Source: a virus | Lineage: Duplodnaviria > Caudoviricetes | IMG/VR virus record: IMGVR_UViG_2814123203_000002 | Coordinates: 1-64,000 of that record | DNA: 64,000 nt | Strand: one strand, 5' to 3' | In this document: positions 1 to 64,000 of the stretch, piece after piece | Layout: the number at the start of each line of letters is the position of its first letter | Position numbering within the stretch: position 1 is the first letter of the stretch | Notes under the pieces: generated by a model | What the model was told of the DNA's origin: nothing | What the model saw: the letters and a program-made list of their open reading frames with translations, nothing else | Databases searched by the model: none | Made by a program: the position numbers and the translations under genes

Positions 1-663
1 TCATTGATGCGATATAAGAGGTATAATATTTGTTGTCCCTTCCTCTTCCCTAATTAAGTGTAGAAATTGATCGGCATACTCTAATATAGTTTTACTATGG
101 GTAGCAATTAAACATAGCTTGTTTTCAGATTTTACCCACTTTTTGAGATAAGCCAAAATAGAAGCTAATGAGTCCACATCTATATTCTCCAGCCCCTCAT
201 CAAATATGATAATGTCCCTGTTTGTCATCATATAGACAATAAATACAACTTTTTGCCGGGTCCCTTTGGAAAGGTTTTTAATATATTCCTTCAATACTTT
301 TTCTTTTTGAATGTTGGCAACTTGAACAAGCAAATCAAATTTTTCTTGATCAAACTCCTCCCCGTAAAGCAATAAAAAATATTGGGTCACTTCCAAAGTG
401 GTTAAATATTCAAGCCCTGTGAAGTCATCCGTTTGGAAAAAAATGAAAGGATTATAACCGGGAACTAACGATTTGTTGTGATAATGTATCTGTAATGTGG
501 ATGCAATGTTTCCAGCCAGTAAATTTACAAAGGTAGATTTCCCAATTCCATTTTCACCTATAATACCTACGATATTCCCTTTCGCAACAGAAACCTCTTG
601 CTTGACAAAAATAGGCTGCTTCCCGAAAGCAAAATGATCCAGATATAAATTTAAACTATTCAT
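1..663 (-). CDS. ABC transporter ATP-binding protein of the circular bacteriocin cluster
   Basis: Walker A GENGIGKST, signature LSKGTRQK, Walker B IIIFDE, H-loop ATH; last visible gene of the operon. Confidence 0.92.
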   Translation of the reverse strand: MNSLNLYLDHFAFGKQPIFVKQEVSVAKGNIVGIIGENGIGKSTFVNLLAGNIASTLQIHYHNKSLVPGYNPFIFFQTDDFTGLEYLTTLEVTQYFLLLYGEEFDQEKFDLLVQVANIQKEKVLKEYIKNLSKGTRQKVVFIVYMMTNRDIIIFDEGLENIDVDSLASILAYLKKWVKSENKLCLIATHSKTILEYADQFLHLIREEEGTTNIIPLISHQ

Positions 664-836
664 ACATCAATCCCCATTATCATCAAGAATAAACTAGCCA
701 GAGAGCCCACCAGTGTTGCCAAGGACAGAAAGAAAATTAAATAATTCATAGATTTTCCTTTTTTCAAATTAACAATTTCCTTTAACAACAAATGAACGGA
801 ATACAGTAGGAGAAAGATTGAAAAATATTTAATCAT
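660..836 (-). CDS. 58-aa hydrophobic two-helix peptide, probable bacteriocin immunity protein (absent from ORF track)
   Basis: Hand translation MIKYFSIFLLLYSVHLLLKEIVNLKKGKSMNYLIFFLSLATLVGSLASLFLMIMGIDV; ATG abuts the upstream stop and its TGA overlaps the ATG of the ABC gene. Confidence 0.75.
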   Translation of the reverse strand: MIKYFSIFLLLYSVHLLLKEIVNLKKGKSMNYLIFFLSLATLVGSLASLFLMIMGIDV

Positions 837-2234
837 TCACAAAAGCCTCCTTTTTATTGATTTTCGAACGACTCCCATATGTGTAAGAGTCTTTATAACG
901 GATATTGCCCCACTAATAACAACAAGAGTACCTAGTAGATAAACATTAAATTCAACAAGAAGTAACTTTCTTAGAACTTCTGCTTGATGATCAAAATAGA
1001 TAATGACAAGTAAATGAACTGAAAAAAATAATATAAACAAAAAGAAAGCTTCTATAAAACTCAAATATTTTTTTAAATCTTCCGGATACTGTGCAATCTC
1101 AGCTTTGTTCTTATCGACAAAAATATTAGCGGATACAAAAAGCGGTAACATGAACAGGTGAATGAAAAACATCAAACCAATCTTTGCAAGGTCTCCATTC
1201 ATTTTTAGGAGCAAGTTCAAATAGCATAAGCCCCAAAAAATGTTAAACACATTGAAAACAAGTAAAACCGTAATTTTTCTAAAATAACTGAAAACAGGAT
1301 TAGTCGCATACAATTCGATTTTGGTTGCCGAAAAATAGAAGCAATCATCTAAAAGAAGGACAGAGGTTTTGGTATAAATAAAGTAAATGCCAACATATAA
1401 AACCAAAGATAATGAAACCAGCATATCTTTACTGATAGAAAATTGGGCAAAAAATGATGGAAACATGTCTAGAACCCAGAACAGGAAAACATACAAAAGG
1501 ATGTGAGGTGGAAAAAGAAAGCGAATGAAAGTTATTTTGTTTTCAACCAATCTTCTGCTAAGACGTTGAATATCTACATATAAAAGAAACAACTTTTTTC
1601 TTTTTCCCTTTATATTTATATTTCTTTTTTTACTTTTATGCATATAGAAATAAAGGGCAAGACAAGTAGCACAGTATCCAGCAAGAATGAAAAAAACAAC
1701 TAGATATGTATTTTGAAAATAAAAAACAGGAGTTATAAACAGTGTCAAGTATAAAAGTAATAGAAAAGCTTTTAAGATAGCTTTGGCGTAAATGCTTTTC
1801 AAGGTTTGGATGAAAAAAAGAAGTAGTAGAATAAAAAAGACTTTTATATCTAGCAATATGACCAAGCTGATTAAAATCATAGTTACTCCATTCAATTCAA
1901 ATAATGCATCTTTAATGAATACTTTATGCATCCACGTTCTAATGGGTAAGATTTTAAATTCTTTCACTTTATAAAGATAGGAGCTGAATAAAATGAGAAG
2001 AAGGACATATTTCAAGTAAAGTGGGTATAAAAAAATGGTTAGGGGAAACACACATTTCAAAAAAACTTCTGTAAAAGTTAAACATGTGCTTAATATTCTG
2101 CAAATGTTGGTATGTAAATAAGTAAACTCGTCATTGAAAAATCTCATTTTTTTTGAAAACTGAAATCGATAATGCTTTTTTATAAAAAGAATCAGGTATT
2201 GCAAAATAACAAAAAAGCTATTTTTGAACATCAT
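837..2234 (-). CDS. Large polytopic membrane protein (circular bacteriocin maturation/export)
   Basis: Many hydrophobic segments with basic loops; start moved to ATG 2234, which follows GGAGG. Confidence 0.75.
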   Translation of the reverse strand: MMFKNSFFVILQYLILFIKKHYRFQFSKKMRFFNDEFTYLHTNICRILSTCLTFTEVFLKCVFPLTIFLYPLYLKYVLLLILFSSYLYKVKEFKILPIRTWMHKVFIKDALFELNGVTMILISLVILLDIKVFFILLLLFFIQTLKSIYAKAILKAFLLLLYLTLFITPVFYFQNTYLVVFFILAGYCATCLALYFYMHKSKKRNINIKGKRKKLFLLYVDIQRLSRRLVENKITFIRFLFPPHILLYVFLFWVLDMFPSFFAQFSISKDMLVSLSLVLYVGIYFIYTKTSVLLLDDCFYFSATKIELYATNPVFSYFRKITVLLVFNVFNIFWGLCYLNLLLKMNGDLAKIGLMFFIHLFMLPLFVSANIFVDKNKAEIAQYPEDLKKYLSFIEAFFLFILFFSVHLLVIIYFDHQAEVLRKLLLVEFNVYLLGTLVVISGAISVIKTLTHMGVVRKSIKRRLL

Positions 2235-2286
2235 ACGACCTCCAAAACTTGTGAATCTATATGCATTGAAACTGGTGGAAATTGGG

Positions 2287-2331
2287 ATAAAACAAGGGAT
2301 TATCATGAAAATTGACATTCCCTTGTTTTAT
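2287..2331 (-). terminator. Stem-loop after the bacteriocin precursor gene
   Basis: ATAAAACAAGGGA...TCCCTTGTTTTAT inverted repeat directly after the stop codon. Confidence 0.6.
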
Positions 2332-2337
2332 GATAAA

Positions 2338-2532
2338 TTACCACTTAATAATCGTATCTTTGCCAGCCCATTTTATCATCCACTTGATTCCATTAGATAA
2401 AACGAATGCCGCAGTACCTACAAACCCAGTATAAAGAGATACGGCCGCAGCAATAGACATACCGTTATAAATTGCATTTACTATTGCGCCTGCATCTCCT
2501 ACAGCGAGTCCACTAGCTACTAATTCAAACAT
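2338..2532 (-). CDS. Circular (head-to-tail) bacteriocin precursor, carnocyclin A/garvicin ML-like, 64 aa
   Basis: MFE-LVASGLAVGDAGAIVNAI...KWAGKDTIIKW resembles the short-leader LVAxG starts of garvicin ML and carnocyclin A; cationic C-terminus ending in W; GGAGGTG RBS; DUF95 and ABC neighbours. Confidence 0.88.
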   Translation of the reverse strand: MFELVASGLAVGDAGAIVNAIYNGMSIAAAVSLYTGFVGTAAFVLSNGIKWMIKWAGKDTIIKW

Positions 2533-2771
2533 GCTCTCACCTCCTCGTAGATTAATATGATTTATAGACAAGGAATAAATCCTCGGCTACCATACAAACA
2601 TGTTTTTCGGGAAGATGCATCACCCCTTAGCAAGATCGTCACCATTGCATTGAGAGACCATCCCTTGAAAAGTTTCTTCTACAAGTGTGACGATCATAAA
2701 GGGTGCAGTACTAAAACACTGATTCTACGAAACTATCGTACAGTAGAACAGCTCGTATTGTAAGATGCCTT

Positions 2772-3272
2772 TCAAATAAATAATATTAATAGACACCCAG
2801 TAATTACTTGAAACATTATTTCTTTTTTTGGTCGTTCTGAAATATTGTTTTGTTTATTAGTAAAAAAATAAATAACGTATAGGATAATTGCACATGAACT
2901 TGTTAATATAAAATTCCATGATGTTGTTGAAAATAAAGTCACAATTGCTATTGTTGAGAAAATAAGTTTTGACCCAACAGAAACAAAATATATTTCATTT
3001 ATTAATTTTTTATCTTCCTTTTTAAATACAATTTTAGACATTAGTATCAATAATAGTCTCGCTAAAATTAGAAATATTGAAAGGAGTAATACTGTAAATA
3101 TTGAACTTACCACAGCTAGAACAGTCACTTGATTATGAGTCAAACTGATACCTTTATTAATTGCCTCATTAAAAATTTCTGATTTTCTTACTGTAGAGTT
3201 CATAACTATGGAAGCTAAAATGTATAAAAAAAGAATGAAGAAGAACGCTAACTTATGCTTTTTCATTTTCAT
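2772..3272 (-). CDS. Yip1-like membrane protein of the bacteriocin cluster
   Basis: About five TM segments; typical position in circular bacteriocin loci. Confidence 0.6.
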   Translation of the reverse strand: MKMKKHKLAFFFILFLYILASIVMNSTVRKSEIFNEAINKGISLTHNQVTVLAVVSSIFTVLLLSIFLILARLLLILMSKIVFKKEDKKLINEIYFVSVGSKLIFSTIAIVTLFSTTSWNFILTSSCAIILYVIYFFTNKQNNISERPKKEIMFQVITGCLLILFI

Positions 3273-3281
3273 TAACTCCTC

Positions 3282-3806
3282 TCAAAAATAGCAAATTTTC
3301 AAAGCTTCAATTAAAGAAGCAAAAATCAAAAACACATTAGAAACAAGATAGGTTTTTAAAATCTTTTTTTTGTTTTTTAGAATGGATTCATTTTTAAATA
3401 CTATTTTTAATATTTTAGTCGAAATAACAAATGCTATTGAGAGTAATAATATAGTGGAAAGTGTTTCTGGAATGAAATGTGGATATGTACTTATTGCGGT
3501 AATAAGTCCTTTTTCCTTTAAAATAACCGCAAAGCTTTCTCCAAAAACAAAATATGTGGCTATTACAGGAATTGCAGATACAACATAGAAGAAGATAGAG
3601 CAAAATATAATAATCAAACCAATGAAAAAATTGTGAAAAAAAATTTTGAAAAATGTTTCAATGAAATTTAATCCATCAAAACTTTTAATTTTGATTTGAC
3701 TTATATCTTCAAGAAAATATCCGTAAAAAAACCCTACTGAAATACTTAGACCAATTAAGAAGATGGCTACTTTATGTTCAACAGAAATATAAGCTTTCAT
3801 ATTCAC
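3282..3806 (-). CDS. SpoIIM/DUF95 family membrane protein
   Basis: IFFHN and PHFIPE motifs and C-terminal ASLIE are characteristic of DUF95, a hallmark of circular bacteriocin clusters. Confidence 0.85.
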   Translation of the reverse strand: MNMKAYISVEHKVAIFLIGLSISVGFFYGYFLEDISQIKIKSFDGLNFIETFFKIFFHNFFIGLIIIFCSIFFYVVSAIPVIATYFVFGESFAVILKEKGLITAISTYPHFIPETLSTILLLSIAFVISTKILKIVFKNESILKNKKKILKTYLVSNVFLIFASLIEALKICYF

Positions 3807-4069
3807 CTCACCAAGAATCTTTTTTTCATGGTTGCTTCTATGTAAGTAGGATGAAATCTTTAATCACACATACCAAATCGTTGAACTTATTCGCGGTTAG
3901 AGACAAAAATTTGGAATATTCATATGACACATATATGGATTTATACCATATATATACATTTGTAGTCAACACTTTACATGAAAATACACTTTTCCTAAGC
4001 TTCCCTGTTGGATAGTATCTGCTTGTGATGTGATATTTGAGCAAATTCCAACAGGTTAGCTTAACCATT

Positions 4070-4282
4070 TTAAGATGTGTAAAATATTCCAAAATATGGT
4101 CTTAGAGGAAGTAGTTTATGATACTCTAAAAGGTAAGTGTCTAATTCTTGACTTAATGTAACAACAGTTCTGTCTGTGAAGGGTTTTTTCTCGTTTACTG
4201 CTTGTACTAGTTGCTGCCGAACAGATTCAATTTTTTCAATTAAGCAGGTATGTTTATCACTAAAAAGAGCTGTAATGATCAA
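4070..4282 (-). CDS. Spo0E-like aspartyl-phosphate phosphatase family protein
   Basis: IESVRQQL...VVTLSQELD with the SQELD signature; TTG start after GAAAGGGG. Confidence 0.8.
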   Translation of the reverse strand: MIITALFSDKHTCLIEKIESVRQQLVQAVNEKKPFTDRTVVTLSQELDTYLLEYHKLLPLRPYFGIFYTS

Positions 4283-4422
4283 AACACCCCTTTCATGATT
4301 TTTACAGTTACGATGGTTGGTACCACCATCTATAAACTGCTTCTGATACAATCATAACAGAGGTTGTTCAGAATCATATCATATTGTTTTTTTGTGCAAC
4401 CCTTATCTCTATATACAAGCGA

Positions 4423-4442
4423 AATGACGCCAAATGGCGTCA
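4423..4442 (-). terminator. Short hairpin downstream of the peptide gene
   Basis: TGACGCCA-AA-TGGCGTCA palindrome. Confidence 0.4.
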
Positions 4443-4482
4443 AGTGATTTTTGAATCTTTATCATGAATGGAGCTCTTCGGC

Positions 4483-4593
4483 TTATTGCAGAAATGTTTT
4501 TACTTCCCATGGAACATTATCAAAAAGTTTTAAAGCAACAAGCAATGTTAAAAGTAGAGTTGCCTTTAATTTGATTTTTTTCATGATTACCAT
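4483..4593 (-). CDS. 36-aa putative secreted signalling pro-peptide (absent from ORF track)
   Basis: MVIMKKIKLKATLLLTLLVALKLFDNVPWEVKTFLQ; basic N-region plus hydrophobic core; RBS AGGGGAG immediately after the receptor stop. Confidence 0.55.
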   Translation of the reverse strand: MVIMKKIKLKATLLLTLLVALKLFDNVPWEVKTFLQ

Positions 4594-4602
4594 CTCCCCT
4601 AT

Positions 4603-5880
4603 TTATTTAGAATTTAAAAAATCCATTAATGAATTAGCTTTTTGGACAATTTCGTGGTTTATCTTATTGTCATTAAACATAGTTTGTGAAATCAACAATA
4701 ATGAAATAGAAGCTTCTTTATAATGACCAATCTTGATGTATTCTGATGCACTCTTTAAATAGCTATCAATTGCTAAGCTTACTTGATTTTTGCTTTTTAG
4801 CAATTTTCCTTTAAGTCGGAAATAGTAAGCGAATTTGGACTTTATATAAGGAGTAGCGTAGTCCTTTTGGGTTGTTTCCGTCATCAGATCTTCGTATTGG
4901 AAAAGCCATCCCACATCTAGATCTTTTTTGTAAAGATACAAGTCTAATAATTCAGTAACAGCACTAGTGAGAGTGTAAGCGCATGGTTGCTGCAAATAGC
5001 TATTTAATTCTGAAATAGCCAAGTCAATATTCCCCGTTTTTCCATTAATAAAAGCAATCATTAATTTAACATTGTTAGGAACAAACGGATATGTAAACTG
5101 ACTGTACTTCTTTAGATACAATTGACACATGTCATATTGTTTTTGGTGATAATAAGCACTACAAACATTGTATATAGCATGTGCTTGGTATTCCCCTTTA
5201 CCGTGTTCTGCTACGTACAAGCCTAGCTCAATCGCACTACAATAATCCATAAGACTATAGGCGTGTACACTGAGTGCATAATTAAGCTTTATTTGGTCGT
5301 TAATATCCAAAAAATTTGAGTAATCCAACACTTTTTTCCCAAACTGATATGTCTGATCTAATTTAGTAAAATCATTTCGTTCGATCATGTACTTTTTGTA
5401 CAGAGCTTTTGCAAATGTAGGCATAATGCCATGATTGCGCGAGTATTCAATGATTAGACCATATAGAGATAGTTTAATATCTGTATTCTCTACGGAATCT
5501 GCTACTTTTTGGAGTTTCCCTACTAAATCTAAAGTATCTTCTTTAGGTGATTCAAGATATTTGGTAGCAATTTTGGTTATTAAAGAAAGTTTACTGAATG
5601 TTTCAATTGCCTTCAGAAGTAAAGAAAAAATGGCATCTGCTTTGTGGCCGATCTCGATATACTTCTCTATGATGTCATCAGAGGGGATTTCCAACACAAT
5701 TCCTATGGATTCGATAATTTTAAAATCAGGACGCTTCACTTCACCCTTTTCAATCCTTGATAAGTTGCCCTTATCAATGCCAACGAGTTCTTGCAGCTTT
5801 GACAAACTGATTTTTTTTCTTTGGCGATAATACTGGATAAGATCACCTAATGTTGTAGGCTTCTCAGTAACGGTGTGCAC
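4603..5880 (-). CDS. XRE-HTH + TPR regulator (RRNPP-type receptor)
   Basis: N-terminal HTH (LSKLQELVGIDKGNLSRIEKG) then helical TPR-like repeats; followed by peptide and Spo0E-like genes. Confidence 0.8.
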   Translation of the reverse strand: MHTVTEKPTTLGDLIQYYRQRKKISLSKLQELVGIDKGNLSRIEKGEVKRPDFKIIESIGIVLEIPSDDIIEKYIEIGHKADAIFSLLLKAIETFSKLSLITKIATKYLESPKEDTLDLVGKLQKVADSVENTDIKLSLYGLIIEYSRNHGIMPTFAKALYKKYMIERNDFTKLDQTYQFGKKVLDYSNFLDINDQIKLNYALSVHAYSLMDYCSAIELGLYVAEHGKGEYQAHAIYNVCSAYYHQKQYDMCQLYLKKYSQFTYPFVPNNVKLMIAFINGKTGNIDLAISELNSYLQQPCAYTLTSAVTELLDLYLYKKDLDVGWLFQYEDLMTETTQKDYATPYIKSKFAYYFRLKGKLLKSKNQVSLAIDSYLKSASEYIKIGHYKEASISLLLISQTMFNDNKINHEIVQKANSLMDFLNSK

Positions 5881-6244
5881 AATTTCACCTGCCTTTTTTT
5901 AAATTTCAATAACTATATATTACCATTTAGATAAAAAAATGTAAACCAAATAGATCAACTTTCACAAGCAAAGAAAAAGCCTAATTCCTGCGACTTAAGA
6001 TTGTAAAGATATTTGAGAATACTGGAAGATTTCATATCAAGGACAAGTAAAATGGTGGATAAAGATAAAGAACAAGGAATAAAGGGGCGATTTATCAATG
6101 AGGATGAAGACAGGAGTAGATGGTTCAATCAAGTAGCATCAAAACAGCGATACTTTTTCTGTCTTGCTGAATTCCTCGTATTTTGCTACAATATGTAAAA
6201 AATAAACATTTATGGTATTATGGGATTAGAAAGGAGTTGAAAAA

Positions 6245-7593
6245 ATGGATAACCGGATTGCTTTGCGAATTGAACTTGAAAAAGCCATAGCAGAAACTGG
6301 ATGTACGTTATCAAGTATTGCAGAATACGGCGGACTATCTATCGGTAACTTAAGTGCCAGCCTGCAACATAAGGAAAAACTTCAACCTATCACCATGAAA
6401 CAATTAGATACGTTAACAGAAGCCTTAGGCTTACCCGAAGGACATTACTATGAATATTACCTTGCTGAGGTTTTTTCTCATAACAACAAAGTTTCCATTC
6501 CCAGAATGAAATCCTTTTTAATTCGCTGTGCCCAACTGGGGAAAACCGACTTGATTATGAATGCGATCCATATCTTGGTGGAACATCCTAAGTACACCGA
6601 ACTGCTTTTTTCTGTAGCAGAGGAATTGTATTTGAATGGTCTTGTTGAAGAGTCGCTTCTTTTTTACGAAGAAATCATTCAGGAAGAAAAGTACAATCAC
6701 TCTGATCGTTTGACCATCAGTCATTATCGAATATTTAGAGCCAGTATTGGGTCAGATGCTGAAGAAAACTACAAAGCAGTGATTCTTTTGAAGACTTCCG
6801 CAAAAACCTCCCTGAAAATTTTCAGTTGGATGCTTTGTTAAAGCTATCCAAAGTTTGCCTCTCCCTTAAAAAATGGAATTTAACTGAGCAATTTGCCGAT
6901 GAATTAAGAATACTTTCTACGATCAGGTACCAAGAAGAACTGCTGCTAATGAAAGAGGGCAAAACAGAACCATTGATAACAGAACGCCCTCTTGTTGTGT
7001 ATTATGGTCAATCCTATCTAATAAAAAGTATTGCCCTATTTAAACAAGGTCATTATGAGAGAGCTAAGCAATATATAGAAGGATACGAAGATCTTAGTTG
7101 GTTTGAGATTTTAGATGAACAAGGTAAGAAAGAAGTAGACAAGTTTCGTTTGTGGGCAAAAGCGAATAAATATAGTGTAGAACTACTTTTAGGAAATGTC
7201 AGCGTGCTTGATGAGTATACAAATTATCTTACCGAACACCCTAACGAAATTTCCCTTGGTCTGCTGGTGATTATACAATCTGCAAATGCATATGGATTTA
7301 GCATAGATCATATCTTAGAACGATTCCCTGAGCCTTCGCAAGAGGATAATAATGTTGTGAAGATTGAACGATATTTTAGATTTCATTACCAGAAATCGAT
7401 TTATATGTTTAATCAGCAACGTTTTGCAGAAGGGCTAGAAAGTATTTTATACTGTCTGTCTTTGGCTATTTCTAACAAGGAATATTTTGAAACTGTATTA
7501 TGTACAGCACAGTTTCAGCATTATCTGAACTATGCTTCGGATTCCCAGAAAGAACAATTCGCGAATATCATGAAAGAGGTGTTGAAAAGGTGA
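6245..7593 (+). pseudogene. HTH-TPR RRNPP-type receptor split by a 1-nt frameshift
   Basis: ORFs 6245..6841 and 6826..7593 join (VILFEDFRKNLPENFQLDALL) if one T is added to the T-run at 6786-6789; real mutation or sequencing error. Confidence 0.75.
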
Positions 7594-7727
7594 AAATTAA
7601 GAATTGGATTCTATGTATTGCAATAGCGATTACGTTGATGAGTGGATCTGCTTTTAGTGCAACGACCCAAAAAGCAGAAACGAAAAATCCTGTTATGGTT
7701 TTTATTGAACATGGAGCTGATGATTAA
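7590..7727 (+). CDS. 45-aa quorum-sensing pro-peptide
   Basis: MKIKNWILCIAIAITLMSGSAFSA signal peptide plus C-terminal ...VFIEHGADD; GTG overlaps the receptor stop. Confidence 0.75.
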   Translation: MKIKNWILCIAIAITLMSGSAFSATTQKAETKNPVMVFIEHGADD

Positions 7728-7769
7728 AAAATGTCCAGAACATGAGATTCAACTTTGTTCCATGAAGCT

Positions 7770-7810
7770 AAAAGACTGCTTTCCTTATCATCAAGGGGAG
7801 CAGTCTTTTT
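7770..7810 (+). terminator. Rho-independent terminator
   Basis: AAAAGACTGCTTTCCTT...AAGGGGAGCAGTCTTTTT. Confidence 0.8.
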
Positions 7811-7914
7811 AACGATTTGGATGAAACGCGTGTTTGTTCTAGTAGTCGCAAAAGATTGTCGAGAGTTATTACTTTAATTTTGAGAATGCGCTAGGCTTGC
7901 GGGTTATTTTTTTA

Positions 7915-7944
7915 TTTACACATTTCCATATCCTGTGTTATTAT
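7915..7944 (+). promoter_or_regulatory. SigA-type promoter for repeat-mimic RNA 1
   Basis: TTTACA-N18-TATTAT with TGn extension; ACACA...TGTGT arms in the spacer. Confidence 0.55.
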
Positions 7945-7953
7945 GGAGACACC

Positions 7954-8020
7954 AACGCAGGGCGTATTGAAATTTATTCATTTGCTTAAACTTTGACCGT
8001 AACGCATGGCGTTTTGAAAT
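7954..8020 (+). CRISPR. Mini array: two degenerate CRISPR-like repeats with a 17-nt spacer
   Basis: AACGCAGGGCGTATTGAAAT (7954-7973) and CTTTGACCGTAACGCATGGCGTTTTGAAAT (7991-8020); ACGC/GCGT stem and (A/T)TTGAAAT 3' end as in class 1 Cas6-processed repeats. Confidence 0.6.
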
Positions 8021-8038
8021 ATGCGTCTTGTGCTTTGT

Positions 8039-8066
8039 AAAAACCCTACCTTATGGTAGGTTTTTT
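8039..8066 (+). terminator. Terminator of repeat-mimic RNA 1
   Basis: CCTACC-TTAT-GGTAGG followed by a T-tract. Confidence 0.75.
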
Positions 8067-8097
8067 CCTTTTTACATCATATTGACTTTCAAAACTC

Positions 8098-8127
8098 TTG
8101 TACCACATCCAAAAGATGTGCTATAAT
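8098..8127 (+). promoter_or_regulatory. SigA-type promoter for repeat-mimic RNA 2
   Basis: TTGTAC-N18-TATAAT with TGc extension; CACATC-N5-GATGTG palindrome in the spacer. Confidence 0.7.
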
Positions 8128-8133
8128 TCAATT

Positions 8134-8167
8134 GTCGCACCCCACTTGGTGGTGCGTGGTTTGAAAT
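8134..8167 (+). CRISPR. Solitary type I-C-like CRISPR repeat
   Basis: GTCGCACCCCACTTGGTGGTGCGTGGTTTGAAAT matches the I-C pattern GTCGCAC...GGTGCGTGGATTGAAAT; starts at the predicted +1. Confidence 0.8.
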
Positions 8168-8181
8168 AAATTTACTTTTAT

Positions 8182-8219
8182 GAGGAAACCTATCTTTATA
8201 AAGATAGGTTTCCTCTTTT
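8182..8219 (+). terminator. Terminator of repeat-mimic RNA 2
   Basis: Perfect 16-bp stem GAGGAAACCTATCTTT/AAAGATAGGTTTCCTC followed by TTTT. Confidence 0.8.
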
Positions 8220-8224
8220 AAAGA

Positions 8225-8513
8225 ACCCCACCTAAATGGTAGGGTTTTTGCTTACCATAGATGGTTTATATCGTAGGTCTGAGACTCCTCGCCGTCCCAT
8301 TCACTTATGTATTCCTCTATTGTATTGCGCACGTGTTCCCCTGCTTTTCGATACGACATCCCAATATGATCAGCTTCTCCATACACATGGCTCTTGAGGC
8401 AGCCCATATCAAAAAATATGTGCGGCTTGTCAAGTACCACTAAACAGCAAGCCTTGATGATTAGTGTGGGTAAATGCGTACCCTTCTTGATTTACATAAA
8501 GAATAGTCCCCCA
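8225..8513. repeat. Segment with a diverged, internally deleted copy at 63358-63509
   Basis: Shared hairpin, TTGCTTACCATAGATGGTTT, AAAAAATATGTGCG, CCTTGATGATTAGTGTGGGTA and TACATAAAGAATAGT blocks in the same order. Confidence 0.85.
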
Positions 8514-8550
8514 GTCGAACGACTGAGTAAATGCTTTCTTTAGTTCATCC

Positions 8551-8820
8551 TTATACTTTACTTTCCTCCTTAAGATTCAAATATCTTTTATGGTAGTATT
8601 GCTGACATTCTGAGCAATACTCAGGGTTTTCTTTGTTCCCGTGTGGGGATGATGGAAAGTCCATCTGTCCGCCGCATTGAGGACATAACCCTTTCTCTGT
8701 ACGTTCTTCTCTAATTCTCCTTTGCCTGGTTCTCTCAAAGCACTTTCGAGAGCAGTCTACTGCCCGAGGATGTTTGGAAACAAAAGATTTTTGACAATCG
8801 GGAGCTATACACTTTTTCAT
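8551..8820 (-). CDS. Small double zinc-finger-like protein
   Basis: Four Cys pairs: CIAPDC, CSRKC, CPQC, CSEC. Confidence 0.65.
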   Translation of the reverse strand: MKKCIAPDCQKSFVSKHPRAVDCSRKCFERTRQRRIREERTEKGLCPQCGGQMDFPSSPHGNKENPEYCSECQQYYHKRYLNLKEESKV

Positions 8821-9087
8821 TCATCTCAATCCTTCTATGTCCATGATAAAATATGAGGTCATCTCATCCACATATTTCTTTTTTGATGTTTGTATTCGGC
8901 GGGAAGCTCCATACATTTTCTTTCCTTCACAATATACATTGGAGGATGAGGATATTATTATTTCGCTTATTTCACTTGACATATCCCAAGTGAAATAATA
9001 GTATCTTCCATATGTACCGCCTGAGACCCTGTCATACAATTCCGCTGCCCTTTCTTGAAATTCTTTTATTAGCTCCATTTCAATCAC
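8821..9087 (-). CDS. Hypothetical protein, 88 aa
   Basis: Translationally coupled to the downstream ORF; GAGGTG at the start region. Confidence 0.55.
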   Translation of the reverse strand: MIEMELIKEFQERAAELYDRVSGGTYGRYYYFTWDMSSEISEIIISSSSNVYCEGKKMYGASRRIQTSKKKYVDEMTSYFIMDIEGLR

Positions 9088-9132
9088 CTCTGATAATTGT
9101 AATAATCATGTTCATCGTAGCATGGAATTAAA

Positions 9133-9213
9133 GTTGTAATTTAGTACCTATTAAGGAATTGAAACATGGATTTGTATTTTATCTGTTATGAAATACCTAT
9201 AAGGAATTGAAAC
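9133..9213 (+). CRISPR. Mini array: two type I-B-like repeats with a 19-nt spacer
   Basis: GTTGTAATTTAGTACCTATTAAGGAATTGAAAC (9133-9165) and GTTATGAAATACCTATAAGGAATTGAAAC (9185-9213) fit the GTTT...TACCTATAAGGAATTGAAAC family of Bacillota. Confidence 0.8.
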
Positions 9214-9266
9214 AACTAATCCAATGTTTCTTTAGAAGAACCCATTATTTTTTGGGGCGACCGCCC

Positions 9267-9770
9267 TCAGAGCCATTCTACGTCGTACCGTTCTTCGACG
9301 CGATCAATCACTTCGGATGTCTTTTCCTCTATGATTTCATCAAGTGCGATTTCTTCCCATTTTAAAATAATTTCTTCTGCTTTTTCGGGCAACAACTCGG
9401 AAAACGTTGCCCACTTGTACAGATTATCTTCGATATATCCGTCGTAACGCCCTTCGGCGTTTTTACGTAAGATCTCCCTGTATTCCTCCAAAAGGGATGA
9501 ATCTCCGTCTAGTTCGTTTTTAAGTTCGTCGTCCATATGCAAATGGTCGATGGGGTAGAACCATTTTTGCGTTGTAATCCCAATAATGTTCTCTCCCTCT
9601 AGCCAGTTGTTATGGCCCGCGAAAACCTCGGTGAAGAACTCTGTTGCTTCTTCACCATTGTGCCTAGCGTAAAGTTGGACCTCGCCACCGCGTTTTCTGT
9701 ACTCAGCGGCTTTCTTAATACACTTTTCTACCGCTATTTTACACTTTTCTAAATCAATTTTAATTTTCAT
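9267..9770 (-). CDS. Acidic hypothetical protein, 167 aa (anti-CRISPR candidate)
   Basis: AGGAGG RBS, own promoter, D/E-rich C-terminal half; function inferred from context only. Confidence 0.6.
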   Translation of the reverse strand: MKIKIDLEKCKIAVEKCIKKAAEYRKRGGEVQLYARHNGEEATEFFTEVFAGHNNWLEGENIIGITTQKWFYPIDHLHMDDELKNELDGDSSLLEEYREILRKNAEGRYDGYIEDNLYKWATFSELLPEKAEEIILKWEEIALDEIIEEKTSEVIDRVEERYDVEWL

Positions 9771-9826
9771 ATATACATTACCTCCTGAATTTAATTTTAT
9801 TTTCCATTTCTTTCTTACTGTTACTT

Positions 9827-9877
9827 ATAAATCTACACGAACGTGAAGATTTTGTCAACACGTTCGTGTAGATTTAT
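9827..9877. promoter_or_regulatory. Perfect 19-bp inverted repeat enclosing a minus-strand promoter
   Basis: ATAAATCTACACGAACGTG-N13-CACGTTCGTGTAGATTTAT; minus-strand TTGACA (9858-9853)-N17-TAGATT (9835-9830). Confidence 0.85.
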
Positions 9878-9915
9878 TTGAATTTATTTCGTAGAATAGG
9901 TATGAGGTGGTAATT

Positions 9916-10128
9916 ATGCTGAGCTTTGATCCTCTACGTGAGTGGTTTAACAAAACGGGAAGACAACGCACTGATATGTATATAGACTGCGGATTCGCTC
10001 CGCAAACAGTCGCGAAAGTATGGGGAGATCGGTTTCCGATACGAACCGATGTGATAGAGAAAATCTGCGAAACATATGGCCTGCGGATCGAGCAGGTACT
10101 TGTTTGGAAAAACGAGGAGGATAAGTAG
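9916..10128 (+). CDS. Small Cro/C1-type HTH protein
   Basis: MLSFDPL...GFAPQTVAKV...TDVIEKICETYGLRIEQVL is an HTH_26-like pattern; GAGGTG RBS. Confidence 0.8.
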   Translation: MLSFDPLREWFNKTGRQRTDMYIDCGFAPQTVAKVWGDRFPIRTDVIEKICETYGLRIEQVLVWKNEEDK

Positions 10129-10130
10129 AA

Positions 10131-10757
10131 ATGGATATTCAAATGTTTGACCCGAAAAAGGGAGTGCCAGCCACGGAGAATGAGCGAACCTATTTCCGGA
10201 ATGGCTACGGAGTGGGGATCGGTGTAATCTATCTGCCGTCGAAAAACATGCCGGAGATGTTTACGCAAAATTGGCCGACAATGGAGGTGCGTGGCGAAAC
10301 GGTGCATGCTGCGCCAGAATTTCGCGTTTTTGAAACGAAGAAATCGGCCGTGAGAATATTCCAGTACAATCCGGTACAGTTCCACTTAAAAGAACACGTT
10401 TTTAACGGCATCCAACTGTTCCATTTGCTTATTGCGTGCTTAGACGGTAATCCCGAACCATTTTCCGGGGAAACAACGCTGAATCCAGGTGATCCGTTGG
10501 CAGCTCGTTTTTTAGAAGTTATGGCGGAATCTCCGTACTTCGTGATTAATACATATGCCAAATTTGAGTACTTCCAAACGTTCTTTGCGGACAACCCGTT
10601 CAAAGAGGCGGTAAGATCGTTCCAATACACTGATAAGCCGCAGCCTAAGGATGTTTTTATGTGGGCAAAGGCGGAGTTAGAACGAACGGTACCGTTTAAG
10701 TATCGGGAGTTTGACTGGGAACCGCCCCAGAAGACGTTACGTGTTAATTTCGTGTAA
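10131..10757 (+). CDS. Hypothetical protein, 208 aa
   Basis: GAGGAGG RBS; coupled to the HTH gene. Confidence 0.65.
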   Translation: MDIQMFDPKKGVPATENERTYFRNGYGVGIGVIYLPSKNMPEMFTQNWPTMEVRGETVHAAPEFRVFETKKSAVRIFQYNPVQFHLKEHVFNGIQLFHLLIACLDGNPEPFSGETTLNPGDPLAARFLEVMAESPYFVINTYAKFEYFQTFFADNPFKEAVRSFQYTDKPQPKDVFMWAKAELERTVPFKYREFDWEPPQKTLRVNFV

Positions 10758-10812
10758 ACAGGAAAGAGCAGGAGGAACAAAAAACCTCACTGCTCTTCTT
10801 GGAGGGGACTAC

Positions 10813-10920
10813 ATGAAGCGTAACTGGGTATTAGACGAGTTGATTGAGCATTTTACCTTTCTTCCAAATGAGGGGCACACTATCACGTATCATCGGACCC
10901 AAATCAGAGAGTTTTTAACG
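10813..10920 (+). pseudogene. Remnant of a Tn3-family transposase N-terminus
   Basis: MKRNWVLDELIEHFTFLPNE joined directly to GHTITYHRTQIREFL, two normally separated DUF4158-type motifs; GGAGGGG RBS. Confidence 0.55.
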
Positions 10921-10924
10921 AGAT

Positions 10925-11440
10925 TTAAAGACGACTCTTCTTTTTGTTTTTCAATTCTTTTCTTACGGTTTTTTGCCAGTGCATTCTTTTTTCTTTAATA
11001 AAGTAGGTTAGTCCAATAGAAAAAGCATCTGATTCATCTTCATTTGAAAAATTGATATCAGGATATTTCAAAAGAAGGGTATTTTGTATCTGTTTTTTTG
11101 TAGCATTTCCATGCAATATAGTTGCTTTACATGTCTTTGGCATGTAACAATATTGTTTCTTGTCTTTAAACATCCATCTTATTAAACCTTGTGCCATACA
11201 TAAAACCTTGCTTGAATTGTTGTGTCTAATAAAGACATCTTCTAAAACAACAACAGATGCGGGAAGTTCTTGCAAATGTTTTGATACACCTTTAAAGATT
11301 ATATTTAATCTTTTACCATAAGATAAACCTTCTTTTGTAGGGAATGATGTAATTACTACAGGATCAAAAGTATTTAAATTAAATATTACGAGTCCAGTCC
11401 TAGATAGACTTATATCAAATGCATATAGGAATTCTTTCAA
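10925..11440 (-). CDS. RuvC-like Holliday junction resolvase
   Basis: AFDISLSRTG, VVLED, GNATKKQIQ, DESDAFSIG. Confidence 0.85.
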   Translation of the reverse strand: MKEFLYAFDISLSRTGLVIFNLNTFDPVVITSFPTKEGLSYGKRLNIIFKGVSKHLQELPASVVVLEDVFIRHNNSSKVLCMAQGLIRWMFKDKKQYCYMPKTCKATILHGNATKKQIQNTLLLKYPDINFSNEDESDAFSIGLTYFIKEKRMHWQKTVRKELKNKKKSRL

Positions 11441-11499
11441 ATGATCACCTTTACTATATATAAATTTAGTTATATTTCTTCAAATTGATTCTAATTTAT

Positions 11500-12042
11500 T
11501 TACTTTATAGGAAATTTCAAATTATAATTAATCATAAAATCTGGAAGTCTCTCTTTTGTTTTGAATGCTTTGCCAGTTTGATTTACAATCCCAATAGCTT
11601 CTGTTGAAAGCATGTCACATATTTCATTACCAAAAATTCCAGAATGCCCTTTAACCTTAATAAAGTTTATATTAGGAAACTTTTTGAAAAGCTCTAATAA
11701 TTTAATCCACAAATCTTTATTTTCTACTGGTTTTCCATTAGAATTTTTCCATCTGTTATCCCTTTTCCATTTCTTGTACCATTTATCATTAATACAGTTA
11801 ACTATATATGCTGAATCCGAAAAAACATTTATTTTCTTGTCGGTAGGTTTTAATTTCCTTAAACCATATATAACAGATGATAATTCCATTCTATTGTTAG
11901 TTGTATTAATAAAACCAGATTGAAACATCTTTTTTGTATTGCCGTACTCTATAAACACTCCATAGCCACCAATCTTAGTTGTATGGTTTCTGGCTCCACC
12001 ATCACACCATACATTAATTTCTTTTTCTTTATCAAATGTCAT
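11500..12042 (-). CDS. rnhA: Ribonuclease HI
   Basis: CDGGA, TNNRMEL, SDSAY, NKDLW, VKGHSG, NEICD. Confidence 0.95.
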   Translation of the reverse strand: MTFDKEKEINVWCDGGARNHTTKIGGYGVFIEYGNTKKMFQSGFINTTNNRMELSSVIYGLRKLKPTDKKINVFSDSAYIVNCINDKWYKKWKRDNRWKNSNGKPVENKDLWIKLLELFKKFPNINFIKVKGHSGIFGNEICDMLSTEAIGIVNQTGKAFKTKERLPDFMINYNLKFPIK

Positions 12043-12046
12043 GTCA

Positions 12047-12693
12047 TTAATCTCTAAACCACCAAATTGAATTTGAAAAAATAAAATCAACTACTTCATA
12101 CCTGTCTTCCTCATATTGTTCTAAATCTTCTTTGTCAAGATAACAAGGTGGATTAAATCCATTTGGATTTTCTGATTTTATCAGCACATTGCCACCATCT
12201 AAATATTTAGTTATTATTGCTGGTTGTTCTTTCCAAAATATTTTTCGATTTTCAATTTCATTGAGGAAATCCATAGAAAAGAAATTGATAGGAAAACCTT
12301 CTAATTTATAGATAATACTTCTTGCTTCATTCAAACAATAATCTAATGTATTTCCTAAAACATTAAAGAATTTTTCACCGTTTCTAGTAATATAACAGTT
12401 ACATGTTTCTCCTACTTCCGTCTCATCCCATTTCGTTTTAATGTAATTAGTTTCGTCTATTACAATCCCCATCTGACTACATGTCCACTAAATTGTATTA
12501 AATTCTCATATACTGGAGTCTCATTTCTAGGACAACACCAATAGCAATTTTCTCCCCATTTTCCACCGATACTATGGTTATATCCTTCTAGCCGATATAC
12601 TTTCATTGGGGCACCTTTAACAACCACATCCCAATCTAAAGGATGAAGTTTCGATAAATCTGTTTCTTTGTTGATTAATTTGATTTCTGTCAT
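12047..12693 (-). pseudogene. Hypothetical phage gene split by a frameshift
   Basis: ORFs 12460..12693 and 12047..12472 fuse (VRWGIVIDET) if one base is added to the G-run near 12468. Confidence 0.6.
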
Positions 12694-12746
12694 AAGCCCT
12701 CCTAATTTTTCTATAAAATGATTGTTTTATATAAAATTTATTATAT

Positions 12747-15700
12747 TTAATGTTTATTGTTCTTATAAACAATTGAACATTTTTCTAAGTAATATTGCAT
12801 TTCAGGTTGCTTAACATATTCACCATCAATAAACTTGACTTTATTTTTCTTTGAAGTTTTCTTAATTTCAATAATGTCACCAATGTTAAATGCTTCGATA
12901 TCTTCCCTTCCATAAAACTTATCCTTTCTAATTTTGATTGACTTCTCTTTTCCTGAGTTTAAGATTATACATTTTACTGTAGGTGTATACTTTAGATCAA
13001 TTTCCATTATCAATGCAAATGATTTAGGCATGTTTGGGTAAGATGTTTTGATAAAACCATAAATATCTTTTTCAAAAAAAGCTAACTCTGATGGATTAAC
13101 ATCTGGAAAATTGTCGAGTAGATTTTTTTCAAATTCGATTAAAACAGTCTGTCTTTTCTTTTTAGTTTTATCTTTATGTTGTTTATTATATCTATTCTTA
13201 CCGTTTGTTAATTCGTTATAAATAGTTAATAATTTTTCCATATTTCCAAATTCAGAGAAGTATCCTAGCCTTATTAAGATATCAAGTTGTTTAGAATTAA
13301 TTGATGTTTTTTCTTTCATATCTATCAAGAGATTAACGAAGTCCTCATATTTATTTGCTGCTAACATTTGAAGTTCCTCAGCAATTTGTCTATTACAATG
13401 TTTTAGTAAGGAGATACCATAAGTGATTGCCCCATCTTCAACCTTACATAAAGGTTGAGCGTTTCTAAATGTTGGTTTGCTTAATTTGATTTTAAGCCTT
13501 TTTAACTCTTTGTGTGCTACATCTAATTTATCATGGTGTGCTTCTAATGAATTGAACCAAGCACAAATGAATTCTAATGGATGATAGGTTTTTAAAAATG
13601 CACATATAAAAGCAATCATGGCATATGCCTGAGAATGAGCTTTGTTAAATGAATATTTCGCGAAGTCAAGCATAGTTTGCCATAATTCATCTATTTGTGA
13701 TTCTGTCCATCCTCTGGATTTTAAACCTTTTCTTAGTTCAGGTTCTACCCTTTTTAGTTTTTTTGCATCCTTTTTTCCAGTTGCCTGTCTCAATAAATCT
13801 GGGTTTCTGAGACCAGCGTATCGACCAATTGAAATCAGCTGTTCTTGGAATACAATAATGCCATAGGTAACCCCTAGTATTTCCTCAAGATCTGGATGTA
13901 AGTACTCGATTTTTTCTTTACCATGCATTCTATTAATATAAGTATCAATGTACTTTTTACTTCCGGGACGATATAGTGCATTTACTGCTGAAAGATCGTT
14001 TAATCCATGTGGTTGCATTTTTTTCATTGTTGTCTTCATACCGTCTGATTCAAATTGAAATACACCGTCAGTCCAACCTTTTCTAAATACTTTTAATACA
14101 TTTTCGTCTTTATAATTAAGGTTTCTAATGTAATTTGTATCTTTTCCAATCATATCTAAAGTATCGTAAATTACTGAAATTGTTCTCAATCCGAGAAGAT
14201 CAACTTTAACCAACCCCAAAGCTTCAGCATCTTTCATGTCTATATGCAACACATATTCTTCATCTTTTACAGATATAGCTGTATATTTCTGAATATCTTG
14301 GGTACTAATCACTTTACCACAGGGATGAACACCATAAGAGCGCGGTAGTCCTGCAAGTTTAATGGCATAATCAAAAAGTTTAGGATATTTTTTAAGAAAG
14401 GGATTTAAAAGATTTTTACTGATAGCTTCTTGAATTGTTAAATCATCCATTGTTTTTGTAATTTGATTTGTTATATCAAAAGGGATATTAAGAACTCTTC
14501 CAACATCTTTAATTGCTGATTTATCCCATATATAAGAAAATTGACATAGGGCAGCTACCTTATTTTGTCCGTGATCTTTAACAATACTTGCAAGTACTTG
14601 TTCGCGTTCTGTTGTACCAAAATCTAAATCAAAATCAGGTATTTTTAATTCTTCTTTTTTTATTTTTCCATTACGTAACAAATCTAATTGTGCCACATCA
14701 ATAAATCTCTCGAAATAAAGTCCATGTTCAATTGGGTCTATGTCAACAATATTAAGTAAGTAAGCAATAAGACTTCCACCACCAGAACCTCTAGCGATAC
14801 CTCTGCGTTTGACAGAATTTGCGTATCCTTCAACAAGTAAGTAATATCCACTAAACCCCATCTCTTTAATAGCTTTATATTCGTATTGTAGCCTTTTTTT
14901 ATACTCAATCTGTTTTTCTTTGCTTTTTTTGTGTATATTTCTAAATTTCCAGCCAGTTCGGCAAAGATGTTTAAGATAATCGTCTTGATTTTCAAATCCT
15001 TTAGGAATTGTTACTTTTGGGATGATGGCAGATGATAATGGCAATGGAGAATTGCATTTATCTAATATGACCTGTGTTGTACGGATAGCTGATATTTTTT
15101 CTTCGTCAGACAAAGAAATAAGTCTATCCCAAACCTCTTTTTCACTTTGTATTTGTGTATCTAAATAAGTTTCGTCAGCTTCATAACTATCTTTTTTTCT
15201 GTTGATGGCAATAAAAATTTTATGAAGTTCATGATCTTCTTCATTAATAAAATGGCTATCAGCTGTTGCAACATACTTAATACTAAGCTCTTTAGCAATA
15301 TCAATTATTACTCGATTAAGTTGCTGTTGTCTTGGATCTCTATGAGCTTGCACTTCTAAATAATAATCAGAACCAAACACTTTTTGATATTTTCGGGCAA
15401 TCTCTTTGGCTTTCTCTATATTTCCTGAAGTGATATTTATATCTTCAATTCCAATTTTTCCTCCAGCTAACGACTGTTGTAATTCTGACGCCATACAACC
15501 TGACATAACAATTAGTCCTTGAGAATGTTGACTTAGTAATTCAAAATCAATACGTGGTTTAAAATAAAATCCCTCAATATAACCAAGAGAAACAAGTTTG
15601 TTGATATTTTGCCTGCCTTTTTCATTCTTTGCTAGTACAGTTAAATGGTAATATTTATTGTTCTTATCCCTTTCAAAACGGTTTTGGCAAATATAAAATT

Positions 15701-15941
15701 CACATCCATACACAAACTTTAAACTATTTTCTTTTGCCATTTTAAATAATTTAACACTAGAATGGACATTGCCATGCTCTGTAACAGCAAACCCTCTCTG
15801 TTTTAGCGATTTAACTTTACTAACAACATCTTCTGGTCTACCCATTCCATCAAGTAGTGAATAAGCAGTGTGCAAATGAAGATTAACAAAACCATCAGAG
15901 CTACTTACTTGACATTCTACATCATTACACATAGTGGTCAC
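12747..15941 (-). CDS. dnaE: Phage DNA polymerase III alpha subunit (SPbeta YorL-like)
   Basis: PHP domain HLHTAYSLLDG, RGSGGGS, PDFDLDF, KVDLLGL, YSFNKAHS. Confidence 0.95.
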   Translation of the reverse strand: MTTMCNDVECQVSSSDGFVNLHLHTAYSLLDGMGRPEDVVSKVKSLKQRGFAVTEHGNVHSSVKLFKMAKENSLKFVYGCEFYICQNRFERDKNNKYYHLTVLAKNEKGRQNINKLVSLGYIEGFYFKPRIDFELLSQHSQGLIVMSGCMASELQQSLAGGKIGIEDINITSGNIEKAKEIARKYQKVFGSDYYLEVQAHRDPRQQQLNRVIIDIAKELSIKYVATADSHFINEEDHELHKIFIAINRKKDSYEADETYLDTQIQSEKEVWDRLISLSDEEKISAIRTTQVILDKCNSPLPLSSAIIPKVTIPKGFENQDDYLKHLCRTGWKFRNIHKKSKEKQIEYKKRLQYEYKAIKEMGFSGYYLLVEGYANSVKRRGIARGSGGGSLIAYLLNIVDIDPIEHGLYFERFIDVAQLDLLRNGKIKKEELKIPDFDLDFGTTEREQVLASIVKDHGQNKVAALCQFSYIWDKSAIKDVGRVLNIPFDITNQITKTMDDLTIQEAISKNLLNPFLKKYPKLFDYAIKLAGLPRSYGVHPCGKVISTQDIQKYTAISVKDEEYVLHIDMKDAEALGLVKVDLLGLRTISVIYDTLDMIGKDTNYIRNLNYKDENVLKVFRKGWTDGVFQFESDGMKTTMKKMQPHGLNDLSAVNALYRPGSKKYIDTYINRMHGKEKIEYLHPDLEEILGVTYGIIVFQEQLISIGRYAGLRNPDLLRQATGKKDAKKLKRVEPELRKGLKSRGWTESQIDELWQTMLDFAKYSFNKAHSQAYAMIAFICAFLKTYHPLEFICAWFNSLEAHHDKLDVAHKELKRLKIKLSKPTFRNAQPLCKVEDGAITYGISLLKHCNRQIAEELQMLAANKYEDFVNLLIDMKEKTSINSKQLDILIRLGYFSEFGNMEKLLTIYNELTNGKNRYNKQHKDKTKKKRQTVLIEFEKNLLDNFPDVNPSELAFFEKDIYGFIKTSYPNMPKSFALIMEIDLKYTPTVKCIILNSGKEKSIKIRKDKFYGREDIEAFNIGDIIEIKKTSKKNKVKFIDGEYVKQPEMQYYLEKCSIVYKNNKH

Positions 15942-16403
15942 CCTTCTTTTTGTCTACTGGCTGTATACCTACAACATAAGTATTCAGCTTTCAGAATGAC
16001 TATTTCTTATCTTAATATATGAAATTTCTTAAATTAATTTTACTAACAATATTATTATGAAATTCTTCGTCTTGTGTGTGATTCAGTACATAGTGGTCCT
16101 TTAAATTTCCTTCTCTATTTGAGAAACTTTGTAAGTATTTTTAGTTTAAATGGGAAAGTTATATATTTCAGAACCGTTAAAGCATTGCCTGAATCCGAAT
16201 TAATACTGACGTACTTAACTTGGTTTTCCAGCACTAGAGTTATTGAATTCAAGTCTACTTGAAATTAAAAATTTTGTATGGGCTGAAGTTCCATCAGCCC
16301 ATACTGTTCTCTTTCTGATTTTTATCGAATACTCATTATTCATTATATTTAATATCTATTATAATTAGATCATATTCACTCATTTTTTACTCCTTTATAC
16401 AAC

Positions 16404-16916
16404 CTATCTGATACTTAAACTTACTTTATCGTTGACTAGTTTAGCACCCTCAATAGCTTGATTATTTTTTAAAGCTTTTTTTAGTTCATCTTTCATAATT
16501 TTATCTGGTTGAGGTTTTTTAAATTGAAGTGGTATTTTTTCTACATCAATAATTTCAACGCTTGCAGGACTTTTTCTAAAGGAAACCTTAAATGTTCCTG
16601 CTTGCAACTCTTTAATCTTAGCATGTTGTAACATACTACTTAAATAATTCTTTAATGATTCAATCTTATTTTCTCTATACTTTCTTTGTTTACTTAAACG
16701 GCCCTCTTCAGATTTGTAAGCGAGAACTTCAGCTTCAAGATTCTTAATAAAACGAATAATATTATCGGTCTTTTTCTCAATTGAATCATTAATTCCATCT
16801 AAAATAGAAATCCAAAGTTCTAAATCATCTTCATTTTCAATTTGTCCATTATCAAAAGCTTCCTCAGCAAGTTCAGATAGTTTTCTATATTGTTCTGATA
16901 ATTCATACAATTTCAC
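16404..16916 (-). CDS. Siphovirus Gp157 family protein
   Basis: KLYELS start, coiled coil, FRKSPASVEI, IEGAKLV...LSIR end. Confidence 0.85.
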   Translation of the reverse strand: MKLYELSEQYRKLSELAEEAFDNGQIENEDDLELWISILDGINDSIEKKTDNIIRFIKNLEAEVLAYKSEEGRLSKQRKYRENKIESLKNYLSSMLQHAKIKELQAGTFKVSFRKSPASVEIIDVEKIPLQFKKPQPDKIMKDELKKALKNNQAIEGAKLVNDKVSLSIR

Positions 16917-17443
16917 ACAAATCATTCCCTTAATATATTTTGAAATTAGTAACTTTGAGAAGAAAGAAATTTTTAGGATAACTATTATGAATTTTTCATA
17001 TAGTGAATAATTCAAGTGTTACGATCTGTTCCATCCTCAGCCCGCCGTGGTCAGTATCGACAACCTCCTAATCGTCATATCTGCCTATGATCCACCTAAA
17101 TAAAAACGGTAACGTCGTAAAGACAACGACAAAAGGGATGCTATTAGTCAACTACGGAGAATCCGGTATACCCAACGCCAATGCTGCACAATAACCAACG
17201 TAACTAAGAAAAAACAAAACTACGGTCCAAGTTGCGCTACCTACAAACCAGATGACGAAATCCCGTTTGTCCATTCACTTATCCCTCCAAACGTTATTTT
17301 TTATGAACGGATTTTCGCTTTTGGTCGTTTATACTGGTCACAATATTGGACTTTTTGAGCAACATTTGGTGTTCATAAATGTTGCTGTGACGAAGCGAAT
17401 TGTTCATCTGTAATCTCATATTGTTCATAATCTATTATATTTA

Positions 17444-18172
17444 TCATTTGCTAGTGCTATCTAAACTTCCTGTTCCTCTTTTAGAGGGAATTTTCATTAG
17501 TTTTTCATATGGAATTTCCTTTACCTTTAAATTTGGAACGAAGTCAATGGTTCCTTGGCAAATTGCTTTATTGTAAGGATAGTAAATAGTATCATTGTCT
17601 TCATAAGCTTTTTCATATTTCTTACTAATAACAACATCTTTATATAATGGTGTCATATTGAGAAAAATTTCGCCACGATAGGATGAATCAATAACCCCTG
17701 AAAGCATACACATTCCAAGCAATCCAGTTGATCCTCTTTCGTGTTTAACATTGAAATAGTAGTTTGGAAGCAAGGAAATTGCAATGCCCGTTGGTACAAT
17801 AGTTGGTTTAAATTTAGGAATATATAATTCTTCCTCGTCGAAGCATGCATAAATATCATATCCTGCGTTTTCATCATCCTTTGTTGGAAGAATAGCACTT
17901 TCTCGAATTTTCGCCATTAGCAAAGTATCAACTTTAGAGGATTTATCCTTATTTCCGGATCTGTGTTTTTTAATGCGATATTTATCAATATTCATAAATT
18001 TAATAGCTTTTTTTGTTGCTTCATTTTCATTATTTAAATAAGTTACTTCTGCCTGCAAATTAGGAATATCCAATGAAATAATTCTTCCAATTGTTTTTTG
18101 CTTCTTCAGCCACACCTTCTCATTTAGTTTGTAATATCTTTTTTTCTTACGTTCGTTTTTTTGCATATTCAA
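17444..18172 (-). CDS. dut: Trimeric dUTPase with N-terminal extension
   Basis: AGYDI, VPTGI, ERGS, GVIDSSYRGEI, RGTGSLDST. Confidence 0.9.
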   Translation of the reverse strand: MNMQKNERKKKRYYKLNEKVWLKKQKTIGRIISLDIPNLQAEVTYLNNENEATKKAIKFMNIDKYRIKKHRSGNKDKSSKVDTLLMAKIRESAILPTKDDENAGYDIYACFDEEELYIPKFKPTIVPTGIAISLLPNYYFNVKHERGSTGLLGMCMLSGVIDSSYRGEIFLNMTPLYKDVVISKKYEKAYEDNDTIYYPYNKAICQGTIDFVPNLKVKEIPYEKLMKIPSKRGTGSLDSTSK

Positions 18173-18375
18173 TCTCCTCTATTTTTGTAATTTCATTTTC
18201 ATATATTATATTATTATATTTTATATTTGTCAATGATTAAATGATACTTCTCAATCTTAAGTCTTTTCCTCCAACTTCCACTAACCTATTTATTAGCTAA
18301 CTGCTACAATAAATATAGGTGATTTTTATGCTAAGCAAACGATTTAATGCACCTTAATATGGAGGGTGTTGCCTA

Positions 18376-19269
18376 ATGTTGAACCAGCCATTAAAACCTA
18401 TGCTTCTACATCCATTGCAGCCGAACCAGATAAAGAAGAACTGGAAATCCAGCTTGAAATGGGATGGCTTTAGATCGTTGATTCACTATGACAATGGAAA
18501 GGTTAGAGCATTTACAAGACAAGGTACGGAGATTACATCAAGGTTTCCGGAATTGACGAATATAAGACTTCCTGTTAAGACAGCAATCTTAGATGGTGAG
18601 TGTATCGTATTTGACTTAACACAGCCTAGAGATCAACCCCAAAAATATTGGTGGGACGATGCAATGACCAGATTCAATACAAAAAATGAGGCAGCTGTAA
18701 AGCGAATAGCCGCTACATTAAGGGCGCATTTTCCTCTTTGGGATATATTGTATTTAGATGGTATTCCTATGCTGGATAAGAGCTTTATGGAACGCCGAGA
18801 GACACTATCAGCGATAGTTCAACGTTCTGAGACTCTATCAGTAACTCCTTTATATGATGACGGCCAAGCACTCTTCCTGAAAGCAAAAGAACTTGGGTTA
18901 GAGGGAATCTGTCAATATAATCCAGATTCTCCCTTGCAATTAGATACTCGCTCTAAAAACATGGTGAAAGTTAAGGCATATCAGTACATCACTTGCCAAA
19001 TATCGTCTATGAGGCTCAAAGGAGGGTTTGGTTGGGGATTAACCGTAAATGGCAAGTATATAGGTGTGATAGAGTTTCCGCCCAGTTCTGAGGTGATCCG
19101 TTCATTCAATCAGATATCCAGGCAACTCGTTCGTGGGGAAAATAAAGATTGGCGTTTTCTTGAACCGATAATAAGTTGCAAAGTAAAATTTCAATGTTTC
19201 ACAAAAGACGGTAAATTACGGTCCCCAAAATTCGAGAGTTTCTGTACAACTATTTCTGTAGGTGATTGA
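18376..19269 (+). CDS. ATP-dependent DNA ligase
   Basis: KWDGFR, ILDGE, WDIL, EGI, KVK and GKLRSP motifs; opposite strand to neighbours. Confidence 0.9.
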   Translation: MLNQPLKPMLLHPLQPNQIKKNWKSSLKWDGFRSLIHYDNGKVRAFTRQGTEITSRFPELTNIRLPVKTAILDGECIVFDLTQPRDQPQKYWWDDAMTRFNTKNEAAVKRIAATLRAHFPLWDILYLDGIPMLDKSFMERRETLSAIVQRSETLSVTPLYDDGQALFLKAKELGLEGICQYNPDSPLQLDTRSKNMVKVKAYQYITCQISSMRLKGGFGWGLTVNGKYIGVIEFPPSSEVIRSFNQISRQLVRGENKDWRFLEPIISCKVKFQCFTKDGKLRSPKFESFCTTISVGD

Positions 19270-19301
19270 AAAGGGGTTAATAATTCCCCTCTTCAATCAC
19301 C
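19261..19301. terminator. Hairpin between convergent ligase and nrdF
   Basis: GGTGATTGAAAAGGGG...CCCCTCTTCAATCACC. Confidence 0.7.
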
Positions 19302-19410
19302 TTAACCAGTGTTGAAATGTCCGTTATAACAAGGTAAACTGCTTCCTCGTTATCTTGACTGCTTAAGAATAATCAAACAATCTAAATAGATTATTTCTTT
19401 ACTGCAAAGA

Positions 19411-20391
19411 TCACTGAAAATTAAAATCAAAATCTTCATCCTTTAGAGGTTCAACGTTAGTTGCTTTTGTATATGAATTTCCTTTAACCGAAAAGAAATC
19501 ATGCTGTTTTGTTTCAGTTCTAATGCCGTTAAGTACAATTGGATTTATCTCTTCTTCAGTAAAATACTGCTCATATCCAATATTCATTAATGCTTTGTTT
19601 GCATTGTATCTGATGTATTTCTTTACATCTTCATTTAGTCCAATTGTTGAATAAAGCTCATCAGTATATAGCAACTCGTTTGCATATAGTTCTTCTAAAA
19701 GTTTTATAACCTCTTCTTGAAGTTTTCGCTGCTCGGCTTTTTTAAAGTTCCTAAAAATTTCTTGAGCAAGCAATCCTACAAAAACTCCATGAATTGATTC
19801 GTCTCGAATGATAAGGGAAATAATTTCCCCACTAGCAGTCATCTTACCTTGTCCTGAAAGCAATAGAGGATAGTAAAAACCACTGTAGAACAAGAAACTT
19901 TCCAAAAATACACTTGCAACTAATGCAATATACAAATCTCTTTCTGCTACAATTGATGTGTAATATTTATCAATAATGTTCGCTTTTTTTTGCAGATACT
20001 TGTTTTCCCTTACCCAAGAAAAAATTTCATCGATTTCTTCATTGGTCGCCAGCGTTGTAAAAATTGTTGAATAGCTTTTTGCATGAATAGCTTCCATATT
20101 AGCAAACAAAGTCAATACTGCTCTTTTATGCTGATTAGTCACTTTTTCAGCTATTTTAGGCATGCCAACAAGAGACTGTTCTGTATCTAACAACGTTAAA
20201 CCTCCCAGCACGCGCTTATATACTTCTCGTTCATGAGGCTCCATCTCAATCCATGTCATTTTATCGCTAGATACAGGAATTTCTTTGTCCAGCCAATACT
20301 GTTGCTGTTGCTGATCCCAAAAAGCTAATACATAATCGTCTTTTAGTGCATTCCAATTAATTGCCTCAAATACTTTAGTCATCTCCAACAT
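19411..20391 (-). CDS. nrdF: Class Ib ribonucleotide reductase beta subunit
   Basis: LTLLDT, EAIHAKSYS, ESFLFYSGF, RDESIHG, HDFFSVKGNSY. Confidence 0.97.
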   Translation of the reverse strand: MLEMTKVFEAINWNALKDDYVLAFWDQQQQQYWLDKEIPVSSDKMTWIEMEPHEREVYKRVLGGLTLLDTEQSLVGMPKIAEKVTNQHKRAVLTLFANMEAIHAKSYSTIFTTLATNEEIDEIFSWVRENKYLQKKANIIDKYYTSIVAERDLYIALVASVFLESFLFYSGFYYPLLLSGQGKMTASGEIISLIIRDESIHGVFVGLLAQEIFRNFKKAEQRKLQEEVIKLLEELYANELLYTDELYSTIGLNEDVKKYIRYNANKALMNIGYEQYFTEEEINPIVLNGIRTETKQHDFFSVKGNSYTKATNVEPLKDEDFDFNFQ

Positions 20392-20420
20392 CCTTATTAT
20401 TTATTATATATAATATTGAT

Positions 20421-22496
20421 TTAAACAGAACAAGCTGTACACTCTTCAACACTAAGTAGTTTAGTTCTGATATAATATAGACTTTTTAACTTCTTGTGTG
20501 CAGCATATACATATAATCGCGCCAATTCTCTAGTAGTTGTATTTGTGTCAATAAATAAGATAGTACTAATTCCTTGGTCAACATGTCTTTGCATTTCTGC
20601 AATTAAATCAATGATCTTATACTGATTCATGTTATACGCTGATTTATAATAAAAGAAATTACCACGTTCCAAGTATGGCATTGGATAATACGTTGTTGAT
20701 TTCGCGTATGTCCTAGTTTCTATTGCATCAACAATTGGCATGACACTTGCAGTTGAATTCTGAAGGTATCCAATTGATTGAGTAGGAGCAGTGGCAAGCC
20801 TATAAGCATTATAAAGTCCATGTTTTTGCACTTTTTCTTTTAAATTTTTCCAATCTTCCTGTTTCGGAATGTGAATGCCTTCAAACAAATTTTTAATTTT
20901 GTCTGTTTGAGGATTAAAGTCCTCATTTAGATACATGTCAAAATAGGTACCTTTAGCATATTCCGACTTTTCAAAATCCTTAAAAGTTCCTTTTTCCTTA
21001 GCTATTAACATACTTTTTTCTAAAGAGTAAAAGTTCATCATCATAAAAAATGTTCTTACAAAATCAATAGCTTCTTTACTTTCGTACATGATTCTATTTT
21101 TCGCAAAATATCCATGCAGATTCATTGCTCCAAGACCAACAGCATGCAATTCTTCGTTAGCCTTTTTTACAGTTGGAACATTTTTAATATCTGTCATATC
21201 TGAAACATTGGTTAATGCTTCAATAGCTAAGTGAATGGTATCTCTAATCTTCTTAGTTTCCATAACATTTACTATGTTAACTGATCCAAGATTGCAATTA
21301 ATATCCCTGTTAATTTCATCTTTTTCTCCGTAGTTATTGATTATACTTTCTTCTTGTAACTGCATAATCTCCGTACACAAATTAGAAATTTTAATCTCAC
21401 CAATGTCCTTCAGGGCATGATGCTCATTTGCATTTGTCTTGAAAAAAAGATACGGATAACCTGATTCCATTTGAGTTGATGCAATCATTGTTAGCATATC
21501 TCTTGCATTCATAGATTTTTTAATTATATTTTTATTTTTAACTAATTTATCATACATTAAAGACATATCCATATCACAAAACTGGATACCGTACTCTTTA
21601 AATACAGAGTTTGGTGCAAACATATAAAATTCTTTATTTTCTTTAGCCAGTTCAAAAAATTTATTTTCTACAATTAGACCAACTGACAATGATTGAATAC
21701 GACTTTTTTCGTCTACATTAATTTTTTTAGTTTGTAAGAATTCTATAACATCATAATGAAAAATGTTTAAATAAACTGCTCCAGCACCCTTTCTTTGGCC
21801 CATCTGGTCTGCATAAGAAAAAGCATCTTCAAGAAGTTTCATGACAGGTAGAACACCTTTAGCTGCACCCTGAACATCTTTAATTGATTCTCCCCTTGCT
21901 CTTAGTCTGGAGAGATCAATTGCCACTCCTCCACCAAGTTTTGATAGTTGCATAGCTGAGGACAAATTAAAATTAATTGAATTAAGATTGTCACCCATGT
22001 TAAGTAGAAAGCAGCTTACCATCTCCCCCCTTTTTTTCTTCCCAGCGTTCAAAAAGGTTGGAGTTGCTGGTTGATATCGTTGTTCCATCATACCTCTAAC
22101 CAATTGTACAGCATATTCATAATCGCCCTTTGCTAAATAGAGAGCAACAATAGCAACTCTGTCTTCATACGTTTCTAAGTATTTCTTCTTATCGTTTGTC
22201 TTTAGGGCGTATTCGTTATAGAACTTTGAAATTGCCATAAAAGATTGAAATTTAAACTCATATGAGTATGCAATTTTGAAAATTTCGTTAATTTGATTAT
22301 TAGTATACTGTTCATAAACATTGTAATAAAAATGATTTTCCATCAGATATTTAAGTCTTTCTTCAATTGAATTAAACTTTACCAATTTTCTTTTAACTTC
22401 TCTTTGAAACTCTTTGACTGCTTCAATATCTTTTTCTAATTGAAAGAATCTATCTTTCCGTATTGTAACTTGATTATTAAGTTCAAAATATTTCAA
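20421..22496 (-). CDS. nrdE: Class Ib ribonucleotide reductase alpha subunit
   Basis: PATPTFLNAG, SCF, SNLCTEI, APTQSI, SLYY, C-terminal CTAC. Confidence 0.97.
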   Translation of the reverse strand: MKYFELNNQVTIRKDRFFQLEKDIEAVKEFQREVKRKLVKFNSIEERLKYLMENHFYYNVYEQYTNNQINEIFKIAYSYEFKFQSFMAISKFYNEYALKTNDKKKYLETYEDRVAIVALYLAKGDYEYAVQLVRGMMEQRYQPATPTFLNAGKKKRGEMVSCFLLNMGDNLNSINFNLSSAMQLSKLGGGVAIDLSRLRARGESIKDVQGAAKGVLPVMKLLEDAFSYADQMGQRKGAGAVYLNIFHYDVIEFLQTKKINVDEKSRIQSLSVGLIVENKFFELAKENKEFYMFAPNSVFKEYGIQFCDMDMSLMYDKLVKNKNIIKKSMNARDMLTMIASTQMESGYPYLFFKTNANEHHALKDIGEIKISNLCTEIMQLQEESIINNYGEKDEINRDINCNLGSVNIVNVMETKKIRDTIHLAIEALTNVSDMTDIKNVPTVKKANEELHAVGLGAMNLHGYFAKNRIMYESKEAIDFVRTFFMMMNFYSLEKSMLIAKEKGTFKDFEKSEYAKGTYFDMYLNEDFNPQTDKIKNLFEGIHIPKQEDWKNLKEKVQKHGLYNAYRLATAPTQSIGYLQNSTASVMPIVDAIETRTYAKSTTYYPMPYLERGNFFYYKSAYNMNQYKIIDLIAEMQRHVDQGISTILFIDTNTTTRELARLYVYAAHKKLKSLYYIRTKLLSVEECTACSV

Positions 22497-22842
22497 GTTC
22501 TTTCACCCTTCTTTTAAAATATTCAACATCTTGTTTTGTTCCAGATAGTTCGAATTTCGAAATAATTGGAACATCATAATTCAATGAAATTACATCTGCA
22601 CTTTTAGCGTAGTTTTTTCCCCAATTCTTGTTTCCACTTGATGAAACTCCCTTTAAAAAAGGATAATTTTTATTTAAAAATTTTTTAGTAATTTCCGGTA
22701 CACAACCAAATCCTGTTGTATATGTAACACATATAAACTCTTCCTTTGCAATTGTTTCATCAATTATTTTCATTGCATTCATATTCAATTTAGATATAAA
22801 TCTTTCTACGTTTCCAGTCATGGAATCATAATAGATTTTCAT
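22483..22842 (-). CDS. nrdI: NrdI flavodoxin
   Basis: YDSMTGNVERF, TYTTGFG, SGNKNWG, KFELSGT. Confidence 0.95.
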   Translation of the reverse strand: MKIYYDSMTGNVERFISKLNMNAMKIIDETIAKEEFICVTYTTGFGCVPEITKKFLNKNYPFLKGVSSSGNKNWGKNYAKSADVISLNYDVPIISKFELSGTKQDVEYFKRRVKELEIF

Positions 22843-22949
22843 ACTTCTCTTTCACCTGTCTTTGTATTCATGAGAAAAAAATAAGAAGGAGACATAAATA
22901 TATGTCAACCTTCTTATTTTATTATATAGTATATTTATAATTTAGTCAA

Positions 22950-23100
22950 TTTGTCTTTCTTCTCAGTAGAAGGAGGAAGTTGAACAATTGGCATGCTCGA
23001 ACCTGAAACCTGAGATTGAACTCCATCCCATTTTTTCACCCATTCCATTTGAACAAGTTCACTTGTAATTGACTGTTTAAGCAATTCGTTTGCCTGCTGC
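22950..23100 (-). pseudogene. C-terminal remnant of an SPFH/prohibitin-like gene
   Basis: Minus strand reads QQANELLKQSITSELVQMEWVKKWDGVQSQVSG with no start. Confidence 0.45.
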
Positions 23101-23328
23101 TAATTTAATTTTATTCATTTTTGTCTCCTTATTATTTATTTTTTGCTTATTTTATCTTCTACTTCTTCAAAGTTTTGCTTAAATTTTGTTGAAGACTTCT
23201 TAAACTTTTCATAAACCTTTAAATATATTTGTAGAATTACTTCCAAAAAAGCAAACCATAATAAAAACAAAACAAGAAAAAATAATACAAACAAAACAAA
23301 TAGAGTATTCATTATATTCCATCTCTCT

Positions 23329-24954
23329 TTATAAAACTTTATAATCTGACAGAACTACTTGTGGTGTAACCTCAATTTGACCTCTCCACTTTTTCCATAT
23401 ATTATTTTTAAGTTGCCCTATCACTTCTAGACGCGATAATTCTTCGATATCACTTCCCCATTTTTCATTGACTTTAAATTTGATTGCTACAACATCTTCA
23501 CAGGAAATCTTAACTGTATCACGATTTGATCCTAATATTTTTTTATCTTCAACTATAAGATCATTAATCAAAAAAGTTGCAGCTGGAAAACCTACTCCAG
23601 TTAAAAAATCGAATTTTTCAACTTGATTAACAAAATTAATACTAATTTGATCTGCACTAATCGATAGATCATAATAAATTTCTGTATTGAAATCATTCTC
23701 AGAAAGTAGATGATTAGAAATATTCAAAAAATCGTTTAAATTATCCTTATTAAGTGCAATACCACCAGCAAATTCATGACCAACAGCGTACTTTAGTAAT
23801 TTTCGTACTTTTTTCTGATTGAGAAAAGTCCGCAAAGGAAAATTTGCTATTGATCTAAAACTTCCGACCAACTCGTCATTATAGTCTCTCATCACTAATG
23901 AAGGTTTTTTATATTCCTGTGCAAGTTTGTTTGCAACTAGTCCATTAAACCCTTTACTAGCATTAGAATCTATAGCAACAAGAATTTTATCGTTGTGATT
24001 TACTTTTTTAGAATATGAGTTAAAAAGATCAGTTTCTTTTTTCTTTCTTTGATTGTTTAATTCTGTCATAATCTCAACTAACTCTAGACATCTATCAAAA
24101 TCATCACAGAGCAATAATTCAATTGCTAACTCAATTTTCTCTAATCTAGCAACACCATTTAATAAAGGTCCTATAGTAAATCCAAGAGTTTGTGAATTTA
24201 TGTTGTTTGGGTCTATTTTATTGTATTCTAAAATCGATTTTAATCCAGTATTTCTTATATTATCCATTCCTTTGATGATAATATATCTATTTTCTAATAT
24301 ATCAACTGGCATCATATCTGCATACATTCCACAGCTGACCATGTCAATAAAATGATCTATATTTCCTGTTTGTAATGTATCATCTATAACTTGTAGGGTT
24401 TTATATACAACACCAGTTCCACTTAAATTTTTATTTGGATAATTATCAAGCTTTGGATTTACAATCACTGCATAAGAGTTACTTTTCTCATAATCATGGT
24501 GATCTATGATAACTATTTCTATACCTTTTTCTTTTAGCTCTTTACAGGCATCAATAGAATTTGTGGATGAATCTAGAATAATTATGAGATCAGTATCGTC
24601 AGTAATCATGTCCATTTGATGTTCTACCCCATGCCCCATGTTTCTTTGGTTGTAAGATATATAGATATTATCGCTAAAATTAGACAAATACCTTTTCATA
24701 ATAGCTGTAGACAATATCCCATCACTATCGGGGTCCATACTAATGCATATTTTTGATTTATTCATTACATGTTTAATAATGATATTTGAAGCATTTTCAA
24801 TATTACTTAGTAAATAAGGATCGTAAAGAACTGAAGCATTGGGATGAAGAAATTCTTCTACATTTTCAATACCCCTTATTTTTAATAGTTTAGTTAAAAT
24901 ATCATCATCATACTCATATTCAATAATTGGTTTTTTTTCTCTCCAAACGCCCAT
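23329..24954 (-). CDS. recJ: RecJ-like DHH exonuclease (YorK-like)
   Basis: DPDSDG, IIDHH, ADMM, GSFRS, GHEFAGG. Confidence 0.9.
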   Translation of the reverse strand: MGVWREKKPIIEYEYDDDILTKLLKIRGIENVEEFLHPNASVLYDPYLLSNIENASNIIIKHVMNKSKICISMDPDSDGILSTAIMKRYLSNFSDNIYISYNQRNMGHGVEHQMDMITDDTDLIIILDSSTNSIDACKELKEKGIEIVIIDHHDYEKSNSYAVIVNPKLDNYPNKNLSGTGVVYKTLQVIDDTLQTGNIDHFIDMVSCGMYADMMPVDILENRYIIIKGMDNIRNTGLKSILEYNKIDPNNINSQTLGFTIGPLLNGVARLEKIELAIELLLCDDFDRCLELVEIMTELNNQRKKKETDLFNSYSKKVNHNDKILVAIDSNASKGFNGLVANKLAQEYKKPSLVMRDYNDELVGSFRSIANFPLRTFLNQKKVRKLLKYAVGHEFAGGIALNKDNLNDFLNISNHLLSENDFNTEIYYDLSISADQISINFVNQVEKFDFLTGVGFPAATFLINDLIVEDKKILGSNRDTVKISCEDVVAIKFKVNEKWGSDIEELSRLEVIGQLKNNIWKKWRGQIEVTPQVVLSDYKVL

Positions 24955-25342
24955 TTCTACCTCCTTTTATAGACCATCTTTAATTCTCTATGCTTCGAAT
25001 AAACTCATTGATATCTTTATATCTTTTAGATTCTTCTATAAAATTAACATCGTCACTGATGACACAAACATATGGCTCTTTTGTTTTTTGTCGGATTATT
25101 TTATGCACTTTTTTATGAGGATTCAGTTCAACTTTTATTTTTCCCATTCCAACAAGGCCACTATCTGTATAATAGATATAATTCAACATTACTGCTCCTT
25201 AGTTCTGGTTGTTATTCATATTACTATTATCTATAAAATAAGGATTTTATTTATTTTTGATGACTACTTTTTGTTTAAAAAATCGGTATTTTTTATCTAT
25301 TATAGATTGCTATAATTTCAATGTTTTGAAGTCCAAAAAACT

Positions 25343-26269
25343 CTAGAATACGTACTCATCAAGAGCACCCGCCTCATGTGAGTCATCAATTATTCGTCTT
25401 CCCCTTGCATAGTCTATATCTAGATACATACGACTAGCACTATACCATGAGCCGCGATCTACCACCTCGGCTGCGTATGCTAGTGGTATTGACGGATGGG
25501 TATACCCAACGATATCCCCTTCACGTATTTCCGTAGGATTCGGCACGCTCAGATACTCCGCAGGCACCTTCAGCCCCAGCGCACGCCTGAACGCAATTGC
25601 CCGACCGATATGCGAATTAAAGACGTCGCCGGGTGCGCATTTTGCGATACCTCTTTTGTAAATCTCCTTTTTAGCGGCACTGCGAAGCAGGCACACTACC
25701 GTTTTCTTTTTGCGATTAACAATATACTCTGCGGATGAAGCGCCTGTGCCATTTATTTTATAAAACGAACTGAGGTTGCTCGTAATACGTCTAATAAAAT
25801 CTTCAAGCCCCTTGAGATCAGCCTTCGCTTTTTCCACGATCTCATCACGGATTTCTTGTGGCGACTTCTCGGTTTGCTGCTTCGGTCCTTCCAGCTTTGA
25901 TACGCGGAGGGCCAACGTTGCCAGTTCGCCTGTAAGTCGTTCCATTTCGCTCTTGATGGCGGAGATTTCGTCGGGTTCTTCGGATTCGTCGATTGGCTCA
26001 AGGACTACGTATTCACTACTCCAGAGAGTGTACAACCGCCCCTCCTCGTCCTCGTCCTCGTCGCCGATACGCCTACACAAGACACCATTAGCACAAGTTT
26101 TAATAACTTCAAACTCATCCCCATTCTCGTAGTAACGCCCCCAGTACGGCTCCGCATCAACTGCCCGAATCTTTTCTCCTACCTTAGCATCTCGTTTAAC
26201 CTCACGGTATTTTACATTTCCCATACCCGATTCCTCCCTTGATTTTGGTATAGACTTGCGATATCGCAA
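25343..26269 (-). CDS. Hypothetical phage protein
   Basis: Long ORF with GIAKCAPGDVFNSHIGRAIA motif, also seen in 30543..31040. Confidence 0.6.
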   Translation of the reverse strand: MRYRKSIPKSREESGMGNVKYREVKRDAKVGEKIRAVDAEPYWGRYYENGDEFEVIKTCANGVLCRRIGDEDEDEEGRLYTLWSSEYVVLEPIDESEEPDEISAIKSEMERLTGELATLALRVSKLEGPKQQTEKSPQEIRDEIVEKAKADLKGLEDFIRRITSNLSSFYKINGTGASSAEYIVNRKKKTVVCLLRSAAKKEIYKRGIAKCAPGDVFNSHIGRAIAFRRALGLKVPAEYLSVPNPTEIREGDIVGYTHPSIPLAYAAEVVDRGSWYSASRMYLDIDYARGRRIIDDSHEAGALDEYVF

Positions 26270-26633
26270 TTACCGTTCTTCCCAGTTAATTATTCGTACA
26301 CTTGTTACATATTGACAGATGTCGTCATCGTGTTCAATTTCCAACAGGTCCCCATTTGAGTCGAAAAGTTTTAGGCATTTTACATACCCCTCACCGTCTA
26401 GCTCGATGTGTTTTTTATTTTCCGGAAACCCCATATTCAGCGGCTCACCTGTCTCTAGATCGCCTACTGCGAACCGGAGAATGTCCCAACCAAGGCAATT
26501 CCCCCGAGTTGATAGATAACGACTGCCTTATACTCCCCGTGTTGCAGGACAACCTCAACAATGTGAACAGTATCTTTTGGATAAGACCACTCTCCTACGT
26601 ATGCCTCTACGGTGTGCCCGATCAACTCAACGT

Positions 26634-27101
26634 TCAATTTAACGCCCCCTTAAGCTTTCCTCTATAAAACGACCTCATATCGTCTTTCTCGATGATCGCT
26701 GGCGAATATGGGTCATTTTCTATTAGCATCCTTGCTTTCTTCCAAGGGTCTTCACTATGGGTTAAAGCTTCTAACACTTTTGCATCAAGCCGCCCATACT
26801 TTTTCCAAACTTGCTTTAATACATGTAGTCCGTTGTCATCAAAAATTGAGTCTTGAAAGCTTTTTGTATCTTCTTTAATCGGGCTCCAACCAAATTCCCT
26901 GTAATCAAGATAAAGTTTGTAGTTTACTGGGCCGTGAACCCAAGCTTCAAATTCATCATCAAACATAGGTGCCTGATAGAAAGCCAGATGCCATGCTTGT
27001 GCATAGTAACATAGTTTCTGCAATTTAAGATGACTTAAAGGCTCATTCCGTGAGTTTGCACATTTGATGAAGTACTTTGCTACCTCGTATATGGTTACCA
27101 T
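26634..27101 (-). CDS. Panacea-domain (DUF4065/SocA/GepA) antitoxin-like protein
   Basis: LKLQKLCYYAQ, FEAWVHGPV, LTHSEDPW. Confidence 0.9.
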   Translation of the reverse strand: MVTIYEVAKYFIKCANSRNEPLSHLKLQKLCYYAQAWHLAFYQAPMFDDEFEAWVHGPVNYKLYLDYREFGWSPIKEDTKSFQDSIFDDNGLHVLKQVWKKYGRLDAKVLEALTHSEDPWKKARMLIENDPYSPAIIEKDDMRSFYRGKLKGALN

Positions 27102-27412
27102 ACTTCCTCCCCTACAGGCTCACCGAAATCAATCTCCTCATGGCGGTTTCCATCATTGACACTTGCGCATAGTTCTTCGAGTCTAGGTGCCGATTTACGC
27201 CTAAGTAGCTGTAACATATCCTCGCCAGTTAACCCGATAACCACATAATCCTCACGGTTTCGCTTAAACCGGTTGCTCCAGTAAGACAGTGCCCATTTTG
27301 CAGTCCCTTCGGTGCGGTATGCAGACTTGCCCGCTGCCATACAACCACCAGTCTTTCGATTTACGATAACCCAGATATTCCAATCTTCCCCGCGTGTATA
27401 CGTAAATTTCAA
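27095..27412 (-). CDS. Chimeric protein with a MazE-like C-terminal tail
   Basis: Ends LEELCASVNDGNRHEEIDFGEPVGEEVW, like the MazE tail ...LHENIDWGEPKDKEVW; no AbrB domain. Confidence 0.65.
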   Translation of the reverse strand: MKFTYTRGEDWNIWVIVNRKTGGCMAAGKSAYRTEGTAKWALSYWSNRFKRNREDYVVIGLTGEDMLQLLRRKSAPRLEELCASVNDGNRHEEIDFGEPVGEEVW

Positions 27413-27540
27413 ATTAAGCGTCCTCCTTCCTCATATCCTCGATAACGGACTTCATATCGTTGATAATTTGCAGTTTAAGTTCGTCCCGATCAATCTTCCT
27501 TCCGTGTTCAAACAGAGTGCCTTTAGTTTATGGTCGAGAC

Positions 27541-27780
27541 TCATTCTTCGTCCTCCTCGTTTTCGTGTACAATTTCGAGTGGCTCTCCGTTCTTGCCAGC
27601 CTCGTACGCCTGTTTGATCCAGCCTTCGATGCTATATACGAAGCTTAAATTACGCTCTAACATCGCATCTTCCGGGTCCCCACTCAAGCATCCGATGTCA
27701 AAACCACCCCTTCCATCGATGTCCATTTCGAGTCTTGCGCACTCATTCCAATCTTCTCCGTGCGTAAAGGTAATTTTCAT
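27541..27780 (-). CDS. Acidic hypothetical phage protein
   Basis: MKITFTHGEDWNE start after a GGAGGAG RBS. Confidence 0.6.
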   Translation of the reverse strand: MKITFTHGEDWNECARLEMDIDGRGGFDIGCLSGDPEDAMLERNLSFVYSIEGWIKQAYEAGKNGEPLEIVHENEEDEE

Positions 27781-27781
27781 A

Positions 27782-28171
27782 TTAAGACTCCTCCGTATAT
27801 TTTTTATATTGGTACGCTGCACGCTGGGCCTCTCTTGTACCACTAATCGGAGCCCCCACGCGCAGGGCCTCTTTGACAAAATCTTCGTCTCCGTCCCCAC
27901 ACGGTAGGCCTTGCGTAAACTGATACCAATGTACAAGCTCGTGTAATAAAGCATCGAGAACACCAGATCTCGGCATTTTTGCGTTTACCTTCCTACTGAA
28001 CCGGAGCACAATCGTGCCGTCATTGTAGGCGGTGAAATAACCAATGCGACGTTTCCAGTCTCGGTTAACCAGTTCGATTTTCCCCGTATACTCGGTCGAC
28101 CAGTGTTTACGGCACAGTCTATTTGCATGATCGTAAAGCTCTTGGAGAGTCATATCGCCAGTGTCCGGCAT
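27782..28171 (-). CDS. SprT-like zinc metalloprotease domain protein
   Basis: LLHELVHW (HExxH). Confidence 0.75.
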   Translation of the reverse strand: MPDTGDMTLQELYDHANRLCRKHWSTEYTGKIELVNRDWKRRIGYFTAYNDGTIVLRFSRKVNAKMPRSGVLDALLHELVHWYQFTQGLPCGDGDEDFVKEALRVGAPISGTREAQRAAYQYKKYTEES

Positions 28172-28606
28172 CTATTCGGCCTCCCAACGGCCAATTCTAG
28201 TTAAGTCTTTCGTAAAACGTTCCGTATCCATTGCAATTGACGCTATATGCGTAATACCAAAGCTACTACGAAGTAAATGTTTTCCTTTCAACCCGATCAC
28301 TGACCCGATATGATAGATATAACCACTATTCTTCCAATCACCCTCGCCTACGAGCATCAGCCCATATAATTTAAAATGATCACGCAAACGAAAGATGAAT
28401 TCATCCCAGTCCTTTTCGGCAAAGGACACCCTTCCGTTTTTGTACCAAGCCACCGCTCTATAATCTGTACTATCTTCCGGGTCAGATGTGCATGGGCGTT
28501 CTCCGGTTTCACGCTCCAATTGCTGCTCGTAAGTCAGCAAGGCTTCATGATAGATAGTAACGTGATAGTAGTATCCCTTATCTTCTGTTCTAGGATTGTA
28601 TTTCAC
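28172..28606 (-). CDS. Hypothetical phage protein
   Basis: GGAGG RBS, operon context. Confidence 0.55.
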   Translation of the reverse strand: MKYNPRTEDKGYYYHVTIYHEALLTYEQQLERETGERPCTSDPEDSTDYRAVAWYKNGRVSFAEKDWDEFIFRLRDHFKLYGLMLVGEGDWKNSGYIYHIGSVIGLKGKHLLRSSFGITHIASIAMDTERFTKDLTRIGRWEAE

Positions 28607-29362
28607 TCTCTTCCGCCTCCTCCCTACCTGTCCGCAATCATCATGGCTACATTAGCAACGTCGGCAGCTTGATATATAGACCAAGGATCATCACTTTTAG
28701 CAACACTATCCCATATAATGGCATTCTGTAATTTACGGCACTCTTCTACCAGCCTCACAAAGAGAGAATCTACTGAGAGATCTATCCAGCCGACTTTATA
28801 ATCATTTTTCCGACGTAATTTAATCTCCTCATTAAATCCAGTAGATTTCATTGCACACCTCCTCCTCATTGTGGTATAGTTGGTGTGATAATGTTTAAAT
28901 TCGAACGGTTGTCGGCCAGGACAGCCGTTCTATTTTTGTGGGCTTCTTCGAGTTCTTTTTCAAGTTGTTCGATTTCGCCACAATTACCCAATCCCAAGTG
29001 CCATCTTTTTCATGGTGTTTTTTGTTGCGACGATACATGAATTTGAGCTCTTCGATACGCTGGCGAGCTGATTTAAAGTCGTACATGTTGTTCACCTCCT
29101 TCTAATATTTCTTCCGTAATGTAAGTTTCATATATGTGTTCCACCTTAGTGCTGCTGTTCGTTTTGGAAGCTATTTCTGCTAGAATATCAATGGCCGCAT
29201 CTTCTTTATAATCTTTATCAACCTTACTCTCGCTATATGAATCCGTGTAAATTAACCATACTTTCAAACCTTCTCACCTCTTTATCAGAATTTAAAGGAT
29301 AACCACTCTCCTTTGTCGAAAGTTGGAAGTTGTAGACTACCAAATTAAAGGAGTGAATTTCA

Positions 29363-29650
29363 ATGGCAATTAGTAAAAACCTAAAGGCTGTTTTAGAGCA
29401 TCTGGGTAACCAATACACAGTGAAAACTATTGACCTTGAAGAATGTGCCTACCGTAAATTGAATGACCGTTATGATATCGAGATATCCGGTTGCCGCAAA
29501 AAGAATGGTCCTTATCACGTTTATGTTTGGGACATTACCCGCGGGACAAGCGTTGCTGCTCAAATTGTTGAACAGTTTAGCGATATAAAAGGACTACCTC
29601 AATTAAAAGCAACACTTAAACATATCGAAACAAAATATGGAACGAATTAA
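29363..29650 (+). CDS. Hypothetical protein on the opposite strand
   Basis: AAAGGAG RBS, 95 aa. Confidence 0.6.
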   Translation: MAISKNLKAVLEHLGNQYTVKTIDLEECAYRKLNDRYDIEISGCRKKNGPYHVYVWDITRGTSVAAQIVEQFSDIKGLPQLKATLKHIETKYGTN

Positions 29651-29928
29651 CGCTTTTGCGCCTGGAGTCTCGCTCGTGCTTCTTCATCGATTGCAGAAAT
29701 CAGGCGCGAACGTCTAATTTCACCTTTTGTCACTTCCCCTGATTGAATCTCTCTCACCCTTCGAGTGATAGCCTTCTCAAATTCCACCTTTAATTTATCC
29801 AACTCTCTCGCCTCACTTCGTTCTGTATGGAATGGAAAATTTTCTTCTGCTTCTTTTATTTTTTGCTTGATAATGGCTTCGAGTTCTTCCATTGATAATT
29901 TCATTAATTTTTCAACCAAATTACTCAT
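29647..29928 (-). CDS. Hypothetical helical protein
   Basis: GGGAG RBS, 93 aa. Confidence 0.5.
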   Translation of the reverse strand: MSNLVEKLMKLSMEELEAIIKQKIKEAEENFPFHTERSEARELDKLKVEFEKAITRRVREIQSGEVTKGEIRRSRLISAIDEEARARLQAQKR

Positions 29929-30542
29929 GTTTCACACTCCCATACACCTTCATATGATGTGTTCTTCCAGAAGACCCCAACCCTTTTGGACATATTGGAA
30001 AGCTTTTTTTTCATGGTCTGCCGTAATATAGATGGTCCGCGAAATGAATGGGTATTTCTTACTCTCAGAATCTACTAGCGTACCGTTCTCAACCTTCACA
30101 CGGAAGATAAAATATCTCTCCTGAGAATGCCGCTTGCCAACATTGGGGCGCTTTTCTATAACAGTTTACCGGAAGGCCCCCACATCCTTCAGAAAGACCG
30201 GAGCAACAATACTCGGGTTCGGGAATTTCCATTACACCCTACACCCCCGATGTCCGAATCCGCCATCTCTGCTTTATTTGTTTTTTCGTCATTAAATTTT
30301 CTGTTTTTTTATTTATCTATTTTTTGATAAATACTCCTGATAACTTAGCCAAATATTCTCAATATGGCGTCTGGAACGATCTGATGGTTTCATTTGATAT
30401 TGTCGATTACTAAACTCCATTTCCTTTTCATAGTTTTTCAGAAACTCTTTCTCGTATTGAAAAAGCTTCTTTCCCATAAATTTTTCAGTAAATTCGATAA
30501 TACCTAATTTCATCTTTGACACCCGCCTATTCATTATATTTA

Positions 30543-31040
30543 TCATTTAAAATAAATTTCTGGAACTTCTTTATTAAACATTCTAAATAATGCAATTGCT
30601 TTTCCAATAACTTCACTAAAAGAATCAGTTTCCATGCATTTAGCTATTCCAACATAAGATTTAGTAGGCAATATATCTGTTGTTATTTTATAAGTTGCTT
30701 TAATAACTCCCTTTTTCTCATCGTATTCATATTTAATTTGATTTTTATTGATAGGTTGATACATATATGATACTGTTCTATCATATTTGTTAATTGGTAC
30801 TATCACTTTAAGTTGAAATTCAGAAAGTAGATTCTGAATATCTTTTTCTGCACGTAATTCAAGATCGCTATTTACTTTTTTTGTTTCAATATTATCTTTA
30901 TTATTATTTTTATCATTATATTCTAATCTAACTTTGCAAGTTTTTTTCTCTAGTTTTTGATTAATACTCTTTATTACACTAAGCATCTCTTCAGCCAACC
31001 TCTTTTGTTCATTATACATATCCATCATATTCATGGTCAA
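30543..31040 (-). CDS. Hypothetical phage protein
   Basis: GIAKCMETDSFSEVIGKAIA motif; GGAGG RBS. Confidence 0.6.
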   Translation of the reverse strand: MTMNMMDMYNEQKRLAEEMLSVIKSINQKLEKKTCKVRLEYNDKNNNKDNIETKKVNSDLELRAEKDIQNLLSEFQLKVIVPINKYDRTVSYMYQPINKNQIKYEYDEKKGVIKATYKITTDILPTKSYVGIAKCMETDSFSEVIGKAIALFRMFNKEVPEIYFK

Positions 31041-31056
31041 TTTCCTCCAAATTTTA

Positions 31057-32106
31057 TTATTTAGACATATATTCTTTTTTATTTTTTAAAAGATATTTGA
31101 AGACTTTCTTCCCTTTATCGACTGGTGAATCTTTATCTCCTAATAAATTCCATCTATCTAAGGTATAATAAACCTTCCGTCCAATAAACTTTTTACACTG
31201 TTCTTTAATATCTTTTTCCTTTTTATCTTTATCATAACAAAGCATAATATCTATATCTAAACCAAAACTCTTAATTAAATTGACTTGCTCTAAAGAAATG
31301 TCATCCCCCTCAAAGCTAGAGACATTTTTAATGCCATACTGCCAGCTTTTGAAAATACTTTTATATCCTTCAAAAAGAATAATCTGTTTTTCTTTTGAAA
31401 TAAATGGCAATGTTTTGTGTAAACCAAACAATTCAATACTCTTATTTAGATTATATAAATACAAATATTTAAATTCATTGTCATCCATAGCTCTTCCTTT
31501 AATACCAAGCAATTCACCGTTAATGTTTCTAATTGGTGTGATAACTCTATGAGTTGACCAGTCGTAACCTACTTCCCACTCTTTTTGTGTATTTATATTT
31601 ATTCCTTCATCTACCCATTTTTTATATGGAATAAATAAATAACTTTTTAATATATCTTCATCAATAACTTTATTGGGTTTTGTATCAATAGTATTTCTAC
31701 TTTTCTTCCTCTTTTTTTTAATTTCTCTTAACCACTCGTTTAGATTGTTTTTATTTTGAATTTCCTCATCACTATAAAGCAATTCCTGATATTTTAAGAG
31801 TGAAACAATCCACATTTTAGAATCATGAAGACTACTTCTCATTTCTTCCTGAGTAAAAGAATTAAATTTTATATAAGATACAATATTAAAAATATCTCCT
31901 TTAACACCTTTTGATCTAATTCTAGAATACAGATGTTCATTGTTTCTTACTTGTACTGATCTTTTGTTATCACCGTCAGGAAGGGCTGCAACAATTAATT
32001 CTCCACCTTGTTCGTAATGGATGTTGTGACAATCAAGAGCGTCAAGTATATATTCAATCTTCTCATCTTTGAATATTTTATTCTTTATGACTTCTAAATC
32101 GCCCAT
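31057..32106 (-). CDS. Phage DNA primase (YorJ-like)
   Basis: TOPRIM motifs FEGYKS and YDKD; next to the helicase. Confidence 0.85.
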   Translation of the reverse strand: MGDLEVIKNKIFKDEKIEYILDALDCHNIHYEQGGELIVAALPDGDNKRSVQVRNNEHLYSRIRSKGVKGDIFNIVSYIKFNSFTQEEMRSSLHDSKMWIVSLLKYQELLYSDEEIQNKNNLNEWLREIKKKRKKSRNTIDTKPNKVIDEDILKSYLFIPYKKWVDEGININTQKEWEVGYDWSTHRVITPIRNINGELLGIKGRAMDDNEFKYLYLYNLNKSIELFGLHKTLPFISKEKQIILFEGYKSIFKSWQYGIKNVSSFEGDDISLEQVNLIKSFGLDIDIMLCYDKDKKEKDIKEQCKKFIGRKVYYTLDRWNLLGDKDSPVDKGKKVFKYLLKNKKEYMSK

Positions 32107-32134
32107 GATTTTACCTCATTTGACCATTAATTTA

Positions 32135-32467
32135 TTATATTTTTCCTTTTAGTATTGTAATCGATCCTCCCGCGTATAAGTCACCTTTTACATTGTAACA
32201 AGTTACTGATCCTCTACAATTAACATCCCCAGAAATATTGCCACAATTAATTGATCCATTTGCATCTACATTTCCATTAATGTCCCCGTTAACAATGATG
32301 CTTCCTTTAGAATTTAAGTTTGCTAAAACGCCATCAAATTTAATTGTAACTTCACCAGATAAATTTTTCTCAATGAGTTTTCCATTTACATATACGTTAT
32401 TATTCTCAACTACAATATTTGAGCCGTTAACATTATAGCTTCTTCCGTTAATAATAATTGTACTCAT
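32135..32467 (-). CDS. Gly/Asn/Val-rich beta-solenoid-like protein
   Basis: Repeated GDINGNVDANGS / GDVNCRGS units. Confidence 0.6.
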   Translation of the reverse strand: MSTIIINGRSYNVNGSNIVVENNNVYVNGKLIEKNLSGEVTIKFDGVLANLNSKGSIIVNGDINGNVDANGSINCGNISGDVNCRGSVTCYNVKGDLYAGGSITILKGKI

Positions 32468-32479
32468 CTTTTCACTTCC

Positions 32480-34036
32480 TTAATAATTTCTATCGTCTTG
32501 CACATAGCAAAAACCGACTTCTTTCCATGTATTATTGTTTAAATTCACCTTAAAAATAAGAATTTCTTGTCCATTTTTATTATCCTTACCTCGTCTATTC
32601 TTTGGAGTAAAGAGTAAATAATATTGATTTATAAATTCATTTCCTTCATCATCTATTTCAACTCTCTTCAACTTAAATTTTTTTTTCACATAACCTTTAT
32701 CTCCATTTTTTGATTTCACCCATCTCCATGCCTCTATTTCATTGTCTCCGCCTTCGTATTCATCATCCCATAATGATCTTCCCATAAATACAACATCAGC
32801 TTCGTTTTTGATTTTTTTTGATTCTCCAAAAGCATGTTCATTCAAGAATCTTCTTGTTAATGCCATATCAGATAATTGAACATTTACCCACATTCGTAGA
32901 TTCAAACCATTACCATTTGCTCTCGCTAATTTATATAGCTCTTTAAAATCATCAGTAATTATTTCCCATCTTGGTTTATTTCCAACATTTTCCGATGGCT
33001 TTCCTGTATCAATTAAAACACTTCTGTATCCACGATTAGCATATCTTTTTACAATTTTCTTTACATCCTTCATTACATAGTCTTCCATAAATACAAAAGC
33101 TATAAGTTTACTATTCCCTTCAGATATTTCTTCAACCCACTCTATCGCCTTCTTTAATTTTCCTTCTTCATTAGATGTAAAATTTCCTTCGTTTAATCTT
33201 TGTCTTTTAAGAATCTCCTTTGTTCCAACTCCTAAAGCAGTAACCAGAAGCAATTTTTTAAAATCTTTAACTGACTGTTCATTTGCAATTACAAGAAGCT
33301 TTTCTTTGTTTTCAATACACGACATAATAAATTTGTTGAAAACAAAAGAGGTTTTTCCACTTCCTCCAAAACCACCATATATCGTAAGTGTACCTAAATC
33401 AATACCCGTAGTTATATTTGTCATATGTTTACTTTTATAATATGGCAATCCTATATCTGGGTTTTTATCCCACTCTTTGATGTCTTGATGGAGATTTTCA
33501 AGAAGATAGTATTCATCATAATTACTATCACTATCAAGTCCAATTTGATTTACTATATCGCTCCAATATATAAATAGCTGTTCCTTTGTCATTTTGCGGT
33601 AGTTGTATTTCTCGGTTTCCTTTAAAACTCTTTCGCCAAAAAGTTTATAAAGTTTTTGAAGGATAGCGTATTTTTTTACATCAGAGTAATATCCCTCTAA
33701 ATTATCTTGTAAATTTTCAACTTCATCCATAACTTCTGTTATCGTCTCAAATCCACCATATCTATCAAATCTTTTTTCAAACCCAAGCTCTTTAACATGT
33801 TTAATGACTGATATATCATCGAAAACCGTAATTCCTTTTTCGTACATATATCTTCCCAAATCAAAGAAGAAGCCCCACTCTTTATTTAAAAAGGTTTTAT
33901 CATTTATTTTTTCTTTGTCGTACATATTGTAATTGTCAGGAAAGCACCAAAATAATGCTGTTAAATACGCTTCTGATATTTTTACCTCTTTTCTTTGTTT
34001 CTCTAGACCGTCAGGTTTTTTCTTATTAACTGCCAT
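32480..34036 (-). CDS. DnaB-like replicative helicase (YorI-like)
   Basis: Walker A GFGGSGKTS, ANEQ, IDT, KNRRG arginine finger. Confidence 0.88.
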   Translation of the reverse strand: MAVNKKKPDGLEKQRKEVKISEAYLTALFWCFPDNYNMYDKEKINDKTFLNKEWGFFFDLGRYMYEKGITVFDDISVIKHVKELGFEKRFDRYGGFETITEVMDEVENLQDNLEGYYSDVKKYAILQKLYKLFGERVLKETEKYNYRKMTKEQLFIYWSDIVNQIGLDSDSNYDEYYLLENLHQDIKEWDKNPDIGLPYYKSKHMTNITTGIDLGTLTIYGGFGGSGKTSFVFNKFIMSCIENKEKLLVIANEQSVKDFKKLLLVTALGVGTKEILKRQRLNEGNFTSNEEGKLKKAIEWVEEISEGNSKLIAFVFMEDYVMKDVKKIVKRYANRGYRSVLIDTGKPSENVGNKPRWEIITDDFKELYKLARANGNGLNLRMWVNVQLSDMALTRRFLNEHAFGESKKIKNEADVVFMGRSLWDDEYEGGDNEIEAWRWVKSKNGDKGYVKKKFKLKRVEIDDEGNEFINQYYLLFTPKNRRGKDNKNGQEILIFKVNLNNNTWKEVGFCYVQDDRNY

Positions 34037-34045
34037 TCAACCACC

Positions 34046-34648
34046 CTAATCCAAAAATTCGCTAATATCATTGGTGACTTTTTTCTTTTTGTACTCTATT
34101 GATCTATTATTAAAATCAATATCCTCCATACTTTGGCTTAAGTTGGCCTTTTTATCAGTTAGTTCTTTATTTTTTCTTGACTTCTCATTTCTTTTTTTAA
34201 CAATGTAAATTTTATCTACGACGATAGCAAAACAATATTTTAACTCGTTTAATGTACCCTCAAATTTCTTTTTTTTAGCTGCTCTAATTACTTTTTCGCA
34301 GTATTTATATGTTTCTTCAATAAGATTATAATTAAATCCAGCTTTATATAGTGCTTTTTTCCTATTTTGTTTGAAGTTTCCGTTTCTCAAAGGTTGTAAA
34401 TAATCTCTAAAAAAGACATGAGGAACTGAATCAATTTCATGGATTCTTTTTATTGTATCATTAAGACTATCTAGTTCGTTACGCTCCTTTAATAAAAATT
34501 CTTTTTCTTGAACTGATTTTTCCCAACACTCACCATGATGATAATATTTTCTGTATTTATTTCCACTATCAGATATTGTCTCATCACATTTCATTTCGTT
34601 TATAGGAGACTTTTTCAAACATGTTCTGCAAATTACTTGTCTAGGCAT
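34046..34648 (-). CDS. Replication-associated protein (YorH-like, possible helicase loader)
   Basis: N-terminal CxxC...HxxC; directly upstream of the helicase as in SPbeta. Confidence 0.55.
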   Translation of the reverse strand: MPRQVICRTCLKKSPINEMKCDETISDSGNKYRKYYHHGECWEKSVQEKEFLLKERNELDSLNDTIKRIHEIDSVPHVFFRDYLQPLRNGNFKQNRKKALYKAGFNYNLIEETYKYCEKVIRAAKKKKFEGTLNELKYCFAIVVDKIYIVKKRNEKSRKNKELTDKKANLSQSMEDIDFNNRSIEYKKKKVTNDISEFLD

Positions 34649-34667
34649 ACATAATCACCTTATCACA

Positions 34668-34973
34668 TTATTGAATGAACTTTTCCAATTCTTTTTGAAG
34701 TGCATTATTCATTCTTATTTTTTCATCTACAGTATCACATCTAAGTGTAATTACATTAATTTTATGTCTTAAATTTTCAACTTGAGTAGTTAATTCCTCA
34801 ATATTCCTATATGCTTCCTCTCTAGCAATCTCTAATGATTTATTTGCTTGATTTAATACTTCCTTAGCCTTATAAATCATGTTAAAAGCATTTCCTTCTT
34901 CTTCAGTTATTTTTTCAATCTTATCGAATAAAGTGCCATTTGATTTTACTTTAAAAATCCGTTTAAAGATCAT
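34668..34973 (-). CDS. Coiled-coil hypothetical protein
   Basis: GGGAG RBS, heptad pattern. Confidence 0.5.
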   Translation of the reverse strand: MIFKRIFKVKSNGTLFDKIEKITEEEGNAFNMIYKAKEVLNQANKSLEIAREEAYRNIEELTTQVENLRHKINVITLRCDTVDEKIRMNNALQKELEKFIQ

Positions 34974-35252
34974 TCTTTTTTACTCCCTTTCATTTATAAT
35001 TTAATTTTTAATTTATTCTTTTTTATAACCTCTGCCAATATAATATTTTCTGTTAAATCATTGATTGATTCAGCAAAAGCATACGGTGTAATTTCTCCAG
35101 TAATTTTCAATAAAGCATATCCATCATCGTTAGGAACAACAAAGTACATTTTATTATAAATATCTAATATCATATCTCCAACTTCGATTGAAGACAACAT
35201 AGAGAAAGTTTTCATTTTTCACCTTCGCTTTTTATTATATATTACATTAGTA

Positions 35253-36719
35253 TTAATAACCTGTCAAGAATAACTTTTTAACTTCCATCCATTTATCAAT
35301 AAATTCTTTTTCTCGTTCATCAGGTAACCTATTATATCTACCTTTTACCTGTTTAATATCTCTATTTTTAATTTCGACAGTTAACAATGATTGCTCTTTA
35401 TTTTCATACTGTCTAATAAAATATATTTGTCTTCTCTTTTCAATTACATCGTCAACATAACTAGCTACACAATGGGAAAGCATGCTTCCTTCATTAATTA
35501 TATCCTCTGCATCTTTTGGTGAAATTACTATATACTTCATTATTTTATTTTCATATTCATAACTTTTATACTCATCAGTACCTACAATTTCAGTTACTTT
35601 TCTGTTTTTTATTTCACTTTTAGCAGCATTATAATTCATTAATGCTATGTCATGCATCTTTTTTAGAGAAGAAGGATACTTTTCCCCTTCTTTTTCCATT
35701 TGCGAACACATTCTCCTATAATCTTTCAATAGTGTTAAAGCTTCGATTGGATTAGTTAGTCCTTGTTGGAATTTCACATCTCGGGTGATATATAAGGCCA
35801 ATTTTCTCATATCTTTGTACTTATAGGTTTTTATTAGATATATAAGATCATTAACACATCTTGAAAATGATCTTATATCACTTTCTTCTATAAAACTTTC
35901 AAATAGGTTTTTATAGTTATTTCCGTTTATTTCCTTTGATATTAGATCACCAAGGTACGATATACCTTCTATATCCTTAAGTAGTTTAAACATGTATTTT
36001 GGAACACCAAGAATTTTATGGGGTCTACTTGTATTTATTTTTTTCGCTGAAGATGTTAGTACATCTTTTTCATTAAAAACATATCTTATATCCCTAAAAC
36101 CACATGAATAAAATATTTCAATAATTGGATATCCAAAAAGTCTTTGAATAGCTCTTGTAAATAAATTAATTTTTTCATATTTCATTTTGGCAAAATGATC
36201 AATTGTATATTCAAATAATTTATAACTTTGATCTGTGCTTATCAAATCTAACAATTCTCTTTTTGACATTCTATTAAATAAACTATCTAGATTATAATTG
36301 TTTTCCTTACTACCGTTTTTATAACATTCTAATATTTTTTTCCCTAGATCAAATTTAACTTCAATTACGTAAGTTTCTTCTAACTCAAATTTACAATTAT
36401 CAAAGTACAATTTATATCCATCTTCATGAATTCTAATATGAAATCTTTTATCGTCTTTTTGCAAACATTCCTTAGATCTTATTATCCTTACTCTAGAAAA
36501 CAACTTATTTTTTTTAGTTTGATGCTTCGCTTCAGTATTACAATTTTCGCATCTATATGAATTCCAAATACGATTGCGAGTCGTGGTTCCACAAGAGCAA
36601 TAAATTGTCTTAAAATTCCTTTCTCGCGTATAAGCAGCTATGTTTTGACATTTAGTTTTAATCTCTTCAGGCAATACAATACACCACCATGTTTTTAAAT
36701 TAAATTGATGTTTTATCAA
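35253..36719 (-). CDS. PcfJ domain-containing protein
   Basis: EGSMLSHCVASY, LLTVEI, QVKGRYN. Confidence 0.85.
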   Translation of the reverse strand: MIKHQFNLKTWWCIVLPEEIKTKCQNIAAYTRERNFKTIYCSCGTTTRNRIWNSYRCENCNTEAKHQTKKNKLFSRVRIIRSKECLQKDDKRFHIRIHEDGYKLYFDNCKFELEETYVIEVKFDLGKKILECYKNGSKENNYNLDSLFNRMSKRELLDLISTDQSYKLFEYTIDHFAKMKYEKINLFTRAIQRLFGYPIIEIFYSCGFRDIRYVFNEKDVLTSSAKKINTSRPHKILGVPKYMFKLLKDIEGISYLGDLISKEINGNNYKNLFESFIEESDIRSFSRCVNDLIYLIKTYKYKDMRKLALYITRDVKFQQGLTNPIEALTLLKDYRRMCSQMEKEGEKYPSSLKKMHDIALMNYNAAKSEIKNRKVTEIVGTDEYKSYEYENKIMKYIVISPKDAEDIINEGSMLSHCVASYVDDVIEKRRQIYFIRQYENKEQSLLTVEIKNRDIKQVKGRYNRLPDEREKEFIDKWMEVKKLFLTGY

Positions 36720-37300
36720 GAAAAATTACAATTTAAATCTTTTCTATAATCAATTGAGTTTACAAGTTTATTTATTTGTACCATAACATCTTTATTAAGA
36801 ATTACTGAACTTGCTCTTTTCCCTTCTATTTCAGATTTAATTGCTTTCTTTTGAGTATCTAACAACTTTAATTTCTCATTTAAAGCTTTAATTTCAACAT
36901 CAATTGCATCTAATTTAGTTTCTTTTTCCTCAATAAAATCTTCCATACTCTTCTCTTCTATTGAAATTTGATCGTTTATCTGTAAAATTTTATTCATAAT
37001 ACTGTTGATGATAATTTTGTCTATCTCATATCCAAATGTAAAATCAACATTAAAAATAGTAACCAAACAAGTATTTTGGGAATCTGTTATAAGTATGTGA
37101 TTATCTTGAATGTAATAATTCCTTACTGTACTATCTCCTAATTGTCCATGATATAGAAAAGTAGAATGACTATACATTTTTAAAGCATGTTCTTGAATCC
37201 TCTCTTTATTCTTTTGAATATATTGTTTAATGTTCTTATCGTCCTTCATTTCGAGAATTCGCTGACAATATCTAAAGTAGAAGTGGTTGCTAATATTCAT
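36716..37300 (-). CDS. Hypothetical protein with coiled-coil C-terminus
   Basis: AGGAGAG RBS, 194 aa. Confidence 0.6.
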   Translation of the reverse strand: MNISNHFYFRYCQRILEMKDDKNIKQYIQKNKERIQEHALKMYSHSTFLYHGQLGDSTVRNYYIQDNHILITDSQNTCLVTIFNVDFTFGYEIDKIIINSIMNKILQINDQISIEEKSMEDFIEEKETKLDAIDVEIKALNEKLKLLDTQKKAIKSEIEGKRASSVILNKDVMVQINKLVNSIDYRKDLNCNFS

Positions 37301-37636
37301 TTTATCTCTCCTTAATTTTTAAAATATGATAAATTACCAACCAAATGAAAATGGTACATATACTTGTATTTGTGTTCTAAACACCTTCCTCAAATCTGTT
37401 TGAGGTTGTAAATAATCAGTTTCAGTTACTCTAATCAAATATCTCCATTCGTGTTTTTCTGCTTTTACTCCTCTATGAATTGTTCACCAATCCCACTCTG
37501 AGACAGTACATGTTGGAGTTTTAATAATATCTAGTTTATTTTTTACTTTATTATCTTCAATCTGCTGATTAATTAAAGTATATAATTCTGCGAGGGCTCA
37601 TCTGGTACTTCTAACTCAATTTGATCTTTTATAAAT

Positions 37637-38143
37637 TCAGTTAAACACCTTTTTAAATTCATTCTCCTTGAAATTTATCCCTTCATCATTAATAAGAGGT
37701 ACAATAGTCTCACGTTTTCTTTCAATTTTATTCCCTTCAATGTCAAAAAGCTCGATGTTCTGAATACTTCCAAATGTCGGAATTTGGTTATTATCTTTAA
37801 GCCACTCTATGAAAAAACTATTTAACTTATCTTCCAAATTTTTTATTTTATTTTTTTCTACATTTAACAACCATTCTTCTGCTATTTCTCCACAAGCATT
37901 ATGGGCATTCTGTACTACTTGTTCTATTACCCATTCTGCATAAATTTTAGGTTTATGAATTACAACTTGACCAACATTAAAATATCTATCTTTCTCTTCC
38001 TCTTTTTCTTCATTTATCTTACTATTCAAAAGTTTTATTCCAAATTCAATTGCCTCTTCTTTTGTATCATAATAGTCATCACACCAATTATCATAACCAA
38101 CAATCTCGAACTTCCATTTTCCATTTGCACTAACTATAGACAT
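37637..38143 (-). CDS. Hypothetical phage protein
   Basis: GAGGTG RBS; YDTKEEAI motif common in small phage proteins. Confidence 0.55.
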   Translation of the reverse strand: MSIVSANGKWKFEIVGYDNWCDDYYDTKEEAIEFGIKLLNSKINEEKEEEKDRYFNVGQVVIHKPKIYAEWVIEQVVQNAHNACGEIAEEWLLNVEKNKIKNLEDKLNSFFIEWLKDNNQIPTFGSIQNIELFDIEGNKIERKRETIVPLINDEGINFKENEFKKVFN

Positions 38144-38259
38144 TTCTAATTCACACCTCTTTTTTTAACAATTTCTTATATTTCTTTGAACTTCTCTTTT
38201 GTACTAGTCCCCATCTTTTTCCTAGTTAAGTTCAACATCTTTCATCCTCTATGTCTCCC

Positions 38260-38571
38260 CTAACAAAGAAACACGTTTTTTGCTTTGTTAAATGTTTTTG
38301 CAATTTCCTCGATACGATCATATAAAACAAAGGTTCTTTCACCTTCAATCATTTCAACTTTCTGTATGTGTTGCTTCTTATCAAAGAAATAATTTGTTCT
38401 TATTGTTTTCCCCTCATCCACAAATTTGACTTCAGCACATAAACCGTCTAAATACGTATTGAAATTAACAGACAAGTAATCTGGATCTGTTAGATTTTCC
38501 AAAAGGTCATTTGGCCAAATTGTGTTTTTGAAAACTACATCGTGCAATTCTTTTATTAAGTCAGATTTCAT
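38260..38571 (-). CDS. Hypothetical phage protein
   Basis: Coupled ORF, 103 aa. Confidence 0.55.
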   Translation of the reverse strand: MKSDLIKELHDVVFKNTIWPNDLLENLTDPDYLSVNFNTYLDGLCAEVKFVDEGKTIRTNYFFDKKQHIQKVEMIEGERTFVLYDRIEEIAKTFNKAKNVFLC

Positions 38572-39075
38572 ATTTGTCCTTTGTCACCTCTAATTCTTTA
38601 AGAGTCTTATAAATATGATGAGCAGCGTTATCGGCTGCGAATTCAGCATCTCCCCACGCAAGTATCTCCCTTATTTTCAGTAAACTGTTAATAAGATGTC
38701 GTTCCCGTTTAAAACAATCTTCTAACTCTGACTGCAACTTGGTTACCTTTTCTTCAAGAGGCAAGTAGTACTCACAATAGAAGCAAAACTCATCAGTATG
38801 ACACATACAAAAATTACTCATCCTTTTTCCCTCTCTTCCCCTATCGCGCATCGTTTTTATTATGGCTTTAAGCATTACATCACAGATCCAAGATAATTTT
38901 GGTTCCTCTGACCAATAGTTCAAGAGAATCTACAACTTCTTTGATATCACTCATTTCTATTTGAAGCCTGTTCGCCTTTTCCTCCGCTGCATCGGCACGA
39001 GCTTTTTCAGTTTGGTACTTCCTCTTGAGATCTTCTATACGTAGCCATTGTTCTTCCAGTTGAGTAATAGCGGAC

Positions 39076-39486
39076 TTATGATTCATCCTCTATACCTCCT
39101 AACAAATGAGGGTGTTCATATATGTTGCCAATAACCTTATGATAACTTGACCCAAATTCTAAATCTTTCAATTTTCCAGATACGTGATGTAAAACAAATC
39201 TCCCAGAAGTAAATATAACCGAACCCACAAATTTCCGCATACCGTTGAAATGTCCTGATTCTGTATAGCCCATCTCTTCCGAAGCTATGATATCTCCCTC
39301 ATATATTTCAATTCCGTTGGTGTCATAGAGTCCGGTAAATTGATCTACTGTTTCAGAATCTACTAGCCAGTTTTCATTATCCATCCATATTACATGGTGC
39401 TCTAAAATAGCACCGTACAAATAAAAACCATACACCCATTCTCCGTTATCGATACGTTTACCCCGAAACTTGATTGGTCTACTCAT
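39076..39486 (-). CDS. YopX family protein
   Basis: RPIKFRG, QFTGLYDTNGIEIYEGDI, VIGNIYEHPHLL. Confidence 0.9.
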   Translation of the reverse strand: MSRPIKFRGKRIDNGEWVYGFYLYGAILEHHVIWMDNENWLVDSETVDQFTGLYDTNGIEIYEGDIIASEEMGYTESGHFNGMRKFVGSVIFTSGRFVLHHVSGKLKDLEFGSSYHKVIGNIYEHPHLLGGIEDES

Positions 39487-41011
39487 CAAACCCTCCAACT
39501 TTTTTCAAGACGTTCTACCCATTCGTCATCATTATTCCAACGATTTACTGCATACTTTACAGAACTAACCGTTCTAACTTGTTTACCGTCATGGAATGCA
39601 CAATTAATGTACTCGGCAATTTCTTTTAAAGGTACTTGTTCTTCGTAATCTATAGCAATTTGTTCTGCTTCAAGATACGTGTATTTATTCATCCTCTGTA
39701 CCTCCTAATCTCAGCTCAATTTCATCAACTCTAACTCTCTCATATCCCATTCATCATATTCGTAGTTTGTTTTTCGCCATAATGCTACTGAAGCTTCTAT
39801 TAGGATTCTTTCCGTTTCGCCGAAGTTTTTTGGATTTTTATTTATTTCTATCGGACGACTTTGGTATTCCAAGTGATCGCCTTTTTTAGCTAAATATTTG
39901 CTTTTCCTATACTCCTTAATGTGTTGATCAAACCGGATTCTGGCATTTTGTTTATTCAAGTAATATTCTTCTTCAATCCGAAAGCCCATCATGTTTTCCT
40001 TTGTCACCTTGTATGCTTTCACCCCTATTCATCCCTTTCCCATACTACTTCCATTTTTAACGTTCCAGCTTCAATTGCTTTTCCGATTAAAGACAGGTCA
40101 AACTCTTTTTCCGCTTTAACATCCGTTCTCACTCCTCCAATAGTCTTCGATAGCATCTTTTACATCTGCTTCATACCTTGTATTTTTACTCAGCACTTCT
40201 AGCATTTCGATGAGATAGGCATTTTAGCCTTTCCATCCATGTCCATTTGTGATTTTATTGATAAATCCATAATTTTTCCCGGTTTACCTTTTGCTAGTTT
40301 GTCATTGTCCATTCTTCACAACTCCTTTAAAGCTTCGTTCGCAAGCATCCACATACACGAAGCGTCCGCGCCAGTATATTTCAAGTTGTCGTATTGGATA
40401 GATACGATTGCTTCTAGCGCTCCTCTCAATCTCTTGTTTTCTTCCTGATATTTCAACCCTAATTCTATGGTCGATTTTAATTCTGCGTCCTTTACTTTCA
40501 ATTCCATTTTTATTGTTTTATATTCGAGTAGTATCCATAAAATTGATTCATTTATTTCATCTACCTCCATCAATCCTAACCCTTCTTTCCCACTACTCCG
40601 TCTTCAATCCAAAATCCACCATGTACTTGATGTGATCTCGTGCAGTTTTTTCGGTGACGCCCATGGTGATTCTCCGTTTCTGAAATTAGTTTTTGAACAA
40701 CATTGTTCACTTTTTCCAAAGATTCTATATGATCTGGTGTTCCTCTTTCTCTAGCTTCATCTAGCTGCTGTCCCAGGCTATTCTGTATACTATACAAAGA
40801 CTGCATAAATAAATCAGACTTCTTCTTATTTTTCATTTTTCTTTCCGCTCCATTAACAATCGTTCCAATTCCCGCCCTGCTTTGCGTAAATTGCGAAGGG
40901 TGCAGATATTAACACATAGCGTATATACGGCAATACATGCGGTAATGATTGCGAGTATGGTTACGTACATGGTAAAGACCTCCTTAAAAATAATTCGATT
41001 TAGTTGTTGTC

Positions 41012-41042
41012 TAACCACATTTCATTTAAGGCATCGATAAAT
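41012..41042. repeat. 31-bp exact direct repeat, second copy at 41850-41880
   Basis: TAACCACATTTCATTTAAGGCATCGATAAAT at both sites. Confidence 0.9.
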
Positions 41043-41543
41043 ATAAACAAACCCAAACAAAAGCTAACAAGAATAAACACTATCCCATAGGCTATATCTT
41101 TCACGCTTTCACCTATACTCTCTAACCAAATGAGAAATTAGCAGCACAAGTAATACTATATGGGCTTGTACTACATCTAATTCAATTCCGAAAATAAAGT
41201 ATACAACTACACCTATAATGGCACCCGCAACTAAAATGCTTGAATAACATAACGCAACCCAAAATAGGGATAAAAGGAATAGATTTATATCTTCTCGCAT
41301 GTCAGCTCCGATAAAAACTCATTCATATCCTGAATAACAAGCACACCGTCAAAATACGAGTCCCTATTAACAACGGATTGCCAAGATGTAGAATCGGTTT
41401 GGATTTTATGAATGCCAAGCATACCCTTAGCTTCTGCCGCAAATGTCCTAAGCATCTCCTTATCAAGCTTCCCATCGGATGCATAATGCCAAGCGATGCG
41501 ACGGCTGCCGACGCTTCCTAGTGCGATAAAATGGAACGCCATA

Positions 41544-41927
41544 TTAATGCCCCTTCCCCCAGCAAGTTTCACATTTCCAGATTTTACGTGATTCTTCACT
41601 TGTCAACCGTAAATACTCCTCATAATCAATAGAACACCCGTCTATTGTTCCTACAGTATGCGCTCCACAGATAGAACACTCTCCTGTGATAATGTCATCA
41701 TCATATACAATAAGAGGTTTTTCTCTCGGTTCAATTTCAACTTTTGCCTCATACAGACCACCGTCAATAAACATGTATTCCTCACTACCAAGATTAGGTT
41801 CCTCGTTATGTTCATGTGCCCATTTATGATCTGCGCTTTCCATTTCGTTTAACCACATTTCATTTAAGGCATCGATAAATCGCTGTATTAGATTCTGCTC
41901 ATCCTCATTATTTACAATGATCTTCAT
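41544..41927 (-). CDS. Acidic hypothetical protein with zinc-ribbon C-terminus
   Basis: CSIC and CETC pairs. Confidence 0.55.
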   Translation of the reverse strand: MKIIVNNEDEQNLIQRFIDALNEMWLNEMESADHKWAHEHNEEPNLGSEEYMFIDGGLYEAKVEIEPREKPLIVYDDDIITGECSICGAHTVGTIDGCSIDYEEYLRLTSEESRKIWKCETCWGKGH

Positions 41928-41933
41928 TCAGCC

Positions 41934-42200
41934 TCATTCCTCCTTCTCCCAGTTCCTATGTCTGTCAGCAATCATCATGGCGTAATTAGCAATATCGGCA
42001 GCTTCACGTATAACTTCATCAGGTAAATCATCCCACAAAAGGGCTTTTAATAATTCCCGATACTCTCTGGGCACCTGCCTAAGGAGATGTTCTATTAGGC
42101 AGTCTGCCCAGCCGCCTTTATGATCGTTTTCCCGTAGTTTCAGTTCCATCTGCTCCGCAAACCATTGAACTTCAGGGCGTAGTTTGATCTCTTCCTTCAT
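41934..42200 (-). CDS. MazG-like all-alpha NTP pyrophosphatase-like protein
   Basis: EAADIANYAMMIAD motif; diverged paralog at 28624..28869. Confidence 0.5.
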   Translation of the reverse strand: MKEEIKLRPEVQWFAEQMELKLRENDHKGGWADCLIEHLLRQVPREYRELLKALLWDDLPDEVIREAADIANYAMMIADRHRNWEKEE

Positions 42201-42244
42201 TCCGATTCCTCCCTATTCACAAATCGTTTTGGAGTCTCAGTTCC

Positions 42245-42448
42245 TTATCTTTCGATTAGTAACCAAAGATCAACGTCTTCCTTGTCACAAAATTCCTGTG
42301 CTTCCTTTAAGCTTTTAAAATTTGCGAACCATACTTCTTCAGGGTGAAAGACTGCGTACCGTATCGATGGAGAGTATCCCAATTCGGATTCTTCTCTTTC
42401 GCATATCTTAAAACCGTTCCGTTCTTCTATAAGTTCCATTCGTCCCAA
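42245..42448 (-). CDS. Hypothetical protein, paralog of 55175..55375
   Basis: Both begin MELIEERNGFKICERE; 58-bp near-identical DNA. Confidence 0.65.
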   Translation of the reverse strand: MGRMELIEERNGFKICEREESELGYSPSIRYAVFHPEEVWFANFKSLKEAQEFCDKEDVDLWLLIER

Positions 42449-42744
42449 GCAAGTACACGTGGAAACTCTTTTGTCCGATCTATTAATTCTTGATATGAAT
42501 AGTAATAGTAATAATCTTTACCTTCGCAATCGTCGCAACCATACAAGCAACAGGGTGCTATTTTGTTGCTTATATCTTGAGATGCTAGGCGCTTAATTGA
42601 AATCGTAACCTCATGTTCATCTCCTTCTTCCATTTTTCCTAAAAAGATATCACTCATCCCGTCTGTCTCCTCTAAGTAGCAACCAAGTGCATCATCTGCA
42701 TTCTTGGCAGCAATATATAAATTATCGATTTTATAAACATTCAT
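42427..42744 (-). CDS. Acidic hypothetical protein
   Basis: ORF in a dense cassette. Confidence 0.5.
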   Translation of the reverse strand: MNVYKIDNLYIAAKNADDALGCYLEETDGMSDIFLGKMEEGDEHEVTISIKRLASQDISNKIAPCCLYGCDDCEGKDYYYYYSYQELIDRTKEFPRVLAWDEWNL

Positions 42745-42976
42745 CCGTTCTCATCCCCTTTTGGTTTAATAGGGAGAAGGCTGGTGCCCTCTCCTTTATT
42801 CCTCCCAATAGTTTGTTGGATCAAAAACAATTTGACCTTCAAAAAATTTTTCTAAACAACCAGTGCAAAAGTGGTATTCTGTTTTTTGAGTTTGCAGGTG
42901 TAAAATTTCCTCTTTGAATTGTTCACATTGCACGCATTTTTCGTTATTTATAATTTCCATTTGTTTTATTCCTCCT

Positions 42977-43471
42977 TTAGTATCCTTGATCTTGCCTTTG
43001 GTGATTTACTTTGTTCTTTTTCATGTAAGCTTGCTCTATTTGTTCCCACCTAAAACCCAATCTCACTCCAATTTCAAAAAAGTGGGATAATGCTATTTTT
43101 AAAAATTGTTGTTTATACTTTTTGGGAATGTCGTTGATCATCCCGACGTTTTTAAAAAGCTCAATAAACAACACTGTTGTTCCACTTCTTTCCACTTCAT
43201 CCGTAATGCAGAAGTCATCTTCCGGCAAATTTAGCTGCCGGGCAATAGAGAGGAACAAGTGTAGGCAATCCACGTATTCTTCCAGCGTATTTCCTGGTTC
43301 CCGATTGTTACTCCAGTGTTTGAAACCGCGCCACTCATTTGCCAATTCCGCGATTTCCACCTGCAATGCAAGCACCATATTCGGCAAGAGATCCTGACCT
43401 TCCAACCTGTGTTCTTTTATCATTCGTTCATCTAGTTCACATTGCATTTCAAACATTTTTTCTATGTTCAC
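42977..43471 (-). CDS. Dimeric (all-alpha) dUTPase
   Basis: EIAELANEWRGFKHWS, LEEYVDCLH, KNKVNHQRQDQGY. Confidence 0.9.
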   Translation of the reverse strand: MNIEKMFEMQCELDERMIKEHRLEGQDLLPNMVLALQVEIAELANEWRGFKHWSNNREPGNTLEEYVDCLHLFLSIARQLNLPEDDFCITDEVERSGTTVLFIELFKNVGMINDIPKKYKQQFLKIALSHFFEIGVRLGFRWEQIEQAYMKKNKVNHQRQDQGY

Positions 43472-43904
43472 GATTTCTTAGCCTCCCATTGAATATCACA
43501 ATAGCGTTTGGAAACGGTGCATTATGAGGGGAGCCACCAAATTTCAATCTGCCTCTGATGAATCGGATTTCCCCCTTCATGCAATAACCATGCCACCATT
43601 TTGTGTCAGTTCGTGATGGGACTAAACATACTACGGTTGCGCCTGCGAGTGATGATTCATACGCTTTGGCAATCCATTTACCGATCTGACGGCCATACGG
43701 TGGATTCATCCAGCAGACACCTTTCCATTCCTGTTTTAGGCCGTCTTCAGATGGCGTGAAATATCGTTTGCATTTGGCGTTTTCAGGAAGCGCACATACA
43801 TCGAGTTCAAACCCAAACTCAACATTTAAGTCGTCAAAGAAATCTTGAGGCGTTTCCCACAAATCACTCTTTGATGAATAATGAACTGCCATGTTATTGC
43901 TCAC
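43449..43904 (-). CDS. Phage N6-adenine DNA methyltransferase
   Basis: WETPQ, LDVCA, MNPPYG, PSRTDT, GRLKFG. Confidence 0.92.
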   Translation of the reverse strand: MSNNMAVHYSSKSDLWETPQDFFDDLNVEFGFELDVCALPENAKCKRYFTPSEDGLKQEWKGVCWMNPPYGRQIGKWIAKAYESSLAGATVVCLVPSRTDTKWWHGYCMKGEIRFIRGRLKFGGSPHNAPFPNAIVIFNGRLRNREHRKNV

Positions 43905-44413
43905 TCTATCTCCTCCCTTGCTAACTCTTTTCGTATAGCTTGGGAAAGCCTGGGTAATAGCTTGTTCACAAAAGCTAGAGCCCATCTTGGATACCCTCTT
44001 ATATAGAACTCTGCCGCATCAGATATGGATGTTTCATCATACCAATAAGCAAATTCTACATCACTATAAAGCCAATCATGACGTTCCAACAGATCCCACT
44101 CTTGTCTAGCTTTTTCTCTGGTAAAAGTCCCATCTCTCCGACAACTTATGATGTCCTCTTTTACCCGTTTAAGAGTTTCATCCCCATCATATTCCTTTAG
44201 CTTGTAAAACAACTTAGGGAGGAAATATCCCCAATTTGTCCTTTCTTTTGCAAAAAAATGGCGAAAATCTTCACATTCACTATGATGCCATTGGTAAGCA
44301 CAATTCCCATAGTCAGTTACCGCCGCGAACATCCCTGTCTCATCTAGCAAAAATGTGCCCCATCCTTCGCCATCAATCGGGGAAATATCGTAGCGCCAAT
44401 GTTTAATTTTCAT
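43901..44413 (-). CDS. Hypothetical phage protein
   Basis: GAGGT RBS; stop overlaps the MTase start. Confidence 0.6.
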   Translation of the reverse strand: MKIKHWRYDISPIDGEGWGTFLLDETGMFAAVTDYGNCAYQWHHSECEDFRHFFAKERTNWGYFLPKLFYKLKEYDGDETLKRVKEDIISCRRDGTFTREKARQEWDLLERHDWLYSDVEFAYWYDETSISDAAEFYIRGYPRWALAFVNKLLPRLSQAIRKELAREEIE

Positions 44414-45024
44414 AACATTACCTCTTTCTATGATTCGTACTGTTTTATTTCAACTTTGTTATAAATTCTTCGAGTCAATTCTGCCTCTTTTTTAATAGAA
44501 TAATCGTTTGTGCTGAGATTCGTTCATCTACTACATTGATAATTTGTAGTTTATCTGTTTGGTCAATTGTTTTCCTTTCCAGCTCATCAATGAACTTGGA
44601 ATAATTTAATTAATTATATTTTACTTTCGTTGTTTATTTCCAGAAATAATATCCATTTGAACTACAATTTGCAGTGAATCACCTACATACCATTTTTCCT
44701 TTTCGCAAAATTCCACTACTGATTTTTGCATGTTTAATAAGAAGTTTTCGTTCCAATTCTTTTAGATCAAAATATTCAAACGTTTTTATCATTAGGATTA
44801 TTATCTCTCTCATTCTTCCTCATATATTTGGTTTTTTAATGTCTTCCATCACTATCATCATTATATTATTCCCAGATAATAATTACTTTTACTTTTTTGG
44901 TCTCTTGATTTGAAACAACAAAATGTCGGTTCATTTATATATTATTATTATATTTATCATTTGTCAATGGATTACTTGCACTTTCATAAAAAAGTGCTAA
45001 ACAATTTGTTTAGCACTAACACGC

Positions 45025-45357
45025 TTACTCTATATTTCTTTTAAGTTCAATTTCACTCAGTCCAATTATTGAATATCCGCCCATATCTCGGTATGGACTT
45101 TCTCCCATAAGATCACCATTTGGATGCGTAAAGATTCTATTTTGCTTATCTATAATTCGAGCTTGCAAAAAAATATGTCGAAGTAACTCTTCAGGTATAG
45201 TATAAGTACCATCATCATTACTATATTCAGACATTAGTATTTTTAAGATTTCAAATGTCTTATTTACCGATTTTCCATAAGCTTTTTGTTTTTTTGCAAC
45301 CAATGAACCCAAATCTTTCCCTATTTCCTCGTATGTTCTTTTTTCTTTTTGTATCAT
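45025..45357 (-). CDS. Hypothetical protein, possibly a nucleotide-modification-associated helical domain
   Basis: KKQKAYG, RIIDK, ESPYRDMGGY. Confidence 0.5.
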   Translation of the reverse strand: MIQKEKRTYEEIGKDLGSLVAKKQKAYGKSVNKTFEILKILMSEYSNDDGTYTIPEELLRHIFLQARIIDKQNRIFTHPNGDLMGESPYRDMGGYSIIGLSEIELKRNIE

Positions 45358-46124
45358 ATCTTTTCACCATTTTCTATTTTCTTTTTATAATCTAAAATTT
45401 TCTTTACATACAGCCAGTCATACACGCTATGATTTGTCATATATTTTTTAGCTCTAGCAACTCCCATATTGTAAGATAATAGAGCAACGGGAATAAGGTC
45501 TTTTTTATTAACATGGTTAATCCAAGCATCTCTAGTACCAGCTAGTAGATAGATTCCAGCATCTACATTTTGATATGGGTCTTCCCAACTCCAATTAGGA
45601 CCAATTTCATTTTTTACATCAGTAAAATTTTGTATATTTATTTGCATTAATCCATAATCCCTAGTATAGCTAATAAGTTTCGCATTAAAATTACTTTCCA
45701 TTTTGATTACAGCAAAAATTAGAGTATGTGAAATGCTATATTCTAAAGATTTCTTTTTTATATATTTTTTCAAATCATTACTTAACGGCACATTCTTATA
45801 AATTTCACTTTCATATTCTATTACTGAATTATCTATTTCTTTAGATGCATAATTCTCTTCCTTCTTAATTTCTTTATCATTTGATGTTTTTACATCTTCT
45901 TCTGAAGTAACATCATCTTTTTTGACTTTTTCATTCAATGTTTTTTCTTTAAACAATTTATGCCTATATAAAAAGGGTAATTCTGATATTTTTTCCATAT
46001 TAACAGATGTAGCAGATACTTTTATTGCTTTATTATTACTTTTTTCATTGTCAAACAAATATGTTGTTCCAATTATCAAAAAAAGTAATCCAGCAATAAT
46101 AAACGCGTTCCTATATTCCATCAT
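45354..46124 (-). CDS. Membrane-anchored lytic transglycosylase (SLT domain)
   Basis: N-terminal TM, MESNF, GLMQI, SYNMG. Confidence 0.88.
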   Translation of the reverse strand: MMEYRNAFIIAGLLFLIIGTTYLFDNEKSNNKAIKVSATSVNMEKISELPFLYRHKLFKEKTLNEKVKKDDVTSEEDVKTSNDKEIKKEENYASKEIDNSVIEYESEIYKNVPLSNDLKKYIKKKSLEYSISHTLIFAVIKMESNFNAKLISYTRDYGLMQINIQNFTDVKNEIGPNWSWEDPYQNVDAGIYLLAGTRDAWINHVNKKDLIPVALLSYNMGVARAKKYMTNHSVYDWLYVKKILDYKKKIENGEKI

Positions 46125-46141
46125 CTACCCTCTTATTATAT

Positions 46142-47206
46142 TTATTGTTCATTTATTTCTTTAATATCCTCCAATACTTTTTCAAGCAACTCTACGTCAT
46201 CTATTTTTGCATACTTAATTGTTCCTAAACTTTTCTTTAAGATTTTCTTTATAGTATCTTTATCATTAGTTTTTTTAATTTCCTCATCAATTCTTGAAAT
46301 TAACATATCTTTATCAGATGTTTTTTGCAATGATTCTATAAAGTCGTTAGCATCCTCTTCTCTTCGTTTTCTTTGTTCGCTTTTAATTGTTTCTAAATCA
46401 ACACCTTTATCAAATTCTGCTTTCACAGCATCTTCAAATACTCTTAAAAACTCATCTATATTATATTCAATTCGTGTTGGTAAATTTTGAAACCTGCTTC
46501 CAGCTGTAATATAATCATCACTTCGGAAGTACATGTACCTTTTTGTTACTTTCACATCGTCAATATCCTCTTTTTCGATTGTAATAAAAACAATGAAGTC
46601 AGCCATATTAACAAAAACTTCGGAGCCACTGCTTGATAATGACAATACAAGTTGATCATAACTCGATCCATTTTTCTCTTCTACCTTTTTGTCTTTACTA
46701 TGTGTTAATGCCATAATCCCATATCCGGCTTTCATAAGTTTATCAATTGCATTACGAACTTTTTTCTTAACCAACTGATAACCAACCCCAAATCCTTGAT
46801 TTGAAGTACCTCTTGCTCCAACACCAACAATATCATTAGTACGTTTCTGAGGATTTTTCCTATTCCATTCCCTGATTACATCTTCTGTTGCCATATCCCA
46901 CATCACATCAGCGGTATCTAGGCCAATAAATTTAATACCTAATTTATTCTTATTCTCAACAAGTATTTTAATCATTTCTTCAAAATCAGACCATTTATTT
47001 ACATCAACTGCTTTAACTCGTAATGCTTGATATCCTTTTTCAAAAGCAATGAGAAGCGAATTTTCAACGCCTCCAAAATATTTCTCACATACTTTGGCAA
47101 ACAAAGATGTCTTACCGGATTTTGGTATACCTGATATCACCCAAAAATAATCTTCTAGCGCTGCTTTAGGCTCGTTAATACTTAAATTAAATAAATCAAT
47201 TGCCAT
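46142..47206 (-). CDS. AAA_24-type ATPase (YorG-like)
   Basis: GIPKSGKTS, AFEKG, LDT, AGSRF. Confidence 0.8.
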   Translation of the reverse strand: MAIDLFNLSINEPKAALEDYFWVISGIPKSGKTSLFAKVCEKYFGGVENSLLIAFEKGYQALRVKAVDVNKWSDFEEMIKILVENKNKLGIKFIGLDTADVMWDMATEDVIREWNRKNPQKRTNDIVGVGARGTSNQGFGVGYQLVKKKVRNAIDKLMKAGYGIMALTHSKDKKVEEKNGSSYDQLVLSLSSSGSEVFVNMADFIVFITIEKEDIDDVKVTKRYMYFRSDDYITAGSRFQNLPTRIEYNIDEFLRVFEDAVKAEFDKGVDLETIKSEQRKRREEDANDFIESLQKTSDKDMLISRIDEEIKKTNDKDTIKKILKKSLGTIKYAKIDDVELLEKVLEDIKEINEQ

Positions 47207-47276
47207 GAATATCCTCCATTATCTGAAATACAGAGAGGGGAATACTCCTCTCTGTATTTTATTATATTTTATTTTA

Positions 47277-48419
47277 CTATAGCTCATCATCGTCTTCATC
47301 ATCTAGAAAAAAGTCATCATCGTCTTCGTCTTCATCATTTAAGAAATCATCATCGTCTTCCTCATCATCTTCGTCACTTTCTTCAATTAGGTCATCAACA
47401 ACAAAATCTGATTCTTCATACACTTCTTGCTTAAAAGTTCCTTTTTTTGCACCTGTAACTCTTAATTCAACAATATAATTACTAAAGGTATCTTCTAATC
47501 CATCTGGGCGCTCTCCTTCAAAATCTTCATCGTCATCATCATCTATATCATCATTAGGATCTACTCTAACAATTTCCACTGTATTCAAGCAGTGTCCATA
47601 CAATTCAATAAAATCACCAAACTTCAATTTCTTTGTAAGTTTATTTGCGAATTTTTTAATTTTATCATTACCATTTGGTCTTATGACAAGTTGCAAATTC
47701 GAAAACTTATTGCCATATTGAATTGTATAAGCATTAATGTAAATTGCTTCTTCTTCATAATCACTATCTACAAATACAATTTCTTGACTAAAAGAGTTTA
47801 TTTCTTTAAAGTTTTTATCTTCAAAATCTATGTCATCAATTTTTTTAATGCTCTTAATTATATATTTGATACTTTCATATCTTTCCCCGTTTTTCTCATA
47901 TGAATTTTTTTGAATTTCTCCTGTGACTCTTACACTTGTTCCATTTTCAAGTTCCTGATAAATATATTCTGCTGCATCAAAATCTACCATACTTTTTCTA
48001 ATCAATTTACCACTTTCATCTTCTTCTAATTGAACATTTACTCCAATAATATTATATCCTTTAGGTAATTCATTTCGTTTAGAAAACTTTAATTTCATTG
48101 TATCACCAGACTTACCTTTTTCTCCTTTTTTATAAGGATAAACAAAGTCTTGCTCACAACCAAATAACTCTACATTTAACTTATTTGTTTCACTAGTTTT
48201 AATTTGGAAACGAACAGAATTATAAGACTTTCCTTTCATTTTTCCACTTTGAATTTCTCCTGTTTTAAAAGCATGATCTTTGTTAATTCCTTCAACGATG
48301 CCCTCAAATTTGAAATATGATTTAGTTTGTTCTAGATTTCTTTTACTTTCTTCTGTATTCCCACTGGTTTCCTTTTCTTTGATTCCTTTTTTCGCCATTA
48401 TAAATCCTCCAATTGACAT
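47277..48419 (-). CDS. Probable ssDNA-binding protein (YorF-like)
   Basis: OB-like beta segments, very acidic tail, upstream of the ATPase. Confidence 0.6.
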   Translation of the reverse strand: MSIGGFIMAKKGIKEKETSGNTEESKRNLEQTKSYFKFEGIVEGINKDHAFKTGEIQSGKMKGKSYNSVRFQIKTSETNKLNVELFGCEQDFVYPYKKGEKGKSGDTMKLKFSKRNELPKGYNIIGVNVQLEEDESGKLIRKSMVDFDAAEYIYQELENGTSVRVTGEIQKNSYEKNGERYESIKYIIKSIKKIDDIDFEDKNFKEINSFSQEIVFVDSDYEEEAIYINAYTIQYGNKFSNLQLVIRPNGNDKIKKFANKLTKKLKFGDFIELYGHCLNTVEIVRVDPNDDIDDDDDEDFEGERPDGLEDTFSNYIVELRVTGAKKGTFKQEVYEESDFVVDDLIEESDEDDEEDDDDFLNDEDEDDDDFFLDDEDDDEL

Positions 48420-48476
48420 TTATCTATATTAAGCTAAAAACTAGCATAATATACATTTATTTATTATATTTATCAT

Positions 48477-48698
48477 TCAATACATTTCGTAGATTTTTTC
48501 TATTAAATCACTTATGGTACTTTCTGTGTTAATACCATTAATTTCTATCCCGTAATAGTTTTTAATATCTTCTAATATAATAACTATATCTACTTTCTTT
48601 ATTTCTAATTCATTAAATGTGTAGTTAACTTTCAACTCTTCTGGTACTATACCTGTTATATCATAAATCATTAACTTGACTTTTTTTTCAACTTTCAT
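48477..48698 (-). CDS. Acyl carrier protein-like protein lacking the phosphopantetheine serine
   Basis: Aligns by eye to ACP over its whole length, but LGADSLD is replaced by LEIKKVD. Confidence 0.55.
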   Translation of the reverse strand: MKVEKKVKLMIYDITGIVPEELKVNYTFNELEIKKVDIVIILEDIKNYYGIEINGINTESTISDLIEKIYEMY

Positions 48699-49195
48699 AC
48701 TTGTCCCTGATATTATATAGTAGTTGAAGATGCTACTATTTTACTATATAGGACCGTCCCTCCTTTCCCCATATGCTTATTTCCCTTATGAAACAGGAAT
48801 ATACTCTTGTTTTTTAACGTTGACACGTAATATTTCAAAATTTTTCTTATAAAAATCATTGCTTTTTTTATTGTATAGATTTCTCCAACATCCTATTTCA
48901 TCTTTAATTACTGCCTCCTCTCCAAAAATTCTAACTTGATATTCTTTATTTTTTCTGAACAAGTATTTTTCATTCAATAGCTTAACGTCAGAAATACACT
49001 TGACAAATGTTTCATCAAATAAATTCAAAATCACATCTACCCTTTTCTTATATTTATTATTTGTTGAAAAATTATATCACCATTCTTTTGTTTTGTCAAA
49101 AATATTCCATAAAAGTTTCCACCATAAAGTTTTTAATTTTAGTAGTATGTAAAATGGCCTCTTTATGGTAGAAAACAATTTAAGTCAAAACCAAT

Positions 49196-49615
49196 CTATT
49201 TTGCGAAACGTCCATGATGTAGAAGATCTTTTCTAAATTTTTTATATATCTCCTCTAATGTTATGTTATTTCTTTCAATTTTCTTTATTATTTTCTTTAG
49301 ATTATCTTCAAATATATGTTCTTGAAAAAGCTCTTTAAATGCTCTTTTTTTATTCTCTTTATATATTTCCTCAAATTCCTTTAGATCCATATTTCTTTGT
49401 TTTATTTTAAACTCTCTAAAATCACTAATTGCGAACATCTGTTCCCCGGTCTCAGTCCAAAATCGATTTATAAAAAAGCAGAAGTCTTCAAAATTATTTA
49501 TAAGTGCTTTTAAATTTTGTTCATTCTGCCAACCTAACTCCAAACTTTCATAGTTGATTTCATCATGTGTGTTAAGTTTATTCATTAAAGTTTCCTCCTT
49601 GATAATATTACTCAT
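49196..49615 (-). CDS. Hypothetical protein
   Basis: ORF with internal AGGAGG-ATG start. Confidence 0.5.
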   Translation of the reverse strand: MSNIIKEETLMNKLNTHDEINYESLELGWQNEQNLKALINNFEDFCFFINRFWTETGEQMFAISDFREFKIKQRNMDLKEFEEIYKENKKRAFKELFQEHIFEDNLKKIIKKIERNNITLEEIYKKFRKDLLHHGRFAK

Positions 49616-49915
49616 TAGTATATTGGTAAGTATTTCTTGGTGTGACCATTGTAACCCTCATTAAAGAATATTGTCAATGCTATATTTTATTATTTATCAT
49701 ATTAGCAAGTTGGAAAGGTTAATTTTTCCTTTCAGCTATTTTAGATAAAGAGCTTCTTGATTTATTTCGACATAAACTGACATTAATCAACATTTTTCTA
49801 TAAATATTTTTATAATTCTCTGTCCATTTTTATTATATTTTATATATGTATTAAGTCTCACTATATTTTATCAAACATAGTGAATAGGGTCATTCTTTAA
49901 TGAATGACCTTGTCT

Positions 49916-50884
49916 TTATTTTGAAATTTCCCCGTATAATTTATAGATATTGTCGTAATTAACAAAATCTTTTAATGAATACCAGTTATTTATCTTAAAT
50001 TCTTTTGCAATTTCCTTGTATTGATCATTGCCTAATTCCCCATTTTTTTCCAATAGTTTTCTACCTAAATATATCATTCCAGAGCGGAATATGTTTTTAC
50101 TTGTAAAATATGGGATTGATAGAGTTTCCCCAATTAAGTTAATTCTTCTATAAATAACAGAAGATTGAACAGGACCATTTTCATTTGTTGTTCTAGTTTG
50201 TGAATTTCTAAAGACATAATCATTAACAAATAACTCGTTTACATTTGAAACATTTTGTCTGTATTCCATCACTCCATTTCTTTTCACATATTCTTTTTCA
50301 TTAAGGGCATCAATACATAAATCAATTACATCTTCTTCAACTTTAATTATTCTTTGGCTACCATCATAATCAGTTAATCTTAAGGTGTTATTATAACTAT
50401 CAATATCTTGTTTTTTTAAGTTCCTAATTTCAGCAGCCCCTTTCCCATTAACACTTGAAAATAGCAATCTAATAGGAGCCGCATCTTGAGCATTTTCACA
50501 ACGACTAATAATCTGTTTTATTTCTTTATAGCTCCAATAAATTTTTTTGTTTTTATCAACAAATTTATCGAACCAATCACTGTCAACCGTTTTAAGAATA
50601 TTAATTCCCTTTTTATATCCTTTTGAGATGCACCATGAAATATAACTTGTTAAAATTCTCCCATTACTTTCAGATGACGCCTTTGTAAGAGGATCTAAAT
50701 CATACAGCACACTTTCTAATTCTTTCATATTAAAATCATAAATATCTTTATTTGTAGCTTTCTCTGTATATGAACTAATTTGGAATATCCTCTTATAATT
50801 ATTTTTAGTTTCTTCATTATCATAAATATTTAAAAACTCTTCTTTGATTTTCTCATTGTATAGATCATTTGGCAATTTTTTCAT
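49916..50884 (-). CDS. MrpR/YopR-like master repressor (tyrosine-recombinase fold)
   Basis: LYNEKIKEEFL start, NAQDAAPIRLLF, EIRNLKKQDI, IFRSGMI; lacks an intact HxxR; SPbeta-like synteny. Confidence 0.75.
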   Translation of the reverse strand: MKKLPNDLYNEKIKEEFLNIYDNEETKNNYKRIFQISSYTEKATNKDIYDFNMKELESVLYDLDPLTKASSESNGRILTSYISWCISKGYKKGINILKTVDSDWFDKFVDKNKKIYWSYKEIKQIISRCENAQDAAPIRLLFSSVNGKGAAEIRNLKKQDIDSYNNTLRLTDYDGSQRIIKVEEDVIDLCIDALNEKEYVKRNGVMEYRQNVSNVNELFVNDYVFRNSQTRTTNENGPVQSSVIYRRINLIGETLSIPYFTSKNIFRSGMIYLGRKLLEKNGELGNDQYKEIAKEFKINNWYSLKDFVNYDNIYKLYGEISK

Positions 50885-50885
50885 T

Positions 50886-51728
50886 TCAATTTACACCGCC
50901 TTTTAATAGAAGTTTGTTATAATAAATCTTAGCTTCTTCTAATTCTAAGTAATTTATTTCAAGTTCTATTTTTACTTTTATATTGTGATTTAAATCTAAA
51001 GCTCTCTCAATAGCAAGAATTGTATGAAATCCATTTAATATATCTATCCTTGATTCGTCAATCCTCAGTGTTAACTCATCTTCATTATAATGAATAAAAT
51101 TTTCATTTGGTTTTTTTAGGACATTCAATACAACAGGTTTAAAGTCATATGTTGAATTTAAGATACTTTCTGCAATTTCACTTACTAAGTTGAAGTTTAT
51201 ATCAATTGATTGGCTTAGTATGCCTTTTTTATTCTGTACATACTTATATTTCTTTGTTATGTCCAGATTATACTTTAGTAAATCTCTTTTATACAATTCT
51301 GCAATTCTATAAGCGTATTCAAATACTATATATTTATTTTCTGACTCTTTTATGACTCTTCTAAATACAAGTGGAAATTCTTCTTTTTCAAAATTTTCGA
51401 TTGAAAGATCTTTTTGCAAAATTTCATCTTCATTTAGAGAAGTACTTACAGCTTTCTCTATCTCTTTTTCGCTAAAAGCTCCTTTTGGATTAATTTCTTT
51501 TATTTTTGTTATGAAATAAAGTTCCATTCCTATTCGGATTATCATTTCTTTTTTTAATGGAATATCTCCATTTATTATCTGCTGAGTTTCACCACGAAAC
51601 ACTCCATAATTTTCATACAGTTTTTTTTTCAAGTTTTCTTTCTGATTATTGTTATGTTTTATATCATCTAGTATCTTTCTTAGTAAATTCACATATTCCT
51701 GTTTATCCATGTGCTCATCCCCTTTCAA
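50886..51728 (-). CDS. YopQ-like protein with degenerate ParB/DndB-type motif
   Basis: ILNGFHT resembles DGxHR; directly upstream of the YopR-like gene. Confidence 0.5.
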   Translation of the reverse strand: MKGDEHMDKQEYVNLLRKILDDIKHNNNQKENLKKKLYENYGVFRGETQQIINGDIPLKKEMIIRIGMELYFITKIKEINPKGAFSEKEIEKAVSTSLNEDEILQKDLSIENFEKEEFPLVFRRVIKESENKYIVFEYAYRIAELYKRDLLKYNLDITKKYKYVQNKKGILSQSIDINFNLVSEIAESILNSTYDFKPVVLNVLKKPNENFIHYNEDELTLRIDESRIDILNGFHTILAIERALDLNHNIKVKIELEINYLELEEAKIYYNKLLLKGGVN

Positions 51729-52684
51729 CTATTTGATTCAGCATTGTTGTGTATGTAATTTGATATATTTATATATTATATCCTATTGACAAGTGTTTTA
51801 TAAATATTTCCATTATCTTTTTTAAAAAGCAAAACATAGTGTTTTTATCTTCAAATTTAATTATATATTACATTCTTTATTTATGCAACATTTTTTTATC
51901 TTCTTTATTTGTTCTGTAAATTTTAATTCATTATTTTTATAATCTATATAACAAAAATCTCTCTTTTCATATTAGCTTTTTTTAGAATAGATTTTGCTAA
52001 TTCAATCGCATCGTTTTCTGATTTTATCATAGACACTCTTGATTCACTAAATTCCTCCTCAGTTTCTTTGTTTTCAAAATAAATGTCAAAGTACCTATCT
52101 TCATAGTTCTTGATAACCATCGATAAGTCCTGCTTATTTTCAACTCGATTATCAATTCTCAAAAGAATGCCCAGATCTTCCACATATGGCCCTATGATCA
52201 TTTTACATTTCCCCTTCTTTTGGTATTTTATTATTTGTTATTTTGTTAATATGATACAATTACTTATGTCTACAGTCAACATAATTTTGTAAGACTGCTT
52301 AATACAAATCCCAAAGAACCTAATGTATTATACAATACACTAGGTTCTATTTCTATAATTCTGGGTTTTTCCATCTGTTTTAACAATTTCCTTTATTCTA
52401 AGCTTAATTTTGTCTTTATTAAACATTTTTTTCTTATCTAATCCATATTTTTCACACAGCCTTTCATAACTTGCTACAAGCCTTTCATCTGGCCTATTTT
52501 CTAAGAACTTAATCAAATATGTCCTCATTTGTTCCTTGAATTTATCGTCTTTAAATTTCTCATTCAATTTTGAACAATAATCTTCCTGAAACTGACGTTT
52601 TTGATATAAATCTTCTAAATCTCTGATAATTAATCCTACTTTCTCCTCATCTATATTCTCGTTTCAGAATCATTAATTAGATTT

Positions 52685-53190
52685 TTGAAAAGTAACAATA
52701 TTGAATACGAAGAGCCTTTAATAATCGAAGCACTTGAGAAGTATAAGAATAACGATTGCAGCTTAATTGATATTGTAGCATCTATTAAGGCCGAAAAACA
52801 AAATGCATATATATTGACAACAAATACACGAGACTATAAAAAAATAAGCACTCGATATTTTACTTACGAAGAAGTGAAACAATTATAGTTAAGAATTCTT
52901 TGATAGAGGTGAGCAATAATGGACAACTTATCTCAAAAGGAAAAATGGAGTCTCGATGCTAATTTAGATCGATTAGCAAGAAAAAGATTTTCTAATATAT
53001 ATGCGTTACTAATGTTATAAGTTTTCTTTAATATGTTAGCTGTCTCTAAGATGACTTCATTAATAACGATTAGGGTCATTTTACTGTAATCTACTTTTGA
53101 AACTAAGTCATCGATCGAATCCGAATGCTTTTCTTCATTGTATGTCAGTATATTTACAATTAAATCTGAATCAATAAGAAATTTTTCCAT
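52685..53190. pseudogene. PIN-domain (VapC-like) toxin broken by an inversion
   Basis: N-half (FLIDSD...EVILE) on minus at 52985-53190; C-half (SLID...ILTTNTRDY) on plus at 52685-52888. Confidence 0.75.
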
Positions 53191-53193
53191 ATT

Positions 53194-53403
53194 TTATTCC
53201 TTCTCTTTCACTTTATCTTTCAATATGCCTAACACACTTTTTATTGATTGAGGTTTAACTACTCTTACTCCAACAATATTATCATTTTGATCAACTATTA
53301 AACTAAGTCTGTCCCCAGCCTCTAACTTATACTTTTTTCTAATTTCAGCAGGGAGAGTGATCTGCCCTTTTGGAGTCATTATTCCACTTGTATAATATTT
53401 CAT
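53194..53403 (-). CDS. AbrB/MazE-type antitoxin (VapB-like)
   Basis: KGQITLPAEIRKKYKLEAGDRL; immediately upstream of the PIN gene. Confidence 0.88.
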   Translation of the reverse strand: MKYYTSGIMTPKGQITLPAEIRKKYKLEAGDRLSLIVDQNDNIVGVRVVKPQSIKSVLGILKDKVKEKE

Positions 53404-53673
53404 TTTATCTACCTTACCCTCAACTTAATTTCTTTGAGATATCTCCCTTGCCCATTTAAGATATTTCTCTTGTTTTTTTGCAGATAGATCCTTAACTAAA
53501 CAGCTCAGTCGCTATAATAATGTCACCAGTAACATTCGTTAACTCTTCAAATTCCCTTATCATCTCATCTTTAGTCAATTTTATAGTCACCTCTTTTTAT
53601 CAAAAATCTAAGAAGGCTATTAAAGGTATTATAAACCAACATAACCTTCTTGCCAATTTGATTTTTTTATTTG

Positions 53674-54897
53674 CTAATCTTTATATGGGTCATATTCATT
53701 TGAACCTGCCATACACACACCAATAGGTCTAAGAACATGTCTTATATATAAAGTATCTTTATGGGCCTCTAACACGCCTCTCAGTTGCTTATAAACAAAT
53801 GGACTTTCATCTGTACCAGCACCCCGCAATTCGACACCATAGCTCTTTATTGCTTTATACATTTGTTCTGAAGTAATTTTTCCACCACTCCTAGTTCGTG
53901 TCTTCCAGTTCATTTTCCCAGCTGCCTCTGTTCGACTCATTATACGACCAGCTCCATGAACAGTACTCTGATAAGAATCTTTATTCTCCTGCGAGTCTTT
54001 ACCTTCTACAATAACTGATACATCTCCCATACTTCCACCAATAAATCCCCATTGGTTAGGAGCTAAAGGCGTTGCTCCTTTGCGAACAACAATAACTTCT
54101 TTTCCATAATGCTCTTCTTTCCAAGCATAGTTATGGTGATTATGAACCGAAAACATACATTCTGCTTGTAAAATTTTTAATACAGTATCAATTACATAGT
54201 CTCTTCCAGCATAAGCATATTTACCAGCTAAAGTCATTGCCTTATAATACATATCACCTAATTCAGAATTCATATCTAGCAATGTAGGAGCTTGATCCAT
54301 ACTTTCGCCTGGTGCTTTATCTGAAAATTTTTTTCCAGCAGCTAAATTCAAAAATCCACTTGCTGTTTTATGTCCAAATCCTCTACTCCCAAAATGGTTG
54401 GCAATCCATACATCTTGTGTTTCCTCTTCAAGAAGTATATCAACAAAATGATTTCCACTACCTACTGTTCCTAATTGGTTTCTTGCTAATTCTTTTAATT
54501 TGTTATGTTCCTGAATGCCAATTTGTTTATAAACATTCCAAAGTTCATCATCAAACAACTCATGATCTACTTTTTCTTTATTGCCTCTGCCAACTCCAAA
54601 TGAAATATTTTTAGAAATCTCATCCATTATTGAAGAAATGTTATTTTTAATGTCATCATATTTTATATTTGTCCTAATTGCTTTGTTCCCACATGCAATA
54701 TCATAACCTACTCCACTAGGAGAGATTTGATTATTATAAACCACCACCCCACCAACAGGTTGACTATATCCTTTGTGATGATCAGCCATTAGCAAAACTT
54801 GTTCAACACTTCCATAGTTAGAACAAATAACTGCTTGTTCTACTGCATTTTGTAAAGGTGTTCCCCAAACTCTGATACCATCAATAATCTTCACCAT
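53674..54897 (-). CDS. rtcB: RtcB family RNA ligase
   Basis: VGYDIACG, GSGNHF, HNHHN, RKGAT, HGAGR, DESPFVYK. Confidence 0.95.
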   Translation of the reverse strand: MVKIIDGIRVWGTPLQNAVEQAVICSNYGSVEQVLLMADHHKGYSQPVGGVVVYNNQISPSGVGYDIACGNKAIRTNIKYDDIKNNISSIMDEISKNISFGVGRGNKEKVDHELFDDELWNVYKQIGIQEHNKLKELARNQLGTVGSGNHFVDILLEEETQDVWIANHFGSRGFGHKTASGFLNLAAGKKFSDKAPGESMDQAPTLLDMNSELGDMYYKAMTLAGKYAYAGRDYVIDTVLKILQAECMFSVHNHHNYAWKEEHYGKEVIVVRKGATPLAPNQWGFIGGSMGDVSVIVEGKDSQENKDSYQSTVHGAGRIMSRTEAAGKMNWKTRTRSGGKITSEQMYKAIKSYGVELRGAGTDESPFVYKQLRGVLEAHKDTLYIRHVLRPIGVCMAGSNEYDPYKD

Positions 54898-55174
54898 ATT
54901 TTCCTCCATATCCCATTTAATTTTGATATAAAATTTAAAAATTAAATCATTACGAAATTTCATCTACAGTGCTTTATTATGAATTTATAAAAATTGCTTA
55001 CTTTTATTTGGATGCGATATACCTCAACATCGTATCCATCAATATTATCAAATTCATTTAAATTATGGGTAGAATAACCGCAATTGTGCAAATTGCAAAT
55101 AAACTTCATAGGTAAACCTAACTTCTTCATACGCCTCTTCCGGTGTATTTCTATACTCTAATTGCCTCATTTCG

Positions 55175-55375
55175 TTACCTCCCAATATCTTTCCAATGGT
55201 TAGCATCTTCGTGATCACAAAACTTTCTGGCTTCATCTATATTTTTAAAATCATCAATCCATACAAGATAAGAGTTGCGGTGAAAGACTACAAAACGTTT
55301 AAATAAAAAATAACCCAATTTAAATTCTTCTCTTTCGCATATCTTAAAACCGTTGCGTTCTTCTATAAGTTCCAT
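55175..55375 (-). CDS. Hypothetical protein, paralog of 42245..42448
   Basis: Shared N-terminus and VFH...FK...EA.xFCD motif. Confidence 0.65.
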   Translation of the reverse strand: MELIEERNGFKICEREEFKLGYFLFKRFVVFHRNSYLVWIDDFKNIDEARKFCDHEDANHWKDIGR

Positions 55376-56382
55376 TCGTCCTCATCTCTCCTTTTGGTTT
55401 AATAAAGGAGAAGGCTGGCGCCCTCTCCTTTATTCGTCTACTTATTCCCAGTATAGTTCTACATATTCCTGTGCATGTTCATTGACAATCTCATTCCTCC
55501 ACCATAAACAATTTCCCATTTTTCACGATCACATCATTGTGATCGTCGGGGCAAAAAAGACAGCTCCCCATGTAATCAAAATAAAAGTCCTGTGCGCAGT
55601 CTGGGCTACAAAAGAAGTCATTCAGGAATTCACTGAACTCAATATCCATATCTGGTGATAACTCTTTTTCGCAACCTCTACATTTTAATACTTCCATTCG
55701 TCCCCATCTCTCCTTTATTCGTCTACTTTTTTCCATGATAGAGAGATGAAATCTTGAGCAGATTCATTGACAATGTCATAGATTCTTTCCTCGGTCTCTT
55801 CTGGTGTGAGTCCTTCCAATTCCTTATCATCAATTTCAATTTCATCTTCTCTACATGCTGCTGGATACCCAATGCTGAGTTTATATTTTACTTTCATAGT
55901 TTATTTCCTCCGTCTCTATCATAAAATTCATAACATGTCTTTCCATTCATTTTCACCTGCTTGCAACACTTACTGCAATAAATTTACTGTTCGAATCCAT
56001 TGTAAAATTCGCTTTTTTTCTTGAGCTTTTTTAAGTCAATTATTTGATTATTACCAATACATCTCTTTTTTGCTCATGGGGTTTCGCCCCCTTTTCAATA
56101 TCATTCCAAGTTTCTTTATAGGTTCGTCTTTTATTCTATCACCTCAAGTTTTGTATACTTAACAACATGTCCACATTTATTTTTCCAAACATGTACATTA
56201 TACCATTCTCCATCTTCGCAAAAATTTTTAAGCTGAGTATCTCCCATTTCTTCCCTGCATTCTGGACAAGTCCAATTCACATTGATGATCTTTATCCATG
56301 AAGCCAGCCTGCTGAATCCCTATTAGGTACAATAATCATTCTTATTGCCACTTGTCTCACCCTTTATATAAATTTTTTAATA

Positions 56383-56949
56383 TTACTTTGGCATATTGAA
56401 ACTTTTAGCTACTTTTAATAATATTTGTTCATTCTTATTATAAAATTCTTTTGAAACTTCATAAGAGAAAAAATACTGAGTTTTATTTTCTTCTGAAAGA
56501 TAATATACTTTAGCAATGTACTTATCATTTACCTTTCCTAAAAACATTTGAGCTTCAAGCCCATTATCAAGTATAATTTTTTGCTGAGGAAGTTTTAATT
56601 CCGAGAAATCATCAGTAATTCCTTCAATATAATTAACTCCATAAACCCTAATATCAACATCAGGATTCCCAATGTATAAATCTTTTCCATCACCATTGTC
56701 AAATTCTTCTTCAGAAATCCACTTGGCGGGATATGTTATCTTATATTTGTATCTTTCATTTGCATATGTTACAGTTTCTTCTTCTGAAGATAGTGCAGGA
56801 ACAGGATTAGACAATGATGCCTGTGTTTCTGTATATTCGTCGTCTGTAGTCGATAAAACATTTTTATCATTTTGACTAACGACTTCTTCCTGTTTAAATC
56901 CACATGCTGTAATAATCATTAGCAAAAATAGAATACTTAGCTTTTTCAA
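56383..56949 (-). CDS. Lipoprotein with PsbP-like domain
   Basis: Lipobox ITAC after a signal peptide; YKITYPAKW. Confidence 0.75.
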   Translation of the reverse strand: MKKLSILFLLMIITACGFKQEEVVSQNDKNVLSTTDDEYTETQASLSNPVPALSSEEETVTYANERYKYKITYPAKWISEEEFDNGDGKDLYIGNPDVDIRVYGVNYIEGITDDFSELKLPQQKIILDNGLEAQMFLGKVNDKYIAKVYYLSEENKTQYFFSYEVSKEFYNKNEQILLKVAKSFNMPK

Positions 56950-57215
56950 TGTAATTCCCCTCTAAATGTTGTATTTGTGAGATAATTTTAATTACACCTA
57001 CCTTAAATATTATTATCAATTTTTCATTGATCAATTAAAGTACTTTTTATATTCTTCTATCTCTTTGTAGATTCCATAAGTCAGATTATTCCTCGATTAT
57101 CATCATCTTGTTTGCCTTATTTTCTTCCAACGTCGATCCAATAAACAAGTAAATCCATGCTAATTTTTCTCCATTTTTTAGATAAAAGACATGTTTTATC
57201 TATCAATTAATTTAT

Positions 57216-57602
57216 CTATTTCTTTGTCTTTTTCATATTTTCTAGATTTATTTTTCTTTTCTCTTCTCTAATTTTCATAATTTCTTCTTGAGGAAAATAT
57301 TGTAATAATATTGGTTCAGAATAATATTTTGTTTCTCTCATAAAAAATGGCCTATCGATAACTTCAATTACAAATTCCAAAGAGTTTCTAACTTCATCTA
57401 CCTTCAGATTGTATTCGCTACATATTTCATCAATGTTCATGCCATCACTAAGACAGGAAATAATAAGTGAAATAGGTATTCTTGAACCCTTTATTACAGG
57501 CATTCCGCTTATGATTTCTGCATTCATGCTAACATCAGGATAATTATCTGCAATTGATTTAAAGTAGCTTTTTATTTTTGTTTGAATTAATTGATTAACC
57601 AT
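57216..57602 (-). CDS. DUF433 domain protein (antitoxin-like)
   Basis: SGMPVIKGSRIPIS...GMNIDEICSEYNL. Confidence 0.85.
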   Translation of the reverse strand: MVNQLIQTKIKSYFKSIADNYPDVSMNAEIISGMPVIKGSRIPISLIISCLSDGMNIDEICSEYNLKVDEVRNSLEFVIEVIDRPFFMRETKYYSEPILLQYFPQEEIMKIREEKRKINLENMKKTKK

Positions 57603-57730
57603 TTTGCTATACCTCTACATACAAAGTCTCTCTCGCTTGAAACTATTCTCTTTATGTTTGTTATTGTGAATTTCGTACTAAATACTGATTCCAAAGTAGC
57701 CATAAAATTCCCTCCATAATTTCTTTGATT

Positions 57731-58168
57731 TCAGCCTTCCCTGCGAATCATAACAGCCTGTTGAAACACCTCAAAAAGAGTGCTATCCCAGGTTCCAAGG
57801 GCATCGCAAAGGTTAAAATCATTGCTGCTATTAAATAAATTTCTTCCCAGTTGAACTATTTTCCGATATCCGCTAGAAAGCGTCCCGTAGGCTTCACTTT
57901 CTAGCTCTTTCCCATTCTCATCTTCTTCATATACACGTTCAATAACCACACGTTTTTCCTTGGTCCAAAAATCGACTTCCTCCTTTTCAACTTCTTTGAA
58001 TTTGTACATCCAGTCAAATGGGTATTCTCCAAACCTGCCGCCCGTCGACTTATATATCTCCGGCATTGCGAGTACATAGCAGGCTGCTTTATACTCCGTG
58101 TCATATTCCTGGTAGACTCCGAGCAGCAAATTATAATTCGCTTCGTGTTCCTCACTAACAAAAAACAT
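57731..58168 (-). CDS. Hypothetical protein (DUF6075-like)
   Basis: FVSEEHE, DTEYKAACY, LSSG...LGRNLFN. Confidence 0.55.
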   Translation of the reverse strand: MFFVSEEHEANYNLLLGVYQEYDTEYKAACYVLAMPEIYKSTGGRFGEYPFDWMYKFKEVEKEEVDFWTKEKRVVIERVYEEDENGKELESEAYGTLSSGYRKIVQLGRNLFNSSNDFNLCDALGTWDSTLFEVFQQAVMIRREG

Positions 58169-58221
58169 AAATTTTCACTTCCCTTTATTTTTTTAGTAGG
58201 CCAAATTTATCTTGTTACCTC

Positions 58222-59718
58222 TTATTTTACTTTTTTATTTAATTTTGTTGTACGTATATCTCTAATTTCTTCTTTAGTATACCAATGAGTTTCCCTTGGC
58301 AAAAAGTCAACAAATTTAAGCAGTCTTTTTTCAACCTCATCTTTATCTTGTACTTCAAGTGCATAAAGCTTGAATTCTTTTAGAAAATCGGATAATCTTA
58401 CTACAACAATTTTATTTTTCCTTTTATCCCATAAATCTAACTGATTATTTTCATAAAAATCATAGTCGTAATCGTACCTATTTTCATTTTCTTCATCAAA
58501 ATATATGCTAATTTTTGAAGTAGAATATGCTAATAGTCGTCCAAGCTCCAGTAAAATTAATTCACATGTTTTTCTATCATATACTCTTGAAACAATAATA
58601 ATATTCTTTCTTATAAATGATGGTTTGTTTTTAGGTTTTTCTCCAAAAAGTACCCACCCAAAATTATTCAAAAATACCTCGTATTTGCATAATATTTTTT
58701 CATCACTAAATAGTGATGGTTTAATAATAAAAGATTCTCTGTCTTCATCAATTCCACGTATTGACATATTTATACTAGAGAGATGAGACTTCATTTTTTT
58801 AGTTATTTCCAATAAAAATTCAGTCTCATTAATTTTATGAACCGTATCTACGGTTACATACCCTGTATTTTTCAGTAATTCTATAGTCTGTTGATCATTG
58901 TTATTTCTTAGCCACTCGACTATCTTTCTGTTGACAACAAAATCTTTATCTTTATTTTCATCACAATACATTTGCATTTGATTAATTAGCTCGCTGCGTT
59001 GATCTAGGAACATTCCTATTTTCTCAAATACTGACTTATCAATCACTTTATCTAGATAATCGTTGAAACATTTCCTGATATCTGCCCCTAACTTAAGATA
59101 GGGTTTTTCAAAAAATGAAGGTATAAGAAGTTCAAATTTTTTTAATTCTTCATCCCAATTTGTTACAATTTTTTCAATTCCGTTGTATATCGAATTAATT
59201 TCCTGAAGCCTAAGATTCCTTTTTGCTTCTTTATTCCATTGTGAACGTGTTTTTTTATCTTTAAATGAGTTTAAAGCGAATTCTTTTACACAGATTTTTC
59301 CTACATTTAATTTTTTACCATTAAACTTATTAGTAATATAGTAGATTTCCTTATTATTTTGACCACATAGCGAACACTTTTTTCGATTTTCGCCTTCTAG
59401 TATTTCATAAGGGATAAGTAAATTGTCATCTTCTTCTTTCCACTCATCTTGACATAACTTAATTATGTTTGGAAACATATCATTTACTGTTATTTTGTCA
59501 TGATCTGATAATTTACTTTCAATTATCTTATCATTAATTTCTTCATTCTCAAGCAAGAATTGATACAAGGTTTTATAACCTTTAATTGACTCACTATTTA
59601 CCAGTAAGTTCCTTTTCTTCTTATCCTTAAGAAGTTCCATATTCAGACTCTTCATTAGAATAAAACAAGCCCCCTTTGGTATGTATAGTCTACATTCTAT
59701 TGTATAACTTTTTACCAA
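58222..59718 (-). CDS. Large hypothetical protein with zinc-binding motif
   Basis: CSLCG...VGKIC; long AT-rich ORF. Confidence 0.6.
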   Translation of the reverse strand: MVKSYTIECRLYIPKGACFILMKSLNMELLKDKKKRNLLVNSESIKGYKTLYQFLLENEEINDKIIESKLSDHDKITVNDMFPNIIKLCQDEWKEEDDNLLIPYEILEGENRKKCSLCGQNNKEIYYITNKFNGKKLNVGKICVKEFALNSFKDKKTRSQWNKEAKRNLRLQEINSIYNGIEKIVTNWDEELKKFELLIPSFFEKPYLKLGADIRKCFNDYLDKVIDKSVFEKIGMFLDQRSELINQMQMYCDENKDKDFVVNRKIVEWLRNNNDQQTIELLKNTGYVTVDTVHKINETEFLLEITKKMKSHLSSINMSIRGIDEDRESFIIKPSLFSDEKILCKYEVFLNNFGWVLFGEKPKNKPSFIRKNIIIVSRVYDRKTCELILLELGRLLAYSTSKISIYFDEENENRYDYDYDFYENNQLDLWDKRKNKIVVVRLSDFLKEFKLYALEVQDKDEVEKRLLKFVDFLPRETHWYTKEEIRDIRTTKLNKKVK

Positions 59719-59736
59719 AAAAGGAAATTGTCACTT

Positions 59737-60141
59737 TTAGATTTTTATTGATATCCCTCTGTTCTTTAATTCCTCAATTAATTCTTCATTACTAAATTTA
59801 GACAAATCACTATTGGATACATCTTTTTCTTTTTTACCTTCTATCAATTCTGCAACATCATCACGAATTTTCAATGCCCAATCCCATCCCGAAATTCCAT
59901 CAATAACTGTAATTAGCTTTTCATTTTTGCATTGGTAAAGTGTAATTTCTGGCTCTTTATTTTTGTTGCTTCCTAATTCTTGATAACAAAGAACAAATGA
60001 ATCATCTGGAACCTCTACAAGTTGGTTAACTTTAACAAATTTTCCTCCAAAAGCATATCCATTGGTTTTGGATTTATCTACACTTGATATAATTTTTGCC
60101 CATGCTTTATGTCTTGTGGATAATTCAAACTTAGTAATCAT
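59737..60141 (-). CDS. Hypothetical protein
   Basis: AAGGGATG RBS, 134 aa. Confidence 0.55.
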   Translation of the reverse strand: MITKFELSTRHKAWAKIISSVDKSKTNGYAFGGKFVKVNQLVEVPDDSFVLCYQELGSNKNKEPEITLYQCKNEKLITVIDGISGWDWALKIRDDVAELIEGKKEKDVSNSDLSKFSNEELIEELKNRGISIKI

Positions 60142-60595
60142 ATGCTCATCCCTTCTACAATAATTGCAATTTTTGTTTGTTGAATTAAACTAATTATAAT
60201 CGTTTAGTTTCTGGAAACTTTTCCTTAGTAATACTGCGCCAAAGAATATCACTTTTAGAAAAAGGCGATTTTTTCATTTCATACACAGTTTTTTCTCAAA
60301 CATATAATTAAACTCCATTCATAAATTGATCTTTTTAAAACGGTACTAATATCTTCTATAGCAGACTGGATGTATACGTATGTTGCATCTAATATAGCCT
60401 TTCTTTCTCTAACTTCTTCTTCTGATAGGCCAGACCATTCAAAGTCAGTAAGAAGCATATCATAAAGACCTTGTGGGTATTCTGCTAAGTAATTTAGCCA
60501 ATCATCAAAATCCCTTGCTTGAGATTCTTCAGTATCTCTTGTTTCAATTTTAGCAACAATCTGTTTAAACTTGTTCATATTTATCTCTTCCTTTT

Positions 60596-61153
60596 TTATA
60601 AATAGGACTCCAAATCATTTTTTCCACCAATTAACTTAAATCTATTCAAAATAAAATTATCTAATTCTTTTCTGCTAACGCCATTGTAACTGTCTTCATT
60701 TGAATGGCAGGTAAGTTCTTCAAGCACCTCAAATAATTCAGGATATTTATCTTTCATTATCTCTTTGATCCTCTGCCAGTGACCTGCAAACGCACAGTCG
60801 TAAAAAGTATTATCAGAAGTATCAACAACTCCTAGGCCAGTTAGAGAATAGCCTTTTTTCTTGTAGTCTAATTCAATTTCCAAATATCTATTAGACTTGA
60901 ATATATAGTTGAAAATTAACCCGCATTCTTTTTCCCAATCTTCAAAAGTAATTGCTTCAACATTTTCAATTGTCATATATTCTTCTAGCAAAGATTCTAA
61001 TTCAGAATCAGTAATTGTATTCAAATATTCATAACAGGCAAATTGTTTTGCTTTAACTGTATTTTCACCTTCGATGTGTTTTTCAACATACATTTGTAAT
61101 AGCAACTTTGTCAAACTGATTGGTTCACAAGTAAAGTGTAATGTTTGTTGCAC
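60596..61153 (-). CDS. Hypothetical acidic protein
   Basis: AGGAGAG RBS, GTG start. Confidence 0.55.
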   Translation of the reverse strand: MQQTLHFTCEPISLTKLLLQMYVEKHIEGENTVKAKQFACYEYLNTITDSELESLLEEYMTIENVEAITFEDWEKECGLIFNYIFKSNRYLEIELDYKKKGYSLTGLGVVDTSDNTFYDCAFAGHWQRIKEIMKDKYPELFEVLEELTCHSNEDSYNGVSRKELDNFILNRFKLIGGKNDLESYL

Positions 61154-61353
61154 CTTAATCTCTCCTTTGTTTGGGTTTCTGTTAAATTTTCTAATTTATA
61201 ATCATTGCAAGGGCAAACAAGCCAATACAAATAGCAATTCCAATACCGATATTTTTCAGTTGTTCTAAATTTAAGTTCATAATTATCTCCTTTATTTGTT
61301 GTGACAAAAATAGGCGTGTTACATGAAAGTATCACGCCTATTTAATACAAACT

Positions 61354-62523
61354 TTATTCGTTTGTGTCCTTTGTGTCTAATTCTTCCGTCAATGCTTCTT
61401 GATGTTCATTAGCCGCTGCTATCTCTTGAATTCCATCTTCTGAAACTGCTTTAATCCTCTGTGCAGCTTTTTCAAATTCCTCAATGTTTTCTTCAAAATG
61501 GGCATTCATAGCCGCGACACGACCAAGTACATTTTGTGATTTTGCTGAGCCAGCAGTGCAGTGCATACCGTACGATCCTTGGCCACTAGTGTACTTTCTA
61601 ACTAAAAACTCTTTTGCCCAAAGTCCAAACGCTATAGGACTTACTTCTTTTTCTATTGCCTTTTTAGCTGTTACGAACAATATTGGTGTATGCACTTTTT
61701 TAAGCATCTTATTATTAGTTTTTTGGTCAAACTGTTCGAAAGCCTCTTTCATGTAATTTGTCAATTTAATCATTTCATCAAGAATTGTTTGATGAAATCC
61801 TGTTTCTTTAAATGCTAAAGAAAATTCTTTGACATCTTTACCTTGAAGACCTCCTTCTCTACCGCTAACAAGCATAATACTTTGAATAACAAGCTCAGTA
61901 TCAAGTTTCCTTTTTCTTGAATTTGCTGAAATGTTTACATATTTTCGGAAGAAGTCGCTATTAGCAATTTCATTTACATGTTTCATTACGCTACCTCCAA
62001 CTTCAGAACGCAGCTTTTCAATTTTGTTAAGTGCTGTACCGTTATTTAACCGACTAAACAAGTCATCAACTTGTTCTTCAGTCATATTCTTCATCTCTAC
62101 AAGAGTTAAAGAATATTCCCCGAAGATATCGCGTAATTCTTTATCTAGATCTTGGTAGTATTTTCCTTCAATATCAATTTCTATAATTTTTGTTTCTCCA
62201 TCTATTTCCTTTTCTACAGGTACCTTTGGAGACTTAGTTACTGGAAACTCACCTTGTCTGAACGCCATCAATGTCGATAAACGTTGTTGACCATCAATTA
62301 CCCAAAGATACTTATCGTCTGTACTTTTTACATAAATATCTGGAATCGGAAAATCAATCAGAGCACTATGAACTAACAAACTCTTTTGATCTTCAGACCA
62401 TACTTGGTTTCTCTGTACTTCTAAGTCAAATCTGATTCTTTTTCTGTTCCTAACAAACCAGTTGATTGACTTGTCGGATTTCGTTTTTTTAACAACTGAA
62501 AGTTCTTTACTCATTTTTCGCAC
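61354..62523 (-). CDS. DUF262 (GmrSD N-terminal/ParB-like) domain protein
   Basis: QRNQVW, PIP, VIDGQQRL, FSRLNNG. Confidence 0.88.
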   Translation of the reverse strand: MRKMSKELSVVKKTKSDKSINWFVRNRKRIRFDLEVQRNQVWSEDQKSLLVHSALIDFPIPDIYVKSTDDKYLWVIDGQQRLSTLMAFRQGEFPVTKSPKVPVEKEIDGETKIIEIDIEGKYYQDLDKELRDIFGEYSLTLVEMKNMTEEQVDDLFSRLNNGTALNKIEKLRSEVGGSVMKHVNEIANSDFFRKYVNISANSRKRKLDTELVIQSIMLVSGREGGLQGKDVKEFSLAFKETGFHQTILDEMIKLTNYMKEAFEQFDQKTNNKMLKKVHTPILFVTAKKAIEKEVSPIAFGLWAKEFLVRKYTSGQGSYGMHCTAGSAKSQNVLGRVAAMNAHFEENIEEFEKAAQRIKAVSEDGIQEIAAANEHQEALTEELDTKDTNE

Positions 62524-62619
62524 CTCTTTATTATTTTTTCTATTTAAAAATTCAATAACTTAACTTGTTCAATGTCCATGTTGTTATTTTAACTCAAACA
62601 GCTTTTGTATTCAAGTTTT

Positions 62620-63000
62620 TCATCTAATGTAACATAAAAAAATCAACCAGGATATTGTTCCAACAACAAATGCTGTCTGTAGTACAGTTGAAATATCATT
62701 TTTACTAAACTTTCTATTGATTATATGGTTATTCCTTTCGTTAATTTCTTTTAAACCAACCAATGGGTAATTCCCTTCGGATATTAATTCTTTAAGTTTG
62801 TTTATTATTTTTACTCCATTTTTATTATATTTAATATTATAGATTAAAATATGTCCTTCCTCATCTCTTGAAGCAATTACTTCATTATATATACAAAGCT
62901 TATCCCCTATTGTATATAAGTTGCCTTCGTGATTACTTACGTCTTCCTTTTCTCCTTCAACAAATATTTTTATTACTTCCTCGTTTTTAATCCTTCTCAT
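62620..63000 (-). CDS. Hypothetical protein with C-terminal TM segment
   Basis: GAGGGAG RBS. Confidence 0.55.
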   Translation of the reverse strand: MRRIKNEEVIKIFVEGEKEDVSNHEGNLYTIGDKLCIYNEVIASRDEEGHILIYNIKYNKNGVKIINKLKELISEGNYPLVGLKEINERNNHIINRKFSKNDISTVLQTAFVVGTISWLIFLCYIR

Positions 63001-63127
63001 TTTCTCACTCCCTCAAAAATAGATAAAAGCCTGATTTTATATAAGTCCCTTCGTCGATCTCCCAATTGTCTAAGTATACAGAAGTCTCATAGGGGATATC
63101 TTTTGTCCATTTTTCATAGTGTATTTG

Positions 63128-63156
63128 TTGACATTAAAAGGATTTTTTTATATATT
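63128..63156 (+). promoter_or_regulatory. SigA-type promoter
   Basis: TTGACA-N17-TATATT. Confidence 0.65.
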
Positions 63157-63161
63157 GATAT

Positions 63162-63382
63162 CAACTGTAGTTGTAGTTTTGTAGCAAAAAGACGAAATGT
63201 GCCCCAACACATTTCGTCTCTCATACAATCAGTTGCTTTATGGAATTTATTTTTTTTGAAAACAGTCGCTTTATGATATCTCTGCTTGGTATTAAAGCGG
63301 CTGTTTTCGTTACTGCTATTTTTCCAAATTCCTTAATAACACATGGCGTATTTAAAATACCCTACCTGATGGTAGGGTATTT
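63162..63382 (+). ncRNA. Candidate structured small RNA ending in a CRISPR-repeat-like remnant and hairpin
   Basis: Promoter upstream, two long stem-loops, TAACACATGGCGTATTTAAAAT, then AAATACCCTACC/GGTAGGGTATTT. Confidence 0.45.
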
Positions 63383-63571
63383 GCTTACCATAGATGGTTT
63401 TATATCTCAAAAAATATGTGCGTTTTGTCAAGAAACTAAACATCAAACCTTGATGATTAGTGTGGGTACTGACATACCCTTATTGATCTACATAAAGAAT
63501 AGTTCCCCAATTGTAGGCCCATGATCAAATTCGCCTTTGAAGTCTTTGTTTTTTATTTCCATGATTCCCCC

Positions 63572-63925
63572 TTATAGAAACTCTAAATCCTCATTTCTAC
63601 TAGCGGCTAATTCCATACCTTGTGCTAGTAGAAGAGACCTTTCCTTGTCTTTGTCATGTTCAGGCCATCGGGAAACTAGTTCCCGTAGCCTTGGAGCTAC
63701 TTTTCTGCATTCTTCCGGGGTCAGAACTCCATCACAGTCGGAGTGATCCAACAATGGAACAATGTCATCTTTAACAGTATCCCATGATATTGGCTTCGCA
63801 TCAGGTGATGCGAAGCCTTTCATGACATGTAGGTTTACTCCAATCTGATTAGCGAGCTTCTTTCTGAAATGATTAAAGCTGCTATAAGACCATCTTACAT
63901 CTGCATGACTAAAATCCAAACCCAT
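63572..63925 (-). CDS. Hypothetical phage protein
   Basis: AGGAAGG RBS; LLDHSDCDG motif common in phage proteins. Confidence 0.65.
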   Translation of the reverse strand: MGLDFSHADVRWSYSSFNHFRKKLANQIGVNLHVMKGFASPDAKPISWDTVKDDIVPLLDHSDCDGVLTPEECRKVAPRLRELVSRWPEHDKDKERSLLLAQGMELAASRNEDLEFL

Positions 63926-64000
63926 TTTAATATCCTTCCTTTCTTAATTCATGTCGATATGCGCCGAGTTGTTGTAGGTAACGGTCTGCTAATGGTTTGT

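What the first reader, a model, noticed from the sequence alone, without database searches (positions are those of the whole stretch)
7915..10757. Cas-less island with CRISPR-repeat mimics of three families beside an acr/aca-like protein module
Seen: within 1.3 kb lie three unrelated repeat types (a 30-nt ...AACGCATGGCGT.TTGAAAT pair, a type I-C-like single repeat, a type I-B-like pair). Spacers are only 17-19 nt and there are no cas genes in the window. Two units have their own promoter and terminator. Adjacent are small unknown ORFs under an inverted-repeat promoter and a divergent HTH gene. Known: mobile elements use solitary repeat units as RNA anti-CRISPRs (Racrs), often near acr/aca genes, and CreA/CreR-type mini arrays repress transcription through Cascade. 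Inference: one locus that disarms or reprograms several class 1 systems of the host with an RNA panel plus protein inhibitors. I know of no description of such a three-family panel, but cannot exclude one.
Basis: partly seen in the sequence, partly recalled or inferred. Interest (0 to 1): 0.92.

Follow-up and report, generated by a model that had tools for sequence, protein, structure and literature searches.

The report
Phage RNA decoys against bacterial CRISPR
A mobile element of the honeybee pathogen Paenibacillus larvae carries three small RNA genes that imitate CRISPR repeats, one of them a copy of the host's own CRISPR regulator, so it most likely switches off host CRISPR immunity by a recently described route.

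Summary
Window 7915-9231 holds three compact CRISPR-repeat-like units beside unknown small ORFs and an HTH gene with a perfect 19-nt inverted-repeat operator.

The window matches P. larvae plasmid pPLP3 at 100% identity, in a stretch with phage-like replication genes.

**Unit A (decisive result).** Its 18-nt spacer is identical, 18 of 18, to the spacer of a degenerate mini-array directly upstream of a type I-B cas operon in a related chromosome (G116).
- That host guide has one target 100 nt away. It mismatches only at positions 6, 12 and 18.
- The target lies 12 nt upstream of the -35 of the strongest promoter-like site facing cas6.
- Unit A is therefore a mobile-element copy of a host CreR/CreA-type regulator, that is, a "Cracr".

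**Unit B** is a solitary type I-C-like repeat with its own promoter and terminator (Racr-like, or a single-repeat Cracr). It is conserved in at least 6 variants in P. larvae (pro)phages.

**Unit C** is a second Cas6-type mini-array with a conserved short spacer. I could not find its host partner.

The units shuffle as cassettes downstream of the lysin gene in related phages.

The proteins match no known Acr.

Verdict: a new member of known kinds (Racr/Cracr). Expression and activity are untested.

The parts
7915..7944 (+). Promoter of unit A (TTTACA-18-TATTAT, TG before the -10). The same promoter follows the lysin gene in phages Scottie and Unity and in viral contig L170.
7944..7973 (+). Unit A psiR1: 4-bp hairpin ACGC-AGG-GCGT plus 8-nt tag ATTGAAAT. 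The 5' part is diverged and the predicted RNA start lies just upstream of the hairpin.
7974..7991 (+). Unit A guide psiS (TTATTCATTTGCTTAAAC), 18 of 18 identical to the guide of the host I-B mini-array in G116
7991..8020 (+). Unit A psiR2, 21 of 30 positions identical to the G116 type I-B CRISPR repeat by my count on alignment A1, with a compensatory stem change
8021..8039 (+). Conserved post-repeat segment ATGCGTCTTGTGCTTTGTA. It may be a second guide that ends in the terminator. It also pairs with psiR1 in the predicted fold.
   Evidence: no target in G116
8045..8066 (+). Intrinsic terminator of unit A
8098..8127 (+). Promoter of unit B (TTGTAC-18-TATAAT with TGn extended -10), conserved in all 6 B units aligned
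8134..8167 (+). Unit B: solitary type I-C-like repeat GTCGCAC...GCGTGGTTTGAAAT with a hairpin
8168..8219 (+). Unit B variable post-repeat stretch (8168-8181) and terminator hairpin (8182-8215, then Ts)
8252..8440 (-). 62-aa remnant of a 105-aa ORF that is intact next to unit A in phage SV21 and in L176
8551..8820 (-). 89-aa Cys-rich (zinc-ribbon-like) ORF, no family
8821..9087 (-). 88-aa ORF, no family. Homologues lie in phage Scottie (gp21), L176 and four other P. larvae plasmids.
9136..9165 (+). Unit C psiR1 (CRISPR-DR2-like, hairpin CCT-ATTA-AGG plus tag ATTGAAAC)
9166..9184 (+). Unit C guide-like spacer ATGGATTTGTATTTTAT(CT). The first 17 nt are identical in Scottie, SV21 and L170.
9185..9213 (+). 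Unit C psiR2 (Rfam CRISPR-DR2, 28 bits, E 0.031)
9214..9231 (+). Conserved post-repeat segment AACTAATCCAATGTTTCT. It may be a second guide. It is complementary to tag plus spacer start.
9267..9770 (-). 167-aa ORF of a small orphan family. Confident model, no structural relatives. A paralogue lies beside the Cas8c-C-terminus-like gene.
9827..9877 (.). Perfect 19-nt inverted repeat around a minus-strand promoter (TTGACA-17-TAGATT): putative operator of the HTH protein
9916..10128 (+). 70-aa HTH_26 regulator (Aca-like by position only)
10131..10757 (+). 208-aa ORF co-transcribed with the HTH gene. Found only in P. larvae elements. No family, and no usable model.

Best explanation
The island is an anti-CRISPR RNA cassette set carried by P. 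larvae temperate phages and by this phage-like plasmid.

**Unit A** is a Cracr, a mobile-element copy of the host type I-B regulatory mini-array (CreR/CreA type).
1. It is transcribed from its own promoter.
2. Host Cas6 cuts it 8 nt before the guide.
3. The 18-nt guide loads into a short I-B Cascade.
4. That complex binds, without cutting, the site next to the host cas promoter.
5. This tightens cas repression and competes with immune crRNAs for Cas proteins.

**Unit B** is a solitary I-C repeat that ties up I-C Cas proteins (Racr). If its post-repeat stretch is a guide, it acts as a single-repeat Cracr.

**Unit C** does the same for a third Cas6-type repeat family.

The HTH protein probably regulates the neighbouring small ORFs through the inverted repeat.

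Shown here: the anatomy, the guide identity, the host target, the conserved hairpins and the cassette mobility. Inferred: transcription, processing, loading, repression and any role of the proteins.
For: **Replicon.**
- The window equals P. larvae plasmid pPLP3 (100% over 3001 nt).
- It carries phage-like replication genes.
- The annotation lists no cas gene other than one Cas8c-like fragment. I read records 1-18965 and 18000-67999 of 128,414 bases.

**Host locus in G116.**
- It holds cas6-cas8b-cas7-cas5b-cas3-cas4-cas1. Cas5b, Cas3, Cas4 and Cas1b score above the curated cut-offs. Cas6 and Cas7 score below them, and Cas8b gave no hit.
- A 4-repeat array precedes the operon.
- Between array and cas6, on the opposite strand, lies psiR-TTATTCATTTGCTTAAAC-psiR.

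**Guide and target.**
- The guide is 18 of 18 identical to window 7974-7991.
- The best other site in 20 kb is TTATTTATTTGTTTAAAG after TCA. It mismatches only at positions 6, 12 and 18.
- 0 of 300 shuffled guides found such a site.
- The site ends 12 nt upstream of TTTACA-16-TATAAT with TG, 11 of 12 matches, the best promoter-like site facing cas6.

**Hairpin covariation.**
- 13 A-type repeats and pseudo-repeats were aligned.
- 96.2% of cells are paired, and 3 of 4 pairs change on both sides.
- 0 of 500 shuffles reach the score.

**Expansion.** L170 carries the same promoter followed by a 4-repeat array with variant guides. This matches the 'Cracr arrays' of bioRxiv 10.1101/2024.10.29.618823 (section 7).

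**Unit B.**
- 6 aligned units, 5 of them distinct, share promoter, repeat ends and terminator.
- The I-C repeat family occurs in 33 of 136 family genomes.

**Literature (passages only).**
- The pPLP3-bearing strain has I-B plus I-C systems.
- P. larvae has III-B, and ERIC I strains also have I-B.
Against: - There are no expression data. No sequencing run was listed, so this carries no weight either way.
- G116 is a species-representative genome, not the strain that carries pPLP3. Its species name was not given by any tool. I infer a P. larvae-like host from prophage similarity.
- G116 has no I-C array. Its only I-C-like repeat is the prophage unit. It has only three degenerate C-type repeats. 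In that genome two of the three units therefore have no cognate system.
- No target was found for the unit C guide or for any post-repeat segment. Hits were at control level.
- Unit C lacks a clear promoter and terminator in the window.
- All B units carry GGTTTGAAA, where every I-C array repeat listed or read from its 12 loci has GGATTGAAA. The host's own I-C repeat was not seen.
- The cas promoter and the PAM (TCA) are predictions.
- No protein resembles a known Acr or Aca.
Confidence: 0.7

Rival explanations
1. The host element copied by unit A is a CreA antitoxin, not a CreR. Its target would then control a small toxin transcript on the other strand, between the mini-array and the CRISPR array. 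Unit A would keep that toxin silent while other factors disable CRISPR, that is, suppress a CreTA safeguard.
For: - The target is followed on the guide's strand by about 20 nt and then a strong hairpin with a T run. That could be a short transcript.
- Cracrs that silence CreT are described (sections 10-12 of bioRxiv 10.1101/2024.10.29.618823, seen as headings and as passages).
Against: - The scan found no promoter-like site on that strand overlapping the target. The only strong site faces cas6.
- I saw no toxin-like mini-ORF with rare codons, but I did not test this formally.
Confidence: 0.15
2. All three units are plain decoys (Racrs) that only soak up Cas6, Cas5 or Cas7. The spacers are conserved by descent and have no guide function.
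For: - Racrs work as repeat mimics without guides (PMC10651486, passages).
- Unit B's post-repeat stretch varies and has indels among the 6 units.
- No targets were found for C or for the post-repeat segments.
- In L177 the unit C spacer is cut down to 6 nt.
Against: - Unit A's guide is identical to a host guide that has a Cascade-style target beside the cas promoter.
- L170 stacks several different guides under one promoter. That has no purpose for a pure decoy.
Confidence: 0.12
3. The units are inert debris: pieces of host CRISPR loci picked up by recombination or imprecise excision and carried along.
For: - Unit C in the window has lost the promoter and terminator seen in the phage copies.
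- The neighbouring ORF 8252-8440 is truncated.
- Phage Unity keeps only the promoter stub, followed by transposases.
Against: - Units A and B each have a tight promoter, repeat and terminator layout, with the RNA start predicted at the repeat.
- The hairpins are kept through compensatory changes.
- The same units recur at different places in at least 8 elements.
Confidence: 0.08
4. The units are virus-borne mini-CRISPR arrays used against competing phages (superinfection exclusion) with the host's Cas proteins.
For: Mini-arrays in viruses with this role are known (recalled: Medvedeva et al. 2019, not read here). P. larvae hosts carry several prophages (PMC13497268 passage).
Against: - The spacers are 18-19 nt, too short for the usual interference-competent 32-38-nt spacers reported for P. 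larvae (PMC7998209 table).
- Unit A's spacer equals a host regulatory guide.
- I did not scan phage genomes for protospacers.
Confidence: 0.04

Closest known systems
Cracr RNAs and Cracr arrays (Liu et al., bioRxiv 10.1101/2024.10.29.618823)
   Same: - A degenerate mini-array on a phage or plasmid, outside any cas locus.
- Its short guide matches that of the host CreR/CreA. Unit A matches 18 of 18, against that paper's bar of 9 PAM-proximal nt.
- The host target lies next to a cas promoter.
- Guides are stacked under one promoter in a relative (L170).
- A repeat-guide-terminator layout is described there for V-A.
   Different: - The host is P. larvae. The word 'Paenibacillus' does not occur in the main text. 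Table S2 could not be opened, so these elements may already be listed.
- That paper says guides within one array always target variants of one type. Here three separate transcription units of three repeat families sit in one 1.3-kb stretch.
- Activity is untested here.
Racrs / solitary repeat units, e.g. RacrIC1 (Camara-Wilpert et al. 2023, PMC10651486)
   Same: Unit B is a solitary I-C-like repeat on a mobile element, with a hairpin and its own promoter, near unknown small genes and an HTH gene.
   Different: - Unit B is followed by about 14 nt and a terminator, so it could carry a guide.
- No known acr gene is adjacent.
- The host's own I-C repeat was not available for comparison.
- All B units differ from the I-C array repeats seen by A to T in the handle.
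Host CreR/CreA mini-arrays of type I-B systems (bioRxiv 10.1101/2023.03.10.532045; Li et al. 2021, recalled)
   Same: The G116 element fits on three counts:
- psiR1 keeps the 5'-tag part and psiR2 keeps the 3'-handle part.
- The guide is partly complementary to its target.
- The target lies next to the cas promoter.
   Different: The window's copy is on a mobile element. It keeps an intact tag in psiR2 followed by a further conserved segment, which the host copy lacks.
acr-aca operons
   Same: A small HTH gene, an inverted-repeat operator in a divergent promoter, and variable small ORFs of no known family (L176 and L177 carry different sets).
   Different: There is no homology to any known Acr or Aca. 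The same layout fits any phage regulatory switch.

Membership tests
Cracr (viral mimic of CreR/CreA) | Encoded on a virus or plasmid, outside a CRISPR-cas locus | tested here: met
   The window equals plasmid pPLP3. Homologues lie after the lysin gene of phages. The annotation read (records 1-67999) has no cas operon.
Cracr (viral mimic of CreR/CreA) | Repeat-like flanks that keep the hairpin and tag of the host CRISPR repeat | tested here: met
   Unit A against the G116 I-B repeat: alignment A1. 96.2% of cells are paired and 3 of 4 pairs are compensatory.
Cracr (viral mimic of CreR/CreA) | Guide shares at least 9 PAM-proximal nt with a host CreR/CreA guide | tested here: met
   Unit A: 18 of 18. 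Units B and C: no host counterpart found. For them the feature is untestable with the genomes at hand.
Cracr (viral mimic of CreR/CreA) | Host target with a PAM at or next to a cas or creT promoter | tested here: met
   The G116 site at L130 1866-1883 matches at 15 of 15 non-flipped positions, follows TCA, and ends 12 nt from the -35 of the best promoter-like site. Promoter and PAM are predictions.
Cracr (viral mimic of CreR/CreA) | Represses cas or creT transcription and relieves CRISPR interference | not testable with these tools
   This needs reporter and interference assays.
Racr / solitary repeat unit | Single CRISPR-like repeat on a mobile element with no array within 100 bp | tested here: met
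   Unit B is the only I-C-like repeat in the 100,830-bp contig. The same layout occurs in 5 further units.
Racr / solitary repeat unit | High similarity in sequence and fold to the host's own CRISPR repeat | tested here: inconclusive
   Unit B matches the ends of the I-C repeats found in 33 of 136 family genomes and forms a hairpin. The I-C repeat of the P. larvae host was not available. The handle differs at one base in all B units.
Racr / solitary repeat unit | Sequesters Cas proteins in aberrant complexes | not testable with these tools
   Biochemistry is needed.
acr-aca operon | HTH regulator with an inverted-repeat operator in the promoter of adjacent small genes | tested here: met
   HTH_26, E 1.8e-7. 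Perfect 19-nt inverted repeat around a promoter-like site.
acr-aca operon | At least one gene homologous to a validated Acr, or shown to inhibit CRISPR | tested here: not met
   No Pfam, PHROG or PDB-sequence hit. The 167-aa model (pLDDT 95.6) has 0 Foldseek matches at E<=0.001 in PDB or BFVD. Inhibition was not tested.
Virus-borne mini-CRISPR for interviral conflict | Full-length spacers matching related viruses | tested here: not met
   The spacers are 18-19 nt. Unit A's equals a host regulatory guide. A protospacer search in phages was not done.

The most novel reading that the evidence does not exclude
One mobile island, shuffled as cassettes among P. larvae phages and a phage-like plasmid, reprograms rather than merely blocks three different CRISPR systems at once.

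Each unit would carry guides, including 'repeat-guide-terminator' guides after the last repeat. These would steer two I-B-type Cascades, or the shared-tag III-B complex, and the I-C Cascade onto host promoters.

The conserved pairing between the start and end of units A and C would be a new control or maturation feature.

A stand-alone Cas11c-like gene and an orphan protein family on the same replicon would be the protein arm against I-C.
Probability: 0.2. Interest if true: 0.75.

Novelty: new member of a known kind. Interest (0 to 1): 0.55.

Why it matters
P. larvae causes American foulbrood, and its phages are being developed as treatments. A published AcrFinder screen found no anti-CRISPR genes in these phages (PMC7998209 passage).

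These RNA units would explain how temperate phages and pPLP3 persist in strains with many spacers.

They also give a clean natural example of a type I-B Cracr together with its host CreR-like partner and target. The match ignores every sixth base.

The cassette hotspot after the lysin gene is a practical place to look for further anti-defence genes.

The layout, three repeat families as separate units, extends what the Cracr preprint reports, which is arrays aimed at a single type.

Tried and rejected
**Host partner or target for unit C. None was found.**
- In G116, 33 hits at up to 3 mismatches against 28 for the reversed control.
- In the family scan, 2 of 136 genomes had a hit. Both lie inside coding sequence by my reading.
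- The metagenome scan gave 0.
- The Cmr locus of G116 has no C-type repeats within 20 kb.

**Post-repeat segments as guides.**
- Unit A segment: 2 hits against 1 for the control.
- Unit C segment: 6 hits against 4 for the control.
- No hit at up to 1 mismatch in 76.6 kb of G116 pieces or in the contig itself.
- The first script for this used frames that were off by 1-2 bases for the two unit A strings. It was redone.

**Cas type of the C repeat family.**
- I tested 10 ORFs next to arrays in 4 loci, chosen by me from the 80 listed.
- Only one gave a Cas6 hit.
- The subtype remains recalled, not tested.

**Sequencing runs.** None was listed, and no RNA holder was listed.

**Proteins.**
- The Atlas search gave no usable hit.
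- The 208-aa model had pLDDT 34.7 and was not searched.
- The Cas8c-like ORF has no near-length relatives other than itself and no longer relatives by word search.
- Rfam at gathering score and ARAGORN found nothing in the window.

**Not seen.**
- Supplements were closed. Table S2 of the Cracr preprint, Tables S4 and S5 of PMC3944939 and Table S1 of PMC7998209 may list these elements or the host repeats.

**'Not in print' rests on these searches.**
- 97 papers, 15 listed.
- 0 papers.
- Zero occurrences of 'Paenibacillus' in the main texts searched.

**Papers, and what I saw of each.**
- 10.1101/2024.10.29.618823: abstract and outline, section 7, passages.
- Passages only: PMC10651486, PMC7998209, PMC3944939, PMC13497268, 10.1101/2023.03.10.532045.
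- One passage each: 10.1101/2021.05.04.442622 and 10.64898/2026.07.27.740549.
- Recalled, not read: Medvedeva 2019, Faure 2019, Li 2021, and the internal-start origin of Cas11c.

Full report
**What the window is**

Bases 7800-10800 match plasmid pPLP3 of Paenibacillus larvae strain SAG 10367 at 100% identity over 3001 bases, offset by 165. The held assembly is one 100,830-base contig, labelled by the tool as a virus record.

The annotation of the public record shows a replicon full of phage-type replication genes: DNA polymerase III alpha, RuvC, RNase H, ligase, ribonucleotide reductase and a DnaB-like helicase. I read records 1-18965 and 18000-67999 of 128,414 bases and saw no cas operon.

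The island has 36-39% G+C. Most of the rest of the window has 26-35%, with richer patches at about 26-30 kb and 40-44 kb.

**The observation**

*Unit A*
- Promoter-like site TTTACA-18-TATTAT, 7915-7944, 10 of 12 matches with TG.
- A 5'-shortened pseudo-repeat with hairpin ACGC-AGG-GCGT and tag ATTGAAAT (to 7973).
- An 18-nt spacer (7974-7991).
- A fuller pseudo-repeat (to 8020).
- A conserved 19-nt segment, then a terminator at 8045-8060.

*Unit B*
- An extended -10 (TGcTATAAT, 8119-8127).
- A 34-nt repeat GTCGCAC...GCGTGGTTTGAAAT (8134-8167) that folds into a hairpin.
- About 14 nt, then a 15-17-bp terminator hairpin with a T run.

*Unit C* (9136-9231)
- Two repeats of the CRISPR-DR2 type. 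The Rfam hits are below the gathering score: 28 and 20.4 bits against 37.
- They are separated by 18-19 nt.
- In the window it has no convincing promoter or terminator.

*Protein and regulatory module*
- The inverted repeat (19 nt, perfect) brackets a minus-strand promoter-like site.
- The divergent gene encodes an HTH_26 protein.

**Relatives: a cassette hotspot**

In the phage collection of 50,697 records:
- Unit A occurs in 1 record, phage SV21.
- Unit B occurs in 5 records from 3 phages: Scottie, Heath and Halcyone.
- Unit C occurs in 3 records from 2 phages: Scottie and SV21.

In IMG/VR:
- The exact tag-plus-spacer of C occurs in 1 contig, L170.
- The exact tag-plus-spacer of A occurs in 0 contigs.
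- A degenerate A-type repeat pattern occurs in 2 contigs.
- The unit B promoter-repeat junction occurs in 4 contigs.

In Halcyone-type phages the site directly after the lysin gene carries the unit A promoter, followed by different cargo:
- Unit B alone in Halcyone and in a G116 prophage.
- A promoter stub, then unit C, ORFs, HTH, the 208-aa gene and unit B in Scottie.
- A promoter stub, then transposases in Unity.
- In L170, a four-repeat A-type array with three or four different short guides, then unit C, ORFs and the HTH module.

In the phage copies unit C has a good promoter (TTGACG-17-TATACT) and a terminator.

In L177 the unit C spacer is reduced to 6 nt, while the segment after the second repeat is kept.

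**The host side, which decides unit A**

A DNA search of 136 genomes of the family found strong matches only in G116, a 4.29-Mb genome. Five of the 136 had any match at E<=0.001.

One match is a prophage unit B. The other lies in a chromosomal CRISPR locus. Its layout is:
- A four-repeat array (GTTTGATAGTAACACGAGGTGTATTGAAAC) and a hairpin.
- Then, on the opposite strand, a degenerate mini-array whose spacer is identical, 18 of 18, to unit A's.
- Then cas6-cas8b-cas7-cas5b-cas3-cas4-cas1. Cas5b, Cas3, Cas4 and Cas1b score above the curated cut-offs. Cas6 and Cas7 are weak, and the 642-aa ORF in the Cas8b position gave no hit.

Within 20 kb the best other match to this guide lies 100 nt away, after TCA. 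It differs only at guide positions 6, 12 and 18. Established knowledge of type I Cascade structure says these are the bases that do not pair.

None of 300 shuffled guides found such a site.

The site ends 12 nt upstream of the -35 of TTTACA-16-TATAAT with TG, 11 of 12 matches. This is the best promoter-like site in the region, and it faces cas6.

This is the CreR/CreA layout described for type I-B, I-E and V-A systems (bioRxiv 10.1101/2023.03.10.532045, passages).

Thirteen A-type repeats and pseudo-repeats from host and mobile elements keep a 4-bp stem:
- 96.2% of cells are paired.
- 3 of 4 pairs change on both sides.
- 0 of 500 shuffles reach the score.
- Caveat: the sequences are related, and I read the structure from them.

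**Unit B and type I-C**

The pattern GTCGCAC-N8-13-GNGCGTGGNTTGAAA occurs in 33 of 136 family genomes, mostly as long arrays with GGATTGAAA.

Six aligned B units, five of them distinct, share the promoter, both repeat ends, GGTTTGAAA and the terminator. The stretch between repeat and terminator varies and has indels.

G116 has no I-C array.

A passage in bioRxiv 10.1101/2021.05.04.442622 names the pPLP3-bearing strain as an example of a genome with I-B and I-C systems, each with its own repeats. I could not read that chromosome.

**Unit C**

Its repeat family is widespread. One array I checked sits next to a Cas6 gene.

G116 holds only three degenerate copies within 2.1 kb.

I found no host mini-array and no target for its spacer.

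**Proteins**

- The 62-, 88-, 89-, 167- and 208-aa ORFs have no Pfam or PHROG family.
- The four largest have no meaningful PDB sequence match.
- The 167-aa protein belongs to a small family of 26 representatives among 1.84 billion.
- Its model is confident (pLDDT 95.6) but has no Foldseek match at E<=0.001 in PDB or BFVD.
- The 208-aa model failed.
- Related islands carry different small ORFs under the same HTH module.

This fits an anti-defence island, but it does not show any Acr.

**Mechanism**

Unit A most likely yields a Cas6-cut RNA with an 8-nt tag and an 18-nt guide. This RNA would load into a shortened I-B Cascade and bind the site beside the cas promoter. The result would be deeper cas autorepression, with Cas proteins drawn away from immune crRNAs. 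That is the Cracr mechanism (bioRxiv 10.1101/2024.10.29.618823; abstract, section 7 and discussion passages).

A sub-variant is that the host element guards a toxin (CreA) and unit A keeps that toxin silent.

Unit B most likely acts as an I-C Racr (PMC10651486, passages). Alternatively it is a single-repeat Cracr, a layout the preprint describes for V-A.

Unit C is assigned by analogy only.

**Comparison and novelty**

The kinds are known.

What is new here:
- The host, for which a published screen found no Acr.
- A clear I-B example with host partner and target.
- Three repeat families placed as separate units within 1.3 kb. The preprint reports that guides within one array target variants of one type.

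I file it as a new member of known kinds.

**Limits**

- There is no expression or activity evidence.
- The host evidence comes from a species representative, not from the carrier strain.
- The promoter, PAM and processing sites are predictions.

Noticed in passing
window 63927-64000, continuing to 64250 in the contig (L185:1928-2251, minus strand): A stand-alone 107-aa ORF matches only the last ~90 residues of Cas8c/Csd1 (TIGR01863 positions 479-570 of 588, E 1.1e-7; PF09709 27.7 bits against a cut-off of 27). By recall, that region is the part made separately as Cas11c in type I-C systems. On a replicon with no cas operon it could be a protein mimic aimed at I-C. The near-length search found only the protein itself, and the word search found no longer relatives.
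   Followed up: partly
contig 64263-64571 (L185:2264-2572, minus strand): The gene next to the Cas8c-like ORF is a 102-aa paralogue of the island's 167-aa ORF (45% identity over 83 residues, E 2e-21). This orphan family therefore sits twice beside CRISPR-related items on the same replicon.
   Followed up: partly
window 7956-7967 with 8021-8032; window 9161-9172 with 9219-9231: In the predicted folds the segment after the last repeat pairs with the start of the unit. In A, psiR1 pairs with ATGCGTCTTGTG (z -2.56). In C, tag plus spacer start GAAACATGGATT pairs with AATCCAATGTTTC. The C pairing is also predicted in the Scottie copy. The meaning is unknown.
   Followed up: partly
L170/L176 1800-2060 (IMG/VR contig): A four-repeat A-type array sits under the same promoter. 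Its guides are ATAATAAAAGTCTTTCATT, TTATTCATTTGTTTAAAC, ATGTATCTTATTTTGTAG and ATGCGTCTTGTGCTTTGTA. The third and fourth look like variants of one another. No target was found in the G116 stretches fetched (76.6 kb) or in the window's own contig.
   Followed up: partly
L148 (G116:C1:2748078-2750192): Three degenerate C-type repeats lie within 2.1 kb, one pair around a normal 37-nt spacer. They are interleaved with two similar ORFs of 161 and 218 aa. This looks like a decayed array.
   Followed up: no
L130 9793-9810 (G116, cas4/cas1 overlap): A second near-match to the unit A guide, with one mismatch outside positions 6, 12 and 18, lies inside the adaptation genes. It may be chance.
   Followed up: no
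L171 10370-10421 (IMG/VR contig): A leader-like sequence plus a single A-type I-B repeat, with no array. The flank resembles the leader end of the G116 array.
   Followed up: no
window 8222-8262: The hairpin after unit B and the bases that follow match the terminator and flank found after unit A in SV21 and L170. Unit B therefore looks inserted as a cassette between two copies of that terminator.
   Followed up: no
L003 5620-6120 (phage SV21): A gene annotated as an antirestriction protein lies about 400 nt from unit C. This fits an anti-defence neighbourhood.
   Followed up: no
window 4603-7593: Just upstream of the island lie a 425-aa HTH protein with a long helical C-terminal part, two TPR-like ORFs and a tiny 45-aa ORF. 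The layout looks like a Rap/Rgg-type quorum-sensing module. Only weak Pfam hits were seen.
   Followed up: no

Follow-up and report, generated by a model that had tools for sequence, protein, structure and literature searches.

Three repeat-mimic RNA units on a Paenibacillus larvae phage-plasmid

The window analyzed here, a stretch of 64,000 nucleotides covering positions 1 to 64,000 of the IMG/VR virus record IMGVR_UViG_2814123203_000002, carries three neighboring repeat-mimic RNA units on its plus strand, designated units A, B, and C (Table 1). Over its first 20 kb, the window shows 100% identity to the P. larvae plasmid pPLP3, a 128,414-bp circle whose annotation lists genes for a DNA-packaging protein, a tape measure, a tail spike, and XhlA, together with PolIII alpha, NrdEFI, DnaB, YopX, YonK, and ParM. 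Because phage structural genes and plasmid partition genes are both listed in this annotation, pPLP3 looks like a phage-plasmid. Neither a cas operon nor a CRISPR array was found on pPLP3, and no further copies of either repeat were detected in the 100.8-kb record; unit A lies on a mobile element, outside a CRISPR-cas locus.

The stretch between 6 and 12 kb has a G+C content of 36-39%, compared with ~30% in its flanks, and shares 80-88% DNA identity with the P. larvae phages SV21, Scottie, Heath/Halcyone, and Unity. Records matching this stretch numbered 8 among 50,697, every one of them a P. larvae phage. In SV21, Scottie, Heath/Halcyone, and Unity, the lysin gene is positioned directly upstream of the homologous units.

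P. larvae SAG 10367 is reported to carry both type I-B and type I-C systems (10.1101/2021.05.04.442622) and the largest spacer count, 169 (PMC7998209), and a Cmr cluster has been described in two P. larvae strains (PMC3944939). The strain in which pPLP3 resides is the one with the largest reported spacer load.

Table 1. Coordinates and characteristics of the predicted elements of units A, B, and C in the window
Unit	Element	Position	Strand	Characteristics
A	Putative promoter	7915..7944	+	TTTACA, 18 nt, TG-n-TATTAT; 10/12 consensus matches, upstream TG
A	psiR1, 5'-shortened I-B-type repeat	7946..7973	+	hairpin ACGC-AGG-GCGT and 8-nt handle ATTGAAAT
A	psiS, 17-nt guide	7974..7990	+	TTATTCATTTGCTTAAA
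A	psiR2, full 30-nt I-B-type repeat	7991..8020	+	CTTTGACCGTAACGCATGGCGTTTTGAAAT
A	20-nt tail, possible second guide	8021..8040	+	ATGCGTCTTGTGCTTTGTAA
A	Intrinsic terminator	8045..8066	+	hairpin 8045-8060, 6 pairs, 4 G-C, then TTTTTT
B	Extended -10 box	8119..8127	+	TGCTATAAT; kept in Scottie and Heath in the form TATAAT
B	Solitary type I-C-like repeat	8134..8167	+	GTCGCACCCCACTTGGTGGTGCGTGGTTTGAAAT; family of the G115 arrays
B	17-nt segment and hairpin terminator	8168..8222	+	perfect 17+17 hairpin; fold z-score -8.05
C	psiR1	9136..9165	+	..GTACCTATTAAGGAATTGAAAC
C	17-nt guide	9166..9182	+	ATGGATTTGTATTTTAT
C	psiR2	9183..9213	+	Rfam CRISPR-DR2, 28 bits, below the gathering score of 37
C	Tail and decayed terminator	9214..9262	+	

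The anatomy of unit A agrees in full with an earlier note on this DNA: the promoter, the shortened first repeat, the complete 30-nt repeat that follows after 17 nt, the 20-nt tail, and the terminator were all found where that note had put them. The first repeat has its 3' end at position 7973 (..ACGCAGGGCGTATTGAAAT), while its 5' part overlaps the -10 box and the start region. The core shared by the two repeats, the 19-nt motif ACGCNNGGCGTWTTGAAAT, is present in two copies in the window and in 0 copies in each of 100 shuffles. The unit A promoter is conserved in SV21, Unity, Scottie, and the provirus in genome G402. Since promoter-like matches between positions 7000 and 9500 show no excess over shuffles (9 versus 8.5 ± 2.9 expected), it is treated as a consensus match only, and the promoter call rests on this consensus together with conservation in relatives.

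Comparison with Rfam returned no family at gathering score anywhere in the window, and at E values up to 1, nothing was obtained for units A or B between positions 7700 and 9400. Repeat 1 and the tail of unit A might also pair over a distance, but this pairing was set aside because it depends on G-U pairs and lacks covariation.

Repeat family and CRISPR subtype of unit A

The repeat family of unit A was searched for in a sample of 401 Paenibacillaceae genomes. Arrays with the pattern CTTTGACCGTAAC-N7-GTATTGAAAT (also written ACCGTAAC-N7-GTATTGAAAT) and a period of ~66 nt were recovered, with 62 pattern matches in G188, 56 in G198, and 30 in G309. At least one match occurred in 33 of the 401 genomes, most of them single and probably due to chance. 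The repeat of the G188 array, CTTTGACCGTAACAGATGATGTATTGAAAT, separates spacers of 35-37 nt. By our own count, psiR2 of unit A is identical to this repeat at 25 of 30 positions and to the array repeat of G596, the genome that holds the host counterpart described below, at 24 of 30; a compensatory pair accounts for two of the differences between psiR2 and the array repeats.

The G188 array adjoins a cas6-cas8b-cas7-cas5b-cas3-cas1b operon, in which Cas5b (124.8 bits versus a cut-off of 97), Cas1b (378.6 versus 304.1), and the Cas3 domains score above their cut-offs, and Cas6 and Cas7 score below theirs. The G596 operon comprises cas6, cas8b, cas7, cas5b, cas3, cas4, cas1b, and cas2, followed by five repeats GTTTGACAGTAACACATGGTGTATTGAAAC; its Cas5b (125.6), Cas1b (370.2), Cas4 (65.5 versus 65), and Cas3 domains exceed the cut-offs. 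Because arrays of its family adjoin type I-B cas operons in both G188 and G596, the unit A repeat is assigned to the type I-B family of Paenibacillaceae. The earlier note had left the subtype between I-B and III associated, as something that could not be fixed by eye; the two operons settle it as type I-B, and the arrays in Paenibacillaceae identify the element as a genuine CRISPR repeat type.

To characterize the repeat hairpin, we compared 16 repeat copies from phages and arrays over the 4-bp stem. In this set, 95.3% of the cells are paired, compared with 84.4 ± 2.1 in shuffles, and 0 of 500 shuffles reach the observed value. Changes on both sides of the stem occur in two of the four pairs: one pair is A-U in 10 copies, G-C in 5, and G-U in 1, and the next is C-G in 8, U-A in 5, and unpaired in 3. 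Sliding the hairpin partners against each other lowers the paired fraction to 6-70%.

A contig scan with the repeat core gave six single matches, of which only the one at the end of a P. kribbensis scaffold is related, and the degenerate repeat pattern gave eight loci in IMG/VR that look like chance matches in coding sequences.

A host counterpart next to cas6

Neither the family sample of G001 (401 genomes) nor the genera of G198 (21 genomes), G001 (93), G400 (74), and G399 (116) yielded the P. larvae chromosome. Only one of the 401 genomes in the order sample, G596 (4.29 Mb in one contig), matched the holin and lysin DNA of Scottie, at 90-92%; this genome, which carries the corresponding prophage, is regarded as belonging to P. 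larvae or to a very close relative. As G596 is a relative distinct from the strain carrying pPLP3, a match of the unit A guide within it defines a counterpart at the species level only.

In the 4.29 Mb of G596, the 17-mer of unit A is matched perfectly at exactly one place (C1:245967-245983), with a chance expectation of ~5e-4 by our own estimate; at up to 3 mismatches, 53 matches were counted versus 39 for the reversed control. The perfect match lies ~120 nt upstream of the cas6 start codon, in opposite orientation to cas6, inside a psiR1-psiS-psiR2 gene with the promoter TTGAAA-17-TACACT, a first repeat ending in ..GACCCTAGCGCAAGGCGCATTTAAAT, the guide TTATTCATTTGCTTAAA, and the second repeat CTCTAACCGTAACGTAGGACGTTCTTCTAAT. 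The guide of unit A and that of this crRNA-like gene are identical at 17 of 17 positions, and the G596 unit aligns with the units of the window, SV21, and G402 across repeat, guide, and repeat. Because of this guide identity and of the repeat-guide-repeat alignment, unit A is, as judged by homology, a mobile copy of the host crRNA-like gene, that is, of a host regulator carried on a mobile element. A divergent crRNA-like gene also lies beside cas6 in G188, and the first 15 nt of that gene's own guide are found again 100 nt downstream, preceded by TCA.

Copies of unit A in other mobile elements

Copies of unit A were found in three mobile elements only, namely the window, SV21, and provirus G402. 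The guide of the SV21 copy is identical to that of the window, and the G402 copy carries a single change, at position 12. The tail is conserved at 19 of 20 positions in SV21 and at 20 of 20 in G402, and a paralogous tail variant, S3, occurs within the four-repeat array of G402. The repeat number is four in provirus G402 and two in the window and SV21, and Scottie and Unity retain a promoter stub only. The unit A of the window looks like a deletion derivative of a four-repeat array resembling that of G402.

In Cracr arrays, guides are reported to aim at variants in related strains (10.1101/2024.10.29.618823), and the conservation of the unit A tail together with its paralogous variant fits arrays of this description.

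This variability bears on the possibility that unit A is a passenger or relic, a host creA/creR-like gene gained by recombination with a chromosome and devoid of function. The homology to the host gene over psiR1-psiS-psiR2, the variable content of the locus from four repeats to a promoter stub, and the decay of the unit C terminator in the window would all be compatible with such an origin. Unlike the host gene, however, unit A possesses its own conserved promoter and terminator, and its handle (ATTGAAAT) is more canonical than those of the G596 gene (ATTTAAAT and TCTTCTAAT). The compensatory changes in the repeat stem and the grouping with two more repeat-mimic units 3' of the lysin gene in several phages also argue against a functionless remnant, which we regard as distinctly improbable.

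Candidate target site and proposed mode of action

A candidate target of the guide is present in G596 as TCA+TTATTTATTTGTTTAAA, 84 nt beyond the host crRNA-like gene and on the same strand. This site differs from the unit A guide at positions 6 and 12 only. In type I effector complexes, every sixth base of the guide is flipped out and left unpaired. By our own arithmetic, two variable columns among 17 would both fall on positions 6 and 12 at random in 1 of 136 cases.

The TCA site is situated 11 nt behind the -35 element of a cas6-facing promoter (TTTACA-16-TG-n-TATAAT, 11/12), without covering its -10 or -35. On its own strand, the site is upstream of a short unit that ends in a strong hairpin and a T run (fold z-score -3.83), and the promoter over it on the minus strand has a weak consensus match. 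Since the site lies only 11 nt behind the -35 element, a complex bound there could hinder the cas6-facing promoter in a CreR-like manner; the short hairpin-ended unit, for its part, recalls a CreT-type small toxin under CreA control. The repressed promoter may be either the cas6-facing one or that of the short toxin-like unit, and whichever of the two is regulated, the TCA site would stay occupied through a mobile copy of the guide.

These observations lend weight to the repressor reading of the earlier note, in which a truncated crRNA-like RNA is aimed at a host promoter such as that of the cas genes: the guide identity and the TCA site in G596 both support it, and a search in which a PAM was obligatory and every sixth base was free to mismatch was positive for the 17-nt guide in this genome (TCA; positions 6 and 12). 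We consider it probable, at roughly 70%, that unit A is a type I-B crRNA-like regulatory RNA borne by a mobile element and copying the host regulator next to cas6. Its most likely function would be to turn the type I-B CRISPR machinery of the host into a harmless repressor.

For this mode of action, we infer transcription, Cas6 processing, Cascade loading, repression, and a benefit to the plasmid or phage. Unit A would be transcribed from its own promoter, and host Cas6 would cut the RNA at the two repeat hairpins, releasing a species in which the 17-nt guide lies between an 8-nt handle and a 3' hairpin, as well as a second species composed of handle, tail, and terminator. Once these products are loaded into host Cascade, the 17-nt guide should allow binding without cleavage by Cas3, and the complex should occupy TCA+TTATTTATTTGTTTAAA, the host site within the control region that separates an upstream array from cas6.

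Searches for other targets of the guides and tails

Searches for further targets covered the plasmid, the carrier phages, G596, and the viral and metagenomic collections. On pPLP3, at up to 3 mismatches, the two 17-mers and three tails matched only the units themselves and a few sites with 2-3 mismatches, and no target for any of them was found in SV21, Scottie, Unity, Heath, or G402. For the unit A tail, neither G596 (14 matches versus 9 for the control, each of the 14 with 3 mismatches) nor pPLP3 nor the carrier phages yielded a target, and the unit C guide has none in G596 (26 matches at 2 mismatches versus 20 for the control); in G596, the tails of units B and C were scanned in loci L173 and L174 only. 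A metagenome scan with the handle and the start of the guide gave nine loci, none with an upstream repeat hairpin. As an exact 17-mer, the unit C guide occurs at 63 IMG/VR loci, of which 1 (L099, corresponding to G402) is a unit.

If unit A were a self-regulation or addiction module, its guide and host Cascade would repress a plasmid gene, which is how CreTA-type modules of hosts are described to work (10.1101/2024.10.29.618823). The best other site for the unit A guide on the 128-kb plasmid (TTATTCATTTGTTTAGT, plasmid position 71304) nevertheless has 3 mismatches, and the carrier phages contain none, making this reading highly improbable.

Virus-borne mini-CRISPR arrays carry full-length spacers against rival viruses. 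They share with unit A a repeat-spacer-repeat layout on a virus without cas genes, and such arrays are known from inter-viral and inter-plasmid conflicts (PMC10651486), so that unit A might be viewed as a mini-array for interference with competing phages or plasmids. Its guide, however, matches the control region of the host itself and, at 17 nt, reaches about half the length of the 35-37-nt spacers found in the genuine arrays of its repeat family. SV21, Scottie, Unity, Heath, and G402 contain no guide target within 3 mismatches besides the units themselves, and all 12 IMG/VR loci with the exact 17-mer are unrelated contexts. As unit A thus combines a short guide with no foreign target in these collections, whereas a functional mini-array has a normal-length spacer and a foreign target, a role in interference is very unlikely.

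Units B and C

Unit B consists of a single repeat without any partial repeat within 100 bp. Its repeat belongs to the family of the G115 arrays, which adjoin a cas3-cas5c-cas8c-cas7c-cas4-cas1c operon with all four scanned proteins above curated cut-offs; in G596, the type I-C repeat pattern gave 0 matches. The -10 box of unit B was missed by the promoter scan because its -35 element is weak. Homologues of unit B are present in Scottie and Heath/Halcyone, and unit B-like elements were identified in five Paenibacillaceae genomes (G198, G196, G245, G006, and G025), in none of which a second copy of the 17-nt segment was found.

Unit C follows the design of unit A with another repeat. Its guide is identical in all four copies (window, Scottie, SV21, and G402), and its psiR2 provides the only resemblance to a CRISPR family between positions 7700 and 9400 (Rfam, E up to 1). 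Scottie and provirus G402 show a clear TTGACG-17-TATACT promoter and a good terminator for this unit, whereas the window copy has a different upstream region and lacks half of the stem of their terminator. Arrays of the unit C repeat family occur in G158 and G126, those of G126 flanking Cas10/Csm1, Csm2, Csm3, Csm4, and Cas6, each above its cut-off, and G596 contains one solitary repeat of this family.

The tail of unit C is almost reverse-complementary to the last part of the 5' tag followed by the first part of the guide, and could act as an anti-tag that holds type III complexes in the "self" state. A wider proposal, in which the island forms a three-pronged RNA counter-defense with unit C as a crRNA-like mimic directed against a Cas6/type III system and the second guide of unit A aimed at variant control regions in other strains, appears rather unlikely at present. 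In the accessible text of 10.1101/2024.10.29.618823 and PMC10651486, crRNA-like regulatory anti-CRISPRs of type III do not appear.

The neighborhood of unit B also raises the question of whether unit A is a pure Racr-like decoy, whose repeats tie up Cas6, Cas5, and Cas7 in aberrant complexes and whose 17 nt serve as targetless spacing. Clear repeat mimicry, the adjacent unit B with the solitary-repeat design of published Racrs (PMC10651486), and the lack of a detectable target for the unit A tail and for unit C would fit such a decoy. On the other side, the guide is identical to the host regulatory guide at 17 of 17 positions, and variation among copies and target is confined to positions 6 and 12, a pattern that a role in length only would not give. 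Sequestration, moreover, forms part of the regulatory reading of unit A rather than an alternative to it, and a decoy function on its own is unlikely.

Relation to known crRNA-like regulators

Viral crRNA-like RNAs with guides of 17-21 nt are reported to act as repressors of cas or creT promoters, and viral Cracr RNAs either to strengthen the autorepression of Cas or to shut down the safeguard toxin, in competition with immune crRNAs (10.1101/2024.10.29.618823). The preprint also predicts type I-B candidates, and "Paenibacillus" has 0 occurrences in its main text. As described there, the class of viral crRNA-like regulators is already known, and unit A, to judge from its sequence, belongs to the "Cracr" kind. 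The sequence support for mimicry is strong.

Like CracrIF2 and the prophage type I-E Cracr array (Liu et al.), unit A resides on a virus or plasmid outside the cas locus, adopts a repeat-guide-repeat layout that copies host CreA/CreR, and occurs in an array-like multi-guide form (four repeats in G402) with other anti-CRISPR candidates close by. Its guide is too short for interference (17 nt versus 35-37 nt); viral guides of type I-F mostly measure 17-21 nt. Via G596, a relative of the carrying strain, unit A shows homology to a host CreA/CreR, and it shares with the host guide far more than the 9 PAM-proximal nucleotides that serve as the minimum. Unlike CracrIF2 and the I-E array, unit A relates to the type I-B system of P. 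larvae and has a possible second guide, the tail, that ends in a terminator and not in a repeat. Because the host guide is also 17 nt long, the rule reported for type I-F that viral guides are shorter than those of the host is not seen here.

In host CreA, the antitoxin of CreTA, and CreR, the cas autorepressor, degenerate repeats are described as flanking a guide that matches a promoter-proximal site by the cas genes (10.1101/2024.10.29.618823). The G596 and G188 loci show this CreA/CreR layout. CreA and CreR are positioned inside CRISPR-cas loci, whereas unit A lies on a phage-plasmid with its own promoter and terminator.

Racrs, or solitary repeat units (RacrIF1 and RacrIC1; Camara-Wilpert et al. 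2023, PMC10651486), are described as promoter-driven repeat mimics on phages and plasmids, often beside anti-CRISPR genes, a design that unit B fits. Unit A shares with them a repeat that matches the CRISPR subtype of the host, here the I-B repeat of G596, but differs in having two repeats 17 nt apart, and hence a second repeat within 100 bp, and a guide with a host counterpart. Two-repeat cases like unit A are set aside as mini-arrays by SRUFinder (PMC10651486).

Implications for P. larvae and its phages

As a type I-B example at the sequence level, unit A allows the host counterpart, the PAM, and the target site to be read directly, and the sixth-position pattern serves as an internal control for the reading of its guide. 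The host module beside cas6 in G596 is in turn a candidate CreR or CreTA system in a Gram-positive bee pathogen.

P. larvae is a pathogen of honeybees and the cause of American foulbrood, and its phages are under development as treatments. CRISPR spacers against P. larvae phages have been seen as an obstacle to such treatment (PMC7998209). Our comparison suggests that the 128-kb phage-plasmid, like SV21, Scottie, Heath/Halcyone, and provirus G402, is equipped with RNAs that may weaken the type I-B and type I-C systems of the host, and possibly type III.

Host control regions beside type I-B cas genes

In the P. larvae-like genome G596, which carries a type I-B operon and a guide identical to that of unit A near cas6, the control region between the upstream array and cas6 contains a divergent crRNA-like gene together with its TCA-flanked target, a strong promoter facing cas6 and a short hairpin-ended unit. 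The region is a candidate CreR (cas autorepressor RNA) or CreTA (toxin CreT with crRNA-like antitoxin CreA) module. A second host type I-B locus, in the Paenibacillaceae genome G188, likewise bears a divergent crRNA-like gene, whose guide nucleotides 1-15 are found again 100 nt downstream, preceded by TCA.

Two further sites resemble the unit A guide. One, at the cas4/cas1 junction of G596, has a single effective mismatch (position 7) and the flank TGC, and the other is a 13-nt seed match within cas1 of the Paenibacillaceae genome G198. These sites may reflect chance or a second target.

Coordinates of features in the window, related phages and host genomes
Feature	Position	Strand	Basis or context
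Counterpart of 105-aa SV21 gene	window 8236-8560	minus	tblastn
Cro/C1-type HTH gene	window 9916-10128	plus	Pfam HTH_26, 31.8 bits
107-aa gene	window 63927-64000 and beyond (G000 63927-64250; L064 19092-19415)	minus	Pfam PF09709 match
Host control region, G596	L173 7790-8100 = C1:245790-246100		between upstream array and cas6
Guide-like site, G596	L173 15793-15809		cas4/cas1 junction
Seed match, G198	L051 8123-8135		within cas1
crRNA-like gene locus, G188	L049 10040-10215		type I-B locus
Four-repeat array, provirus G402	L099 4205-4478	minus	unit A form
Unit A remnant, Unity	L003 3060-4800
Unit A remnant, Scottie	L002 1440-1500
Three repeats, P. kribbensis	L010 1-200	minus	contig end

Variation among relatives of the RNA units

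Unit A takes the form of a four-repeat array in provirus G402, where the compensatory stems are of three different kinds and two of the guides are tail-like paralogues. It is reduced to the promoter and the first 15 transcribed bases in the P. larvae phages Unity and Scottie, and transposase genes follow the Unity remnant. A 14.5-kb P. kribbensis scaffold ends in three I-B-type repeats with differing compensatory stems, the "spacers" of which contain hairpins; this same repeat is also present at the scaffold's opposite end.

Elements resembling unit B, the solitary type I-C-like repeat, form a conserved family in other Paenibacillaceae (G198, G196, G245, G006 and G025; loci L052, L053, L054, L056 and L059), in each of which a TATAAT box is accompanied by a short hairpin repeat, GTCGC..GCGTGGATTGAAA, a segment of about 17 nt and a GAAACCTATC.. 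terminator. In unit C, the second 17-nt mini-array, the tail AATCCAATGTTTC (window 9214-9230) reads almost as the reverse complement of GAAAC+ATGGATT (window 9161-9172), the 5′ tag end plus guide start, and the Scottie tail shows the same near-complementarity.

Neighboring protein genes

The 105-aa gene of P. larvae phage SV21 lies between units B and C; its window counterpart is broken across two reading frames and matches no Pfam family. The Cro/C1-type HTH gene stands near the RNA units, a placement typical of anti-CRISPR-associated regulators.

At the window end, the resemblance of the 107-aa gene to Cas8c/Csd1 is confined to the C-terminal ~90 residues of that protein (model positions 456-547 of 559) and scores 27.7 bits, where the cut-off is 27. 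The gene product could be a free-standing fragment, similar to a small subunit, that would interfere with type I-C complexes.

Follow-up and report, generated by a model that had tools for sequence, protein, structure and literature searches.

What would a lone type I-C-like CRISPR repeat, framed by its own promoter and terminator, do for a phage that carries it? We addressed this question for a unit at positions 8098-8219 (+ strand) of a 64,000-nt stretch of viral DNA, hereafter the window, which makes up the initial 64 kb of an IMG/VR record of 100,830 nt that is classified as a provirus. A sequence-only reading of the locus had proposed that the unit encodes a Racr, a short RNA without content beyond its repeat and terminator that sequesters Cas5d/Cas7.

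The core of the unit is a 34-nt type I-C-like repeat, GTCGCACCCCACTTGGTGGTGCGTGGTTTGAAAT, at 8134-8167 (+), which occurs as a single copy in the window at up to three mismatches (0 of 100 shuffles contained a match). In the computed fold this psi-repeat forms a bulged 8-bp hairpin (8136-8156) followed by the 11-nt handle TGGTTTGAAAT (8157-8167), and under published criteria for Cas5c (PMC8524198) the predicted cut would fall after position 8156. The promoter, read from the sequence at 8098-8127 (+), consists of TTGTAC (8098-8103), a weak -35-like element with three of six consensus matches, an 18-nt spacer, and the extended -10 element TGCTATAAT (8119-8127). The latter ends 6 nt before the repeat and places the first G of the repeat 7 nt past the -10, in agreement with the transcription start near this G that had been proposed. 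Thus, a stand-alone unit with one I-C-like repeat, its own extended -10 and its own terminator is present as first described.

Downstream of the handle lies the psi-spacer, a guide-like stretch, AAATTTACTTTTATGAGG, at 8168-8185 (+), whose position and length are those of the guides in the host units described below and whose last 4 nt enter the terminator stem. Exactly 14 nt (8168-8181) separate the repeat from the terminator palindrome, as had been estimated. The terminator hairpin, GAGGAAACCTATCTTTA/TAAAGATAGGTTTCCTC followed by TTTT (8182-8219, +), was identified by palindrome detection and computed folding; its arms of 17 nt each (8182-8198 and 8199-8215) are 100% complementary and fold as a 15-bp stem with a 4-nt loop. 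The predicted RNA spans 87 nt, from 8134 to about 8220, so that the earlier figures of about 85 nt for the transcript and 16 bp for the stem were both close. A 96-nt stretch containing the repeat hairpin and the terminator folds with a minimum free energy of -37.7 kcal/mol, compared with -15.8 ± 2.9 kcal/mol for shuffled sequences (z = -7.5; none of 200 shuffles was equally stable).

A consensus scan listed neither the promoter, whose -35 is too weak for its rule, nor the terminator, which has only four T past the stem. Both calls therefore rest on reading of the sequence and on conservation in three phage lineages. No open reading frame of at least 40 aa overlaps 8098-8219, and the window contains no Rfam match at gathering thresholds. 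The closest element with partial similarity belongs to cassette (a), discussed below, and ends 114 nt upstream. The unit is accordingly solitary and intergenic, lies on a virus, and has its promoter directly upstream, as do solitary repeat units.

Comparison with type I-C array repeats places the repeat in their sequence family. Pattern scans for I-C-like repeats yielded 41 viral stretches and at least 120 stretches in genomes, and the stretches listed from both scans all carry GTCGCAC...GTGCGTGG(A/T)TTGAAAY. The exact pattern of the window's repeat had no match in viral contigs, and the closest array consensus among the matches listed, GTCGCACCCCACACGGGGTGCGTGGATTGAAAT, lies at an edit distance of 4. 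The unit shares with the array repeats GTCGCAC...GTGCGTGG.TTGAAAT, the GTCGC...GCG hairpin, an 11-nt tail of the kind that ends in ATTGAAAY, with one tail base different, and UGG past the stem. It differs from them in being a single copy, in its length of 34 rather than 32-33 nt, in its bulged stem, and in carrying GGTTTG instead of GGATTG. The loop had been described as 2 nt longer; the hairpin is indeed 1-2 nt longer than in 32-33-nt array repeats, but it is bulged and does not simply have a longer loop. Single I-C repeats that directly follow a promoter and precede a hairpin by a few nucleotides also occur in several viral contigs (L032 at about 12842, - strand; L003; L008; L016), and a build of single repeat, short tail and terminator may be common among I-C-type viral RNAs.

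The GGATTG-to-GGTTTG change noted earlier is confirmed, and every phage copy of the unit has it. Across a collection of one genome per species for 185,579 species, from which P. larvae is absent, the T form was found in seven stretches: five are single odd copies within arrays of GGATTG consensus, and two stand alone, have no usual-type repeat in their vicinity, and look like chance matches that probably lie in protein-coding sequence. The A-to-T change was never an array consensus in the collections searched; P. larvae, absent there, could carry T itself. A literature search for the handle string GGTTTGAAA returned nothing related. For Cas5c of Bacillus halodurans, the main determinants were reported to be the stem base and the U-G-G past the cut, with the loop and the 5' overhang irrelevant (PMC8524198). 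The window's repeat keeps the stem base and UGG, features reported to matter for Cas5c/Cas5d.

We detected neither a CRISPR array nor a match to the Cas5 family (PF09704) anywhere in the 100,830-nt record. To this extent the Racr proposal holds, in that the locus is an autonomous, conserved, repeat-like RNA gene of phages with neither an array nor a Cas5-family gene match beside it. A role at the level of DNA has been proposed for viral solitary repeats (PMC10651486), and viral mini-arrays against other viruses have been mentioned (PMC10120712); the repeat might thus serve as a recombination or attachment site into host arrays, or as the one-repeat seed of a viral mini-array against rival phages. 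We consider such a role highly improbable. The repeat is intact and internal in a provirus-classed record, so it is not the attachment site there, and the record offers neither a second repeat of this type nor a spacer of normal length. The tight frame of promoter and terminator, together with homology to an RNA regulator, points instead to an RNA product.

The unit is conserved among phages. Region 7600-9300 matches 32 phage records, all of Paenibacillus larvae phages, and the unit itself matches five records that represent three phages, Scottie, Heath, and Halcyone, in all of which it is unannotated. The unit also matches two IMG/VR contigs, both identical to Heath. All phage copies keep TG.TATAAT and TCAATT (identical or nearly so), the repeat with the T-form handle, and the terminator core AAACCTA.C...GATAGGTTT. 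The outer stem bases of the terminator vary between phage copies yet still pair, while the core is invariant in three phage and three host units. Covariation analysis was uninformative for both helices of the unit, whose pairs are almost invariant.

The surroundings of the unit set it apart from the remainder of the window, which belongs to a large phage of about 30% GC that encodes DnaE, ribonucleotide reductase, RecJ, DnaB, and RtcB and whose DnaE shares 55% identity with the Brevibacillus phage Sundance protein. From about 6000 to 10900, an island of 35-48% GC lies inside this phage, and only about 7950-10800 resembles P. larvae phages, at about 80-85% identity. A second copy of a CCCTACC..GGTAGGG terminator, at 8228-8245 (+), brackets the I-C cassette together with the copy at 8045-8060. 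Phage SV21 has one such copy, and the I-C cassette is missing exactly between the window's two copies; we conclude that the unit forms one module of an accessory island that is mobile.

Further along the island, a small Cro/C1-type HTH gene (9907-10128, +) is followed by open reading frames of no known family (10131-10998, +). Scottie shares them as its genes 22-24, directly followed there by the I-C unit; the HTH gene is possibly an Aca-like regulator associated with anti-defence genes. The small open reading frames neighbouring the unit could not be assigned to a family with Pfam or PHROGs, and no recognisable Acr protein gene lies by it. The phage also encodes a GmrSD-type restriction endonuclease domain protein (61354-62523, -) and an RtcB RNA ligase (53674-54963, -).

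Mobility also bears on the possibility that the cassette is a decayed passenger, captured from a host I-C locus and carried in the island with no present function. Its position between two copies of one terminator and its absence from SV21 indicate that it moves as a module; in addition, no target was found for its guide-like stretch, and the window's host may lack type I-C. Against this, three diverged phage lineages, about 80-84% identical around the cassette, all retain an intact promoter, repeat, handle, and terminator, and the hairpin exceeds that of the host units in length and pairing, which is not an outcome expected of decay. We therefore regard loss of function as improbable.

To relate the phage unit to host loci, we surveyed 21 genomes of the genus that contains P. 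thiaminolyticus and P. dendritiformis, reached through the window's 425-aa HTH protein, whose relatives were found only in these two species. BLAST of the window region against these 21 genomes returned matches of 59-61 nt in G005 (E = 3.9e-11), G015, and G010. The alignment spans the -10, the repeat stump, the 11-nt handle, the stretch of about 17 nt, and the terminator, that is, the whole unit of about 87 nt. The host units share a common build: TGCTATAAT, about 5 nt, GTCGC-loop-GCG, TGGATTGAAAT, about 17 nt, and GAAACCTATC...GATAGGTTTC, with TG.TATAAT invariant among the three host units aligned. They keep only a 3-bp stump of the repeat hairpin, whereas the phage units carry it at full length. 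In G015, the unit lies on the opposite strand in the 184-nt gap between Cas3 and Cas5d, within a locus encoding Cas3, Cas5d, Csd1, Cas7, Cas4, Cas1, and Cas2 and flanked on each side by I-C arrays.

A covariance model built from three phage units, including the window's, and these three host units gave full-length matches at E ≤ 3.4e-11 in 10 of the 21 genomes. Seven of the ten were outside the model and scored 60.8-65.3 bits, and two of the matches adjoin Cas5d matches; the window's unit, against a model that includes it, scored 96.2 bits (E = 2.9e-22). At E ≤ 0.01 the model matches 17 of the 21 genomes, the many weak matches in G015 falling within its I-C arrays, and it matches five further genomes in a 151-genome sample of the family. 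The host units lie at L251 6148-6229 (-), L252 7723-7801 (-), and L253 7982-8062 (+), and also in L361-L367 and L373-L377. The new point is that the whole phage unit of about 87 nt is, judged by its alignment, a homologue of a host type I-C self-regulating RNA, not a bare repeat.

The function of the host units is suggested by their own targets. In all ten genus units, the post-handle stretch of about 17 nt has a counterpart next to a TTC on the opposite strand, 64-86 nt upstream and immediately ahead of the cas5 start. With every sixth position left out of the comparison, 15-16 contiguous positions agree, and the omitted positions match in some units only; runs obtained with shuffled stretches did not exceed 10 (300 shuffles per locus). 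Guide and target co-vary across species (ATACG.TGTTT, ATATA.TATTT, ATACA.TATTT). TTC is a PAM in other type I-C systems too. It has also been reported as the PAM of the type I-C system of Xanthomonas oryzae.

A PAM-flanked, partial match to a cas promoter is the signature of CreR self-repression (PMC10120712; 10.1101/2023.03.10.532045), and the latter source mentions I-C examples by way of a supplementary figure. The Paenibacillus host units show this known signature, with mismatches confined to sixth positions. On this pairing pattern, the host cas3-cas5 units are CreR-type self-regulating guide RNAs, and they are of a compact I-C form in which a terminator stands in place of the second repeat. 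All ten host homologues are located inside a cas locus and target their own cas promoter; the window's unit does neither. It belongs to the same sequence family as the host CreR and cr-like mini-arrays represented by these cas3-cas5 units (10.1101/2023.03.10.532045; PMC10120712), but it is found on a phage, far from cas genes, with a full-length hairpin and an altered handle, and its guide-like stretch has no match to the relatives' promoters.

With respect to the RNA past the handle, the claim that the transcript has no other content is now doubtful, because the post-handle stretch and the terminator are homologous to units in host cas loci. What the homology says is that the 17-18 nt past the handle, and also the terminator, of the phage unit descend from a functional guide RNA. 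Phage units keep the handle-to-terminator spacing of the host; Heath's stretch is 6 nt longer (L164 2577-2600, compared with window 8168-8185), and these extra 6 nt equal one Cas7 step. The guide-like stretches of the window, Scottie, and Heath differ in the seed; between Scottie and Heath the differences fall at positions 5, 10, 11, 13, and 16, none of which is a sixth position.

Searches for a target of these stretches were negative. For the window, Scottie, and Heath, the best TTC-flanked partners in ten host loci of related species had runs of 3-7, no better than expected by chance. When metagenomes were scanned for TTC together with the window's stretch, 77 hits came up, and an I-C handle or the terminator lay within 600 nt of none of the 77; a search of the 100-kb record itself likewise revealed no target for this stretch. 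We also tried a pattern of handle, gap, and AAACCTA on viral contigs and set it aside: of its 25 stretches, 21 look protein-coding, most of them one conserved phage sequence, and the other four are two Heath-like contigs, one array, and one unclear case.

These results leave two live readings of the RNA. In one, the unit is a plain Racr, a decoy consisting of the repeat only, which would lock Cas5c, and perhaps Cas7, in useless subcomplexes, with the tail and terminator merely ending the transcript. A validated I-C decoy, RacrIC1, has been described (PMC10651486); like the window's unit, it is a lone I-C repeat in an intergenic region of a prophage, immediately preceded by a promoter and without cas genes in its vicinity. 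The full-length phage hairpin, set against the 3-bp host stump, would suit a better bait, and the guide-like stretch varies in the three phages while repeat, handle, and terminator are kept. The negative searches in the ten host loci, the metagenomes, and the record agree with a decoy, as does the recurrence in viral contigs L032, L003, and L008 of stand-alone I-C repeats with a promoter before and a hairpin behind.

RacrIC1 is co-transcribed 11 nt after an AcrIC5 homologue (PMC10651486). The window's unit differs from it in having a separate promoter and in a post-repeat part and terminator that recur in host regulators. Against a bare decoy stand the homology over the unit's whole length to host guides with a functional post-handle stretch and a terminator spacing that is kept or shifted by exactly 6 nt. 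Moreover, 10 of the 21 relatives carry the self-regulator, and sequestration alone is said to raise Cas output in such systems (10.1101/2024.10.29.618823). Sequestration of Cas5d/Cas7, as first proposed, thus survives as one of the two readings and is less favoured if the host system is self-regulated; we judge the plain decoy less likely than not, yet it is the main rival and a strong one, favoured by the full-length hairpin that host regulators lack.

The reading that we place first, with a confidence that is about evenly balanced, is that the phage unit is a viral mimic of the host CreR, a "Cracr". We rank it first because the post-handle stretch and the terminator descend, by homology, from a functional guide RNA, and because sequestration is said to fail against self-regulated systems. 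The preprint that makes this argument, namely that with sequestration alone cas genes are derepressed, describes a validated V-A Cracr (CracrVA1) composed of a single repeat, a guide, and a terminator, and predicts I-C Cracrs (10.1101/2024.10.29.618823). The window's unit has in common with that description the mimicry of CreR, its own promoter, a CracrVA1-like build, and a place beside other anti-CRISPR elements; it is similar to a host CreR and sits outside CRISPR-Cas loci on a mobile element. It departs from the type I examples in the text of the preprint, which are repeat-guide-repeat arrays, in being a type I unit of single-repeat build. The main text of the preprint does not mention Paenibacillus (10.1101/2024.10.29.618823).

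In the proposed mechanism, we infer that the unit is expressed, processed, and bound by Cas proteins and that it has a target in its true host. The unit's own extended -10 would drive an RNA that starts near the first G of the repeat, and host Cas5c would recognise the stem base and UGG and cleave past the hairpin. The product would comprise the 11-nt handle, a guide-like sequence of about 17 nt, and the terminator hairpin, which would replace the 3' repeat hairpin. Cas5c, Cas7, and Cas8c would assemble on this short RNA and be drawn away from real crRNAs. If the guide-like stretch matches the cas5 promoter region by TTC, the complex would in addition shut off cas5-cas8-cas7, without recruitment of Cas3.

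Several observations weigh against a Cracr. The searches above yielded a target for none of the three phage stretches, which moreover differ in the seed. The handle has the A-to-T change that is never an array consensus in the collections searched, the window's phage has a GC content of about 30%, and the helices are without covariation support. Inclusion as a Cracr in the preprint requires at least nine PAM-proximal matches to CreR, and the window's stretch reaches no match of at least nine positions to a host CreR guide or target in the genomes compared, which are stand-ins from related species; the preprint's own rule would file these units as "likely Racrs" (10.1101/2024.10.29.618823). Furthermore, only I-B and III-B systems are reported for the ERIC I and II strains covered in PMC13497268. 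At the level common to both readings, the locus is a genuine small RNA gene that is conserved among phages and probably acts as an RNA anti-CRISPR, and the Racr and Cracr kinds have both already been described.

On either side of the unit lies another cassette of crRNA-like appearance. Cassette (a), at 7915-8066 (+), contains a promoter, two hairpin-handle elements, and a terminator. A promoter scan identified TTTACA-18-TGTTATTAT at 7915-7944; it is followed by direct repeats consisting of a mini-hairpin and handle, first AACGCAGGGCGTATTGAAAT (7954-7973) with a 27-nt stretch after it, then AACGCATGGCGTTTTGAAAT (8001-8020) with a 23-nt stretch after it, and by the upstream CCCTACC..GGTAGGG terminator copy already mentioned. 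The two elements are 47 nt apart and carry (A/T)TTGAAAT. The covariance model, designated R1, matches the second half of this cassette (7995-8072; 26.3 bits, E = 2.2e-4). SV21 keeps the cassette, with the first short spacer unchanged, the second differing only at position 12, and two compensatory pairs in the second hairpin. As an array repeat the motif was absent from 401 genomes of the family, where scattered single hits with 0-1 mismatch occurred. From its sequence, cassette (a) looks like a two-guide crRNA-like RNA.

Cassette (b), at 9136-9240 (+), has two repeat copies, of 30 nt (9136-9165) and 29 nt (9185-9213), of the GTTTTGAA.GTACCTAT.AGGAATTGAAAC kind, which are 19 nt apart and followed by AACTAATCCAATGTTTCT. 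This repeat forms arrays in two Paenibacillus genomes (G007 and G020), and Scottie keeps both short spacers unchanged (17/17 and 18/18); the terminator that follows the cassette in Scottie is missing in the window. Cassette (b) looks like a further putative crRNA-like RNA. A search for targets of the short spacers of both cassettes in the G007, G020, G015, G005, and G010 loci gave chance-level runs only, the best being 12 contiguous positions within an open reading frame beside the array in L280.

Taken together, the three cassettes allow a wider reading, which as a whole we hold only tentatively: region 7.9-9.3 kb may be a mobile, RNA-only anti-CRISPR island with three independent crRNA-like cassettes directed against the I-C and the I-B/III-B repeat family of P. 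larvae and its kin. Its modules would be shuttled between unrelated phages, that is, the Sundance-like large phage of about 30% GC and small P. larvae siphoviruses, and the I-C cassette would be a reprogrammed CreR. As part of the same tentative reading, the full-length hairpin and the A-to-U handle would out-compete the host regulator and crRNAs for Cas5c, and the guide would silence cas5-cas8-cas7.

The host range of these phages bears on which CRISPR systems they would meet. P. larvae is reported to have III-B in both genotypes and I-B in ERIC I (PMC13497268), and an older preprint cites P. larvae SAG 10367 for two co-occurring type I systems, in a category of I-A/I-B or I-B/I-C pairs. Protospacers of P. 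larvae carry GA(A) downstream, equal to TTC on the other strand (PMC7998209). A type I-C system in some P. larvae strains is plausible. Relatives of the Heath lysin were found at 39 loci, none from P. larvae, and a DNA search with the Heath lysis region in the 401 family genomes gave 67-70% matches in 12 genomes, all in the thiaminolyticus/dendritiformis genus. AcrFinder is reported to have found no anti-CRISPR genes in P. larvae phages, and the Halcyone/Heath/Scottie group is reported without protospacer matches (PMC7998209).

A useful by-product of this analysis is a compact host I-C self-regulating RNA, present in 10 of 21 genomes of one genus. P. larvae phages are under development against American foulbrood of honeybees. 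RNA cassettes of the kind described here escape protein-based searches and are unannotated in deposited phage genomes. Should they prove active, such cassettes would account for the ability of some of these phages to withstand host CRISPR and would bear on the choice of phages.

Follow-up and report, generated by a model that had tools for sequence, protein, structure and literature searches.

The window analysed here, that is, the whole 64-kb stretch of DNA, belongs to a viral record of 100,830 bp (32% G+C) that encodes a PolIII-alpha-like polymerase, ribonucleotide reductase, RecJ, primase, a DnaB-like helicase, Sak4, and RtcB. At 9133-9213, the plus strand of the window carries two type I-B-like CRISPR repeats with a 19-nt pseudo-spacer between them, and the genes on both sides are encoded on the minus strand (Table 1). 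This arrangement, hereafter termed the unit, agrees with what the preliminary description of the same DNA had claimed, and the comparison of the two repeats bears out its additional claim that their 3' halves are conserved and their 5' halves are different. Positions 9080-9280 of the window are 100% identical over 200 nt to pPLP3 (NZ_CP020558.1; circular, 128,414 bp), found in P. larvae SAG 10367, and the order of the genes around the unit is alike in the two. In our reading, the window represents a P. larvae phage-plasmid resembling pPLP3.

The region at ~6.5-11 kb, in which the unit resides, has a G+C content of 38-48% within an element of 32% G+C, and bears ~84% identity to parts of the temperate phage Scottie (MH460825). 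A second Scottie-like patch was noticed at ~25,500-27,900 of the window (a DUF4065/antitoxin region). Among the proteins encoded near the unit, no family was found in PHROGs or Pfam except an HTH, RuvC, and RNase H, and no cas gene was detected. The 167-aa protein has a 150-aa homologue near the unit in the IMG/VR provirus UViG_2814123203_000007 (hereafter the provirus), and the Atlas yielded no usable result for it. A search for related loci with the 88-aa protein and the Scottie amidase reached none from P. larvae. Family-less small genes surround the unit (8252-9770 of the window; 849-2430 of locus L003), several of which end in ...VEW(L/I/R) or ...NHLW, and the provirus has the same genes in another order. 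One of them, a 62-aa ORF (8252-8440), resembles a truncated copy of a 105-aa gene of the provirus, and another, an 89-aa ORF (8551-8820) without any family match, contains four Cys pairs that are CxxC-like and have the look of a zinc ribbon. A perfect 19-bp inverted repeat with a 13-nt gap (9827-9877) overlaps a promoter-like TTGACA-17-TAGATT on the minus strand and lies just upstream of a gene for a 73-aa Cro/C1-type HTH protein (9907-10128) and a 208-aa family-less gene; the inverted repeat looks like an operator. In SV21, an annotated antirestriction gene lies ~400 nt from the unit. Altogether, the surroundings are suggestive, and nothing more than suggestive, of an accessory or anti-defence island.

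Table 1. Features in and around the unit (positions in the window)
Feature	Position	Strand	Basis
88-aa gene, SCOTTIE_21 homologue, no family	8821..9087	-	ORF list, PHROGs/Pfam
Promoter-like TTGACA-17-TAGTAT, 10/12	8976..9004	+	scan; consensus match only
Weak promoter-like TTCATC-18-TGTAAT	9111..9140	+	read by eye; absent from scan output
Repeat 1, near full-length, type I-B-like: GTTGTAATTTAGTACCTATTAAGGAATTGAAAC, its end ...GTACCTATTAAGGAATTGAAAC at 9165	9133..9165	+	Rfam CRISPR-DR2 alignment, predicted fold
Mini-hairpin of repeat 1	CCT 9147-9149 / AGG 9154-9156	+	predicted fold
8-nt 5' handle ATTGAAAC of repeat 1	9158-9165	+	last 7 nt invariant in 5/5 backbones
Pseudo-spacer ATGGATTTGTATTTTATCT, 19 nt	9166..9184	+	sequence
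16-nt core of the pseudo-spacer	9166-9181	+	identical in window/pPLP3, Scottie, SV21, provirus, and 48.7-kb plasmid
Repeat 2 GTTATGAAATACCTATAAGGAATTGAAAC, 29 nt	9185..9213	+	Rfam CRISPR-DR2 alignment
Mini-hairpin of repeat 2	CCT 9196-9198 / AGG 9202-9204	+	sequence
Handle of repeat 2	9206-9213	+	sequence
Conserved tail AACTAATCCAATGTTTCTTTAGAAGAACCC	9214..9243	+	alignment with relatives
167-aa gene, convergent on the unit, no family	9267..9770	-	ORF list, PHROGs/Pfam

Both repeats align over the full length of the Rfam family CRISPR-DR2 (model positions 1-30), repeat 2 at 28 bits (E 0.004) and repeat 1 at 20.4 bits (E 0.44); both values are below the gathering score of 37, and Rfam at that threshold reported nothing for the unit. 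An exact 15-nt direct repeat, TAAGGAATTGAAACA, occurs at 9152-9166 and 9200-9214 (48 nt apart) and corresponds to the 3' ends of the repeats plus one base. The 14-mer TAAGGAATTGAAAC is found exactly twice in the 64-kb window, both times in the repeats, and 6 matches against 2.0 expected were recovered from the window when up to 2 mismatches were allowed. The handle sequence is found 10 times over both strands of the 100,830-bp record, and only the two copies in the unit are preceded by AAGGA. From what is known of type I-B systems, we take the Cas6 site in repeat 2 to lie between 9205 and 9206. In the tail, GTTTCT (9226-9231) resembles the start of a third repeat, and the bases at 9218-9230 are predicted to pair with those at 9161-9172 (GAAACATGGATT). 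The alignment indicates that the tail in the window has kept the 5' arm of an ancestral terminator, with the 3' arm missing. The predicted fold of the unit in the window is not unusual (z -1.1), in comparison with z values of -3.8 and -3.9 for the counterparts in Scottie and the provirus, respectively. A canonical type I-B array, defined here by repeats of ~30 nt, spacers of ~34-37 nt, and adjoining cas genes or a leader, is not what we see: the unit comprises only two repeats and a 19-nt spacer, and has no cas gene among its neighbours.

The unit was found in phage Scottie, phage SV21 (MZ218124), and the provirus as well, and a further form of it occurs in four P. larvae plasmids of 48.7-50 kb (NZ_CP019658, CP019661, CP019796, and CP020329). 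Thus, five backbones carry the unit, namely a phage-plasmid, a siphovirus, SV21, a provirus, and a mobilizable plasmid; the preliminary description had made its reading depend on conservation in relatives, and such conservation was observed directly. A stretch of 23 nt, TTGAAAC + ATGGATTTGTATTTTA, is invariant in the alignment of all five backbones, and the loop of repeat 1 (ATTA, AATA, ATA, ATA or ATG) and its 5' part vary among them. The core has been kept through three downstream architectures: a truncated direct repeat (the Scottie type), a full direct repeat (the window), and an inverted repeat (the 48.7-kb plasmids). Compared with its relatives, the window has a different, full-length sequence as repeat 2. 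In Scottie, the last 9 nt of the pseudo-spacer together with repeat 2 are identical to real repeats at 27 of 30 positions. In the plasmids, a predicted promoter (TTTACA-17-TATGTT) is followed by repeat 1 ending in TTTGAAAC, the 16-nt core, the inverted repeat, and a terminator, and this form is predicted to fold into a long hairpin with the core on top and repeat 1 locked inside (z -3.7). In the window, Scottie, and the provirus, the first 7 nt of the pseudo-spacer plus GAAAC would form a long-range stem with the tail, as the predicted folds of the three copies pair GAAACAUGGAUU with AAUCCA(A)UGUUUC of the tail; the tail is absent from SV21.

The close kin of Scottie, namely Unity, Heath, and Halcyone, retain 98-100% identity until ~60-80 nt before the promoter of the unit, from which point the similarity is lost (the breakpoint being judged from the query ranges of the similarity search), and SV21 shares only ~160 nt. 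These two observations suggest that the unit moves as a small cassette. Further copies were sought with the exact 28-mer in the genome contigs database (none), with the tail and promoter patterns in IMG/VR (only the provirus), and in JGI metagenomes (12 loci, none with a repeat context); a scan of the 136 genomes of the family of G001 found only ordinary arrays. When only plasmids were counted, the unit was carried by 5 of the 6 complete-genome strains with at least 95 spacers and by none of the 3 strains with at most 17 spacers, a count in which three strains were paired by neighbouring accessions and four strains are close kin. Apart from P. larvae, analogous units were noticed in the Parageobacillus phage JGon-2020a (L293, 340-500) and IMGVR_UViG_3300025519_000023 (L301, 240-400), both consisting of a promoter, a repeat, a pseudo-spacer of ~20 nt, a second repeat ending exactly at the predicted Cas6 site, and a terminator.

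Scottie, SV21, the provirus, and the 48.7-kb plasmid all have a predicted promoter directly upstream of the unit, unlike the window, for which the preliminary description had already reported no convincing promoter on the plus strand. In Scottie, SV21, and the provirus, TTGAC(G/C)-17-TATACT lies just upstream of the unit (found by the scan at 10/12 in Scottie), and the units of Scottie and the provirus end in a terminator stem of 10-12 bp followed by a T run. In the window, the place of this promoter is occupied by the weak TTCATC-18-TGTAAT (Table 1), no terminator was found for the unit, and the nearest plus-strand site returned by the scan is the one at 8976-9004. The latter is antisense within the 88-aa gene and could provide read-through into the unit. 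The Scottie counterpart of this site reads CTGACA...TAGTAC, so that both hexamers are nearer to the consensus in the window, which is the copy lacking the unit's own promoter. The window copy may be poorly expressed.

The unit imitates a widespread family of type I-B repeats, as judged from the pattern ACCTATNAGGAATTGAAAC, which marks ordinary arrays at no fewer than 125 loci in many Bacillota and other phyla. We examined one chromosome in detail, the 4.29-Mb genome G116, which contains a prophage with 90-92% identity to the provirus and spacers matching the P. larvae phages Unity (35/36), LunBun, and Ash, with the flanks TCA, TGA, and TCG. The provirus-like prophage and these spacers, put together, indicate that G116 is P. 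larvae or very close to it. The matches by type I-B spacers further imply that the P. larvae phages of Scottie's cluster are under type I-B pressure. The spacer matching Unity (19465-19500 of L208 against L378; TCA upstream) is also matched over 29 nt in Scottie, Heath, and Halcyone. In an earlier survey that counted exact matches only, the accessible text reported no protospacers in the subcluster of Scottie and Unity (PMC7998209, 2021). A single type I-B operon was detected in G116, with Cas5b, Cas3, Cas4, and Cas1b above the cut-offs and Cas6 and Cas7 weak, along with a Cmr2 gene. The repeats of its active type I-B arrays, GTTTGA(C/T)AGTAACAC..GGTGTATTGAAAC, have the same 8-nt handle as the unit but a different body, and are separated by spacers of 34-37 nt. 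None of the seven type I-B spacers of G116 matched the genome of the window.

The repeat family seen in the phages is represented in G116 only by remnants at 2.748-2.750 Mb. These comprise one copy of the repeat, GTTTCTAACGTACCTATAAGGAATTGAAAC, together with a leader-like stretch, a degenerate repeat standing alone at 2,748,489, and a degenerate repeat-38 nt-repeat arrangement. Repeat 1 of SV21 is identical to the lone repeat at 2,748,489 over 23 nt. No Cas protein was found among the 16 ORFs tested near the remnants. The decayed locus (G116:C1:2747900-2750300; L203) includes two paralogous ORFs of ~160 aa that belong to no family. Thus, a type I-B locus cognate to the repeats of the unit is absent from G116, the one P. 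larvae-like chromosome searched.

For comparison with host crRNA-like regulators, we searched for the gapped pattern AGGAATTGAAAC-N(12-36)-ACCTANNAGGA, by which normal spacer lengths are left out, and recovered 2 viral and 51 genomic loci, many of the latter being arrays with odd short spacers. Twelve host loci resemble crRNA-like regulators in possessing a degenerate repeat 1 and a repeat 2 ending at AGGA. In ten of them, all of the GGAATTGAAAC repeat family (L307, L308, L309, L313, L321, L322, L331, L334, L336, and L343), the pseudo-spacer matches 11-19 nt of a site on the same strand 43-140 nt away, which lies upstream in nine cases and downstream in one and is preceded by TTA in nine and by TTG in one. 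Mismatches often fall at position 6 or 12. The match extends into the 5' part of repeat 2, and the host guides can thus be described as compact. The distance from the handle to ACCTA is 21-25 nt in L308, L313, L322, L331, and L336, 20 nt in Scottie, and 29 nt in the window. The ORF divergent from the host unit matched Cas8b in three of the nine cases tested, all below the cut-off and with the ORFs cut by the ends of the loci. The ten host units are likely CreR/CreA elements, implying a TTA PAM. Their pattern is that described for type I-B CreR/CreA in the accessible part of 10.1101/2023.03.10.532045.

The preliminary description had proposed searching the pseudo-spacer against the host cas promoter and other mobile elements; the search was run and provided no convincing target. 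In G116, 33 sites with up to 3 mismatches were found against 28 for the control, and a 12-mer had no exact match. The promoter of cas6 in G116 was considered (13/18 over the -35 box) and rejected for a mismatch at position 3 of the seed and an AAA flank, which is unlike the TCA, TGA, and TCG at the three phage protospacers of the G116 system. Matches in the window's own genome were at the level of shuffled sequences, and only the unit itself was matched in Scottie, SV21, the provirus, Unity, LunBun, Ash, pPLP3, and the 48.7-kb plasmid. A search for TTA + pseudo-spacer in 401 Paenibacillales genomes gave matches at the control level, the best of which were rejected: the interior of a glycosidase-like gene in G147, an unrelated intergenic stretch in G053, and a palindromic operator common to four genomes, two of which were inspected. 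In IMG/VR, 63 loci matched the 17-mer exactly, and all but one, the unit, were in unrelated contigs. Two further ideas gained no support: the spacers in a supplement file of PMC7998209 do not include the core, as would be expected of a captured host spacer, and the tail, taken as a possible second guide, matched 10 sites in G116, each with 3 mismatches.

To count as a Cracr, an RNA should have 9 or more PAM-proximal bases in common with a host CreR/CreA and a target at the cas or creT promoter. No host CreR/CreA sharing the pseudo-spacer was found in G116, the 136 and 401 Paenibacillales genomes, the genome contigs database (exact 28-mer), or the metagenomes. The same logic applied to three Parageobacillus genomes yielded no target, the sole match being inside a gene. 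The absence of a target weighs little against a guide function, as G116, the only P. larvae-like chromosome searched, does not have the cognate locus.

Altogether, its sequence and distribution lead us to regard the unit as a genuine crRNA-like gene that is conserved among P. larvae mobile elements and belongs, as a new member, with the viral crRNA-like anti-CRISPR RNAs (Cracr/Racr). The anatomy of the unit, its conservation across five backbones, the promoter and terminator sequences of its relatives, and the matching build of the host units can be read directly from the DNA. Our preferred interpretation, held with about even confidence, is that the unit is a crRNA-like small-RNA gene of P. 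larvae mobile elements that most likely has an anti-CRISPR role and acts on the Cas proteins of the host. Its transcription, processing by Cas6, loading into Cascade, and target are all predicted steps. The transcript would consist of two type I-B-like repeats around a pseudo-spacer of 16-19 nt, and cleavage of each repeat by the host Cas6, 8 nt short of the end of the repeat, would release the handle, the guide, and part of repeat 2 as an RNA of ~48 nt in the window and ~39 nt in Scottie. The Cascade proteins of the host would then load onto the released RNA, which would draw Cas proteins off the real crRNAs. With a guide so short, DNA binding would be allowed and cutting by Cas3 would not. 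If the RNA works as a Cracr-type guide, Cas proteins would be steered to the host promoter of cas or a cas-safeguarding toxin in the strains with the cognate type I-B locus. Such a guide implies a PAM-flanked match to ATGGATTTGTA in the P. larvae chromosome, and the cognate host unit should read ATTGAAAC + ATGGATTTG... beside cas8b.

The preliminary description, which had proposed "Racr or regulatory guide", appears right as to the class, considering the conservation of the unit in relatives with promoters and its CreR/CreA-like build, while its guide part lacks a target. A guide is consistent with a core that persists in three 3' contexts and also in SV21, where the tail has been lost, with the start of the core exactly after the handle, and with a length like that of viral crRNA-like RNAs. 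The pseudo-spacers of the latter are mostly 17-21 nt in the accessible part of 10.1101/2024.10.29.618823. Nevertheless, the conservation of both halves of the pseudo-spacer can be accounted for in another way, as its first 7 nt pair with the tail and its last 9 nt in Scottie are repeat-like. A more far-reaching version, which we consider doubtful, is that phages, the 128-kb phage-plasmid, and mobilizable plasmids share one 16-nt guide and the type I-B handle as a kind of master key against a strain-specific defence locus (the cognate type I-B cas operon or a toxin safeguard), in at least three RNA packagings including the hairpin-displayed form. The hairpin-displayed form is not described for Cracrs.

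Several other explanations have to be weighed against the guide. Rather unlikely on its own, in our estimate, is a pure decoy of the Racr type, in which the RNA offers binding sites for Cas6, Cas5, and Cas7 and ends up in dead-end complexes, the "spacer" being a structural element made up of one stem strand and the 5' portion of repeat 2, rather than a guide. The pairing of the first 7 nt and GAAAC with the tail in three copies, the 27/30 identity of Scottie's downstream portion to real repeats, the burial of repeat 1 in a hairpin in the plasmid form, and the lack of a match to the pseudo-spacer in G116, the window's genome, the 401 Paenibacillales genomes, and the P. larvae elements all agree with a decoy, and single repeats of the unit's family occur among the viral Racr candidates in the accessible part of the PMC10651486 supplement. 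However, a decoy has no need of a core that stays unchanged despite a different full repeat in the window, an inverted repeat in the plasmids, and the loss of the tail in SV21, and the compact host units match nearby sites via the corresponding stretch. We place the guide slightly ahead of the decoy, and both fall within the known class of RNA anti-CRISPRs. It is quite improbable that the window unit is a hitch-hiking remnant that arrived with a Scottie-like accessory module and has lost its expression. The window has neither the TTGAC(G/C)-17-TATACT promoter nor the 3' arm of the terminator, its unit lies antisense inside a run of minus-strand genes with a fold weaker than those of its relatives (z -1.1 against -3.8 and -3.9), and the G+C content and the ~84% identity to Scottie of the ~6.5-11-kb region fit such an arrival. 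Against decay, both repeats are of full length, no damage is seen in the handle, the core, repeat 2, or the stem partner, and promoter-like sites are present at 8976-9004 and, in a weaker form, at 9111-9140.

We judge it very unlikely that the unit is a mini-array for competition between elements, by which the Cas proteins of the host would be guided against rival phages or plasmids, or would control the element's own genes. No second site was found in eight P. larvae element records, which cover few of the P. larvae phage clusters, and the exact 17-mer loci in IMG/VR are, except for the unit, in unrelated contigs. To our knowledge, a guide of 16-19 nt is too short for interference. Also highly improbable is a small RNA or DNA element that is structured but has no connection with Cas proteins, such as an antisense regulator with the core in a loop, whose likeness to repeats would be a matter of ancestry alone. 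The core topping a long hairpin in the 48.7-kb plasmids (z -3.7) and the long-range stems in the remaining forms would suit such an element. On the other hand, a search of both strands of G116 and the elements yielded no complementary site, the invariant block begins exactly inside the CRISPR handle, and both cleavage hairpins are retained with varying loops.

P. larvae is the agent of American foulbrood, a honeybee pathogen, and its phages are under development as treatments. As far as the accessible portions of PMC7998209 and PMC11860570 go, phages with protospacers still lyse CRISPR-bearing P. larvae, and a preliminary AcrFinder search gave no anti-CRISPR genes. The unit is a concrete candidate for a device by which such phages escape. 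Its guide-like core, common to phages and plasmids, would illustrate the extent to which RNA anti-CRISPRs pass from one type of element to another. The class has already been described, and the unit adds an example and a test system rather than a new principle.

Four known systems can be compared with the unit, each to the extent of the accessible parts of the cited reports. Like the viral mini-arrays of inter-virus conflict (PMC11656645), the unit is a one-spacer viral array with host-like repeats, but its spacer has only half the usual length, and a match to it is lacking in related viruses. With the Racrs (Camara-Wilpert et al., 2023; PMC10651486), it shares a repeat mimic on a mobile element without cas genes, located just downstream of a predicted promoter in the relatives of the window copy, and type I-B family repeats are among the candidates of that study; the unit differs in having two repeats and an invariant 16-nt insert instead of a single spacer-less repeat. 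The accessible supplement files of the same study gave no match to Paenibacillus, Scottie, the Scottie accessions, or the provirus identifier. The host type I-B CreR/CreA (10.1101/2023.03.10.532045; 10.1101/2023.03.03.530964) have a build common to the unit and the ten host units detected in this study, in which the handle is kept in repeat 1, 20-25 nt separate it from ACCTA of repeat 2, and the pseudo-spacer is T-rich. Unlike them, the unit lies outside a cas locus with no adjoining target, and its repeat 2 has a full handle followed by the conserved tail. As for the Cracrs (Liu et al., 10.1101/2024.10.29.618823), they were defined by a match to the pseudo-spacer of a host CreR/CreA, and neither such a match nor a promoter target was found for the unit in the sequences searched; moreover, one variant of the unit has an inverted second repeat. 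P. larvae elements may already be among the type I-B cases in Table S2 of that report. In the remaining respects, the unit resembles Cracrs: it occurs on phages and plasmids outside the cas locus, it consists of a degenerate repeat, a short pseudo-spacer (16-19 nt versus 17-21 nt in Cracrs), and a repeat, it has its own promoter in the relatives, and its second handle plus the tail may constitute a two-unit array.
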